A stretch of DNA of 63,998 bases, the filler included, from Folioceros fuciformis (lineage: Eukaryota), in the NCBI GenBank assembly GCA_049999805.1. It is 11 parts of 11 records of this genome, joined end to end, with 100 filler letters (N's around TTAATTAATTAA, not from the genome) between each part and the next. Parts side by side here need not be neighbours in the genome. Positions count along the whole stretch, not along the records: positions 1 to 12,409 come from JBNGIO010003960.1; 10 more parts are not named here. One strand, given 5' to 3'. Positions 1 through 63,998 of the stretch are shown in pieces; the first letter of the stretch is position 1; each line of letters opens with the position of its first letter. The position numbers and the translations under genes are program-made. The notes under the pieces were generated by a model, which was not told where the DNA came from, searched no databases, and saw only the letters and a list, made by a program, of their open reading frames with translations.

Positions 1-188
1 CCCACTCTTATAACCAAACCAACTATTTCCTGGTCAATTAATCTAATTAGCACAAAGAAAAATAGGAAAAATGACCAGAAAATCAAGGAAAATTAGGGAA
101 AATAAGTTGAAAAAGAAAACCAAACCATACCACTATTAACCCTTTTTCAACCGAAACAAACTACTACCCCAAACGTTGGAGGTTCACA

Positions 189-3100
189 AATCCTAACTAA
201 TATTTTCCTGGCGCACAGGCTGCCGCGGGTTTCCACCACGGGTTTCTGCCTAAGGGCTTCCAAACTCACAGATCTGGTCTTATTGGATGCTCTCCACACA
301 TTCAAATGCAAATCCTTGGGAAACAAGACCCCAAGGATCGGCCACACTGCCTCACACAAACATGCAAAACAAGACTCTTCATACTCTTCACACATGCAAA
401 ACACACAAGAGCTTTAGTTCACACTTGTTTCTCACAGGCTTGATTCCAAATGTTTCCTATCTTGCAGCAATGTCCACAAATCTCCAGCAATCCCTCAGAA
501 ATCCTCCACAATCTTCCTCAATCTCCAACAATCTTCCTTAATCTCTTAGCAATCCTCTTCAGTTAGTTGCAGTTGGTTCTTCTCCTTCACTCTCAATCTC
601 TTGCCTCTCACCTCGCATCACATTCAGTGATCAAGCACATTTCTCCTCTCTTGCATCGCGTTCAGTGCTTGGCCACCCTTCTCTTCTTTTCTCAGCTCAC
701 TCACACATCCTCTTCTCACACCTCTTCAATCTTCCTCTTCACACACACTTCCACACTCATAATTTTGGAACACAGCCAGCAGTTCAAGGAATAAGGGAAG
801 GGGAAGCTTCCGAACGTCAGTCCCAATTTCGGGCTCGCCTCCTTGTTGCTGGTCGTCGGCCGGGGCCGTCTGCCGAGACCTAGCTAGGTGACCATGCCCC
901 CCCTAGGTCCGGTCTGCTCAGCTCGCCTGCCTTCGTCCTAATATGCTCCTGTAGTTCGGCCTAGCTTCTAAATCATCTGACCCCAGCCGCCTACCATCCC
1001 GGCCCCTCCTAGCTGTTTTTGGGCCAAGCGATCGACTACCTAAGGCAGCCAACCAGGCCACTGTGCTCATCCGAGACCAGCCACGCCGCCTAGCATCTCG
1101 CTATGAACCTACCCTGGCCAGTTCCTACTAGCCAGACGGCATGCCTGCTCCCCTAGCTGCCGGGCCGCCTCAGCCAGCAGATCCGCACCCTGATCGGCCC
1201 CTGACCGCCTTGCTGCTGCTCAGCAGCTGGTCGCTGCTAAGCCGGCCCCCCTGCTACTCGCCTTGCTGATCCAACCAGACACCCGCCTGCCATGCTGATG
1301 GGCCAGGCTGCCTGCCTGCTAGCTGCCTAGCGGGATCTGCTTGCCAGCCTTTGCCCTACAGCCAGCTGGCCTGCTAGGCTCAATTGGGACCCGAGCTTGG
1401 ATCCTACCGTGGCCTGCTAGACCTGCGGATCCAACGCCGCTTGCCTGGCTTGAATCCGGTGCCGCCGCCTGCCTCTAGCCACTGCCAACACGGCTAGCCG
1501 ACTAGCCGGGCCATCGGCCTGGCTCCCGAATCGGACAGCCAACTCGCTGCGTCCCGATCTGCCCCTACAGTCGGCAGGCGACTGCCTAGCTAGCGCTCCA
1601 CCTGCCAGCCAGCACGGAGTGTAACAGCCCGAGGCCCACCTGCCCATTATGATTTCCACCCCTACCAGTCTGCTTGTCTGTTGGTGGCACCGATCCACTA
1701 GCCCCCCCCGGCTAGCCCATCTACCAAACTCGGATCGGCCTGCAGCTCACCCGCACCCCCTGCAATGGCCCCAACTAGCCAATTAGCCAAAAGGCCCGCC
1801 TGGCTCCAGCCGTGGCTAGCCGTTTCACCATCCACCAACCTCCCTAGCTCACTCCTGGCCAGATCCGATGCCCACTCGGCCTGGTTCCGACCCCGAGCTG
1901 CTACAGCCAACCCGATTGATCGCTTCACGAGAGCCCGGGCTGCCTGACTAGCTTTCAGGACTCGACCCCACCCGCCAACGCCTTCCCCTCGACTCCGACC
2001 AACCCAGCTGCCCAACTCGGCTCCAGCCCGCGCTCCAGCAGCCCGCCTGCCCGTCTAAACCACACCGAGCTGGATCAGCCCGCGTCCTATTGCTGCCTGG
2101 CCGCGCCCGGATGTTGTCACCCCCACTGGCTGATCCACCCCAGCCTCGTGTCCTGACCTGCCTCCAGCCACCGATCTATCCAGCCTGCATGGTCTACCCC
2201 AGCCAGGCACGTGTGTCCCTGATCCGGCCTGCCCTATTCACGTGCAGCAGCTTGGCTTGCTTTAGATCGGCCAGCCAGGCCGGTGGATCCAGCGCCGCCA
2301 CTGCCTGGTGGCTTCTCGCCATGGTCCAGCTCTTTCCCCCATGGCGAGCATAGAAAACATGCTGCAGCTTTTCGCAAGAACCATGAAACCGACTGCACCA
2401 CAGGCAGCCCCGCACCTTCCACCGACCCACGCTAGCTGCCCATTCCTGGCCTACACTGGCCTGGATCGGCCACCAACGGCCAACTCCAAAGTCGCCATGG
2501 CCCGACCTGGTTGGCCCCTCCACAGCAGCCGCCGATCTGGCACCTGCTGTGGTCGGGTCTACCTTCTGCCACAGCCGCCACTGCCCGGTCTCGCCCTCGG
2601 CCCGGATCTGCTCGTCTCCTAGATCCTCCCCCGTCAAGGAGCTCCCCCGGGCTGTTGCCATTGCCGCCATCTACCTAAACTAGCCAGCCACTCCAATCAG
2701 CCGGCCTGCCTGCCGGCTGGCTACCCCTCGAGCTCCCAGACTACCTAGCTCCGGTCGTGAATAACCCCAGCCAGCTCGACCCTCGGCTTGGCTCAGGTCC
2801 ATCCTGGCCAGCTTGGATGCGCCGCCACCACCCGCCTTGCCAGCCACCCATGTGTACCAAGGCCACACACCAACCTTGTTGGCTTCCGGGTCTAGCACCC
2901 TGCTCGACTGCTATGTCTGGATCCGAACGGGACTGCTCACGCCTTGCCTGGCCACCTAACCCGCCCACTACTTCAGTAACAGCCCTAGAGGCCTGCAACC
3001 CCGCGGCCATCTTCGGCCAGGCCCCCTTAGATCCAGCCAACCCCTCGGCCCCGCTCGGTTGCTCGACACGCCTTACTCCTGGGTCTCCATCGGTCGGCCC

Positions 3101-4046
3101 CCTTTGGCTTCGCTGCCCTCCAGACTCGGACTGACCCGCCTCGCAGCGTTGCCTAGCCCAGCTGCATGGCCGCTTGCGCTGGTCTCGAGTCTGCCTTCAC
3201 CTGGCTGGCCTGCTGCATGGCCCAATCGAGTCCCATCCATCCTGGTCCAGCGCCGTCCTCCTCCTGAAACCGACCGCTTCGGCCTGACACGCCACGTCTG
3301 CCAGCCCTCACCGCTTGGATCCACCAAGGTTCGCCTAGCCCAAATCCGACACCACCTCTGCTTCCTGCCTGACTGGACTGGGCTAGGTTGCGGCCTAAGC
3401 TTCCCAACAGCTGCCAACCTGGCTGCCTGCTCCCAGGTCCTCGGCCCCAGGCACCTCGATCTCCATCTTTCGCTTCTCCCAACAAGAGCTAGAGGACCCC
3501 CGGCTCGCCTTCCACGACCCGTCCTAGGGTTTCCTATTCCTCCGTTACCTTACCCTGAGGAACCAGACCCCATGTCCTATCTACCACACAACCTACCTAC
3601 CCTATCGACTCACCATAAATCTAGCTACTATTCTAACCTAATCTCCCAACCTTTTCTCTACAGCACTCACTCACAGATCCAAAAAAAAAAAACCTATTAT
3701 TTCCTAGGGGTCTGTTCAGCATGTGGAGTCCACACATCAGCCTTACAATATCCATGCTATTCCCATCATTCCGGAGTGCCCTCCTACCCTCCTCCAGGAA
3801 TCTAGCCATGGTGTAGAGGAAAAAAACTTTCAGGACTCCCATTTTGAAGGACAGGATGCACAGGTTGTGATTTGTTTTGTGAGAATGCGAGTGAATCGGC
3901 TTAGCTTGTGAATAAGACTTGGGTAGTTATACCCAAAGTCTCCTTGGCCTTTGATGTCGTGGCTGGACTGAGTGACAGGACCAAGGAGTAGTGTGATCGA
4001 GAGTGTCCTTGGCCTTTGGGGTTCGGGGGTTACCAAGGGGTCTATA
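189..4046 (-). mobile_element. Putative long LTR (at least 3.8 kb) of a Ty3/gypsy (Tat/Ogre-like) element
   Basis: On the minus strand, AAGGGGGGG (4053-4061) is followed after 6 nt by TATAGACCCC, which resembles a mutated TGTAGACCCC LTR start. The region continues as GC-rich non-coding sequence and then GA/GT-rich R/U5-like sequence. No second LTR or pol is present to confirm it. Confidence 0.4.
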
Positions 4047-4052
4047 TATGCA

Positions 4053-4061
4053 CCCCCCCTT
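4053..4061 (-). promoter_or_regulatory. Putative polypurine tract
   Basis: Plus-strand CCCCCCCTT reads AAGGGGGGG on the minus strand, next to the inferred LTR start. Confidence 0.4.
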
Positions 4062-4091
4062 GAAAATAAGAAAATAAGAAAGGGGCATGGA

Positions 4092-4220
4092 CTTAGGTAG
4101 TTGTGGACTAAGACAAAAAATCGGGCTGTTGTGACTTGGTAACGGTAGTGGAAGTTGGACCACCGTCATGGAAGGGGAACGGGTGGTAGTGGAATGGGAA
4201 CGGCTAGTATAAAACCCTAG
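4092..4220 (+). promoter_or_regulatory. Conserved upstream region with TATAAAA box (4208-4214) for the large unassigned ORF
   Basis: CTTAGGTAGTTGTGGACT...GTTGTGACT...GTAGTGGAA...AGTATAAAACC is conserved in reverse orientation at about 62637-62758, upstream of copy 3. Confidence 0.5.
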
Positions 4221-4419
4221 GGAAGTCAGAGCGACTTACTCGGTATTCAAAGCAGGAGTGTGACCACGAGTTGGGTGTAGGAGCAGCAGTAGCAGAGGAG
4301 CGCAACCTCGGCTAGGAGTAGAGCAGGCGCAGCTGCAGCGGAGTGGTGTGGAAGGAGAACGACGAACGATTAGCAGGCGTAGGACAGCAGCGACGATCGG
4401 AAGTAGGTGATCAAGCAGA

Positions 4420-6858
4420 ATGAGGGCCATCCCGGAGCTACTGCCAGGAGTAACGGCGATTGAAGAGGAGGAAGGACCTCTTGTCCCGAGGATCAATGCG
4501 GTCCTGTGGCCAAACATGGAGCATTGGAGGGTCAGAGCCGGAGGGCTGGCCGAAGAGCTAGGCCTTGGGCTCATGACCCAGAGGTGGAATCACGCAGCGC
4601 CGCGACTGGTCAGGGAGTGCGCCCTGAGATTGAGGGTGCTAGTCCGCGAGGAAGGAATAAGAGGTAGACCCTAGGACTGGAACCTGGAGCTAATCAGATG
4701 GGTGTATGGGCATGACCAGGGGAAAGAAGGAGGACTCGTGCTGGAGTCCCTGAAGAAGCATAGCACCTTAGCAACCGTCGAGGCGCTGTTTAAGTCTGGC
4801 ACCAGACGGGAGACCAACGGGTGGCTGATCCATGACATGGCCAATCCCCAGCTGATGGGTCTGGCCAGATGGTTTTTGAGCTTCCTCGAGATTCGCAAGC
4901 AGGACTACTTGTCGGACCAAATGCTCCTGTTCGTGCACGAGGTCGTCAAGGGCAGTAAGGTGGACTGGGGAAAAATTTTGTATGCAAGGATGGACAAGGA
5001 GAGGCAAAATTTGGCCCTGCCTTCTCCTCGACCTTTGATGATCTTCCCATTCCTTGTGCACATTTATTGCTATGTTAACCTTCTGCCTGAGCTTGAGGTA
5101 GTTGCCTCCTTGCACATGTGGAGGCCGCTGAGGGACGTTAAGTGGAAACCCGCCGAGCCAGAGGAAGCCGACTCCAGCAGCTAGGAGTCGGGGGGTGCAG
5201 ATAGCTCCAAAGAGGAGACTCCCACCAAATAGAAGAGGAAGGCAGGGATAGGGAAGCGGACTCCTGCCAAAAGAAGACGGACCAGCGGATAGATTACCAG
5301 GGTCAGCGCTACGGGAGGCAACCCCGGAACAGGCTGAACAACAATAGGATGTTGTCCAAGAGTCTGCGGAGCAGGGACATGACAAGGAAGAGCTCGAGGC
5401 ACCTCAGGAGCAGGTGCCAAAAATGGAGGTGGCCCCGCCTGAGGTGATGAGCGAATTAGGGCACGCTCCGAAACAGGAACCCTTCCTAGGATGGAAAGAA
5501 GTTTTTAGAAGAATTCCTCTGGTGGATAGGCTGCAGGCAGCGGACCTGGAGAAGTTGCGGGAGTTGCTGGGGAGGCAGATCACGAACAGGGGAATGGCCC
5601 CTATACAGTCGTAGGAGGTGGATTTGCCGGGACTGACCATAGCAATGGTGCAGGCCCAAGCAGATTTGCTGGATCAGGCGGCCAAGGCGCTGACCTGGTT
5701 GAGCATGCAAGTGAAGAGGGAGGCTGAGGCCCGGAGCAAGGAGGCCGAAGCCTGGAGGTAGCTGGCGGAGTTCGAGACGGCACGGCGACTCCTGGAAGAG
5801 AGGCAGCAGGCCCTGAGTGAGGGCAAGGCACAAGTGGAGGAAGAAGCGCGCTAAGCGAGGGCAGAAATACAAGCACTGAAGGAGCAACAAGGGACACTCC
5901 TAGCTCAGGTGAGGGAAGGCCATGAAACTAATCTGGAGATGCAACAGGAGGTGGCTAGGGCTCAAGAGCAGGAAATGGCTGTAGTGGAACAAAGTCCCGA
6001 AGCTGGCCGATAGGTACAAGCGAGAGCGGGATGAGGCTAGAGAGCGGGTGAAGAGGAAGGGCAAAACTGGGCGAGGTAGTCGAACGGTCACGCCGATAGC
6101 CGAAGGGGCTACCGGTAGTCGAGCGGCAACGGAGGTAGCCGAGGAAACTACCGGTAGAAGAGAGACAACGCCGGTAGTGGAAGCCCCGACCCTGGTAGTC
6201 GAAGAGGTGGTAGCGGAGGTGCCTATGCCCAGACGCACCAGAAGAGCGACTCGTGCCACGAGGACTGAGTAGGGGGAAGCAGCAGCTGGGGGAATGGAGG
6301 ATCCTTCAGTGCCCCAGGAGAGCAGAGGGCAAGCAGCCCGAGGTAGCCCAAGGGAGGAAGGGGTAAGCACCTCCTTCGCGACGGAGGGTCGAGTTGTGCT
6401 GCAGTATGAGGAGGAGGCCACTTATGTGTCGGGCCTCTATGTGGAAGGAGCCCGAGTTCTGAAGTTGTTTTTATGTGTGCGTGTGGGCACAGGAGGGACG
6501 CGGGGCTAAGGCCTGCAATTGAGGACCCACAGGGGGCTATACTACTACCTCTGGCGGGTGTGGGAACTGCCTCACTGCTATTCTGAGGCAGTCCTGGAGG
6601 AACTGATGGATGAGGACGCGCAGCAGTGGGTTTAGCGGGAACCCGTCCTCGTCCTTAGCAATCGGCAACGAAGGGATGAGAGGAGTCCCCTGCGATGGGA
6701 CCCACCTGCGCCGCCGCCAGTGAGGCAGTGGCGAGGTGGAGGTCCTCTGGGAGGACTTGCCCGACCAACGGCGGGGTTGAAGGGCCAGAGGCGGGCCAAT
6801 AAGGGGAGGAGCGTGACGGCCAGGAGGAAGGTGACGGCGGCGAGGAGAGAGGCCATAG
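4420..6858 (+). pseudogene. Retroelement-associated extra ORF, copy 1 (helical N-domain, coiled coil, unassigned C-domain), disrupted
   Basis: ORF pieces 4420-4674, 4702-5184, 5414-5614, 6048-6272 and 6294-6509 are collinear and homologous to the pieces at 57519-59096 and 60369-62437. They are broken by TAG stops and frameshifts. Confidence 0.7.
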
Positions 6859-8300
6859 TAAATGCGATCTAGGCTAGTTTTTTTTAGATTGCTTTTGCTT
6901 GGACCTGAGCTGCGCACAATTAAGAGCGCTGATTGACCCCCTGACCAGACTTTAAGGCGGACGAACCCGCCACTAGCATGTACAAGAGGCCAGTTTGGTG
7001 CCTCAGAAAATCAGCGAGAAACAAGCCCGACATTCCGACCTTGCTGGAGCCTAGTGATGGCCGCTACTGGACAAGGAGGTCCAGGCAAGCAAGCGCACGT
7101 AGTGTCCTGAGGGTGCGGGGTGCTGGTTGTGGATGCTCCGCGACTAAGGGTTCGGGAACAAATCGGGAGGAGGAGCCTTGCTGAGTGGAAGCCGCGCTTC
7201 CCAGCTATTCCCGAAACTGTCGTGTAAGGTGGTGGAGGCCATAGGGACCAAATCCGCCAATCCGAAGTGGAAGGAGTAACCCCTTCCTCTAGTCCCTAAC
7301 GTTTCACTGTCTGCTTAAACCACGAGTGAGAGGAGAAGGAGAGGGCCCAGGCGGGGCGAGTTGGAGGAAGAAAACTAAGAGAGAATGAGCTGATTGAGAA
7401 TCGAGTTGGGAAGAGATTCAGAGAGGCGGTTGTGAGTGTGGAGAAGGAAGAGAGTTGAAGTGCGTGTAAGGTGTGAGCGTAGACCTGAGTGGTTGATGTT
7501 GTAGGAATTGAGTGTGAACGAGAGGTCGTGAATGTAGGCGTCGGAAGAGGGCCTGAAGTGCTAATGAACCGGAGTGACTGGTGGGTCGGTGTGGCTGCGT
7601 GTCGCGGAGGTGAGACAGAGGGCTGAGGGAGTGAATGAATGTGGCTGGGACTGAGATGGAGTGGAGTGAAATGTAAGAGAATGGGGTGTGGAGTAGCTTG
7701 GTCCGAATGTCCCTGAAGAAGGTGTGAGAGTGCGAGTAGATTTGGGGGTCTGGACTGAGGTGGCTGGGTGCCATCGATGTGAATCGTTAGAGAACGGGGG
7801 CTAAGCGGTGTGCTGTGTGAGGGCGCCGTGGCATCGATGGAACCAAGGTCACTGAATGCGAGTGGTGGGAGTAAGTGTGATCAATGAGTGAGTGACCCGA
7901 ACGCAATCCCGAAGAGAGATAAATCCTGACGCGGGTTTAACCAGGGCGTTGCGGCGTAGCTAAGTGCGAGTACTTGGTGGTGATCGTGTAAAGTGGTACT
8001 TGTGTGTGTGTGCGTGGGTCTGTGACTGAGGGACCGAGGGTGCGCGGAGGTGAAAGACACCACAGCGATAATCAGAAGTTGGGTGAAATCAGGAGAGGTA
8101 AGATACTAAGAGCTAGAGAGAGAAATAGGAGAGAGAGGGAGTGGGCCCCTCTGAGGTAGCCGAAACCGCGACTGTCGTAGAGAGACAACGGGGGTAGTCG
8201 AGAGTGGAGGTAGTCAGAGGGCCTTCGGGGTAGCCGAAAGTCGGTAGTTGAAAAGACTCCCCGGTGGCCGAGTAAGTCTAACAGGTAGCCAGGGTCGGGG

Positions 8301-8416
8301 TAGCTAAGTTGGGATGGAGGTAGCTGAGTTGCGATGGAGGTAGCTGAGTTGCGATGGAGNNNNNNNNNNGGAGGTAGCTGAGTTGCGATGGAGGTAGCTG
8401 AGTTGCGATGGAGGTA
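8301..8416. repeat. 20-bp tandem repeat TAGCTGAGTTGCGATGGAGG
   Basis: About 5 adjacent units flanking a 10-N gap. Confidence 0.85.
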
Positions 8417-8629
8417 ACCGAATCGCGATGAAGGTAGAGGTAGTTAAATCGCGGTAGGTAAATAGAGACTGACCTTGGGTATTAATTACCATTGTAAGGA
8501 AACCTCTGTTATTTGACAGAAATCATTTCCTTAGAATCATATCACAATGCTATAACAACAAAAGAGAGTTTATGTGGACTTCGCAACACCCCGGGTGCAA
8601 TATTTTCCCCCACACATAGCCTCTTGCGT

Positions 8630-10445
8630 GTTTGCCCCACGTTCAGAAGTTTTCCAATGTTGGAATACCTATTCAACAAGTGATCACCATTTAGCTATGC
8701 AGCTATTTGTACCAACTCTTCTTGGAACTTTGTTAGTTTGTCAAGCTCATTTGGTGGTGAATGCCTTGGTGCCCAAGGTGGGCCTGGTAGAGTAGCTGCA
8801 CAGCACAACCAAGAGCCAGATTAGAACTAGTAACCTCGTTCATCCCGTTCATCCCACTCACGGGGCACAACCAAATACTAGGTGAGTGCCAACTTCGTTC
8901 AGACCATGTGAACTATGAAGGTCATGCCACAAACCTGGACAGTTGATCCTCGCCATTCTACGAAAGATATTTTCAAAAGTCCCAGCCCATGCATCCCTGT
9001 CTATCAGGAATGGACTTGAGGAGAGCTCAAACTTGGAAGTCAGGAAGGGCCCAATGGGATCATGCACAACTCCAGAACAGGAATGTGACCACAGTCAAAT
9101 GTCATGGGCTAGTGCAAGGAGTGTGCACCCAGAGCATACTGAAAACAGCCAAAAACAAACAGGGAAGTGAAGAATACCTGTTCCCTTGTCAATCCAAGGG
9201 GAAACCATAATTGTCGGTACACGTACACCCAATCGATCAAATTTGAAACAGAAAGGTTCGGGCCCAAAAAGGTTCGGGCCCAATTCGACGTTGGGGACAT
9301 CCTCAGTAGTCGTGGGGACATGGTCGAAGAATCCACCATGCTCATCATAAGTTATCAGAAACACCATCTCCTTCCACTGAGGGCTGCTCCTTAGGATCTC
9401 GTACACTTCCTTAATGAAGGATTGTTCCCCGGAAACATCATGAGAAGGATGGTCATCATTTCTCCTTCCACTGAGGGCTGCTCCTTAGGAACTCGTACAC
9501 TTCCTTAATGAAGGATTGTCCCTCGGAAACATCATGAGAAGGATTGTCATCATTTGCAGGCAATAAGTTGGTATCAAAGTAGCCTTGCTCTCTGACAACA
9601 TAGTTCGGAAGCAAGCCTAGCTTTGCATGCAACTTGAAGGTGAGAGAGTAGGCATGAAATTTAGTGATGTACTTCAATTGCCGGAGTTCCTTGAAGAAGA
9701 GCGTAGCCGGGATATTTTGATAGTAAATGCCGAAAGAGAGACCAGCATCATCAATAACCTCCATGATGGGCTTTTGCGGAAATCCATCCATCAAATCTTG
9801 CCTGTTGTTGCTCATAGCCCCATGAGACGTGGCAGAGTGAATGTAAAACCGATTAGGCTGAGTAGACGCTGGAACTGAAGCATACCATCTGCACAGGAAA
9901 ACGGCTCAGCTGACAGAGGTGCGCTGAGCAGGTCACACCAGAAGCCACAAAAGCAAACAACAACCACAACCCCTGCCAGCGAGAGTGCCTTACTTGTCAA
10001 ACACAGCATACTCCATTGCCAATGCCGTGTGAATAGGCACCACTTCGGGCCTAAACCCACTCATGACCTTTCTCGAAAAGCCTTCCTACATGCTCTCCGC
10101 CTGCTACGCAAACCCTTTCATCGGAGGAGGCTTGGCCGCAGTGTCCTCCGAGCCAAAGATTTGCTCCCGCATAGCTTGAAACGAATGACCAGGGTTGGGA
10201 TCCACGAATTCCAACGAGTCTGCAAAGAAAATTCGGGGCGAGTCGGGATCTGTGACATTCAAGTAGTTCCATTCCTCCCCCGTCACTCCGTCAATTTCCG
10301 GATTCAACCGCTTCAACCATCCCAGCATATGATCGAAGGACCGATTGACCTGTACAAGAATCACCACGGTCTTGATAGGCCCGTCGATGGTGAGCTTCTT
10401 AGCCAGAGCTGGCAGCAGCAAGAGTAAAATCCTTCGGGACTTCAT
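8630..10445 (-). pseudogene. NPC: Non-specific phospholipase C (phosphoesterase family) pseudogene, intron-containing
   Basis: Motifs [79 protein letters not shown] and FQEELVQ-LNGDH. Intron-like segments at about 9891-9993 and 9069-9177. In-frame TAG stops near 10104 and 10086, and a ~94-bp frameshifting duplication. Confidence 0.9.
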
Positions 10446-11917
10446 CCTACTCCTACTCCAAGGCCCGGTCCTACCCTGCTGGGGGAGTGCGGGCAAGACT
10501 TATTCTTGTGCCGCTTAGGCCGTTTGTGGCGTGGTGTGAGGTGAGGGCAGAATTGGCCACACCCGCCGAAGCTCGATCCGATTCCTGCGCCGCAATGACT
10601 CCTCCCTTCCCTTCTCCTCCCGTACCCGGCACCCACCCCAAATCAAGCCCCTGGGGGCGTTCACGGAGCTCCCTCCCAGCTGCTGGTGCTCCTTTGAAGC
10701 ATCAGCCGCTTGGGCAGCCAGCCAGCTCCGCTTCCAATTCCCCCCGCCAGCACGTCGTCGTGCCGGAGCAGCCTGCTCGCGATCCGCTTCCAGTATGCGA
10801 CGGAGCGATCCAGTATGGTCTGCTGCTGCGGTCCTGCCATTGCTGCTTCCTCCCCTCTTATGCATCCCGGGCACGAAATAGACAAACCCATCCGGTGTCG
10901 CGGAGGTTGGAAGACGTGGCACGCCCGTTTCAACAGGCGAGCTAGGGTTCCATACCCTAAGACCTATTTCTAAGGCCCAACGAAATCACGCATCATGTTT
11001 GTGAAACAAGTATGCATTTTATGTTGGGAGCGGAGCTCGACATCCCTTCCTTCCGAGTCTATAGCGTCTTCTCGGCTGGCGCGTTTCCTTTCTTCCTGTT
11101 TGAGACCAATTGTTCGGGAAGGTATGCCAGTTCGTGGAAGGATAAGATGAAGAAGATTCTATTGGAGTCCAATCTAGACCAGACAAGAGCAGTCCAGTCT
11201 ATTGGAGCTGTCTCTCCCTGTTCCTGAAATTGCGGTGTGGTGGTAGTGGAGAAGGGAGAATTTCCACGGCCCGCCCCGGCCCCGTCAAGCTGTCGAATTC
11301 CAACGTCTTTCTATGATTTTTCTTGGCAGTTGCAACAGCTGGTGCGGGCACCCAGCCTAGCGCTGCGTTCTGTAAGCGGGCTGTGGGGTTGTGGCGCTCG
11401 GGAGCGCAAGGCTTGCTGGTCAGAGGCTATCCAATAGGGGCCTCTGGAGGCCACCAACGTGGTAGCTTCCTAACTGTCCGTAGCAGGCATCAATTTTTTC
11501 TCCCGCCTGAGCCGGAGTTTAGCTAGCTATTCTAAGTTGATGTAGAGAGAGATGTGCCGCACAATGCTGCATATGTATGATATGTGTGGGGTGGCTTTGG
11601 GGCTCTCCTCGCTTTTTTCTTGCGTTGGGTCAATCGTTTACGCCATTGACATGGATACCCGGCCTTGTTGCGCACCTCTGATTTTGAGGAGGAGCGGAAC
11701 AGGTGCTTTCCCACGGATGCTTTCCTGCATGTGAGGGTTTTGTTGGCGTCTCCTGCATTATGTTTCCATACCTTGTAAGCGTAGGCGGCCACAGCCTCCC
11801 ATAATAATTTTGGCAAGTCCATTGCCTTGGATCACCTTGCCCTGCCATGCTGCTCATTCGAGGGGTTGAATGGAATAATGTCATTAACATTATCCAATTT
11901 CATGAGAAGTGGCCAGC

Positions 11918-12081
11918 CCTTTTTCTAATTCGCGTAAAGCTCCAAGGTGGGCCGAGCTTTCTAATTCTCGTACAACTCCAAGAAGGGCCGAGCTTTTTGA
12001 TTCGTGATTCGCGTACAGCTCCAAGGTGGGCCGAGCTTGAGCCGAGCTTTCTAATTCGTGATTCGCGTACAGCTCCAAGGT
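11918..12081. repeat. Imperfect ~33-45-bp tandem repeat (GAGCTTTCTAATTCG..TACAGCTCCAAGGTGGGCC)
   Basis: About 4 visible units. Confidence 0.75.
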
Positions 12082-12133
12082 TGTACGAGCTTCCAACACC
12101 ATATGATCACAATGTTGGAGCATTGATGGTTTG

Positions 12134-12409
12134 ACTTCATCTACGTAGAATCAGCCGATCGGGTGGGTGCATGGGATACAATGCTTGAACATGGTTGACT
12201 TCATCTATGTAGAATCAGCCAACCGGGTGGGTGCATGGGATACAATGCTTGAACATGGAGAACCGTCTAAAACATACATGGGGCACAATGCTTGACCATG
12301 GAGGAAAGTCTAAAAAATGGGACACAATGCTTACCATGGAGAACAATCTAAAACATGGGACACAATGCTTCACCATGGAGAAAAGTCTAAAACATGGGAC
12401 ACAATGCTT
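12134..12409. repeat. Tandem repeats (~39-bp CATGGGACACAATGCTT..CATGGAG..TCTAAAA, plus a ~65-bp duplication)
   Basis: Multiple visible units running into the scaffold end. Confidence 0.8.
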
Positions 12410-12509
12410 NNNNNNNNNNNNNNNNNNNNNNNNNNNNNNNNNNNNNNNNNNNNTTAATTAATTAANNNNNNNNNNNNNNNNNNNNNNNNNNNNNNNNNNN
12501 NNNNNNNNN
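12410..12509. other. Artificial scaffold linker N44-TTAATTAATTAA-N44 (also at 16155, 23084, 26832, 31248, 40096, 44556, 55192, 57345 and 62759)
   Basis: The same 100-nt structure, with a six-frame stop 12-mer, occurs ten times. Confidence 0.97.
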
Positions 12510-13223
12510 CATTGGAGCAGAACGTCAAGCTGCAAATGGATGTAGGAGCTGAGCTGGAAAATGTGACTATGTATCGACAGATGGTCGGAAGTTTGATCCA
12601 CTTGACTATCACACGTCCTGACTTAAGTTATGCAGTGGGACTGATTAGTCAATTCATGCAGAACCCAAGGAAACCGCACTTGGATGCAGTTAGAAGAATC
12701 ATGAGATACTACTGAGTTTGGATTGCTCTATGAGCATAGGGAGCATCTTGAACTGACAGGATATACAGAGGCTGATTGGGTTGGTTGTGCGTATGATAGA
12801 AGATCAACCAGTGGATATGCATTCAGTCTGGGAAGTAGTATGATCAGCTGGCAAAGCAAGAAACAACTGATAGTTGCTTTGTCAAGCACAGAAGCAGAGT
12901 ATCGAGGAGCTGCAATGGCAGCCTATGAAGCAGCTTGGTTGCAGAAGTTGCTACATGATCTTGGAAATATAGTGAACAGCAAGGTTACAATCTACTATGA
13001 CAACATGAGTAGCATGAGGTTGGCTACTAATCCTGTGTTTCATGCTCGTTCGAAGCACATAGAAGTACATTATCATTTCATTAGGGAAGCAGTATTATCT
13101 GAGAAGATAGATCTTCGGCACGTGAAGACGGAAGACCAAGTAGCAGATATCTTTACTAAGTCACTAGGTAGAGATAAGTTCTTACACTTTCGTGAACTAC
13201 TTGGAGTGTTACAAATAGTCTGA
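12510..13223 (+). mobile_element. Ty1/copia RT C-terminus and RNase H (decayed)
   Basis: YRQMVGSLIHLTITRPDLSYAV, GYTEADW, RRSTSGY, ALSSTEAEY and FHARSKHIEVHYHFIRE. Confidence 0.93.
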
Positions 13224-13227
13224 GCTT

Positions 13228-13430
13228 GAGGGGTAATGTTAGAAATCAAGCTCTAACTGAATTGTTTTTAAGAGCATACAACACTTAGGATAGTGTAGAT
13301 TATCCCATATTGAACTCGTAGTTATCTATCACCTAAGTGTTATCAGGATATACTAGGATATTGCACCCTCGAGACTAAGGCTTACCTTATCGAGGGTTGC
13401 CCCGCCTGAAGGCTATATATGTAGCAAACT
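13228..13430 (+). mobile_element. PPT (GAGGGG) and start of the copia 3' LTR (TGTTAG at 13237)
   Basis: The RNase H stop is followed directly by TTGAGGGGTAA-TGTTAG. The distal end is uncertain. Confidence 0.6.
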
Positions 13431-13439
13431 AAACAAACT

Positions 13440-14005
13440 ATCCATTTAGAAAAATGTTCTATCATCACCAACACATATTTAAAACCTCTACGTGTGACTG
13501 GTAACTCTCTAGCCAAATCCAAACTCCACCTATAAAACATCCCCCTAATAGGCAACGAATGAAGTTGAAAAGTTTTGCCTGAGAAACTTGCCTTCACCCT
13601 ATCACAAACCTCACAAGTAGACACCAACTTCTCAACTACATCCATCATTCCCTTCCAATAATAACTATTCATGAGCAAACTTAATGTTCTTTTTGTACCA
13701 AAATGTCCTAACTCTACATGAATCTTTCTTGCCAAACCCATTCTTTCTTCAGGTCTTGGTAGCACCCTCATGTTATCTTTAAACAACAACTTATTGTCAA
13801 CCCATACATATCTCCTACTTCGCTTTGTCACCCTATCATTTTCCTTCACCGTTAGTGATTCCTGATTACCACCTGTCATCACCCTCTCTAATGTATTCTC
13901 ATCCTCCCACACATCTACTGGCACCAAAGAAACTCCCAACTCCACCAAATTCACCAAGTACACACTAGGTGTCCATCTGGACACCACCAGATTACAGTCA
14001 ACCAC
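13440..14005 (-). mobile_element. Ty3/gypsy integrase fragment (HHCC zinc-binding domain and start of the rve core)
   Basis: IH..LGHFG...YYWKGM...C..C...WSLDL..LP...KYVLVMIEHFSKW. Confidence 0.88.
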
Positions 14006-14718
14006 AACATTCTTATCAAAATCCTGCCTGGCAACTGATGAGTCCTCTATTCACTAGCCGTCTATGAAAGGAAGAGCTATTTGGTGCAGATTGTGGGTGT
14101 AAGGGAGATGGTGGCATCCCGCTAGTGACTTACCAACTCTGGGCAGCCCGACGAGGGCAGCCCCCATTTTGCAGCTTTACGACACGGAGTGAGCTATGGC
14201 GCATGTGAGTAGTCTAACATCTTACTTCGACAACTGCTTCAATTAGGCAATGAGGGCACGGGCAAGGAGCTCTTAGAGCGCAGCCAAGCAGCTACAGCAA
14301 GGCAGCATTTGTGGAGCACCCATCCAGACCCGTTTGTGTGAAGTCTGTCATTTTCCCTTTGCATTGCTAGGGATTTAGGGTTTGTAGGGACTCTAGGGGC
14401 ACGGCCAGACATGTGCATTTAGGCAGCAGCCTTGGAGAACCCCTCTCTTCCTTTGTAGCAACCGTGAGTTTGGAAGGTGCATGCTCAGTGCTGTAGCAGC
14501 TACCTTTCTACTTGCAGCAGCTACATGTTGATCCAAGGCTCTATAGACAGGGCTCAAGAGACTGGCAGCTAAGGCACCACTAAGAAACCACATCGTGGCA
14601 GCCCCAACAAGTCGCTCAGCATTTCACGCACTTAAGCCTCGGGTTTGGGGTTTGAGGGTGTGGACGCCAAACTTCAGGAGAACATAACGGGTGTAATTCC
14701 TCTTGGCTGCCTTGAAAC

Positions 14719-15003
14719 TACATACCAACAGATTTTTCTTGAAGAGCAAACATTTTGGTATGTTTTGCGCTTACTTTTGAGCCGATTCCAGAGACTGATC
14801 TTAGATTTTCAGTGTGGATAAGATCATTGCAAGAGGAGGACATAACGGCTGCAATTCCGCTTGGCTCCCTTTGATCTACATACCAATAGATTTGTCTTGT
14901 AGAGGCAAACATTTTGGTATGCTTTGTGCTCACTTTTAAGCTGATTCCAGGGATTGATCTTAGATTTTCATTGTAGATTAGATCACTGCAGGAAGAGGGA
15001 CAT
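14719..15003. repeat. Diverged direct repeat, two units about 160 bp apart
   Basis: ACATACCAA.AGATTT...GCAAACATTTTGGTATG...GATCTTAGATTTTCA occurs twice. Confidence 0.7.
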
Positions 15004-16007
15004 GGCTGATCATGGATGCTTTGGGGAGGGGTAGATTTCTTGTTCCCTCAGGACTCCAAGAAAGTTGTGTTTCTTTGCTTTATGATCACAGCTACATCTA
15101 CCCAACAAGCCTAGGGAATTGAGATTTTCCAGGGCTAGGATTTTCCCAAAACTAGGGTTATATGGGTAGGGAGTAGCTGAGCTTTGCTCACACTCATTTN
15201 NNNNNNNNNNNNNNNNNNNNNNNNNNNNNNNNNNNNNNNNNNNNNNNNNNNNNNNNNNNNNNNNNNNNNNNNNNNNNNNNNNNNNNNNNNNNNNNNNNNG
15301 CTACAACTAGACGTTGCACGAAGGGAGGCCACCACCAGGAATTTGGGAGGAACTAACCCTCATTTCTTGGTGACATTTGTTGAGAGGCACTCGTGGTTTG
15401 TTGGAACCACACGTTTAGGGGCTCGTTTTGCCTTTGTGAACAGGGGTTTGATTTAGGGGCCAGCAACAGGTAGTAGAATGGTCCTGTGGGTACAGCTGAA
15501 GCAGTGTGTGGCGTCCCAGCGAGAGTCACTTCCCCAGGCCCGGTGTTGCCATTTGTAGCACAGCACCTCACTGTCTTTGCCGAGCACCAGTTGTAGGTGT
15601 AACAAGGGTGCATGGGGTATGCAACCAAATCAAGAAGAGGCCAGCCCACGTTACTGATTGAGGAGTCGAGACATTCCTATTAGGGAATCACCAGAGTGTG
15701 CACAGTAGAGGAGAAGGTGGGCAGCTCGACGACGCCAACTTGCAAGTAAAGAAGACTTGAGAGAGGACTTGGAACCAGCAACATCCGTTGGGCAACCCAG
15801 CTGGTCACCCCTCTTAGACTTGGGCAAGATTGTTATGCTAACTAGCTCAGATTTAGGGGGTTAGCTAGTTTGTCACAAGGAACCTGGACAACAAGGGTCT
15901 CTCAATTCACAACCATCATTTGTGAGGTCACAACAAACACATCCGGGGTTTGCTGGGTCTGTCCTTGGTGTAGGGCAAGGCCGTGACCTATATGAAGGGT
16001 CAGACAC

Positions 16008-16154
16008 CATGGAGGGTAGTTCATCATGGCTTAGGCCGGAGAAATTCTCAGGCAGACCAAGCACCCAATCCTTAAGGGACTTTCGCTTGTTCATCAATGC
16101 AGTCACCAGCAGGGTGAAGTTCAAACATGGTGCTGCCTACAACCACCAGTACAT
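16008..16154 (+). mobile_element. Possible retrotransposon Gag N-terminus, truncated by the scaffold end
   Basis: LRPEKFSG motif resembles the P-x-x-F-x-G start of Ty3/gypsy Gag. The evidence is short. Confidence 0.3.
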
Positions 16155-16523
16155 NNNNNNNNNNNNNNNNNNNNNNNNNNNNNNNNNNNNNNNNNNNNTT
16201 AATTAATTAANNNNNNNNNNNNNNNNNNNNNNNNNNNNNNNNNNNNNNNNNNNNTCGTTGTAGTGACTGGAGTGAGTTTGTGGGCACTGAGAGAGGTGCA
16301 GGTGACCATTGGACAGTGAGGCCTATCCTACGCCTGATCGGAGCTGGAGGGGAGCCCTCGAATCCATCATCGAGTCGATTGAGTCCGACCCTCCATCCAC
16401 AGCAGCAAGGAACCCCATCGCTCCTTCGTGGGAACGAAACCCAATGTCTCAACGACAGTGGGATAAGTGTGGCCACTAAAGGTGGAACCTGTCGGCAATC
16501 AGTGCCCAGGGTTTTGCCTCCAC

Positions 16524-19500
16524 AACAGCGTTGATTGTGGTGGATATATCGGGTCTTGTCTGATTACTTAGGAACATGAGGGTGCCAACTGCTATGCGAT
16601 AAGGAATATTTTCCATCTCCTTCTTGTCTTCTTCAGATTGGGGACATGAGGTAGATGAGAGCTTGACTCCAAACGCTCCTAGGGTGGTTGACGCCCTAGC
16701 ATTCTCCATGTTGAAGCATTTGAGCATACCGGCTACATATCTACCTTGGTGAAGATAGATAGCACCTATGGTATCCCTATGTACATGCATGCCAAGGATA
16801 TACTTAACCTTTCCCAAGTCCTTCATCTCGAATTCCCTATTGAGGTGAGCTTTTATCTTGTTGACTAGTTCAACGTTATTGCCTGGAATGACTAAGTCAT
16901 CCACGTAGAGTGCAACTAGAACAAGTGAGCTATCCTTGCATAGCACATAAATATTAGTATCTGCTTCACTTTGAACAAAACCTATTTTCTTAAGATATGA
17001 ATCCATTCTCTCATACCACAGTCGTGGGCTTTGCTTAAGGTCATAAATTGAGCGATTAAGTTTACAAAACTTTTGTGGACAAGCCTTATCTTCGTAATCC
17101 TCGGGTTGATCCATGTAGATCTCTTCCTTAAGATGACCATAGAGAAAGGTTGTACACACATCAAGCTGATAGATTTCCTAGTTTAGTTCAGCACATAAAG
17201 CAAGGAGCATTCTAACTAATGCGGCCTTGACGACGAGTGAGTAGACCTTATCGCCTTGATAATCCACTCCCTCTTTTTGACTATATCCCTTAGCTACTAA
17301 TCTCGCCTTGTAGCGAATTCGTGGCTCTACTTCCTGGAACTTAGTTTTAAGAACCCATTTGCACTTGACAATGGTCCTACCCTTAAGCAGACTAACCAAA
17401 GTCCAAGTGTTGTTTTTAAGTAATGAGTTGTACTCATCATCAATAGCTAGCTTCCATTTGGCTGCCTCGGGTTTCGAGTAAGCCTCTTGTAAGGTTAAAG
17501 GATCTCCCTCTGCAGCAGTAACACTTAAGGCATAGAGAGCATCCAAAGAATTAACATAGGTTAAGCTAGCTTGATTAAACTCAATATCAAATGGTTGTTC
17601 CTTCCAGAGATGCCTAGGCTGGCGCACACGAGTAGGATATCTACGCTGAGGAGCAGCTGGGGGCCTAGGTGGGGATGGAGGAGTGACAAGTGCTTGAGGA
17701 ATATCATGGGCCACCACGAGTTCAAAAACAACAGGTTCAACATCACCTAGTTCAGTACGTGGGTCCTTAGATACTACCTCGTGGTCTATTTCCATGTCCC
17801 CCTCTTGAGCAGGAACAAGTGACACAGGAGCGGGCTGCACTTGGGGAGCAAGACCAGCAACTGGCGGCACCAGAACTGCTTGAGGGATAGGAGCCACAGG
17901 AGGAGGAGGAACACCAACAGTCGGAAAAGTAAAGGGCTGAACAAAGTGATCAATAGAAGTATCACCAGAAGAGCAAGGAGCGCTCGAGCCAAAGGAAGCA
18001 CCATCTTGCACGTTAAGAGGAGGCTCAAATGANNNNNNNNNNNNNNNNNNNNNNNNNNNNNNNNNNNNNNNNNNNNNNNNNNNNNNNNNNNNNNNNNNNN
18101 NNNNNNNNNNNNNNNNNNNNNNNNNNNNNNNNGAGTCCAAGTCCACGAGCTTGTAGGCTTTGCAGTCATCGCCATAACCGACAAACACCAACTTGCGAGC
18201 ACAAGCATCAAGCTTGTCGCGAAGCTGTGATGGGACAAGAGCATAGGCAGGGCAACCAAAAACACGAAGATGTGAAATTAAAGGCTTGCTCCCATGCCAA
18301 CACTCATAAGGAGTATGGCCAGAAACCGACTTGGTGAGGACTCTGTTCTTAATATACTCCATAGTAGACACAGCCTCAGCCCAAAAGGACTTGGGCAGCT
18401 GGGACTGTGCCAGCATGGCACGAGCCATGGACATCAAATCGCCATTGGCCTTCTCAGCAACGCTGTTTTGCTCAGAAGTGTAGGGCACTGTAAACTGACG
18501 CAAGACACCACGCTGCTCGTAGAAGTCGCGAAACTGATGGTTGTTTAGTTCTCCTGCATTATCGGAGCAAATACACCGAAGTTTACGACTAGTCTGTAAC
18601 TCAGCCATAGTAATAAAGGGTGAGAACACATTAAATGAGTCACTCTTAAGATGGATAGGAAAGGCAAACGCATATCGACTAAAGTCATCCACAACATTCA
18701 TAAAGTGATTTGCTCCGCCTAAAGACGAGACAGGTAGAGGACCACATAAATCTACGTGGACCAAATCAAGAGGTGCCTAAGACCGACGAGCAGGAAGAGT
18801 AGGATAAGGGGAACTTCGCTGTTTAGCAAGGACACAAGCTTCGCAGAGAGGCTGTGTTGATGGAAGCTTAGGAAGTTTATCCCGATACAAGTCCTGCTGG
18901 GAGGTGGCAAGCAGTCGAGCAGGGTTGAGGTGCCCAAGTCGGCAATGCCACAAGAGAGCTGCACCCGGATGCGAGCTCCTATGAGGCTGGTCTCTATGAG
19001 AGGAAACCACTGTAGAGGCAGCCGCTGAAGGCACGGGCTTGCCTGAAAAGACATATAAATCATGACGAGGACGACCTTTAGCAACAATAACCCGGGGGTT
19101 AGAAGTCCGAGGTAACAGACAGTCTCCAGGGCCCAAGTTGAGGCGAAAGGATCCGTCCCGCACGAGCTGTCTAACAGAGATAAGATTCTTGGCCATCTGG
19201 GGAACATGTAGCACATTAGTAAGAAACCATCATCCAAAGTGAAGGTGACGGAACCATGTCCCGCAACAGAAAGGCCAGAGTCATCCCCAAGCAGTACGAA
19301 ACGTCGAGTATTAGCAGATGCTGCATACGTAGCGAACATCGACTTGTGGCTATAGATATGCGCTGACGCTGCAGAATCTATCAGCCAGGAACTCTTGTAC
19401 TCAAAGGTCACAAGACAAACAGTGAGAGCAAGGCCAGGGGTTAGAATGGTTCTTGGCCTTAGTCGAAGCCGCCACAGTATTTGCCGTGCGAGGTTCGTGC

Positions 19501-20536
19501 TTGGCCTCACTAGCTTGCTTCTTCTTGCACTCCCTTTCCCAATGACCTGGGGACTGGCACCAATTGCACGTACCTTGTCGCTTTGGTGTCTTCGACGAAG
19601 AGGGTGCTGAGGAAGCAGACTCAGGAGTACCTATGGAGTTATTCCTTCGATTGTTATTATTATAAGAATTCTTACGCTGCGATTGCCGTCCTTTGGAGAC
19701 GAACATGACTCTCTCTCCTCCATGTTTGGAGGTCCCGACATTGAACCCAGCAAACTCCTCTTTAAGGAGTGCTCCAACGATCTCGAACACGGTGATGTTG
19801 GGAACCATACCCAACTGCACAGCCTGATGTGCATTTCTCACCGTTTGGTTTTGTGAGGAGACAAATGTCTGGTAGCCAGCTGAGAGGCTAGCCAATAACT
19901 GAACAGCAGCTTCAAATTCGGTAATGGTTGTCCCAAGAGCAGCAAGCTGGGCTCGCAAATATCGAAACTTGCTAACGTGCTGAGCAACGCTGTCATTGGG
20001 GCCCATGCGCAAAGAATAGAATTCCAGGCGTACTATGACCAGCATCATCACATTAGTGGACTGATAGATGTCAGTGATTTGCTTCCAAGCTTCAGCAAAT
20101 GTGGACGCACCATTTGTGTGATGTAAGGTAACCTCGTCGGGCCAGGGATCAACATTATCATAGCCTGTCGATCTTGACGAACCCAAGCATCAATGGCAGC
20201 CGGATTAGCGGAGGGCTTGGGAATGGTTCCTTCCACAATGGGGAGAAGATCCTGAGTGTTGAGCGCGGTCTTCATGCGCTTTGACCACACCTCAAACTTC
20301 GTACCGTTAAATCTATCCTTTTCCTTGAAGTCAATATTGATATTAACGACGTTGAAGTAAGGTTGAAGTGGGGGAATACCAACTGGTGGTGGAGGCGGTG
20401 GGTTGCCTGTTGGGCCACCAGAAGGTGGTGGGTTAATGGTTTGCCCACCTGGAGGTGGTGTGGGTGGTGACGAGGGTCTTGATCCTGGCCTTGGAGACCC
20501 AAGAAGCCCCGACCCAAAGGTGGAAGCGCTTGACAT
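16524..20536 (-). mobile_element. Ty1/copia gag-pol, frameshifted
   Basis: Gag (FKEKDRFNG; zinc knuckle CNWCQSPGHWEREC), protease (WLIDSAAS), GAG-pre-integrase (LWHCRLGH), integrase (VDLCGP, VDDFSRY, SDNAGE) and RT (YKARLVAKG, LYVDDL). Confidence 0.95.
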
Positions 20537-22250
20537 CTCTTGTGGATTTTAAACCGAAGTGTAAGCCGACGATACGTTATGACACAACGCCGAGAGTACG
20601 AGTGAAAGAAGAATCACAAGAGATTATGTAATAAAAGTATTACCCTTCGTCCTTTAGAATCCACCCAGCACAGTTATTTCCTCCCTTGCTTCAAGTGATC
20701 TAAAGGAGAGGAGGAGGAGGCTCGGTGACTTCAGCGCTCTCAGAACTAGCACTCCCTTGAAATTCTTGAATTTGGGTTGCCAGGTGGAGAACATATTCGT
20801 TGGCGTGGGCCACTAATTGCCAGAGAGCAAGAATTCTGGCAGGCCGTGTTGGTGGATCGAATGAACCAAGAGAGTCTCCAGACGAAGCATAAATTTCTTC
20901 AATGGATTTCCGGTGAGGATGCACCCGCATTGCCAAACCACGATAGGAGGCAAAGAATCGGCCTCGATCTTCACAGGTGCAAGGTTGAGTCCTTCTCCAG
21001 TCGAAGCAGTAGGAAAAAAAATGGTAAGTCCTTGCTGTGCCGGAAAGTCGCCATGAAGAGGTGCCAACAAGTGTGAAGAGGCACAAAATGGAATCGGTTC
21101 GAAACTAGTGCCAAAATCGTCCGCATTCACACTGGTTCGTGGATAAAACGAACCCACTTGCACGAAACGACGAGTTAAAATGTCGTTTGGGGGGTGTCGC
21201 ACCGATTCGGGGGTCGCGCAGCGATTCGCAGGTGCGTGCGCCTCCCTGCATGCAGGGTGAGCCCTGGGTGCTGCGCTCCATCACAATCGGGATGACGGCA
21301 GCACGCTCCTTGCTAAGTGCCTGCAGCCTCGCCCACTTGCGATGGTGATCTGGCATCGGTGCGCCCTAGAAAATTCCTTCCTCCTGCACAGGATTCAAAC
21401 CAGATTGAGCTCCTTTCTTGCCGTTTTGCCCGTGCACCTAGGCAAAAGCAAATCCACCACAATTCGGACAAATCCTCAGAGATCCTCGTCCTTCAAGATT
21501 AGAGAGGAGAGAATTATTGATTGTCTACTCCTCAGGAAGTGGCAGAAGGCTCCGAGATGCCCAGGGGACATGAGCATCTTTTGAAAACCCATGTTGAAGA
21601 CAATCAACTGTTGGGCTTGATCTTGGGATGCAAGTGCAGGCACGGTTGCGATTGAGGCCAAGAGCTCGGGTCCTTCTGATAAGTTGGAGGTCCTCTCCAA
21701 AAATCAGATCATGATTTGAAGCAAAATGGCCGAAATCCTCCCCAACAAAGTTGCCAGAGAAAAGCAGGAGCTCTCCTGGCACAAATTGCAGCAACCTTGG
21801 TGCGATTCGATGGGCAGGAATTGGAGTTGATCCAAGGCGAGTTGGCCTAGGCAATCGTGCATGAAGAAGACGGGGAGATCGATCCGTCTGGCATTGTCTT
21901 CTGGCCATGATCGGGCTGGTATGTCGCGCACAATGAATTGCAGGGGAAAGGCAGAAGAATCATACAGGCTTCTGTCTGTTCATATCTGCACGAAAGCAAA
22001 TTTTAACCGTAGGAAGTTGACAAGGGGCTGGTAGCCCGACTTCTATCAAAATGCTAGTGTTAAGCACTAAGAGGTTGGATCAGTGTTCAGATGGGGGATC
22101 GATCATATGTGCTCTTAGTTCCCTTTCTTTTTCTTTTTGGAGCAAAGAAATTTTTTTGGTAGGCATTTTCGCAGCCAAGACACCATGCTACCTAGACATT
22201 CTAGGACAAGCAATCTTCTAGGCATAATAAACATAGGCCATCTGAGCCGT

Positions 22251-22263
22251 GGCTCTGATACCA
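22251..22263 (-). promoter_or_regulatory. Primer binding site (tRNA-iMet), TGGTATCAGAGCC
   Basis: The exact canonical plant PBS, oriented with the copia at 16524-20536. Confidence 0.9.
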
Positions 22264-22551
22264 AGATAGAATTGCTAACGCGGAAGCTGATGCATTGAAT
22301 AATGATCTATTAGCAAATTGATTAGGTGGATACAAAGGTAGGCCTCAAGCAGCAGTTTACGAAGGGGTGTGCCCTTTGACTAACCTGCCGGTTAACTAAC
22401 TACACTTATAACTATATCTAGTTAGGCTAACCAAAGTAATACAGAACCACATGGTCTGCCTTATATTCCAACTGAGTTCCCTAATAGAAGAAAGTTGAGC
22501 AACTTCTTAGCTATCCAAAGGAGTACCTGTATCTTTGGCCCTCAATTGTCA
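22264..22551 (-). mobile_element. Probable 5' LTR (~290 bp) of the copia at 16524-20536
   Basis: Directly upstream of the PBS; candidate TGACA start at 22551. Boundaries are inferred. Confidence 0.45.
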
Positions 22552-22681
22552 TCGCTATGGTGTTCATCTCCCCTAGTTCTCGTCAATATGATGCCTATGC
22601 CATTCATATCCTCCTGCTTCCCCTAGTTCTTGTTATGCCCATGCCATTCATGTCCTCTTGCTTCCCCTAGTTCTCATCACT

Positions 22682-23035
22682 ATTTTTTTTGCGAAGAAAA
22701 TAATTATGATTAAATGATCATCCTCTTACAAAACTAAGGGGACCCTTGCTCACGTATTTACAAAGCATGAGTATCATGACTAGGAGGAAAAAACCGACCG
22801 CGTGCCCAGACCACAGGATAGGACGCAGAAAACACTCCTCATCATCCTGACCCTGGCAAATTGCTAAGACTATTCACCTGGTAAATCCATTTAGCTTTAA
22901 ACCTCCACTTTACCCGAAGACCATGGGAGTTCACCTACCCCAAGGGTAGTTGTGGTTCCAATGTTCCTCATTCCCAGGAACTAGGAAACTCGCCGACTTC
23001 CACTCCCTCCGCTTGAATTGTTTCCGATGGGACTG
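22682..23035 (-). mobile_element. LINE 3' end with A-tail
   Basis: The minus strand encodes RKQFKRREWKSASFL..HWNH..PWG, matching RKQFKRKEWRSAGFL..HWNHSGPWG at about 48515-48610. It ends in a T-run on the plus strand. Confidence 0.7.
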
Positions 23036-23429
23036 CTGTTGAGTTATCGAGCTCTATATGAGCTAAACTCATGTGGTGTTAGTNNNNNNNNNNNNNNNNN
23101 NNNNNNNNNNNNNNNNNNNNNNNNNNNTTAATTAATTAANNNNNNNNNNNNNNNNNNNNNNNNNNNNNNNNNNNNNNNNNNNNCTTTCACACAAGGTGCT
23201 TTCACACTTGAATTTTGCTTTTAAGCTTATAGTTTGAACATATAGTGATTTAGTGTACAAACGTTCAAGATTGTGCCCTTCCTCATCCATACCATCGTCC
23301 TGTGGTATGGTGTACACAAACCTTCTGGCATGAGAGCTCCAAAAGTAAGCAGGCAAATGTGAGATCACTCTTCAACTTTCTATCAGCAGCCACCTACCTC
23401 CGACTGGTGCATGCACAAAAACTCTTCAA

Positions 23430-24210
23430 TGAGGTCGATTGGCTCCTAGGTTGAAGCTTTCCCAGCGTCATCAGAGTGCAACGATTAAACTCCTGTGGTC
23501 GACCATAGGGATCCCCCCCAAGGTGAGAGTAACCATTTGGTGCTTCTTCCAAGCTTGCTTGCCTAACGCGGATCGCTACGACAGGTTGCTGGTGGCCGCG
23601 AGGGAGGAGTGGTGCAGGCTATGCTGCGTTGGCGTTCCTCACAAAAGCCAACATATATTATTTCAATGCAATTATGCGCAAGGTATCTGAAACGAAGTTG
23701 GCATATGGTTACAAAGGTGTCTCCCAGAGAGGATCATCTTGGTTACAGAGCAAACCGCCCTGTTCGGGCTTGATGGACAGACGGGAGGGCCATTATTTCA
23801 GAATCAGTGGTGGGAAGTGGTGTGGTCTTTGTCTCTTGTCTACTTGGGGCAAAACTGGACAGCAATGGTCTACAACGGGAAAGACCCGGTATCAAGGAAA
23901 GCTCTGCTATGGCGTATCTGGGAATAGGTTCTTGTGGTTGCGGAGAGCATTCAAACAACCGCCCACACTAAGTTCAGACGAAAAGAGTGGAATTTGGCAA
24001 GATTCCTCGGGCACAATGGCCAGGGGAATCACTCTTGCCCGTGGGGCAGGTAAGCCCGACATAGGCAGGGGATCTCTCGCCCGCAGGATAGATCATGATT
24101 ACTCACTTCTTCAGCGTAGAAACTAGCTTGCATGCTAACTCCTTATTCAGTTGCTTATGTAATACCTATACCTATGCTACAGCTTGATCTGCGGATAATC
24201 AGATTTTTTT
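23430..24210 (+). mobile_element. LINE ORF2 C-terminal zf-RVT region (decayed)
   Basis: LW...IPPKVRVTIWCFFQACLPNAD...C.LC.....SQHILFQC, homologous to about 48040-48260. Confidence 0.75.
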
Positions 24211-24249
24211 TCTTCGTGAATTTTTTATATATATACATCTAGGTTTTCA

Positions 24250-25690
24250 TCTAAGGGTTTGTGGATGTGGCATTTGAAGAGGACTTGGTCCCTTATTCGG
24301 GACCTCTCACAAATCATGGACCCTTAAATAGTATTTATTATTTTTCTTCTTGTTTTATGCCTTAGGTAGGTTACCTCACTAAGATTGTAACCCCTTTTCT
24401 AGCTTTTCTAAAATTTGTGAGAACATGTCATTGCTAGGTTATGTANNNNNNNNNNNNNNNNNNNNNNNNNNNNNNNNNNNNNNNNNNNNNNNNNNNNNNN
24501 NNNNNNNNNNNNNNNNNNNNNNNNNNNNNNNNNNNNNNNNNNNNNCTTTCGTTGTAATTGGCTCTTTTTTGCTCTAGTTGTGGCCACTCGGTTTTCATTT
24601 CAAAATTGCACCTTTTTAGAGGCTTTCATCTCTTCTGTTGAGAAGAGGCTATTTTCTTCACTAATGTCTCTAAGAAAAGTAAGGGACTTCTCACCTCTAG
24701 AGGCTCGGAAGGCCATGCCTAGCTTTTCGTCATCTCTAGAGAAGAGATGTGAGGTCTTAAGGCCTCTGATTATCAAATGCACTATGTGCAAGTGTAAAGG
24801 GCCCTTATTTTGAACTCATTCATCTGCAAGTTCTTCTAAGCCTATGTTTGTTCTTGCTTAGAAAAGGGTACTAGCTCTTAGCTTATCCCTTAACGTTGTA
24901 TTTAGGAGTTCCCCACTTATCTATGATGTGATGAGATTTTGTTTGAGCTTAATTTATCGGTTGGCTTTTTTTTCTCTATACATGCAGTGCATGGTTGTCA
25001 TGGGCGACCCTTAAGTCCTGTTTTGCACGTTGGCCTATCAAAGGGTAGCGCATTGCCATGCAGTGCATGGTTGTCATTGGCGACCCTTAAGTCTTGGTTT
25101 GCATGTTGGCCTGTCAAAGGATAGCGCATTGCCACACTTGATGGTCTTCATGGTGTCATGTTGTCAATGTTTAAGGAATGTGCGTCTTTTTTGAATTATA
25201 GGGAGTGCCTCTACACAGTACTCAACGAGTGCCGCTTAGAGTGTTTTCTCTTTTTCATCTTAGGAGAACAGAGTTATGTTGCTGATATGATCATTACACA
25301 TCCCACTAGGGATTCTAACTACGAGCATGTCATGATTAACCCTCTCTGATTAGATGGTGAAGGGATGCTAGACAGGCAAGTTCCATGGATGGATTGAGCA
25401 TGTTTTCATCTCCGTTGCTCTTAAGACCCATAAAATCATGGGCAAGGACTTTTTCAAGGAAATCTTATTAAAGAGCGTGCGAAAGCACATAATCACGTAA
25501 ATGAGATTCTGCCCCTTTTCTCAATAATAGCCTCCTTACAACAAGACATCTCCATCACTTTGCAAAGGGTGTTAGCCAATATGGTTCGTAAGATAGCCTA
25601 CAATTCAAGTTAGGTGGCTTCATCGACATTGGTGGTGGGTAGAGGCCCTATGATTACAGGACGTCTATCTCAAATGAAGTGATAAATTAG
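24250..25690 (+). mobile_element. Restriction-like-endonuclease (CRE-clade-like) non-LTR retrotransposon remnant, copy A
   Basis: VATRFSFQNCTFLEAFISSVE..SLRKVRDFSPLEARKAMPSF aligns with LASRFLLQDSPVLESFILGVE..SLRQARDSLPLEAREALPPF of copy B. The YRE.../VAD.../GGCAAGGACTTTT segments also align. Confidence 0.65.
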
Positions 25691-27088
25691 GAATGAAGAT
25701 TTTGTTGAAAGAACAAAATGAAAAGTTCCATTTATCTTCAGCAAATTCTCCAAGAGAACATAACAACAAAAGCATCCAACCCAAAAGAGTACTAGCCCTT
25801 GGGGCTTTTATGTATAAAGGTATCAATCGCACATGAAATATCATGTAATCTAGAAGCTATCACCTGAAATATCATATAATCTAGAGATGGAAGTACGAAC
25901 CTACATTGGATATCATATAATCTAGAGATGTAAGTACGTACCTACAACTGGAAGCTGGTTAAAATAAAGCACAACCTTATAGGTATAAGTTAAATAAAAG
26001 GGATTTATAAAATAATAAAGATTAAGAATCAAATATAATAAAATCTCTATATACATATGATGGATGATGTACTAATATATATATAGTGAAGCATCCCAGG
26101 ACTTTGGAGGTAGTGATAGTGGGTTTGTAATCATATACCATATATAGGATACTGACATATATATAGGTGTAGATTTTGGAAAGCCGGGTTTTGGTGCAGA
26201 TGGCATTGAATGGGCGCTGTGGAGGGGTCCCTGTCCCCCTGCCCCACACGGCCTTTTATAGGCGGTGTGGGCCTCCTCCGCCTGTCCAATTCTGTCCAGA
26301 CTGTGAGTGAAAAAGCCGCGAATGTAGGTATGTAAATTGACCCCGTCTCCCGCAGGCAGGGGCGGGGAATAACGGGACCACAAGAGGAGCGTCCCGGGTC
26401 GGCTCATTTCCGTGTACTCGCTCCCGGACTGGAATTTAGGAAGGCTCCCGGCAGGCGCATGGAAGCGGCGGTAGGCTCGCCCGGCATTTGCAGGGGCAGG
26501 GACAACGGGACAAGTAGCAGCCGCTTGAGGCAGCTCCACTCGGGCAGGCATTGGCGGGAACGCGACCGACACCGCCTTGCCCTTCGACAGATTGCTGTCT
26601 TCTCCACAGGACGGATGTGCTCTCGTCGTGGCGCCTCTGGCTGGTTGATTCCCGCCCCGTGCCCGGGCCCGGTAGCACAGCAGAAGTGAAACATGCCAGA
26701 TTTGAAATCCGGAACCGCGTCCACCTGATTGATTGGTTGATTGATTGCTTTGTGCTGGAGAGTGTGGGGTGTGTGGAGGGATCTGGATGCTGGTTGGGCT
26801 CGGATTCTGTGTGTAATTGCTGGTGTTTGTGNNNNNNNNNNNNNNNNNNNNNNNNNNNNNNNNNNNNNNNNNNNNTTAATTAATTAANNNNNNNNNNNNN
26901 NNNNNNNNNNNNNNNNNNNNNNNNNNNNNNNATGCACCACGAACCCGAGGCGGCTCTTGCGATCAAGAGGAGCAGATTGCGTCCCTCAAAGATCTCGTGC
27001 GTGAGCTCGCCATGATAATCTTGAATCGAGACCAGAAGCGTCACACCTGCTGTATTTTACAGAAGAATAACACTGCCAGTCAGAATGC

Positions 27089-30000
27089 ATGAGTTCTGGA
27101 TCGAGTCGGAGTGGAAGCGCATTTGACGAGCTCATAGGATACGGCCTCGAATCGCGGTTTCTAGATGCATTAGCAGAGACGTTTAGTATACAAACGCCAG
27201 TCAGCAACATGGATGGGCCTGATCCAGATGCGGCTGCCGAACTTCAAAGAAGAAGGGAGGAGCAGGCAAAGAAGGATGCAGAGCGCCATCGCATGATCGC
27301 TGAAGCAGCAGCAAACACATTGAAACGTGAGAAGGAGTCATTTGAAGCAAAGAAAAACACACCTTTCAAGTTCGAGTTCAAAGAGAAGGATCGTCTCACG
27401 AACGGCGCCAACTATGACGTGTGGGCCATTCGGATGAGAGGTCTCCTCAAGGAAGCTGGACTTTGGTCATACGTTACGGGAAAGATCGAGCGCCCGTCCT
27501 CTCACAGATCATCATTTTATGATACGGACAATACCGAAGAAGTTGCCCCTACAATAGCTGAATGGGATCTCATGGACCAGCGAGCCCAATCAGCTATAAG
27601 AACAAGGCTGGCTGAGGCCATGGTGATTAGTACCTCAGCTGCGGAGACGTCACGAGAAATTTGGGACACCTTGCGACTCGTCTACCATTCTCATGACATG
27701 ATGAGTAGAATGCAAGCAAGTTCTAAGTTTTATGCTCTCCGCATGAATGAATCTGAGCCAGTTGACCAGTTTGTGGCCCAGTTCAGGCTGTTACGTTTGA
27801 AGCTAGCACAAGCAGGGACAACACTTACTGAGGAAGATGCATGTATGCGTTTCCTTGCGGCCTTGCCTCCCTCGTATGCCAGCTTCGTCACATCTCAGAA
27901 CGTGGTGCTTCGCCTTGCGCATCAAATGGCCGAGGCCACGGGGCAATCTGTTGGAGACATACATGTGCTGAATTTAAACGAGTTGATAGGCGCCTTGATG
28001 CAAGAGGAGGCCAGTCGTTCTGTGCATAAAACACATGGACGAAGTCAGGTTCTCTACACATCAGGACCGCAAAACAAGTCGAACAAATTTAAGCAAGGTG
28101 GAAGACCAGACCTAAAGGGTAAACGAGTTTCCAATCCTAACTCTACCACACAGAAAAGGCAGGGTAATTGCCGCTGGTGCGGCCTCCCAAACCATTGGGA
28201 AAGGGACTGCAGGAAGAAAAAGGCCGGGGAGCCTCGTAAAGTCCCTGCACCAGAAGCCAACGTAGCACAGAAGAGGGACAAGCCCTCACCTTCAGTACTG
28301 TGGTCACAAGCTCTCTCGCACGATGAAAAAGAGCTTGAAGATGAAAATCGAGAAAGCTGTAAGGCAAAAGTGTTGACTGTTTGTTTCTTGACATCTGGGG
28401 CAGCAACATCCACCTGGTACATAGACTCAGGAGCTTCTGCTCATGTCTGCAAAGATAGGGAAGAATTTCTCACATACCAACCAAGTGCTGACTTCGATCA
28501 CGTAGTGCTCGGTGACAACACACACTTGGACGTGAAGGGCGAAGGACAGGTGAGAATGCGCTTGTCCGATGGTGAATGGCTCATGCTTTCGGGAGTCTTG
28601 CATGTCCCGTCCATGTCCAAAAACTTGTTATCTGTAAGGCAACTAACAAAACAGCCTATCACTATCATTCCAAGACAATGCTTGTGACATTCTGATCAAT
28701 GGAAAAATAAAAGCTCAAGGAAAGCTGTGTGATGACCTGTACACGCTGATGCCGGAGACCGGCATTAGAACAGCTGACACGGCAGTCGCAACTTCCTTGA
28801 TGACGGCTTTTGATAAACCCGGTTTATGGCATGCTCGATTTGGACACCCGAACAAACAAAAGCTACAACGAATGAGCACAGGGAAATATTATCGGGACGC
28901 GTTCAAACATGACTTCAGCCAACTACCATTTTGTGAATTATGTGTTCGAGCAAAGCAAACCAAGGCTCCATACCCAACGGGAGGTGGTCAGAGGGCAAAT
29001 GGCATCCTACACCTTATCCATGCTGATCTGTGTGGACCGGTATCTGTACGGTCGCTAGGAGGCGGCCGATACTTCCTCACCATAGTCGACGATTTTAGTC
29101 GATATGTGTGGGTGCACGTGTTGAGGAAGAAAAGCGAGGTTTTTGCTTTGTTCAAGGAATTTCAAGTGTTGGTAGAACGTCAGTCTGGGCTCAAATTGCG
29201 GGCCCTGCGTACAGACAACGGCGGTGAGTTTGATTCAAATGAGTTCAATACATATTGCCAACAACAAGGCATTCGAAGAGAGTATACCACACCATACAGT
29301 TCCGCTCAAAATGGCGTCGCTGAAAGAATGAATAGAACGCTACAGGAAATCACTCGAGCTCTCATTAAACAAGTAGACTTACCAATGACATATTGGGGTG
29401 AAGTTGTGGCCATGGCGGCATATTTGCACAACCTGTTACCTGGAAAGTCTGTGAGTTCAACTCCATATGAACTCTGGCATGGGAAAAAGCCCAGTATAGG
29501 CCATATACGAATATTTGGGACAGCAGCATATGCGCATCAGAATCACCAACAATTGCCGCATTCCAAATTATCCGATAGGTCACGCAAATACATATTTGTT
29601 GGCTTCACAGATGGCATTAAAGCATACAAGTTGTATGACCCAGCTACTCACCAAGTAGCTTACTCCAGAAGTGTGGTTTTTGATGAACAACCACGAGCAC
29701 ATGACCCAGCTGCCCNNNNNNNNNNNNNNNNNNNNNNNNNNNNNNNNNNNNNNNNNNNNNNNNNNNNNNNNNNNNNNNNNNNNNNNNNNNNNNNNNNNNN
29801 NNNNNNNNNNNNNNNCGACGCTGTGGATGATGATCTGGCCTCAATCGAGTCGAATGGAGAGGAACTTGAGGTTGTAGCGGCTTCATCAGCGCCCAACACT
29901 CAATCCCAGCATTCTGGTCGCACTCTGCGTTCTAGAGAGCATATTAAACCTCCTCAACTGTATAGTCCAAGCAAGTGGCAGAATTCCATGAGCCACACTA

Positions 30001-31247
30001 ATTGGAATACAGGGGATGTTGAGGAAGGAACTAGTCTTGCACAAATTGAAGGTTCCGCTGCGGCATCTGACATTGCACCTAGCATGCACATGCTATTACA
30101 TGAACTCCCGCAACATCCGTTCATGTGCACGGAGCCCTTTACAAAGCAGCAAGTTTTTGCGTTAGCTGCGGCTGTGGACTTTGCACCTGATCCTCGTACA
30201 ATAACTGAGGCACTCAACTCTAAGGAAGCTAAGCAGTGGAAGCAAGCAGCAGATGAGGAGTACGCTTCCCTGATTCAGAATGATACATGGACGTTGGTCC
30301 CATTACCCCCTAGCCGCAATTTGATTTCCAGCAAGTGGGTTTTCAAGAAAAAGTTCACCCAAGATGGTGCAATCACAAGATATAAAGCCCGGCTTGTTGC
30401 GAGAGGGTTCTCTCAGCGTTACGGGGAAGATTACACTGAAACTTTCGCACATGTCGTCAAATTCCCCACATTAAGGTTAGTATTGGCCCTTGCAGCTGCA
30501 GAAAACCTGGAATTAGGCCAAATGGATGTTAAATGTGCCTACCTCAATGGTATCATCACGGAGAACATATATATGTCCCAACCTGAGGGGTACGTGATGA
30601 AGGGGAGGGAGGATCTAGTCTGCAAGTTAAACAAAACCATCTACGGCCTCAAACAGAGTGGCCGCAAATGGTACCAGCGATTAGATGCCTCATTAATCAA
30701 ACTTGGATTTGTGAAATCAGCTGCAGATCAAAATTTATACGTATTGAGGCAGTGCGATTCCTACCTTTTATTGTTGGTGTACGTCGACGATATCATGCTG
30801 GCAACAAATTCAGTTGAGTTGCTCACACAAGTCAAAGCCCAGCTGAGAAATGAGTTTGCGATGTCTGATATGGGGCACCCAGTTTATATGCTCGGGGTAC
30901 ACATCCGGCGAGATAGAGACAAAGGCACGATATCCATCAGCCAGGGTAAGTATATTAACGACATTCTCAAGCGCTTCAGCATGCATGAGGCACATCCATC
31001 GCGGATACCACTGACAGCGGGGGTAAAGCTGGAAAGGCACCAACGTTCGACATGTTAAAATCTGAAGAGAAGGCTCAGGTGGCTGCTATACCGTATAAGC
31101 AAGCCGTCGGGAGTTTGATATATTTATCATGCCTGACCAGGCCAGACTTAGCGTTTCCAGTGCACCTGGTGTCCCAGCACTTGTCTGCATACACAACCGA
31201 TCATTGGCAACAAGTCAAAAAGATTTTTAGGTATATTAAAGGCACCG
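27089..31247 (+). mobile_element. Ty1/copia gag-pol, near-intact (frameshifts near 28670 and 31050)
   Basis: FKEKDRL, CRWCGLPNHWERDC, WYIDSGAS, LWHARFGH, IVDDFSRY/TDNGGEF/QNGVAER (DDE), YKARLVARG and VYVDDI. Confidence 0.97.
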
Positions 31248-31347
31248 NNNNNNNNNNNNNNNNNNNNNNNNNNNNNNNNNNNNNNNNNNNNTTAATTAAT
31301 TAANNNNNNNNNNNNNNNNNNNNNNNNNNNNNNNNNNNNNNNNNNNN

Positions 31348-31620
31348 CAAAAATAGGGAGGTTTAGGGTTTAGCGGACAAAAATAGGGAGGTTTAGGGTT
31401 TAGGGTACAAAAATAAGGAAGTTTAGGGTTTAGCGGACAAAAATAGAGAGGTTGAAGGTTTAGTGACATGATGGAGTAGCATAATGGATTTAGGGCATAG
31501 GGTTTGGTATAGGGCATAGGGTTTGGTAGAGTGGAGGCAGAATAGATTGAGGGTGAGGGTTTGGTAGAATGGAGTGGGGTTGAGGGTTTGGTAGAATGGA
31601 ATGGGTTTAGGGTGTAGTGA
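31348..31620 (+). repeat. 30-bp tandem repeat containing TTTAGGG units, followed by degenerate AGGGTTT(G) repeats
   Basis: CAAAAATAGGGAGGTTTAGGGTTTAGCGGA repeated about 4 times at the scaffold start. Confidence 0.8.
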
Positions 31621-31989
31621 TATAGTATTTATTTATTTATTTATCATTAGGCGTATGCAACCGTGAGGCTATGATGTCGTAACATGAATCAAAAACATGA
31701 TTGAATGGACACTTTGGGAAAGCGCAAAAGAAGAGGATTAGAGCAAACAAAATAGCAAATCTAGATAGCTATGTCAATAAGCCTAAGTTAAGTAATCGCT
31801 CATCGCCTTGAATAAGAGAGAAGTTTTTCCTTGAGTTTGGGAATACTAAGAAGTTGGGTTTAGGGTTGGCGGATATCGTAGGAAGAGCCTTGAAACATCT
31901 GGATCCAAGTGTTGTGAGTGGCCATACACTGGCCAAGGATGTAGTGACAAGTTTCTTCTGAAAACTTGCATTTTCGACAAAAAGGATCC

Positions 31990-33180
31990 TCTGCAATGTT
32001 GAATCTCCTATGGCGACCAAGCTCTTGGGAGCATCTTAGGTTCAGGCACCTTCGAGTGTGCTATCGGTGATTTGTCTCGGAAGCAGGCTTCTTTGCCAAT
32101 CACCTTTGGAGGGGTTGGTCTTTTGGCCATGGAGGCCTCTGCCCTAGCTGCCTTTCTCGGCAGCTGGGCCCTCTCAGCTCCAATTTTGGCCTCTCGTTTT
32201 TTGCTACAAGATTCCCCTGTTCTTGAAAGTTTTATTTTAGGTGTTGAGGAGGGCGCTTTCCCTTTACAGGCATCTCTTAGGCAAGCGAGGGATTCTCTAC
32301 CTTTGGAGGCTCGTGAGGCTCTACCTCCTTTCACCTCCTTTTCCAGGGAAGGGTTGAAGGGTCTCCAAGCCTCCCTCCTAGAAAAGCAATATGGCCAAGC
32401 ACTAAGAGCCCTTCTTTCAGACTTATCCATCCCTAGGTCTTCTCGAGCTCCTATTCGATCTTGTTCAGGTAAAGGAGTGGGCTCTTGGCTTTAAGCTCGA
32501 TCTTGCATCCAGGCGTTTCGAATCGCACCAGCAACTTTCACCACCGCGATGAGATTTTGCGTAGGTTTGGGCCACCCCTTGGCTTTTTCTCTCTCTACAT
32601 GCAGTTGTGGGGTTGCCATTGTCGATACAGGGTCCCATTTGGCACGTTGTCCCGTTGGGGGGCACCGCATTGCCACTCATGATGCAGTTCGAGATGTCAT
32701 TTTCTTAATGGCTAGGGAGTGTGGGTTTCTTTCGTATAGGGAGCGTCCATATACTTTGCGCAATGGGGTTTCACTTAGAGCCGACCTTTTCTTCACTAAG
32801 GGAGAATAGGTTTGTGTTGCTGATGTGGTTGTTATGGATCCCATTAGAGATTCGATTTGTGAGCACGTCATCATCAACCCCCCTGGTTGGGCAGCAGAGG
32901 GTTGTGCAAGTGCCTAAGTCCATAAGTATTCTCCCTTGCAAGACGAGCATACTTTCATCCCCTTGCTCCTGAGACTCATGGAGCTGTAGGCAAGGACTTT
33001 TCAAGGTTTATCAAGGAGTACACCAAGGTTTATCAGAGTAATAGGAATGGTGTTCTCCCTCTTTCCTCTGTGGTGGCCTTCTTTCGACAACGTGTATCCA
33101 TTGCTTTGCAACGAGCATTGGCCAATGCAGTTTTTAGAACAGCAACAAGTGCAGGTCAAGTGGCTTCTTCGGCACTAGTG
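31990..33180 (+). mobile_element. Restriction-like-endonuclease (CRE-clade-like) non-LTR retrotransposon remnant, copy B (post-RT region, zinc motif, endonuclease)
   Basis: QASLP..GGVG...AAFLGS, G.GSWL, C.CG......HL.RC..GG.RIATHDAVRD, RADL...ADV.V.DP, K..KY, FIP-ETHG-G and RVSIALQRA. Confidence 0.75.
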
Positions 33181-34819
33181 GTAGGTAGGCCTTTTGTTAT
33201 TCCACATCATGACATTTTGGGAGCAGTAGGTAGTTTTTGAAAATGATATTCGCAGGGGAGCGTACCTCTTTGTGCCTTTGGGCCTAATGGGGTTGTTCCT
33301 CCAATCTTTGGAATAGATGGGACTTTCTATCTCTTTTTCAATCATAGAAAATACTTCCTGCAAGACATCCGCATGTTCACACACAAACCATGGCCATCCT
33401 TGCCAAGGGCCACAGCCATCCTTGCTAAGGGTTTACATGCATCACGGACATCAGGTTTACATTCATCGCAGGGACATTAGCTTTACATGCATCGCAAGGT
33501 GATAGCTACGAGAAGCGACATCAGGAAGGAGGAGGAGGAGGAGCCTTGCCTGCATGACAAGCCTACCACCCTCGGCCTCCTTCCCTCTAGCCCGCAGGGT
33601 TTGAAGGTATGGGAGCTCAGGAGCTCGCTTTGTCTTCATGCTGTGCATGAAATGGGTTGCAAGGTTCATGCCCACAAGCATTGGGACATTAGGCACTTTA
33701 TGTTCAGGATGTTTGCAAACTGAATGAAAACGTTGACAGATGATCGTCCCTCACAACTAGGGACCCACAACTCTACAACTAGGGAACACATGTTCGCTAC
33801 CATCACTCGGCAACTGGACTCACAAATTTTGGGCTTGTGTGAGCTAGCAGCCTATGACACCTTCACACCAATTCAGTAAAACCTTTGCTTGTGTCTCCAC
33901 ATAGACATCTTGAGGATGCGCAACTTCCACCTAATTGCATAGAACAGGAGAAATTTGCAAGGAAGGGAATATGCATGAAGGGTGGAAAATGGACGATATT
34001 CTTGTATTGAGGTCGACAATGATATCAACTGGGGCTTTTTTAAACCTTTGACGTAAATGAACGTTGGGAAACAAGGTCAATGTGCTAGCCAATCCTACCA
34101 TTCTCATAACCCAGTGCCTACATGCATGGTCCGTGATTTGTAAGAAACACATCCGTCTCNNNNNNNNNNTTTTGAGCCCATGAGCCAGACCTTGCAAGCC
34201 AATCCTTCCTTTCTATTCGTCTAGGTTTGAGTAAGAGTGTGTGCTTAGAGCCATGTTATAATTACCTCTAATGTCCCATTGTCCCTTCACAATATCTTCT
34301 TCACTAAGGGGGAACGATGGTGAAGCCCAACATCAGCATTGGGGATATGTGTCACATGTTGAAGGGAAAGGTTTCTGAAAGTGCTCATAAGGTTATGTTG
34401 TACTAGGTCACAGATAGACACGCTTAACACTAACAGTCTTTAGGCTCGAGACATATAGTGGGCACCAGCCGGCCGGCATCCATTGCCTTTATCGTCTGAT
34501 CATACTGCTTGTGTCAATATGTACATTTTCCCATCATGTATTGGTAGATGGTAACAATGGTCGGCTATACTACATATAGCGACTACCTCGTTATGTAGGT
34601 AGGTTTATCTTTTCCACATGGCGAGTGTTGCCTACTATGGATGCTTTCTTTCACAATGGATTACAGCAAAGTGGATGAAAACATGAAAATCCCAACCCTT
34701 TTTTAAGGGTTCACAAGGACAGGACAATTGGTGTTTACTCCTGCCTATGACCTAATTTCCTAATTACAGCTTGCAAGCATCATGGATGGCTGCATCTAGA
34801 ACATTGTACATCGTCTATC

Positions 34820-36300
34820 TAAAAATCAGCATCATTGTTATCTTCACTGTCATCGCAACCCATCTCACTTGGTGGCTCGATAAACCCACATAGTGCACTT
34901 AGGTTGTCTTTAATGGCCTTCTTGTTCGCTTCATATAAGTGCTTCTATGTTGTTAGGCTGAAACCATAGTACAAGATAACCATATCATTCAAATATATTT
35001 TTTGTACATTTTTAGGGAAACAAATTTCCGCCCATGCGGCTTGCTTGGAATGCCCTCCCCCATCAGGCACCCTCCCTCACACGATGTATTCCTTGACACA
35101 CTTCCCATCGAATGCATCAATATGCTCTGTCCTATACCAATGCACTAACAAAGATGGCCTCTTAGCCTTCATCCTCACAAGAACCCTTGCAATCCAAAAT
35201 GGTCTGTTATGTGTGTATGTGAAGCAAGGTGTTGCAATATACCTGTCCTTTTGTATTTTCGAAACATCCCTATTCAAACTTTTCATTTCTTCTCTTTGTC
35301 TTTGGTGGCTTTGGTATCCTCCAAGGTACATATCGTAATGAGGTAGGTCACGTAATAAAGCCTCATCTAGCAAACTTATGTCCGGCATAACAATGGGCTC
35401 TGCTGATGCTTCCACTGCCACCCAGGAGTACCATCTTCAGGGCGCTTGAAGCATGATACCGATCTGGTTCTCGACAATGAGTGCAATCTCTTCCTGGTCC
35501 TTCCAATTTTGCGATGTGGATTGCACATCGAATGATCGATCACATCGTGAACGAAAGTGCAGTGCCCAAGGAAGCAAGAATGCAAAATAGCGGTTACATT
35601 TTGGCGTGCGCCTTGCGCGCTATATATGTCAGACATGAGAGACAGTTATAGCAGTTATTATACCCCACTTAATATGTTACTGGGTGCCCTAATACGAGTT
35701 GCCCTAAGTATTTAAATATACTTTCAACATCCAAAAGCTCTCCCACCACTCATTGTCTTTAGTTGTTATGTAAAGCGTCAACCCCACAAGCCCTGCCTTC
35801 ATATGTGCTAAACCTTGGGTGGGGGACAAGCCACCGTCCAACCCTTTTTTATCGCGCACACGCAATGCCAGTAGTGGAGCTTATCCAATTTCAGCCACTA
35901 GTACATGTCTCAAAAACTCCAAACCTCGTTGCGGCTCCCAAAGGCTAGAAGTTGAATATTGCTTGCTACGAGTGATGGTAGTAAACTCTTTATCTGTTAT
36001 ATTCTCTCGTGTTATCTTGAACCGGAGATAGAATGAAAAATTATTCAACTTCCTTACCACTGCAACATACATTTGTCTCTCATCACCTCTACGGACTCGC
36101 CAAACAAAAGACTTGAAATCAGGTACCCTAAACCCTAAACCCTAGACTTCTGTTAGCACTATCACTTGGGGAGAAGAGTGTATGCCATGACCAATATCTC
36201 TGTCAAGGCAACTAACGTATGCGCCTCTTTTTGCCATTAGCTCTTTGAAAAACCAAGAAAATATTTGGTCAATCTGGTCATGCATGTCATCTCCCATCAC
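34820..36300 (-). pseudogene. Probable DUF7869-like (Sola-type) transposase relic with a C-terminal BAH-like segment
   Basis: The minus strand gives HDQIDQIFSWF (compare the H-x-D-I-D-Q-x-F-S motif), PDFKSF, KQY....WEP and PFWIARV...LVHWY, with an acidic tail. It is heavily fragmented. Confidence 0.4.
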
Positions 36301-37140
36301 TTCTCTAATGCTTGAGTTCCCTTCCCAAAACTTGCCCGGTGCAACTTATGTCGGGTTGCCTTCACTTTGCCTTGGTTTGAAAATGAATCTCTCAAGTGAG
36401 AGGAGAGCTATGCAAATGTCGTGGTGCTCACGAGAATGATCGTGCATGAGCAATGTAGATGTGGCAAAGCTACACAATTGTTGTGGCGCTAGCAAGAATG
36501 ATTGTGCTTGAGCAATGTAAGTTGTAGGGGCCTTTGTGAAGCCCTATCACACTAGAGCAAACGAGCAAGGCAAATGTAGAGCCATGGTCCGTTTGCTTTC
36601 AAGCCTTGTGATTGGCATGCATCCCAATTTGTGTGAGGTGCGCACGTAGCCTCAAGTGCTAGTACGTGTTGTTTCATAATGCTATTACAACATGTGCAAC
36701 AATTTGGTCCCATGACGGGAAATCCATGATAATAGACTAGATTAAAATGATTGTTGTTGTGGCGTGTTGGATTGAATGATGTTAAGTTGTGATAAAAGGA
36801 TCCATGTGAACGTGTGGTCATACCAAGCTGGGGATTTGGAAGTGAATGAATGACATTGAACAAAATAAAATGGCATCATTTACAAATGAATGGTATCATG
36901 AATGAATCAAATGGCATCCTACATAAATGGATAACATAGCATCCTACATAAATGATGGCATCTATATGAATAAAATAACATCCTACAATGAATGAATAAA
37001 ATAGCATCCCACATAAATGAATGGTAGTAAATAAAATCCAATGGCATTAACGTGCTTAGATGACGAACACATCAATGAAATGCCATTGTTTTCACTTTGA
37101 TCTCGTTGAGCAATTCATATAGGTTCTTCATGATAATAAG

Positions 37141-38005
37141 GTGCGAACATTGACCTGCTCAGTGCTTTCTTCCCTCTCACCTACCACTAGCATGTAGTTG
37201 AATTGGGCTAGTTGCGCTTCGCGCACCTTCTTTATCGATAGACCGATCTGAAATATCCATATCGACATAAAAGCCTGCTTCGTGGATGTGGTTGTGGACT
37301 CTTTTCGCGCACTCCACGAACTTCCCTGATATAGAGCACACAATGACCTGACGAGGGCTGAGCCAAAAAGGCCACTTGCTAGCGTAGTTCTCAAGCAGAA
37401 TTGCAACCATTCGTTCCACAGATCCAAGAATTGCCCTATGGACCATGACGGGCCTTTCCTTTCTAGACTTGTCATCTGTGGAGTAGGTCAAGTTGAATCT
37501 TCGCACACTGAAATTTCCTTTTCAGCGCATCAAGCACTGTGATATCGATCTTGGGCCCATACAATGCACCGTCCCCCTCATTCCTCTCCCATGTCTTGTT
37601 CAAACCGTGGAGGGAATCCGCCAAAGCCTTTTCTGCCCGCTCCCATACCGCAAGCTCTCCAAGGTATTTCTCGGGTCTCATTGACAATTGAAGTTCGAAT
37701 GTGAAGCCAAAAATGTCATAAGCATATTGCAAGAAGTCCAGAACTCCCCACTTCGTCGAGTATATGGGACTCCATGCAGAAGAAGATATGTGCATCGTCT
37801 TGCTGAAACCTCCCAACTCTTGTTAGGCCTGTCAACGCTCCACTCTTCTCGTTGCGATGGAGCACTCCAAAGTTGGCTAGACGCAGTGGCAACTCCCTGT
37901 AAGATCGTACCCTATGATCAAACATGAGGCAATGACCTGGGCAATTCATTGGTTTCAACCCATATTCTTGCTTTTCAACCTCATAAAGAATCATGTTCTC
38001 CTCAC
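37141..38005 (-). pseudogene. ThrRS: Intron-less cytosolic-type threonyl-tRNA synthetase fragment (catalytic and anticodon-binding domains)
   Basis: [83 protein letters not shown] and VNVRT, all collinear with frameshifts and no introns. Confidence 0.92.
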
Positions 38006-39176
38006 AGCTCTCCAGAATCCGACATGACGCATTTGCAGCTGCACCTGGTGGACGAGCAGCGGTTTGCATCTCAATACCTCCAGGTCCCCGACATGGACGC
38101 AGAGCTCTGGAGCCAGCGGCCTGGAGATATCCTGGAGACGGTTGTGAAATCTCTGCCATCGTGGACAGGCCAAGGTTCCGGACAGTGAGCTAAAGGTGGA
38201 GGGAGCTGCTGGGTCCGCCCCGGCAGCGCCCTTGGCGGCCTCCCGTATTCGACATAAGGGAATCGTCATTGTGCGACTTTCGGCCTCGCGTATTCAACAT
38301 GAGGGAATGTCCATTGCGCGGCTTTATCCAGTGCATCAGGGATTGCCGGGACGCGAGCATTTACGTAGATGCGTACCGTTTGTGGCCCTGCTTCGGCGGA
38401 TTTGAGGACGTGGTGAGCTTCCTCCACCAGAGGACCGAATCTCCGAATTTCTCGATTCGGTTGTGAAATCTCGAGGAGCAGGGCGGACAAGTTCGAGGAG
38501 ACTGCCTGCAAGTCACAGGAGTTGGTTGACGAGATGAAGGTATCCGGAGTCTGCTGCCAGAATCCCTTCTCCTCCTCCTCACACTCCGTCCTCTTACAGC
38601 GTGAAGAACGTGAAGGTCTCGGGGAACGTTTTGCTCTTTCTTCTGAGGAAGAACTTGGCATCCAGCGTGCAGGGCAGGCATGTTTCGAGCCGGCGTCAGA
38701 TGCATGTGGTTGCTTCCCATTTGACACTTGCTTCTTGGAGAGTCGTCTTGCACGATGGCTTCTACCACCGGCACATTAAAGTCATGGAGCTTCGGCCGGT
38801 TGCTTTGGCGCTCTGAACATAGATGCGAGACGCGCACAGCCCTCGCGTTGTTCCCTCATTACGAATCTCCAGGAGACCCGTCGACGAGCAATGAAGACTC
38901 AAAGCCCTTAAGCAACGGAAACCTCTGCGCCATTAGGTCTCCCACGGCCGTACTGATTCCTAGTCACTTACCGTTTTAGGGTTCCGGTTTTGAAATTACG
39001 CAGCCTGAACGTTCTCTCTAGGTCCCCATGCAGGGAGCGATCAGGGGGTAATTTCCATGCGTGTTGGCTACTTACAGTCCAGACTTACAGAAAGACAGAA
39101 AGTCTGGACTGTATGTAGGTTGTACCTCCCTTGCCTGGGTTTGGGGGAAGTCGGGCCCGTCAGCCCTTGGTGTCGG

Positions 39177-39220
39177 GTTAGGTAGGTAGGTAGGTAGGTA
39201 GGTAGGTAGGTAGGTAGGTA
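39177..39220. repeat. (GGTA)n microsatellite
   Basis: About 10 perfect units. Confidence 0.9.
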
Positions 39221-40822
39221 CTCTACACAAGAGCAGTAGAGTAGGGTTGTGCTCATCTTTTGCTTTGTAATGAAGTTCCCTTTCATATATATATATATAT
39301 CTAGAGATATTGAATAAAAAGTTTGTAGGTAAAAATATTACGTTTGTGGGTTATAGCGTTTTGTGGGCGGTAATGACCTTGTGGTGCGGAGATGATGGAA
39401 ACAGGTTGTGGACTCGGATCTCCAAAATGTGAGGATGTAAGGAGGTAGCCTCGCTCTAGTCCCCCTCTTGCCCGACCAGGCTTGCCGTCCCTTGCATCCC
39501 AGCCCACAGCTGAGGCAAGGCGAGCCCCGGTAGGCTGGGCGCAGCCCAGCTCCATCAGTGCAGGCACACATAGCTCGGCCTGATTCGGTGGCAGAAGCTG
39601 GAGATACAGGCCAAGGCCGGGCGAGGCCAGGGAAGGCAAGGCAATTGCAGGCACGCCCAGCCCCACCCCTGCGAGGGCCCCTACGCGCGCATAGCTTACG
39701 CTGGTGAATGGTGTGTGCCGGATTTCCAGGAGGCTGCTGGAGCGTTCGATCCGGTGGGAGGCATGGCCTGCTTCTAGGACAGGTCGTGCAGGGCGCACCC
39801 TGCTGTGCCAGCCATGTCGCAAAGCAATTGGGAGGCGGACAAAATGTTAGTGTCTCTTCCCCGCCGTCTCTGCTTCTCCGAGCCCCTGCCCATCTGCTAC
39901 CAGCTGTACCCAGCTGGGGCCGCAGGATTGCCGCCGGCTCGGGGCCGGGCTCGGCTCGGCTGGGCTGGGCTGGGCGGGTTGTGGGTTTTTGTGGGTTTGT
40001 GTTTGTGGTTGTGGGTGTGAGCGTGCGGTCGCCGGCGCCGTCGCCGTTGCGGTGTGCGGTGTGCGGTGTGTGAGCTGGGGTGTGGGATTGGAGATNNNNN
40101 NNNNNNNNNNNNNNNNNNNNNNNNNNNNNNNNNNNNNNNTTAATTAATTAANNNNNNNNNNNNNNNNNNNNNNNNNNNNNNNNNNNNNNNNNNNNCTCTA
40201 AAGGAGATGGTGATCTTTTTAATTTCTTCTTGTTTTTAGAAGAAAGAGAAAAAAAAAAAAAAATGTAGGCAGCACGGCAACGAGCTGTGGCCGGGGTGCC
40301 GTGGCCATGGTCGTGTGATTTAGGGAAACACCACTCCCTGTATAGCAACACAACGCGCCCTGTAACTGTAGACACGAAATGCATCTGAGACAGGAACCCG
40401 CGCAGCGGAAGCGTGGTGAGCCCAAACATGATGCTCCGCAAGCAGGAATGCTCTTAGGCTGCAGAATTATAAGGATGGAGAAGGAACTGGCCACGGCGAC
40501 AGCATCGCGGCAGTGATCAAAGTGATCATTCCATACAGCGGCAGGAACATGTGGCTGGCACGATTGATCGTGGTTGTGTGTACTCCGCTCCCTGCCAGCC
40601 GTAGGCACAAACACGCATGTTGCTCCTGGATGGTTGCGGAGCAAGATCCAGCCGCGGCAGCATCGAATAGAACAGGAACAAACTGTGGATGCAGCAGCCA
40701 GGGCAGGTGCAAGCCACGGTGGCTGAGAGGCCACAAGGCAGAAGCAGAGGGCCACGTATGGATACCCCAATTGTGAGAGCCCGTTCCGAATCACCACCTT
40801 CAAAGTCCACGATCTCAAGGCA

Positions 40823-43800
40823 TTGGCTCCAAGGGTCGTTGCCTACCTGACTCAATCACCAGCATATCAGCGCATCAAAGGAGCTACTATGGCGAGTGTG
40901 ACACGCCTTGATTTCAAGGACAAGGATCGTTTTTCAGGGGCAAATTATGATGTATGGGCTCGCAGGGTCAAGACCTTGCTACAAGTCGAGGAATTGTGGG
41001 ACATCGTGGATGGCACAACTCTGAAGCCAGTGCCAACGCACCGCAGGCCGATGTTGCAGCATGGATTAAGAAAGATCTTAGAGCCAGGGCCATATTGGAG
41101 GCTACCATCGACAGTTCGATGATCTACCACATTGATAATGCATCTGAATCTTGCACGGCATGGACAGCTTTGTCACAAATGTTTGCGACTACAAATCAAT
41201 CCTCCCTGGTACATGCCACCAGATCCTTTTGGAATTGCAAGATGAAAGACACGGACAGCGTTGAGGAGCACGTGATGCGATTTCGCCACCTTAGACAGAA
41301 GCTGGCATCCGCAGGCACGACAGTCACGGAGTTGCAGGCTTCGGTGGCTTTGCTCATGTCATTGCCAGACAAATACCGGGTATTTGTTAGCACACAAAAC
41401 AGCAGCTTGAGGACTGCTACTGCTGCTACTGTGTCTCTATCCAACACAATTGGTGCTTTGCTTGAGGAGGAAGCGACCATGCACTCAAGCCGTGGAGGCC
41501 AAGGTTCGCACAGCCAGGTCCTTTATGCTGGCCGAGGAGGAAGAGGGGGTCGTGGTGGCCGCTTTCGCACACGACCACTATCGCAAGGCAGAGGCAAAAC
41601 ACATGACGGTCGACCTCCACCAAACCCCAACCATAGGAAACTCACCTGCAATTGGTGCCGTCTTGTAGGCCACATAGAGGCCGACTGCAGAAAGAAAAAA
41701 GCCGGGGAGCCGAGGAGAGCATTGGAGGCTAATGTAGCTGCCCGGGCCAAAACGACAAATCCAAACACCATCCTTACTGTGTTCCTCGCACACACCAAGG
41801 CTGATCAAGATCATTGGTTTGTTGACTCAGGTGCCTGCGCGCACATGTGCTACATGCGAGAAGGCTTCATCAACTATACCACCTATGCACCTGGACAGCT
41901 TGTCCTACTTGGAGATGGGAGTGGACTTGCAGTTGCTGGCTGCGGCACAGTGCAAATTCAGCTGCAAGATGGATCCACCCGCCTGCTTCCCCAAGTGCTA
42001 CACGTTCCACAGATGTGTAAAAATCTACTATCAGTTCGGCATCTTTGCAGGGACTGGATGGTCAATATTTCTTTCAGCGAAAAACACTGCGAGCTGCAAG
42101 AGATGCCGACAGACCACATCCTGGCCCTCGGTACCTTGCAGGCTGATTTATACAAGTTGGACTGTATCACATCACCTGCTAGACATCCACAGGCCCACTC
42201 AACATCTCAAGCCATGCTGGCTAAATGTCTTACACATGATGATCCTCAGCTCATGTGGCATTCAAGGCTTGCACATCCAAACTTCATAAAGATGAAACGG
42301 ATGACAGAGCAAGAGCTGTACCGTGAGAAACTTGATTGGAAGATTACTGATACACATGTATTATGTGGCGCTTGCATCCATAGTAAGATGGTCAAGAAGA
42401 AGCCTAAGAAGGGTGAGCAGAACCGTGCTTCTGACCTATTGGAAATGATCCATACGGATCTTTGTGAACCAATGTCAACACCATCTCTTGGTGTTTCCCT
42501 TTATTTTATGGCTGTCATTGATAATTACAGTAGATATACTGTCACATATTTCCTGCGACATAAGAGTGAGGCTCTAGGTATGCTCAAACAGTATGTGGAT
42601 TTTTCTCAACGACAAACCGGGAAAACTCTCAAGGTGCTTAGGACTGATAATGGGGGCGAATTTATTAGCGGNNNNNNNNNNNNNNNNNNNNNNNNNNNNN
42701 NNNNNNNNNNNNNNNNNNNNNNNNNNNNNNNNNNNNNNNNNNNNNNNNNNNNNNNNNNNNNNNNNNNNNNNCCATGCTATATCAATCTGGTTTATCCAAG
42801 CACTATTGGGCTGATGCAGTTCAAACTGCAACATATGTGCAAAATCGTCTACTTCCTCTTTCATAGGAGCTACCCCATATGAGCGGTGGACTGGTTGTAA
42901 ACCCTCCATCTCACATCTGAAAATATTTGGCAGCCGTGTGTATATGCATATTCCCAAGACGCAACGGAGGAAGCTGGATTACCAGGCCCGTGCTATGACC
43001 TTCATTGGATATACTGAGGGTATCAAAGGGTACAAGGTATATGACCCTACCTCCGGCCATGTTACTCACACCCGTGTTGGTATATTTGATGAACACAGCT
43101 TGCTGGTTGCGGCTTGTGCCCGAGAGGGGGGGAGAAAGGATGTGATGTCTGACCCTCAGGTTGCTGAACTCCATAGCGATAGTGACTCTGAAATTGAGCA
43201 AATAATCCCAAGTGTGAGTCAGCCACAAGCAGCTCTACCACAAGCCCCAAGCCATACCTCAGCTCCAGGCCTAAATCCACCATTACAAGTTGACACTGAT
43301 GTTGATGATGCATTTGAGGCCAGTGCAAGTGAGGATGAAGCTGATACCAATGTACCAACACAGCCTGAACCTGGTCAGCTTGCTACGCTTAGGAGGTCAA
43401 CGAGACATCACGCAAGCTCTCCCCTGGAATGGAGTCAAGTGCCACTTGCCATGGAAGGGCACATACAGCCTAATGCAAACACGAATGCCATGCTAGCTCA
43501 AATACTCACAGCAGCCCAAGACCTTGGTGAACCAGCATCCTACAAAGAAGCCATCAACTCACCAGAGAAGGAGCAATGGCAGGCAGCGATCCAATCAGAA
43601 TATGACTCTCTCATTGAGAATGAGACATGGGAATTAGTTGATTTACCTCATGGAAGGAGCCCAATTTCAAACAAATGGGTATTTAAAAGAAAACTCAACC
43701 CTGATGGCACTACAGCTAGATTCAAGGCTAGACTAGTGGTGCGTGGATTCTCCCAAAGAGAAGGGATAGACTATAATGAGACCTTCTCCCCTGTTGTGTG

Positions 43801-44555
43801 CGCGTCATCATTAAGAACACTCATGGCCATTACTGCCCAGCAAGGTTATCATGTCCACCAGATGGATGTACAGACAACATTCCTTAATGGCCTCCTTGAA
43901 GAAGAGGTATACATGATCCAGCCTGAGGGTTACATTGATGCCAAGCACCCAAACAAGGTTTGCAGGCTGAAGAAGACTCAGTACGGCCTCAAACAATCGA
44001 ATCGTGGGTGGAATTTGAGGCTGCATGCATACCTTGTAAGGAGAGGGTTTAAGCAATCAGATGCTGATGGTAGTGTCTATGTATATAAGAAGAAAGGGCA
44101 TACTGCCTACCTAGCAGTGTATGTCGATGACACAATCATTTTTGGATCCGATGATGGCATGGTAAAAGAGGTAAAGCGTATCTTGTCATCAGAATTCAAA
44201 ATGACAGATTTGGGCCCTTGCAAATTCTTCTTAGGTGTCCAATCACTCATGAACTCAACGACAGGAGGTGTGTTTCTCCACCAACAGCATTATGTCAACA
44301 GACTACTTGAGAAGTTCAATATGCTAAATGCGAAGCCGGCAGCAACTCCAGCTGCAGTGGGGGCTACCCTGACACAAGATCAATGCCCCAAGACACCTGC
44401 TGAGCAAAAGGAGATGGAGAACATACCGTATAGGGTTCTTGTAGGTTGCTTGCTATGGTTGAGTGGATGGACCAGACTTGATATTGCCCACGCCACGTCA
44501 ATTGCCTTACAGTTCCTAGCCAATCCAGGACAGCAGCATTGGATAGCTGCCAAGC
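40823..44555 (+). mobile_element. Ty1/copia gag-pol (frameshifted, gapped)
   Basis: FKDKDRFSG, CNWCRLVGHIEADC, WFVDSGAC, MWHSRLAH, TDNGGEF, FKARLVVRG and VYVDDT. Confidence 0.96.
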
Positions 44556-44899
44556 NNNNNNNNNNNNNNNNNNNNNNNNNNNNNNNNNNNNNNNNNNNNT
44601 TAATTAATTAANNNNNNNNNNNNNNNNNNNNNNNNNNNNNNNNNNNNNNNNNNNNAAGTTAAGTGGGTAAGGGAGGGGGATGGCCCCTCTAAATTCTTCT
44701 TCGATAAGGTGGCCGCTAACTGACATAAGACACCAATTCTTGCCCTCCCAGACGCGCGTGGCATGGTGCAAGAATCGCTCAAAGGTTTAAAGACTCTTAT
44801 TACCCTCTTCTTTGTTGGCATTTTCTCTAGTGTTGGAAGGTGGCAGGGTGGGAATAGCTTTGGTCTTCTTCTTACGGTGCGCTTTAGGCTAAAGTGTCC

Positions 44900-47800
44900 A
44901 AGAACCAGCGCAGGGCTCTGGATAGGCCGATAACTGCTGATGAGGTGTTCCAAGCCCTGAAGGGGATGCCGAGGGATAAATCCTAGGGCATGATGGTATC
45001 CCTCCCGAATTCCTGCTTTGGGGCTGGGAATTTATGCAGCCATTATTCATGGAGGCTATTAGTATGTTTTGGTAGGAAGGTAGCATGGGGAGTTGGTTCA
45101 ATATGGGGGTTATCTCCATGCTCCCTAAGCAAGACGCCAATTTTTCAATCTCCAATTGGCGCCCAATTACCTTACTCACTACCACCTACAAGGTGATTGC
45201 TAAGGTACTGGTTAATCGAATTACTCCATTTCTTGGTGATTGGATTGAGAAAGAGCAGTGAGGTTCATTCAAAATAGGTGCATCCTGGACAACCTCCTAC
45301 TCTTGAGGGAAGCTAAGTACAACACTCAGGTACAGAAGAAAGCAACCATTTTCATTTCCCTTGACTTTTACAAGGCTTATGATTCTGTTGAGTGGCATTT
45401 CCTGTGGCGATGCCTTCGTAGTTTCGGGTTCGGGAATAATTTCTGCAGATGGATAGCCATCTCGTGTGAAGATGCAGGAGCCAAGGTGGCTGTTAATGGA
45501 TCGTTTACGGAGTGGTTTTGCATCTCTTGGTCGGTACGTCAGGGTTGCCCCCTTGCTCCATTCTTATTTATTATCGTCACTGACTTCTTTCTCAGAGTAG
45601 TCAAGCAAGACCCGGTAGTGGTGGGCATTCGGAACCTAGATGGAACGCAGCTAAGGGTCTTTGCATTTGCAGATGATACTCTCCTCTTTTCCTTGGNNNN
45701 NNNNNNNNNNNNNNNNNNNNNNNNNNNNNNNNNNNNNNNNNNNNNNNNNNNNNNNNNNNNNNNNNNNNNNNNNNNNNNNNNNNNNNNNNNNNNNNNGCTA
45801 AGTACAACACTCAGGTACAGAAGCAAGCCGCCGTTTTCATTTCTCTTGACTTTTACAAGGCTTATGGTTCTGTTGAGTGGCATTTTCTGTGGCGATGCCG
45901 TCGTAGTTTCGGGTTCGGGAATAATTTATGCAGATGGATAGGCATCTTGTGTGAAGATGCTGGAGCCAAGGTGGCTATTAATGGATCCTTTACGGATCGC
46001 TTTGGCATCTCTCGGTCAATACGTCAGGGTTGCCCTCTTGCTCCTTTCTTATTTATTATCGTCACTAACTTCTTTCTCAGAGCAGTCAAGCAAGACCCGA
46101 CAGTGGTGGGCATTTGGAACCCTGATGGATTGCAGCTAAGGGTCTCGGCATTTGCAGATGATACTCTCCTCTTTTCCCCGACAGAGGAGGCTTTATTGAA
46201 AGCGCTGCTCCAAGAGGTCAAGGTCTTTGGTGAGCTATCGGGCTGCAAGGTGAACTGGGGTAAGACGCGTATGAGGTGTCTTCATATGGAGGGGGAGCCT
46301 CCCCAGTGTATTAATCACATTAGGCGAATGACTTTGGGTTCTACCCACAAGTATTTGGGGTTTCCTTTCCAAGAGGAGGATGAGAATGGGGAGATAGGGA
46401 AGTACGTACTCTTCAGGTTCATTCGCAAAGCGACTAGTCTACAGTTGCATGAGCTCAACCTGGCAGGTAGGTTGGTTATGATTAATCATCTCCTTATTGC
46501 CACCTTATGGTATTATCTGTTTTTGTGGGCCCCTTCTAAGACAGAGGTGAAGTACTTACAACAGGTGCTGACCTCTTTCCTATGGAAGCGTTTGGGGGAT
46601 AGTATGGCTGGGTCCTCTAAAGTGGTTTGGCAACATATTATTCAGACACGAGGATTGGGGGGTCTCGGGGTGGTGGACCCGGTTGCCAAGATAAAAGTCT
46701 TGCATGCTCAATGGGTTGTCAGGGTAGCTGATTCGACGTACTATCCTTGGAAGAGTCTTCTAACACATTACTTGGACTGCACCCAAGTTGTCCCCAGGGG
46801 AAGGAGATCTATAGACAACATTCTGGCTGACAAATCGCTTCTCAATATTGCAGATTGCTCCCCGCTCTCCAAGTCCATCTGGAGCAGTTATCTAGAGGTT
46901 AAACAATATATTATCCCGGGTAACTTCTCTCTTGCGGATGATCTGCTTGGTATTCCTTTGCAGGGATTCTCAAGGCTGTGGGTTTAGGAGTTCAGGCCAA
47001 GAGTATATCGGTGCAAAATTTTCGGGCTGACGTGTCGGAGGGGCGTTTTCCAGCTTGGTTATTTGTGGAATAGATCTGAGTCCCATTGGAAGGAGGTAGA
47101 GGAGGTCAAAGGGCAATTTGGCGTTGGTGCCCGGCATGTCATATTCATTTTTTCTTGGCTACACGAGGGGCTAGAGGAACAGGTGCAAAAGATTTTAAGG
47201 CAACCACTTACCATAGGCGAGGAAGGGTGGTATGCGTACTCCATGGATAGTAGGGGAGTCAACTCGGAGGAAAAGGATGAATAGGAGGAAGCATTAGATT
47301 TAGATAGGGCGGTCTGGCTTGCGAGAGCTGATGGCAAAGAGACGTTGAAGTCGTTCAAGGTCATGTCGCCGGCCGGTTTTTTGGAAGCTTAGGGCAGGGA
47401 GGACGGGGAAGCCCGAGGAGAGGAGTTGCGGGCTCTCTAAGTTCGTTCGGGCTGGGCGATGGTGCATTCTAGGCGAACGCCCTATTGGGCCGCAAACCTC
47501 CGATAAAGCAAAGGTTCTGTGCTGGTTCCGACTGGGTGAAAATTGGGCTCTGACCTTCAGACCAGATCTCTACAAGTGGCCCAAGCGTCCAGGGTGCAAG
47601 AAGGCTAGCTCTCGATTTTTCTTCTGAAGGATCGCTAGAGGAGCTACATGGTGAAGGAGGAGAGGAGAAGACATTGAGGAGAGGAGAAAGAGAGGTCACA
47701 CTCTCACAATGAGTCTCTATATGCAAGGGAGCTCAAGGGGGTACTTATACCCTCTAGAAGAGCTCCCTAGGAAGCTTCACAAGAAGCGCACAGGAAGCTG

Positions 47801-48855
47801 CGCAAGAAGCTTCCTACAAATTAGCTTAAGCTAATCTAAACTAATGGTACTTAACTATACACTAATCTTAGACTAAACATATTAGTCTAAGCACATTGGG
47901 CTTTAATAACCCTATATCTTCAACTTTCCAACGGCAGACTTGTTCCTCTGGCTGGTGCGAGTGCAGAAAATCAAGCAAAGACAACCAATGGCTCCCCGAC
48001 TGTAGTTATCTGGAGGGCGACAAAGGGAAGCCGTCAAGCTTCTATGGAAGTCCGCAGGATTTTCCCCTAAGGTCAGGTAGACGTATGGTTTGGTGCTTCT
48101 TTCAAGCATGTTTGCCTAATGCGGATTGCTGGGATGGGCTTTTAGTTGCAACGGGAGAGGAACTATGTCGACTGTGCACCGCTTGGGCCCCGAACAAGAG
48201 TCAACACATGTTCTTTCACAGCAACTTTGCTCAAGAGATCTGGAGGGAGGTGGGCAGGAGGCTTTGATTGATTTCTCCTGGTGCTAACCTCAAGATCACG
48301 ATGCAATCATCCTTATCTGGGCTGGACGCAGCCTCGGGCAAACCTCTCCTTAAAACACAATGGTGGGGCTTATTGTGGTCTTTGTGCCTTTTTCATCTCT
48401 GGGTCAATTGGTCCGCGGTGGTCTATGGAGGATAGGAGCCAGCTTCATCAAGAGATCTTTTGTAGCGCATATGGGAGCATTTATTGATTGCAGCAAAAGC
48501 TTTGGAGCAATCTCGTCGGAAACAGTTTAAGAGGAAAGAGTGGAGGTCGGCAGGCTTCCTAATGCTTGAGACAGATACGCATTGGAATCATTCAGGCCCA
48601 TGGGGAAAGCGAGCCTTTAGGGTCCTTGGGAGACTTCGAGGGGTGAGTACTAGTGGTTTTGGTAGTCTGCAGGTACCATAGTGTAAGGGAGCGCTCTCTG
48701 AGCCCCTTATCTTGAGTTTTGGACTCAAGGCCAATCTTCCACCCCTCTTTTGGTGCTCGACATGTGTACATATGTTAGTAGGGGGCCCCCTTTGTATCAT
48801 AAGTGGGAGGCATCTTCCACTCATAATCAGAATTCTTTTTTTCAAAAAAAAGAAA
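44900..48855 (+). mobile_element. L1-type LINE ORF2 (RT and zf-RVT), decayed, ending in an A-rich tail
   Basis: NWRPITLL, LDFYKAYDSVEW, RQGCPLAP, FADD, KYLG, GGLG and a C-terminal CCHC-like region. An A-run lies at about 48844-48855. Confidence 0.92.
47625..47916 (-). mobile_element. Solo LTR inserted in the LINE, TSD TCTTC
   Basis: Reverse-complement homolog of 51297-51552. TCTTC lies at 47620-47624 and 47917-47921. Confidence 0.88.
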
Positions 48856-49013
48856 TTTACATTGCTATGCTTAGGGCTAGCACCTTAGGTAGTTAGGTTA
48901 GATTGCAGTTATAACTGCGAGTACTACTTTGAGACTTGTGTAAGGATTAGACACTACTTTTCTATTCTATTATTCCTGTATGTATGCGTAGATCACATAT
49001 TAATATGTGAACA

Positions 49014-49026
49014 TGGTATCAGAGCC
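49014..49026 (+). promoter_or_regulatory. Primer binding site (tRNA-iMet)
   Basis: TGGTATCAGAGCC directly after an LTR-like CA end. Confidence 0.92.
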
Positions 49027-51296
49027 ATCTCTGATCTGTGTCTTTCTGCTTGCATTTCTAATTTAGAGCTTCAAACAATTGAAGTTTGTGAAATATGGAT
49101 TATATCCAATTTTTACAAAATGTAGAATAGACACGGTCTTATGTAGCGGTGGCACGATGCCGAGAAAAGGCATATGTAGGCAGAATTGGCCATCTGCCCA
49201 TAGACAGGGAAAGATGCCGCACATTCCTATTTCTGAATAACAGGATTTTTGGGCCCAATTTGAGAGACAATATTTCAAAAGCGTCCTCTCTTCTGTTGAG
49301 CAAGAGAAGAGAACTAGGTTCTTGAAGACGTTTCTTGAATCTTACGGTGCCAATCAAACGGAGGTGCTCCCACCTGCTAATTCAGGCCTGCAAATTCAGA
49401 CAGAATCACCGAGTTATACATTGCAACCAATTGGAATCTGCAGATGTTGCAAATCCTATCCGCTGCAAGATGAGCACAAACAACCTGACCTGAATCAACG
49501 TGACGCTCTCCTCAGCTCCTTGCTGAATGTGAAGTCTGCAGTGCTGGAGACCTCCAAGCGTGTAGATATCTTGACCACCCGCTTGGATCGCCTGGAGAAA
49601 CAGCGAGCGTTAGATCAAATCTAAGTAGTTGGTTTGGAATTGGAAGTCAAGAAACATGCTTCGGAGATCATTAGCCTTAGAGAGCAACTTGCTGATCTAA
49701 GGCCCTCTACTTCTTAGCAAAGCAAGTCAGACACTATGGTGGCAGACCAGTCTTCTGACCGCTTGCAGGAGAAGGATCGACTTACCTCTTATAATTTTGA
49801 TGCTTGGTCGTTTAGAGTTCGATGCATTCTTAAGGAAAAACTTCTAATGGATGTCACTGATGGTACTGATCCTGAGAGGGTGGCTGGTCAACCATCTAGC
49901 ACATTGACACCGGGTGGTGTCAATTACGTGCCTTGGACTCAAAAGGATGCAATGGAGTGGAATCACAAAGATAGAAAAGCAAAAACCATCCTGGTTGGAT
50001 CTGTTTCACAGGAGATGATTCCTCTGATAAAGTTGGCCAAGCATGCACATGATGTCTGGACTTTGCTAAATGATATGTATGAAGCAAAGGATATGATCTC
50101 TGTTGGAGCAGCCACTGTCCACTAGCAAAATTTGCGCATGAAAGAAAATGAATCATTGAGGGCTTCGTTGCCAAGTTTAGGGCAGCAACAGCCAGGCTTG
50201 CCGCATGTGGCGTTATCATCGATGATAGTCAGGCTGCCGTTCAGTTTTTGTTGGGTGTTCCTTCATGCTATGAAACCTGGAGTTCAAGTATTCAGGCAAC
50301 AGCAACTATTACCCCAGCAACAGCAACAACCTCAGCAACTACGTCCCTGACTGTTCAGAAGTTAGTTGGAACTTTGCTGCAAGCAGAAGCCAACATAAAA
50401 TACATGATTAGCAAGGGTTTTTCAAGCTCTTTGCATAAGCAGAGTGATACTGCTTTATGGACAAGTCGCGGCAAAGGTCATGGCAGAGGAAGAGGGTGTG
50501 GACGTGGAGGTTTTGGTAGACGTAGAGGACAAGCGTCCAGGCCTAATCCCAACTTTAGTTCACAGTAGTCAGTGAAGAAACCTGGTGTGTGCAGCTACTG
50601 CCACAAGCCAGGGCACTTGGCAAGAGATTGCAGAATCAAGCAAAGAGATGATGCTGGAAAAGGAAAACAACATGAAACAAATGTGACAAGGGCAACCACA
50701 CCTGGTCTACTTGTGTCTTATCTCTCCTCTGTCACAAATAGTAAGAATCAGTGGTTCTTAGATAGCGGGGCTTCTAACCACATGTGTTCTTCTAAGAAGT
50801 CTTTTCTGAACTACAAAGAGGCTCCAAGTGAGCATGCTGTTGTTCTGGGAGATAATTCCCGCATTCCTATTAGAGGGATAGGAACTCTTGTCATTACTCT
50901 GAAAAATGGCAAAACTTGGGAGTTAGAAAACGTGTTGCATGTTCTAGCACTGAAGAAGAATCTTGTGAGCACTATGGCTTTGGGAGAGACGGGCCTGTAC
51001 AGAATTTTGTTTGAAGGTCTAGAGTGTGTTATAACGAGAGTAAATACACCCATAGATGTCATTGCTAAATGCACCCCCTTATATGACCTGTATATACTTG
51101 ATTTTGTCTCTGATGTCCCTCCACAGTCTGCAGAATTAATAGAGAAGGCAACTTTAGTAAGTCTGACCTAGCGTTTAAGTGGCACTGTAGGTTGGGACAT
51201 CCAAATATTCAGGCTATGAGACATTTGCTCAAAGAAAAGATGGTGAGAGGTTTTTCTGAGTCTGACTTACCGGATCTAGATCTATGTGTTGCTTGT

Positions 51297-51552
51297 TGTA
51301 GGCTTATTAAAGCCCAATAAGCTTAGACTAATGTGTTTAGTCTAAGATTAGTGTCTAGTTAAGTATCATTAGTTTAGATTAGCTTAAGCTAATATGTAGG
51401 AAGCTTCTTGCGCAGCTTCCTGTGCGGTATAAATACCCCCTTGAGCTCCCTTGCAATGAGGGACGCATTGTGAGAGTGTGACCTCTCTTTCTCCTCTCCT
51501 CCTTGCCTCCTCCTCTCCTCCTTCACCATGCAGCTCCTCTAGCGATCCTACA
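51297..51552 (+). mobile_element. Solo LTR (256 bp) inserted in the copia GAG-pre-integrase region, TSD CTTGT
   Basis: Termini TGTAGG...CCTACA. CTTGT lies at 51292-51296 and 51553-51557. Removing the insert restores LCVACVHGKQ. An internal TATAAATA is present. Confidence 0.93.
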
Positions 51553-52542
51553 CTTGTGTGCACGGCAAACAATTTAAATCTCATTTTGGATCTGGTAAGC
51601 CTGGGAGACAAACACAAGTGCTGGATTTAGTGCATACTGGCATATGTGGTCCTATGTCTACTCCAAGTTGGGGAGGAGCCAGGTACTTTGTGGTGTTTGA
51701 GGATGACTGCACACATTTTACAGTAACTGAGCTGTTGAAACATAAGAGTGACGTATTTGATAGTTTTAAAAGATACCTGGCATATGTCAAACGTCAGACA
51801 GGCTATCAGTTGGAATGCATCCATTCGGATAATGGGAAGGAATACCTATCACATGCATTTCAGGAGTTTTGTCAGGAACGTGGCATTACTAGACAGCTTA
51901 CAATCCTGTGGAATGTGGGTTTTTGGCAAATAACCGTAGTAGGTAGGGAGCGGCTAATAATATTTTTAGTTTTGTTTGGTCTTGGTTTGGTAGGTTAGAT
52001 GAGTGGCGATAATAAGGGGTAGTATTATAAAGAAGTTACCTTCTTTGGGATGGCTACCTATAGGGAGGTATGCCCACGTAGGGAAGATATCTCTATGGGA
52101 GGTAGTACCCAAATAAGAAATATAGTTGTGAAGGGCAAGCTACCTACAGAAAAGGGGACACCTATGTACGGTATCTATTAAGGGCAGTTACTACATATAG
52201 AAGTATACCTACGACAAGAGGGTATTTAAAGGGGTCCCTACCTAAGGTGTCCCATCAACGAAGGGTGCTCACTTCCACGTAGGGAACTACATCTACCTAC
52301 ATAGCGGGGAATAAGGAGGCATAGTTGTGCGACAAGACACCTACGCAGGGGATCTACTTGTTGTGACCAAGCGGACACAAAGAGAGAGAAAGGGCTTTGC
52401 TGTGGTGAGAGCCACAGGGAGAAACGTGCAAGGGACGTGAAATCAGCTGCACAGAAGCTGGGAGCAGTTGCCTACGGAGGTAGGGGTATAACCTTGCGTA
52501 AAGGAGGGCAACCGACATTCTTGGGGTTTTCTTCTATCAACT

Positions 52543-54807
52543 ATGGCGCGGACCTCCAACAATACTCAGGTGGGTTCCGGTAGTAGGGGACGACCCACGA
52601 GGGCAGCCAGCTCTCCCCAAACCAATGTTCCGTCCTTTTCTTGCTTTGGGGGCCAACTGAACTCAAGGGATTTGATAGACCTACAAACTTGGGCATGTGA
52701 CGCAAACATCCAGGTTGACTGGATATATGGCAGACACTGGTCGTATGTTCATGAAGGCTTGGTGAAGGAGTGCTATACCAACCTACAGCAATCAAAGGAG
52801 GAGTTGGAAGCCCTACCTGAACGAAACGCGAGGACTAACCCTCGGTGTTGGATTGTCCGGAGCATCCGACAGGTCTATGGTAGGTCGGAAGAGGAGAGCG
52901 ATGGTTTAGGGATCCTGGATAAAACCATAGATGGGCGGAGGTCACCTAGCACCACCCTACCATCTGGGGCACTAGAATTGCTGTTGGGAGGAGAGCTAGC
53001 AAGAACCAAGAACGGGTGGAGGACTAAGGGGATCAAGGAGCTCAAATGGCGGTTGTTCACTTAGGTGGTTCTTGGATTGGTGAACTATCAATGCACCTCA
53101 TATTTCAGCAATGCTTTCCTCCACTTCCTTTGGAGAGTGACTCAAGGAGCTAAGCCAGACTGGGGGTTAATTATGTATGAGGCGTATACCTACCATAGGG
53201 AGAAGTTGCTCAAGCCAAATGGTAGGGAGGGGGGGAGTGCACGTCCTTGCTACCTCTCGACTTACTTGGTGCACTTATGGAAGACAGAAGGGTTGTTAAC
53301 ACAAGAGGAGTTGGAGGAGGCGGAACAACCTTTTGTAGTTGTCCCGTTGCAGGGGGAGACTTTTATTTCTGGTGGACTGTCGACCCCTCTTACGGATGAG
53401 GAGTCCCCACTTGATTCCGAATCAACCATGGCAGCCTATGATGAGTCTGATGAAGATGACACCCCGTTGATACGGAGACCTAGGGAGCAGCAAAGGGACC
53501 GAAGGCTACCATCAGTCACCACCCTCGCAGCCCTAAATTCCGCCCCAACTGAGATCTAGACAGTGAGGGATCCTGGACCAAGCCAACCAATAGTTGAGGT
53601 AGGGTACTAGGTAGGGGATTTGGCGATGACACCAGTAGTGCAAGCACACCGTGGAGCACCAGATTTGGGGAGAAGGAGCCCAGGGAATTGGGAAGCAGCC
53701 CGAGGAGCACACGCCACAAGCCAAGGTAACGATACTTCGTTGGGAGTATGGAGCAACATCATTCAGTGTGGCCAACAGCTACAACACATCAATTGGGGAG
53801 AGGCCCGTGCAATGATTGCAACCCTACTACAGGAGGACATAAGTCGGGATGCAAACCAGGCACGACTAGAATCCAAAGTGGAGGAATTGGAAAACGAGCG
53901 AGAACAGTATCTCCTCAAGGATGGTGAGCAAAGGCAAGGACTGGAGAAGTTGACCCAACATGTGACCACATTGCAAACTTCCCAACAAGGTTTATCACAT
54001 GAGATCATTGCATGTCGAAGGGACCTTGCCCAGTCTAAGGAAATTAGGAAGGTGATGGAGGAACAGCTACGGGAACAAGTCTACATTGCAAAGGATTTAC
54101 AAGGCAAGCTAGATGAGTTGGAGGCATAGAATGCTAAAGCGAACCAGGAACTCCAGCAACGACTTGAAGCAGGGCAATGAGAGCGAGTGGAGAGGGAACA
54201 ATTGACCATCCAATTAGAAGACCTTCAGTAGGAGAAAGCACAACAAGAAGCTGAGCATCAGACCAAGATTCACAGGATGCTGGGGGTTCGAGCTCGTAGG
54301 TTTCGTGCTGACTATGCCTACTTGACGGGGTGCATGACCAAGTTTCATGCAACTCATCAAGAAAACCTTGACCTACAGTTGAAGGTAGGGGCGATGGAGG
54401 CTGAACGGGATATCTACAAGAGTAGATGCGAGGGTGGGGATTGGGTTGTTGACATGGATACCATAGATCTAGCTCATCAGAATCGCAACCTCCACCTACA
54501 CCAACGTTTACTTGCTCATCACAAGGAACTGGCAGCACTGGCAGGGCGAAGGTATCTTGGGCCACATGATGACGATCGTGAGGCCCTGGAGACAGTGCCT
54601 CTACCAACAGACTTTCAAGAGGACAACAGTATGGACCTGGAGAACTCGCAATGGGAACCTAAGGAGTTGCTATGGGCTAGGAAGAGCACGCAACAAAGGG
54701 TGCCTACTCCCATAGGGAACCTACCTACGAGAGGAGGGGTAGGGAACCTACCTACGAGAGGAGGGGTAGGAATGGTGTTGAATAGAACCCCGTTAGGGTT
54801 TAGTTAA
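52543..54807 (+). pseudogene. Diverged paralog of the retroelement extra ORF (helical N-domain and long coiled coil)
   Basis: Pieces 52543, 53065, 53620 and 54277 are all in one frame (about 750 codons). They share LV.EC, R..P..W....IR.VYG, NGW, V..G.K.DWG.I.Y and LVH motifs with 4420-5184. Confidence 0.75.
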
Positions 54808-54970
54808 GATAAACGTCACAGCTGTTAGCTGATAGTTGTATAAGCTTAGGTCAGCTGAACAGTCATGACTCTTCAGGAGAGTAAGTATGTAAGACTTCTT
54901 TAGAGCTTAATTAATTGAATTTTTAATATACATCTTGACTACAAGAGTATTGCTCTCATGTTTATCAACA

Positions 54971-54982
54971 TGGTATCAGAGC
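54971..54982 (+). promoter_or_regulatory. Primer binding site (tRNA-iMet) of another LTR element, preceded by an LTR-like segment ending in CA
   Basis: TCAACA|TGGTATCAGAGC. Confidence 0.85.
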
Positions 54983-56214
54983 TTGGAGCTTTGATGCATA
55001 GATATTGCATATTTCTATAGTTGTAAGTAACCTAGTCTGCTGCTGCACATGTATGTAGAAAGACGGAAACATTTGACACAAAATTCAGTAGCCACAGATT
55101 TGTGACTCCTGGGTCTTGTGTCCATTTTTTTTTTTTTCCTTCTTCCCTACCTACATAACAGCATCAGTGACGTTTTCCTGATCAAGATATTNNNNNNNNN
55201 NNNNNNNNNNNNNNNNNNNNNNNNNNNNNNNNNNNTTAATTAATTAANNNNNNNNNNNNNNNNNNNNNNNNNNNNNNNNNNNNNNNNNNNNCATAAAACT
55301 GATGAAGATGGGTGAAGAAGGGGGAGGCGAGGTGATTGTTCCCTCAAACTTCAAACCCAAGGCCTACAAGGTGCCTATCGGTGACCTATACAAGACTGAG
55401 AGGCTGGTGACTGACCGGAATGGGGCTGACAACCCTTAGACTCCTGAAGTCTACTATTGTATTTCAGTAGGGATCACCATAAATAAAGACAGATGGTATA
55501 GACAGGGCGGACATGGTGGGAATTTCATTTCGTTCTACGGTAAGGACCTCCTGCACATCTGATTTAGCTCCCACTATTTGTGTGGTTTGAGAAGTGCTAG
55601 AACTAGCCCTGACTTTGTAACACATGTACGCAGGGTCTGAGAAGAGGATGTACGGGGAGTCTGACATGGACTGGGGCCACAGGGACAGCAATGAAGACAT
55701 AGCTTAGGCAGAAACATANNNNNNNNNNNNNNNNNNNNNNNNNNNNNNNNNNNNNNNNNNNNNNNNNNNNNNNNNNNNNNNNNNNNNNNNNNNNNNNNNN
55801 NNNNNNNNNNNNNNNNNNGAATGGGGTTGACAACCCTCAGACTCCTGAAGTCTATTGTTGTATTTCAGTAGGGATCACCATAAATAGAGACAGATGGTAT
55901 AGACAGGGTGGACATGGCGGGAATTTCATTTCGTTCTACGGTAAGGACCTCCTGCACATCTGATTTAGCTCCCACTATTTGTGTGGTTTGAGAAGTGCTA
56001 GAACTAGCCCTGACGTTGTAACACATGTACGCAGGGTCTGAGAAGAGGATGTATGGGGAGTCTGACATGGATTGGGGCCACAGGGACAGCAATGAAGACA
56101 TAGCTTAGGCAGAAACATAAACAGCAATCTACCTACCCATCAAACTCCAACGAAGATGGCAGCGACTAGCCCTCTAGGAACAGATTATGCTTTCATATGC
56201 TGAGCTTATCCTTC

Positions 56215-57344
56215 TCATGACTGACTACTGGACATGGTTATGTGACCAGACTCTAAGACTCCAAGTAATTCCTTGAAACGGAAATGTTTTGCTCTGGCTA
56301 AGGCCTTCGTAAGTATATCTGCTACGTTTGCATCGGTTGGGATATATTCAAGCTTGATCTGACCTGAACTAATAGCGTCCCTGATAAAATGATGATGCAC
56401 CTCGATATGTTTGGTCCTCGCGTGGAAAACAGGATTATGTGCCAAAGCCAGTGCAGACTGATTGTCGCAGTAGATAGTTGTGGGTTCACGTTGAACTTGG
56501 CCCACATCTTCAAGCAGTCTCCTTAGCCAAATTGCTTCCTTGGCTGCTTGAGTTAAAGCTGAATACTCAGCTTCTGTTGGTGATAATGACACAGTGGATT
56601 GTTTCTTCAAGGACCAGGTGACTGCACCACCAGCTAACAAGAAGGCACAGGCTGACACAGACTTCCTGGTATCGGGATCTACTGCCCAGTCTGCATCGCA
56701 ATACCCTATCAAGGTGAGAGCATCCTCATCATGTGGCTGTCTAGAGTAGTGAATTCCATGATTGCTAGTGCCCTTCAAATACCTAAGGATACGCTTAGTG
56801 GCTGACCAGTGTGGCCTGCTAGGATCCTTCAGGAACTGTGAAACTGTACTTACAGCAAAGAAACATCAGGCCTGGTATGATTCGAACAAAAGATTAGAGA
56901 GCCTACTGCCTGTGCATAGGGAACTAAGGACATCTCTTCACTCTCTGCATCAGTCTGTGGGAGTTGAGACTTGCTCAACTTACAACCTGCTTCTAAAGGG
57001 GTAAGAGCCAGCTTAGCTTCAGTTAGCCTATACTTGTATAGCATATCATAGATATATTTCTCCTGGTGAATCACTAATGTGCCGGATGCATCATCCCGCT
57101 GGAGTTGAGTTCCAAGACAATAAGTAAGCTCACCAATGTCCACCATATCAAAACGACCAGATAAGAGAGTCTTAACCTTCTTTATACCCGCAAGATAAGT
57201 TCCCATAAGTATACAGTCGTCGACATATAAGGCCAGAATAACATAGCCTGTCTCCTGTTGCTGTAGGTAAACATTGGTGTCTGCCAGGCTTTTGACAAAG
57301 CCAAACTCCAGGAGAAACTCATCTATGCAGAAATACCAAGCTCT
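56215..57344 (-). mobile_element. Ty1/copia RT and RNase H
   Basis: LYVDD, GYCDADWA, RKSVS, TEAEYSAL and FHARTKHIEVHHHFIRD. Confidence 0.93.
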
Positions 57345-57444
57345 NNNNNNNNNNNNNNNNNNNNNNNNNNNNNNNNNNNNNNNNNNNNTTAATTAATTAA
57401 NNNNNNNNNNNNNNNNNNNNNNNNNNNNNNNNNNNNNNNNNNNN

Positions 57445-59096
57445 GGGCAACCCTGGAGCAGAAGGGCCAGCAGGAGGGAGGACGAGAACCAGAAGTCCAG
57501 GGAATTTAGGACCGAAGGTTGGAGGAGCAAGGTCAGGGTGAGACAAGACCCGAGGGGCCACAGGATCAGGTGATGGCAGCAGACACAGTTTCCTCCACAC
57601 AGGAGGATAAGTTAGGGCGCGTTTCAACACAGGAGGGTTTCTCAGGGTGGGAGGACATTTTCAAGTGCAGGCCTCAGGGAGACAGGTTGCAGGTGGGGGA
57701 CTTGGACAAGTGGCGAGAATTCCTGGGCAGACAAATCACGGCAAGAGGAATGGGCACCGGAGGGGTGCAGGAGGTGGACCTACCCGGGCTGACTGCTGCG
57801 ATGGTGCAAGCCCAAGCAAACCTCCTGGATCAAGCTGCTAGGGCCCTCACCTGGTTAAGTGTACAAGCAGAGCGAGAAACCGAGACTCGAGGAAAGGAGG
57901 AGGAGGCTCGTGAGCGAGAGGTTGAAGTAAGGAGGCAACTGGCGGAGTCGGAGACAGCGCGGCAACTGCTGGAGGAGAAGCAACGGGTCCTGGACAGGGA
58001 GAAGGCTCAAGCCGAGGAAGAGGCGCGCGAGGCGAGGGCTGAAGTGCAGGCGCTGAAGGAACAACAGGGGGCCCTGCTAGCTCAGGTGAGGGAGGCTCAC
58101 GAGGCTAACCTGGAGTTGCAACAGGAAATGGCTAAGGCAGAGGAGATGGAGATAGTCGTTGTGGAGCAGGCCCAGAAGTTAGCTGACAGATACAAGTGAG
58201 AGCGAGATAAGGCCAGAGAGAGAGCGAAGGGGAAGAGCAAGGCTGGGCGCCCGAGTCAGTCGACGACCCCGGTAGCAGAAGGGGCTACCGGTAGCCGAAC
58301 CAAGGGAACGGTAGTCGAGGAGGCTACCGGTAGCACGGTAGTCCACGGGACTACCGTTAGTCGGGTAGCCGACGGGGCTACCGGTGGCCCAGCAAGGCCC
58401 AGGATAGCTGAGGAACCAACCCTAGAGAAGAAGGAGGCAGCAGTAGGGGTGCCTGCCCCTAGGCGCTCTAGGAGGGTGGCCCGTACCAGGAGAACAGAGC
58501 TGGAGGAGGCAACAGCGGGGCAGGCAGAGAACCTTCAGGTACCCCAGGAGGAGGGGGAGCAGGCAACCCGAGGTAGCCCAAGGGAGGACGGGGTAAGCAC
58601 CTCTGTTATGACAGAAGGTCGGATTGTGCTGTAGTATGAGGAGGAGGCCTCCTATGTGCCATGCCTATATGTAGAAGGGGCCAGAGTTCTGAAGCTGTTT
58701 CTGTATGTACGTATGGGCACAGGAGGGACGCGGGGCTACGTCCTACAACTGAGGACGCGCCTGGGACTCTACCACTACAGATGGTGGGTGACAGGGCTGC
58801 CCCACTGCTATGCGGAGGCAGTTCTGGAGGAACTGACGGAAGAGGAGGCCCAGCGCTGGGTAGAACGGGAGCCTGTGGCTATCCTCAGCAACCAGAGAAG
58901 GAGGAGGGGTGGTGGACCACAGTGGCGGGACCCACCTACGCCGCCAGCCAGGCCAAGCAGTAGCAGCAGTGATGTGGAGATCCTTTGGGAGGATCTGCCG
59001 GACCAACGGAGAGGCAGAAGAGCGAGAGGAGGAGCGGCGAGGGGTGACGTGCTAAGGCCAGAAGGAAGCCATCAGCGGCGTGGGACAGGGCGATAG
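57445..59096 (+). pseudogene. Retroelement extra ORF, copy 2 (coiled coil and C-terminal domain; 5' part cut by the scaffold end)
   Basis: Pieces 57519, 58449 and 58656 are in one frame and homologous to 5414-6858. Confidence 0.75.
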
Positions 59097-60469
59097 TAAA
59101 TGCAGGCTAGATTAGTTTTTTTTGGTGTGCTTTATTTGGACCCAAGTCGCTCAAAACTTAAGAGCGCACCTCCCCTATCTGACAGACTTTATGGCGGGAA
59201 AACCGCCATCATCGTGTACAAGAGACCGGTTTGAAGGCCTAAGAAAGGAGCAAGAACCAGCCGGATAATCGACCCTGCAGGGACCTAGCGATGGCCGTTG
59301 CTGGACGGGAGGTCCAGGCAAGCGAGCGCACGTAGCAACCTGGGGTGCGGGTGTAGGTGGTGGGCGCTCCGTGATCAGGTCCGGGGACGAATCGGGAGGA
59401 CGTGCCTCGCCGAGTGGGAGAGAAGCTCCCCAGCTATCCTCGAAGTGATCACGTGGTTGGTGTGGGTGATGGAGCCGAATCCGCGAGTTTGGAGTGGAAG
59501 GGATTCCTCTTCCCTTAGCTCCGGTACCTCACCATTCCTCAACGTTCATAGGAGCCCAGGAGGGGCATCGCTGAGAAAGAAGACGAAAGAACCGGAGAAA
59601 GAGGAAGCGCGAGGGTGCGCGTGTGTGAGAAAGGGGAGAAACGAGTGACCGAGTAATGAGTAAGGGCGAATGTGAAGGGACGCCAAAAGGAGTGGAAGNN
59701 NNNNNNNNNNNNNNNNNNNNNNNNNNNNNNNNNNNNNNNNNNNNNNNNNNNNNNNNNNNNNNNNNNNNNNNNNNNNNNNNNNNNNNNNNNNNNNNNNNAC
59801 TGATGAGTGGAGAAGAGAGAGCAAAGCGGGTGAGATCCTGGGGCGAGGTGAGTAACGTGTCTGGGGTATAATGAGGTGTGGCAAGTGACTGATCGCGGTG
59901 AGAAGTCGTGAAGAAGTTGAATTGAGACCGCAGAGGGTGTATCTAAGGTGTGAGATCCCTCGGGTGGAAGGCGACCGGCAAATTGTTGCTGTTCATGTGT
60001 GCGTGCATTTGATCCGGAGGAGTGAGGGGCGGCTTTGTGGAGAACCAAGGAAGGGAAGCGCAAAGGGAATGCGGGGAAAAAAACGGTCGGAAAGGGACGA
60101 CTCGGAGAGAGAAAATTCTAGAGAGAGAGAGAGGACCCACGAGTGGTAGCCCGAAAGACAACGGTAGTAGCCCCCTGGGGAACGGAGGGTAGCCCAGTGG
60201 GCAACCAAGAGTAGTCCAGGGGGAGGTAGTCCCTGGAGCGACCGAGTGGTAGAGGAGTCGCCTAGAGGAAGAAGTAAGGGGGCTTGGTAAGGTCCGAGCA
60301 TTGGACGTGTGTGGGTGGGTCAGTCGAGTTTTATGTGTTGGCTGACTTTAGAAGCTGAAATGTGTAGTTTAACACAAATCATTCCAGTGGGATCGAATCC
60401 CAGAGCTACAACGACATAGAGGGCTTGTGGGGACCTCGCGGTACCCTTGGGTACCATATTTTAACCCCA

Positions 60470-62437
60470 CAGGAGCCTCCACCATCACTTCTTTGGCTAC
60501 CGGGGTCGTGGCTTCGGCTACTGCCGTCGTCCCTCCTCTACCAGTAGCCCCTTCGGCTACCTCGGGTGTTGTGAGACTACCGGTAGCACCTTCGGCTACC
60601 GGTGTGGCCATTCAACTACCAGTAGCCCTGTCGGCTACCGACACTGTTGCTCGGCTATCGGTAGCCCCGTTGGCTACCGGTATTGGAACTAGACAACTGG
60701 TAGCCCCTTCGGCTATCGAGGTCGTCGTCTGGCTACTGCACCCAACCTTACCCATTCCCTTTACTCGCTCCCTGGCCTCGTCTCGCTCTCGTTTGTACCT
60801 GTTGGCCAGCTTCTGGACTTGTTCCATTGCAGCCATCTCCTACTCCTGAGCCTTAGCCATTTCCTATTGCATTTCCATATTAGTCTCGTGGGCTTCCCTC
60901 ACCTAAGCTAGGAGCAACCCCTATTGCTCCTTCGGCGCCTGGATCTCTGCTTTAGCCTGGCGCGCCTCTTCCTCCGCCTGCGCCTTATCCTCACTCAGGA
61001 CCCACTACTTCTCTTCCAGGAGCCGCCATGCCGTCTTAGACTCCTCCAGCTGTCTCTAGGCTTCGGCCTCCTTTCCTATTGCCTCTGCCTTCTTACTTCG
61101 AGCCTCGGCCTCCCTCTCCACTTGCATGCTCAGCTAGGTCAGCGCCTGGCCGCCTGGTCCAACATGTTCGCTTGTGCCTGCACCATGGCTGAGGTTAGTC
61201 CTAGCAGATCCACCTCTTGTGACCCCACAGGAGCCATTCCCCGCTTGGTTATCTGCCTCCTCAGCAGCGCTCGTAACTTCTCCAGCCCCCCTGCATGTAG
61301 TCTATCCACCTGAGGAATTTTTCCAAAAAACATCTTCCCATTTTGGAAAGACTTCTTGCTCCGGAACGTGCCCTAATTCACTCATAACCTTAGGAGGGGC
61401 CACTTCCATTCTGGCATCTGCTCCTGGGGTGCTTCTAGCTCCTCCTCGTTCGGTTCCTGCTCTACTGGCTCTTGGTTTGCTGGCTCTTGAGCAGCTCCCT
61501 ACTCCTGCTCAGCCTAATCCGGGGCTGCCTCCTATGGCGCTGACCTGCTTCCTCTCTTAGCAATTTGGCCACTGGCCCGTCGCCTCTTGGCAGGGGTCTT
61601 CTTCCCTACCCCTGCCTTCCTCTTCCGCCTGGTGTGAGTCTCCTCCTCCGGGCTGTCCGCACTGCCCGACTCCTAGCTGCTGGAGTCGGCTTCCATTGGC
61701 TTAGCGGGCTTCCACTTCACATCCCTTATCGGCCTCCACATATGCAGTGAGGCAAGCACCTCTAGTTCAGACACGAGGTTAGCATAGCAGAAGATATGGA
61801 TTAGGAAGGGAGAGATCATCGAAGGTCGGGGAGAGCACAGAGTCAGATTATGCCTCTCCTCATCCATCCTAGCATACAGGATTTTTGCCCAATCCATCTT
61901 GCTCCCTTTGACAACTTCATGCACAAATAGGAGCATCTGATTAGACAGATAATCCTGCTTGCGAACCTACAGGAAGCTCAGGAACCATCTGGCCAAACCC
62001 ATCAACTGGGGGTTGGCCATATCGTGGATCAACCACCCATTGGCTTCCTTCTTGGTGCCTGGTTTGAGTAGCACCTCGGCGTCTGCTGTGCTGCCACGTT
62101 TCTTCAGGGACTCCAGCACTAGTCCGCCCTCCTCCTGCTGATCGCGACCATACACCCGCCTTACCAACTCTAGGTTCCATTCCTAGGGCCTGCCACGGAT
62201 TCCCTCTTCTCGGACGGGCTCTCTCAACTTCAGGGCGCACTCCCTGACCAGTTGTGGCGCTGCATGGTTCCACCTCTGGGTCATGAACCTGAGGCCTAGT
62301 TCTTCGACCAGCCCTTCGGCTCTAACCCTCCAGTGCTCCATGTTGGGCCACAAGAGCACGTCAATCTTTGGAACAGGAGGTTCTCCCTCCTGCTCAGGCA
62401 GCATTACTCCTCGCAGCAACTCTGGACGAGACCTCAT
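60470..62437 (-). pseudogene. Retroelement extra ORF, copy 3 (N-domain, coiled coil, expanded repeat; C-domain missing)
   Basis: WPNMEHWRVRA, NGWLIHDMANPQLMGLARWFLSFL and DWAKILYARMD are nearly identical to copy 1. Confidence 0.78.
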
Positions 62438-62858
62438 CCTTCCTGATCTCCTCCCATGCTCCGAACGCCGCTGCCCTCCTGCACCTGTGGTCGCCTGGCG
62501 TTCTCCGCCCGCTCTGCTCCACTGCCTTAGCGCCCGCTCCGCTCCTGACCGTCCTCGCGCTCCGCGGCTACTCTCGCTCCCGCTCCTCTTGCGGACGCTC
62601 CTGCCTCATTTACTGCCTAGGTTCCCTTGACTCTCTCTAGGTTTTATACTGTTGTTCCTGTTCCACTACCGCCGATTGGGCTGCCGCCAGTTCCCCTTCC
62701 ACGACGGTCACCCAGTCACAACACTCCGATTTTCGCCTAAGTCCACAACTACCTAAGCNNNNNNNNNNNNNNNNNNNNNNNNNNNNNNNNNNNNNNNNNN
62801 NNTTAATTAATTAANNNNNNNNNNNNNNNNNNNNNNNNNNNNNNNNNNNNNNNNNNNN

Positions 62859-63998
62859 AGCCATAAGTAACAAGATTTTAAACCACAGCCACATTAGATT
62901 AAACTATAAATAAGTCTAAGCCAAATAAAATCAAACTGTAAGTTTAAAGACATTAAACCATAAGCCACAAGCTAGAAAACCATAAGTCAAAAGGTTTAGA
63001 AGTGGATTTCAAGTGTGCCAAGTTTGTATTAGTTTTGTTTCAATACCTATCTTGCTTAACACATGAAGGAGACAATGCACATTAGCATTTGAGTTCAAAG
63101 ACCTTTTGATGATCGGATTTATACATGAAAATATATATAGTATCCTTAATTTTTGTGTTAGAGATGATGATGTAAGGAGATGTCACATGGCTTTTTCTAA
63201 GGAATGAGACAAGTCATCGACTTCACATGTAATGAGCTAATCTTTTATAATAAAATATTGAATAAATATAATTTATCGATATAATAGTATATATAACTAT
63301 CATTATATGGATATTTATAAAAGAAAAACTTATTCAAAATTATATTAGGTTATATATATGTATACAATAATATACTTANNNNNNNNNNNNNNNNNNNNNN
63401 NNNNNNNNNNNNNNNNNNNNNNNNNNNNNNNNNNNNNNNNNNNNNNNNNNNNNNNNNNNNNNNNNNNNNNNNNNNNNNAGCCATAAGTAACAAGATTTTA
63501 AACCACAGCCACATTAGATTAAACTATAAATAAGTCTAAGCCAAATAAAATCAAACTGTAAGTTTAAAGACATTAAACCATAAGCCACAAGCTAGAAAAC
63601 CATAAGTCAAAAGGTTTAGAAGTGGATTTCAAGTGTGCCAAGTTTGTATTAGTTTTGTTTCAATACCTATCTTGCTTAACACATGAAGGAGACAATGCAC
63701 ATTAGCATTTGAGTTCAAAGACCTTTTGATGATCGGATTTATACATGAAAATATATATAGTATCCTTAATTTTTGTGTTAGAGATGATGATGTAAGGAGA
63801 TGTCACATGGCTTTTTCTAAGGAATGAGACAAGTCATCGACTTCACATGTAATGAGCTAATCTTTTATAATAAAATATTGAATAAATATAATTTATCGAT
63901 ATAATAGTATATATAACTATCATTATATGGATATTTATAAAAGAAAAACTTATTCAAAATTATATTAGGTTATATATATGTATACAATAATATACTTA
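62859..63998. repeat. Apparently identical 520-bp AT-rich segments on both sides of a 100-N gap (assembly overlap artefact)
   Basis: 62859-63378 matches 63479-63998. Confidence 0.85.

Follow-up and report, generated by a model that had tools for sequence, protein, structure and literature searches.

A large ORF recurs in a 63,998-nt stretch of Folioceros fuciformis DNA (GCA_049999805.1; 11 parts of 11 records joined end to end), hereafter the window, and the question is what kind of sequence carries it. The original prediction regarded 4046-7310 as an accessory gene of a Tat/Retand/Ogre-type gypsy element, lying antisense in the stretch from pol to the 3′ LTR. The analysis reported here places this interval in the interior of a decayed multi-copy mobile unit (copy 1, Table 1). 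The reading that we favour, with a probability of about 0.6, is that copy 1 represents, in decayed form, a repeated mobile unit of 4.8 kb with a single VANC-like gene, and not an antisense gypsy gene.

The predicted three-copy repeat family is real, as copies 1–3 are close relatives with 71–74% DNA identity by blastn. Copy 1 aligns with copy 3 (4092-6177 with 62757-60635; 74.4% identity, 2140 nt) and with copy 2 (5456-7215 with 57612-59444; 70.7% identity, 1862 nt). A fourth, divergent member was found at 52543-54807 on the plus strand, with 31% amino-acid identity over 81 residues. Copy 2 is nested within copy 3, and copy 4 lies within a copia integrase whose break point forms its left edge, while a nested copia cuts copy 4 15 bp past its stop codon. 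Copies 2 and 3 are truncated by assembly gaps (N runs 57345-57444 and 62759-62858). Summed contig depth over 4141-7452 was 270–2500 vs 12–23 in unique DNA. Matching by contigs of other copies ends at 7404, and depth at 7453-8280 is at single-copy level.

The ends of copy 1 were obtained from an empty site. One contig each from X1 and X2, which are one sample, connects 3811 with 8632 across 20 other letters, and the same empty site is read as loose ends by the RNA run X4 of another sample. Because the public contigs show this site as a single CCATGG/CCTC (the slash marks the joint), in which 3811 runs on at about 8620, copy 1 is a discrete insertion at 3812-8614; the empty-site sequences are 85–95% alike and so represent a paralogue or another strain rather than the ancestral allele. 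Homology between copies 1 and 2 ends exactly at ...CCCCACA, just before the right target duplication. The unit begins with TG and ends with CA, its inverted terminal repeats are complementary at 12 of 14 positions, and the 5-bp target duplication carries one mismatch (CATGG/CATAG). The terminal-repeat pattern is confined to the two ends of copy 1, and none of 100 shuffled sequences contained two matches. Both ends are visible in this copy only. The unit was inserted as one piece, with TG...CA ends, an imperfect 14-nt inverted terminal repeat and the 5-bp duplication.

Table 1. Features of copy 1, its insertion site and the other family members in the window.
Feature	Position	Strand	Basis or remark
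Copy 1, complete mobile unit, 4803 bp	3812..8614	+	empty-site joint and end sequences
Target DNA, 77 bp, between two insertions; holds pyrimidine tract	3735..3811	.	joint contigs, loose ends at 3735
Left target-site duplication CATGG	3807..3811	.	empty vs filled site
5′ terminal inverted repeat TGTAGAGGAAAAAA	3812..3825	+	pattern search
5′ non-coding region, TATAAAA 4208-4214	3826..4419	+	from 4092: 69% identity to copy 3
N-domain, VANC/PMD-like helical	4420..5181	+	TAG stops at 4672 and 5182
Basic bipartite patch KRKAGIGKRTPAKRRR	5233..5280	+	also kept in copy 3
E/Q/R/A-rich coiled-coil-like segment, frame 2 of copy 1	5615..5995	+	dN/dS 0.15 vs copy 2
Repeat linker of GGTAGYCGA-type DNA repeats	6075..6230	+	
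C-terminal domain and ORF end (TAG 6856, TAA 6859)	6405..6861	+	
Conserved 3′ non-coding region	6862..7404	+	75% identity to copy 2 over 6862-7215
Variable region, G-rich, C-poor; 20-nt tandem repeats 8299-8437	7405..8506	+	
Conserved 3′ terminus with nested stem-loop (TGTGG...CCACA)	8507..8614	+	
3′ terminal inverted repeat TGTGGGGGAAAATA on minus strand	8601..8614	-	pattern search
Right target-site duplication CATAG, 4/5 match	8615..8619	.	filled site
Copy 2: ORF part 57447-59099; intact 3′ terminus; 5′ part in assembly gap	57445..60471	+	
Copy 3: split in linker by copy 2; 5′ end in assembly gap	60472..62757	-	
Copy 4: distant member, ORF 52543-54807	51907..54821	+	

These boundaries bear directly on the gypsy placement, in which the copies in the window would be fragments of an antisense gene of the pol-to-3′-LTR region. 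A minus-strand PPT and an LTR had been proposed about 150 nt upstream; the supposed PPT falls within the 77-bp stretch of target DNA, at a distance of 45 nt from the insertion to the left of 3735, and this insertion, separate from copy 1, is the supposed LTR. No pol was found inside or alongside copy 1, and no gag, pol or transposase Pfam match was obtained in 1-9100 for the 25 reading-frame pieces covered (20 ORFs of at least 90 aa in the flanks and five ORF-frame pieces in the unit; nine opposite-strand ORFs over 4239-7010 lay outside the scan). A gypsy-type integrase fragment does occur at 13385-14050; however, it is 5 kb off, past a host gene. The N-domain with a coiled coil, the own promoter and the downstream tandem repeats recall the antisense ORFs of Retand and Grande, as described in the consulted parts of PMC11963269 and PMC7264820, yet PF04195 was matched by none of the 30 proteins scanned. 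The self-contained insertion without gag, pol or transposase match contradicts the antisense placement for copy 1, and we regard this placement as very improbable; the copies in the window show no association with LTR/gag-pol. What survives of the original prediction is an accessory gene that is carried by a transposon and has a promoter of its own: the unit is mobile and its TATA-containing region is conserved.

The upstream sequence AGTATAAAACC, which holds the TATAAAA, is kept in copies 1 and 3, in agreement with what had been noted before, and the 5′ non-coding region of copy 1 has a weak likeness to that of copy 4. The ORF of copy 1 spans 4420-6858 (813 codons). In its translation, the previously quoted motifs of the N-domain (RWNHAAPRLVREC, RGRP*DWNLELIRWVYG, NGWLIHD, DWGKILY and PFLVHIY) and the basic patch were all located. 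This patch, judged by its motif, resembles a nuclear localisation signal. Coiled-coil Pfam families match copy 4 weakly, under their cut-offs. The linker includes a 39-nt tandem repeat at 6075-6157, and the C-terminal block is kept in copies 1 and 2; Pfam and Atlas gave no match for this domain. The ancestral protein had about 810 aa, within the 800–850 codons originally estimated, with a helical N-domain, the NLS-like patch, a coiled-coil-like stretch, the repeat linker and a C-terminal domain. The unit carries this one gene, preceded by a TATA-containing region of its own, and no enzyme for replication or transposition.

Comparison between copies gave a dN/dS of 0.12 for the N-domain (bootstrap interval 0.08–0.19) and 0.13–0.31 for five other gapless segments, far under 1. 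Since frame-shifted controls gave 0.57–1.64 vs 0.12–0.31 in the coding frame, the ORF of about 810 codons evolved as a working gene, under purifying selection over its whole length during subfamily divergence. The copies decayed afterwards, chiefly by CAG>TAG-type transitions. All four copies in the window are pseudogenes, none being intact: there are 13 premature stops and three or more frameshifts in copy 1, three stops in 549 codons in copy 2 and six stops in 754 codons in copy 4. Purifying selection, together with liverwort relatives annotated as stand-alone genes, could also be expected of an ordinary host gene family, segmentally duplicated and immobile. We consider this scarcely credible in view of a contig depth tens of times that of unique DNA, the nesting of copies 2 and 4, the empty site with target duplication and inverted termini, and the death of every copy.

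A phmmer search against 1.84 billion representatives returned nine matches at E ≤ 1e-3 (best 2e-9), and a profile search matched 16 Riccia sorocarpa proteins, one of them already in the query alignment. The named relatives are Riccia and Marchantia proteins, one called a plant-mobile-domain protein by UniRef, and the motifs align across the family. No Pfam family reached its cut-off in the 30 proteins scanned. PF20167, a candidate of the original prediction, shows a distant, sub-threshold likeness to the N-domain (E 0.003, profile positions 3-162 of 177, 17.9 bits vs a cut-off of 45) and was matched by two of the 30 proteins, both from the window, while PF04195 and PF10536 had no match at E ≤ 1 in any of the 30. 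In these searches, no characterised family was matched over the full length. Atlas listed a DUF1985 cluster at 0.88. In two models of the N-domain, the nearest solved fold was that of VANC. Foldseek searches of the PDB returned nothing at E ≤ 1e-3 with either model; with the first, VANC21 came 22nd (E 2.5, probability 0.20), and the five matches listed for the second did not include it, and the family profile found no sequence match in VANC21.

The class of the element can be read in several ways. In plants, 5-bp duplications with TG...CA ends are the signature of LTR retrotransposons, and no plant DNA transposon superfamily is known to make 5-bp duplications. The ends, inverted repeat and duplication of copy 1 may be marks of a retroviral-type integrase, and copy 1 a solo LTR from a large LTR retrotransposon, carrying the gene in sense. 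This is a serious possibility, somewhat short of even odds. Against it, a primer-binding site was seen beside neither of the two visible 3′ ends and a PPT beside neither of the two visible 5′ ends, no direct-repeat partner of the unit was found in the window, and no plant LTR with a selected ORF was found among the publications listed.

Rather less likely is a non-autonomous cut-and-paste element that has 14-nt inverted termini plus subterminal motifs and depends for its movement on a transposase from elsewhere; its gene would encode an accessory DNA-binding protein comparable to VANC in VANDAL or TnpA in CACTA. The terminal inverted repeat, the abutment of all four visible ends on target DNA and the closeness of the fold to VANC, a DNA-transposon accessory protein, agree with it. 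So does a subterminal inverted 20-mer (3921-3940 vs 8471-8490, 17/20) placed about equally far from the two ends, but this match is weak, 14 of 300 shuffles scoring as high, and no transposase was found in the 110 ORFs scanned of 139 with at least 90 aa across the window.

The 3′ end invites another comparison. The terminus of copy 1 matches 60363-60479 of copy 2 at 70.6% over 119 nt (E 7e-13), and the variable region before it has its counterpart at 59589-60362. The terminal stem-loops fold as DNA at −3.3 and −9.9 kcal/mol, their inner stems differing in sequence between the two copies. A conserved stem-loop of this kind, the coiled-coil architecture and the want of an own enzyme would suit an ORF1-only non-LTR retroelement, or half-LINE, with its 3′ stem-loop recognised in trans by a LINE reverse transcriptase; LINE-type insertion also allows target duplications of variable length. 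Such an element is nevertheless highly improbable, as neither the 12/14 inverted termini nor a 5′ non-coding region that is intact over about 600 nt and holds TATA boxes would be expected, a poly(A) or simple-repeat tail is absent and the N-domain fold looks DNA-binding, not RNA-binding.

Under the preferred reading of a mobile unit with a VANC-like gene, the product is probably a DNA-binding, coiled-coil protein, like plant-transposon accessory proteins used against silencing. We tentatively propose, with rather less than an even chance for the proposal as a whole, that the VANC- and PMD-like N-domain would bind DNA motifs of its own family, with GGTAG-type repeats in the linker and 3′ region as candidate targets, and that the protein would multimerise through its coiled coil. 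The resulting complex would either shield family members from silencing, in the way that VANC protects VANDAL transposons, or help to assemble an insertion complex, as TnpA does for CACTA.

Several known systems offer parallels. If copy 1 is a solo LTR, the LTR of mouse mammary tumour virus, which encodes a superantigen (sag), would be a precedent for a protein-coding ORF within an LTR, although it is an animal retrovirus, its protein is unrelated and the sag ORF is far shorter. Mutator-like elements make 9-bp duplications, and there VANC sits by a transposase; the present gene stands alone, with 5-bp duplications. Like VANC21 of the Mutator-like Arabidopsis VANDAL21 (sequence-specific anti-silencing, DUF1985), it would encode a transposon-borne accessory protein, but it has no Pfam DUF1985 match. 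A globular helical part occurs in both together with a coiled coil, or in the present protein a coiled-coil-like stretch; the coiled coil multimerises VANC according to the consulted part of PMC13547354. There VANC is described as dicot-specific, whereas relatives of the present family come from liverworts. VANC also has variable tandem-repeat regions, with target motifs arrayed in the non-coding DNA of its element (PMC5735166), to which the tandem repeats and candidate targets of the present family would compare. For the PMD proteins (PF10536; MAIN/MAIL1/MAIL2 and gypsy PMD-A), the link is the Riccia relative P0003, the one so named by UniRef, but PF10536 itself is unmatched, and MAIN and MAIL are host genes without a long coiled coil. 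The part of bioRxiv 10.1101/2024.09.27.615353 consulted likens the MAIL1 PMD-C domain to the VANC DUF1985 domain and gives PMD-A as encoded by gypsy retrotransposons; in that of PMC13547354, VANC resembles MAIN, and VANC and the Athila domain both multimerise through coiled coils, Athila's by prediction. The Athila extra ORF (PF20167 Transposase_32 / PF03078 ATHILA ORF-1) is approached through PF20167, the only near-full-length, if sub-threshold, Pfam match to the N-domain, which a sunflower Athila 3′ extra ORF also matches (PMC11728184, in part); unlike the present unit, Athila ORFs lie in full-length gypsy elements with gag-pol, in sense orientation. The extra ORFs that run antisense in Retand, Grande and RIRE2 (Transposase_28, in some with an SMC-like coiled coil) share the own promoter, nuclear hints, coiled coil and nearby tandem repeats, as far as the cited portions of PMC11963269 and PMC7264820 go; the former reports TRP28 only from flowering plants, and those ORFs lie between pol and LTR, unlike the gene of this self-contained unit.

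The limits of the insertion that carries the ORF (copy 1) were obtained from Logan contigs of four coded sequencing runs, X1-X4, aligned to 1-12400 at 80% likeness or more. X1 and X2 stem from one sample, while X4 is an RNA run of another sample; that it is RNA is clear from one of its contigs, in which the neighbouring gene of the phosphoesterase family is spliced. The contigs revealed that the ORF region is repeated many times, the summed contig depth (see the table) not being a copy number. In one contig each of X1 and X2, 3811 is joined to 8632 with 20 other letters between, which represents the empty site, and loose ends of X4 read the empty-site junction CCATGG CCTCTTGAGTGT. The filled site reads ...GC CATGG, followed by the unit from TGTAGAGGAAAAAA to TATTTTCCCCCACA and then by CATAG CCTCTTG..., and comparison of the empty and filled sites therefore defines the unit as 3812-8614 (4803 bp). 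Its termini are TG...CA, with TGTRGRGGAAAA ends, and form a 14-nt inverted terminal repeat that agrees at 12 of 14 positions, both mismatches being transitions. The target duplication, CATGG/CATAG, is 5 bp long with four letters matching, and CATGG is present in one copy only in the empty site. The inverted-repeat pattern was found nowhere else in the window, and two matches were obtained in none of 100 shuffles.

Over the last 108 nt, the 3′ terminus is shared with copy 2 (8507-8623 against 60363-60479, 70.6% identity, E 7e-13). In each of the two the homology breaks off precisely at ...CCCCACA, which puts the end of copy 2 at 60471 and its site of insertion in the linker of copy 3. Both 3′ ends fold as a nested stem-loop, the inner stem of which differs in sequence between the copies. 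In both, conserved 3′ non-coding sequence (to ~7404) is followed by a variable, G-rich and C-poor stretch with GGTAG-type repeats.

The original prediction had placed the ORF antisense beside a PPT and an LTR, between pol and the 3′ LTR of a Tat/Retand/Ogre gypsy element, and this placement is not supported within the window, where none of the copies has a gag-pol of its own. In X1, X2 and X4, contigs covering 3735-3811 have loose ends that continue into unlike sequence beyond 3735 on the left; the 77 bp at 3735-3811 are hence target DNA, bordered by an insertion on either side. They include the supposed PPT, a tract of pyrimidines at 3780-3798 that is rich in purines when read on the minus strand. 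The adjoining C-rich DNA on the left belongs to another element, with the minus-strand end TGTGGACTCCACA. Copy 1 is bounded by its target duplication, and pol is absent from the unit and from an 8.3-kb gap-free stretch. In a Pfam search of 20 ORFs of at least 90 aa (1-4235 and 7014-7880) and five ORF-frame pieces of the unit, the only match was the host gene beyond 9098. Hence, no LTR or PPT is linked to the unit at this site. Within the window, copies 2 and 4 adjoin other repeats.

Several observations were made on the neighbouring DNA. The introns (GT..AG) of the phosphoesterase-family (PF04185) host gene were read from the spliced X4 contig, and its 3′ end crosses a high-copy repeat (8632-9108 plus 3735-3811) in which both insertions landed. 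The C-rich repeat has a depth of ~115-270 against 12-23 for unique DNA, a palindromic terminus ending at 3734, and no match to Pfam or to the family HMM; it begins TGTRGA, as copies 1 and 4 do, and may have been moved by the machinery of the ORF-bearing unit. At 1-414 the summed contig depth of X1 reaches ~73,000 and exceeds that of unique DNA by a factor of thousands, which indicates either an extremely abundant repeat or a low-complexity stretch drawing many contigs.

Coordinates of the features and segments of summed contig depth (the depth is not a copy number)
Feature	Position	Strand	Remarks
Depth, unique DNA	7453-8280 and 9109-12000		12-23
Depth	4141-7452		270-2500
Depth	3313-4140		800-1640
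Depth	8281-9108		200-1000
C-rich repeat	415-3734	-	terminus TGTGGACTCCACA
Host gene, phosphoesterase family	8632-10722	-	
Copy 1, ORF	4420-6858	+	read in four frame segments; 13 premature stops; at least 3 frameshifts
Copy 2	57445-60471	+	549 codons read; 3 premature stops; no frameshifts
Copy 3	60472-62757	-	
Copy 4	51907-54821	+	754 codons read; 6 premature stops; no frameshifts
Copy 4, ORF (distant member)	52543-54807	+	layout as in other copies; N-domain 31% identity over 81 aa
39-nt tandem repeat (linker)	6075-6157		
GGTAG/CTACC repeat sites	6075-6230, 8140-8460, 58240-58420, 60100-60620, 52000-52330, 54700-54770		
tRNA-iMet primer-binding site	22252-22263	-	
tRNA-iMet primer-binding site	49014-49025	+	
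tRNA-iMet primer-binding site	54971-54982	+	
Copia LTR	48773-49013		241 bp, AT-rich, starts TGTTAG
Putative copia LTR	54822-54970		149 bp, starts TGTTAG; GC 0.31-0.38 vs ~0.5 in ORF
Gypsy-type integrase fragment (Integrase_H2C2, rve)	13385-14050	-	
Class II aminoacyl-tRNA synthetase exons (tRNA-synt_2b, HGTP_anticodon)	37131-38189	-	
Near-identical duplicates (91-100%) flanking 100-N gaps	45312-45692/45797-46177, 55418-55718/55819-56119, 62859-63378/63479-63998		

Copy 1 is thus a discrete, repeated insertion unit with integrase-like ends and one formerly selected gene, and it carries no enzyme. It is unlikely to be either a half-LINE-like element or part of a plain host gene family. In plants, LTR retrotransposon integrase is recognized by a 5-bp duplication combined with TG...CA ends; as copy 1 has both, it is most simply read as a solo LTR, to which we assign a probability of about 40%. 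The LTR-type features seen are the TG...CA inverted repeat (12/14) and a target duplication of the 4-6 bp class, seen at a single copy and with one mismatch. A direct pair of units around PBS...PPT was not found in the window, where a PBS adjoins neither of the two visible 3′ ends and a PPT neither of the two visible 5′ ends. An LTR pair within copy 1 was tried and rejected: no significant direct repeat was found between its ends (with the terminal 200 nt, a score this high was reached in 76 of 300 shuffles), and a gapped alignment of 3897-4407 with 7951-8437 (score 78, best shuffle 76) is an effect of composition. LTRs of 4-5 kb exist. A selected 2.4-kb ORF within one would be new; among the entries listed by a full-text search of the literature there was no plant LTR with a selected ORF, which is weak evidence for absence. 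The main alternative to the solo LTR, a non-autonomous inverted-repeat element, is somewhat less likely; the terminal inverted repeat is present, and no transposase was found among the ORFs scanned in the window. No superfamily of plant DNA transposons is known to make duplications of 5 bp. A Helitron, which makes no target duplication and has a 3′ hairpin, was dropped because of the 5-bp duplication and TG...CA ends; the flanks, moreover, are G and C, not A and T.

The repeat family itself was confirmed by two strong blastn matches of the region elsewhere in the window, 4092-6177 with 62757-60635 (74.4% over 2140 nt) and 5456-7215 with 57612-59444 (70.7% over 1862 nt). The protein motifs listed in the original prediction were found in the translation, as were the basic patch KRKAGIGKRTPAKRRR, the E/Q/R/A-rich stretch, the repeat linker and the conserved C-terminal block. 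The TATA-containing upstream region, AGTATAAAACC (TATAAAA at 4208-4214), is likewise kept between copies 1 and 3. Conservation extends into non-coding DNA, with 69% identity upstream (4092-4419, copy 1 vs copy 3) and 75% in the 3′ part (6862-7215, copy 1 vs copy 2). A search of the six-frame translation with the family HMM matched only copies 1, 3 and 4 and gave no further family copy in the window. The sequence of the window is of draft quality, from a plant-like genome, and broken by many gaps (N runs); besides fragments of copia and of a gypsy-type integrase it contains two host genes, and copies 2 and 3 are interrupted by assembly gaps. The gap-flanking duplicates are assembly artefacts, and the order and orientation of the pieces between gaps are therefore not trustworthy.

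All copies are pseudogenes. Among the 22 premature stops in copies 1, 2 and 4 (4420-6861, 57447-59099 and 52543-54807), 15 are TAG; this, together with the absence of frameshifts from copies 2 and 4, suggests decay mainly by C>T/G>A transitions (methyl-cytosine deamination) and less by indels. Two TAG stops are common to copies 1 and 3. These might have pointed to read-through or to an already dead common ancestor; both readings were set aside (P ~0.24, assuming that stops are drawn from a pool of 12 CAG-type codons), since shared stops are not surprising if stops come from so small a pool. Nei-Gojobori analysis of the N-domain, the helical N-terminal part of the protein, gave a dN/dS of 0.12 (bootstrap interval 0.08-0.19) at a dS of 1.06 between copies 1 and 3, and five other gapless segments (copies 1 vs 2 and 1 vs 3) gave 0.13-0.31. 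For identical segments, the two shifted frames gave 0.57-1.64, far above the 0.12-0.31 of the coding frame. Therefore, the ORF was evolving as a protein-coding gene at the time when the subfamilies diverged, and decay of the individual copies came after their insertion.

After the distant copy 4 comes ...GTTTATCAACA/TGGTATCAGAGC, which represents an exact tRNA-iMet primer-binding site. Copia 5′ ends are marked by such a site three times in the window, twice next to a short, AT-rich LTR that starts with TGTTAG. An ORF lying inside the 5′ LTR was suggested by the adjoining site at 54971 and was rejected on the resemblance of 54822-54970 to the neighbouring copia LTR. Given this AT-rich sequence and its TGTTAG start, like those of the 241-bp LTR, the simpler reading is that a copia with a 149-bp LTR is nested 15 bp past the stop codon of this copy. 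At its 5′ end (TGTGGAATG at 51907), copy 4 begins where a copia integrase is broken, and its 5′ region shows a weak likeness to the one of copy 1, with a score of 17 that none of 200 shuffles reached.

The identity of the protein was approached by profile, sequence and structure searches. No Pfam family matched the ORF protein at cut-off, and none matched the C-terminal and linker pieces. Among 30 proteins scanned (the window copies and their relatives), PF20167 (Transposase_32) matched copies 1 and 3 with 17.9 and 17.6 bits (E 0.003 and 0.0038), below the gathering cut-off of 45 bits, over profile positions 3-168 of 177; the other 28 gave no match. PF04195 (Transposase_28), PF10536 (plant mobile domain) and PF09331 (DUF1985) matched none of the 30 at E <= 1.

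A phmmer search of 1.84 billion representatives gave nine proteins at E <= 1e-3 (best 2e-9), and a profile search gave 16 proteins of Riccia sorocarpa. The named relatives are hypothetical proteins of Riccia and Marchantia; one from Riccia (P0003) is named a plant-mobile-domain (PMD) protein by UniRef, which is the source's label and not a domain test. The relatives have in common a layout of N-domain, acidic/basic linker and coiled coil, and motifs such as LGxGFL..RW, LV+E, RG.P..W, NG[WY], [VI][DN]W and PFLVHLY. A DUF1985 cluster at 0.88 in an Atlas feature search is a lead only, and the C-terminal domain had no usable Atlas match. The N-domain structure was predicted as two models, neither of which matched the PDB in Foldseek at E <= 1e-3, and a profile search of PDB sequences returned low-complexity and coiled-coil noise only, VANC being absent. 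Protein and profile queries of the longer length classes of homologous proteins gave no match, which is weak evidence and bears only on gag-pol-fused forms. A single-protein scan of metagenome loci of another relative, P0026, gave 80 pattern matches, none of them confirmed.

These families are linked in the literature: PMD-A is described as retrotransposon-borne and the PMD-C domain of MAIL1 as similar to the VANC domain DUF1985 (bioRxiv 10.1101/2024.09.27.615353), VANC resembles MAIN and, like the Athila domain, is predicted to multimerise via extended coiled coils (PMC13547354), and PF20167, which is called related to ATHILA ORF-1, is reported in an extra ORF of sunflower Athila (PMC11728184). 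The N-domain is outside every curated family, and with moderate confidence we assign it to the broad VANC/PMD/Athila-type group of transposon-linked helical domains.

As for expression, X4 has one 472-nt contig on 6628-7039 with 56 differences, too little to claim that the ORF is expressed, and no RNA source is listed for the stretch. Where X3 contigs on 1-12400 depart from the window, the changes are nearly all G>A in the C-rich part and C>T in the G-rich part, and many are seen at full depth. A bisulfite-converted library gives such a pattern, so X3 could provide methylation calls for the family.

In all four copies, short GGTAG/CTACC repeats recur both in the coding linker and outside the coding sequence, with a density of 8-15 per kb compared with ~1-2 per kb elsewhere; they are candidate binding sites of the encoded protein. 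By analogy with known accessory proteins, this protein would be nuclear, would bind DNA motifs of its own family via the VANC/PMD-like domain and would multimerise through the coiled coil, and the complex would either counter silencing, as VANC does, or help to build the insertion complex, in the manner of TnpA. We regard this joint functional reading as tentative, at somewhat short of an even chance. It is doubtful, with the odds clearly against, that the family represents mobile elements whose sole cargo is a VANC/PMD-like accessory gene, for which two formats may be envisaged. In the first, giant retrotransposon LTRs would each constitute a promoter-ORF-terminator gene, and solo LTRs would still make the family-protecting factor; in the second, an accessory-gene-only element would ride on the integrase of another element. 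Either format, if true, would place VANC/PMD-type counter-silencing in non-seed plants and in a new genomic format.

The transposon family is real and moderately interesting, although the original prediction had misplaced it, and for annotation the region is a decayed repeat, not a gene. What is new is the lineage, whose closest named relatives are liverwort proteins of ~25% identity, the stand-alone unit with integrase-type ends and the clear purifying selection on the ORF. To our knowledge, accessory proteins such as VANC, PMD-A, Athila ORF1 and the antisense ORFs of Retand/Grande are the least understood products of plant transposons and have been described almost exclusively in flowering plants. 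If the likeness to the VANC fold is real, transposon-host interplay of this kind would be much older than the dicot-specific VANC, and the intact liverwort homologues would offer a tractable system for the role of such proteins. The building plan matches that of these accessory proteins, a helical domain, predicted to be probably DNA-binding, followed by a coiled coil; the family would resemble the accessory proteins of VANDAL, Athila and Retand/Grande in its proposed working, while belonging to none of their curated families.
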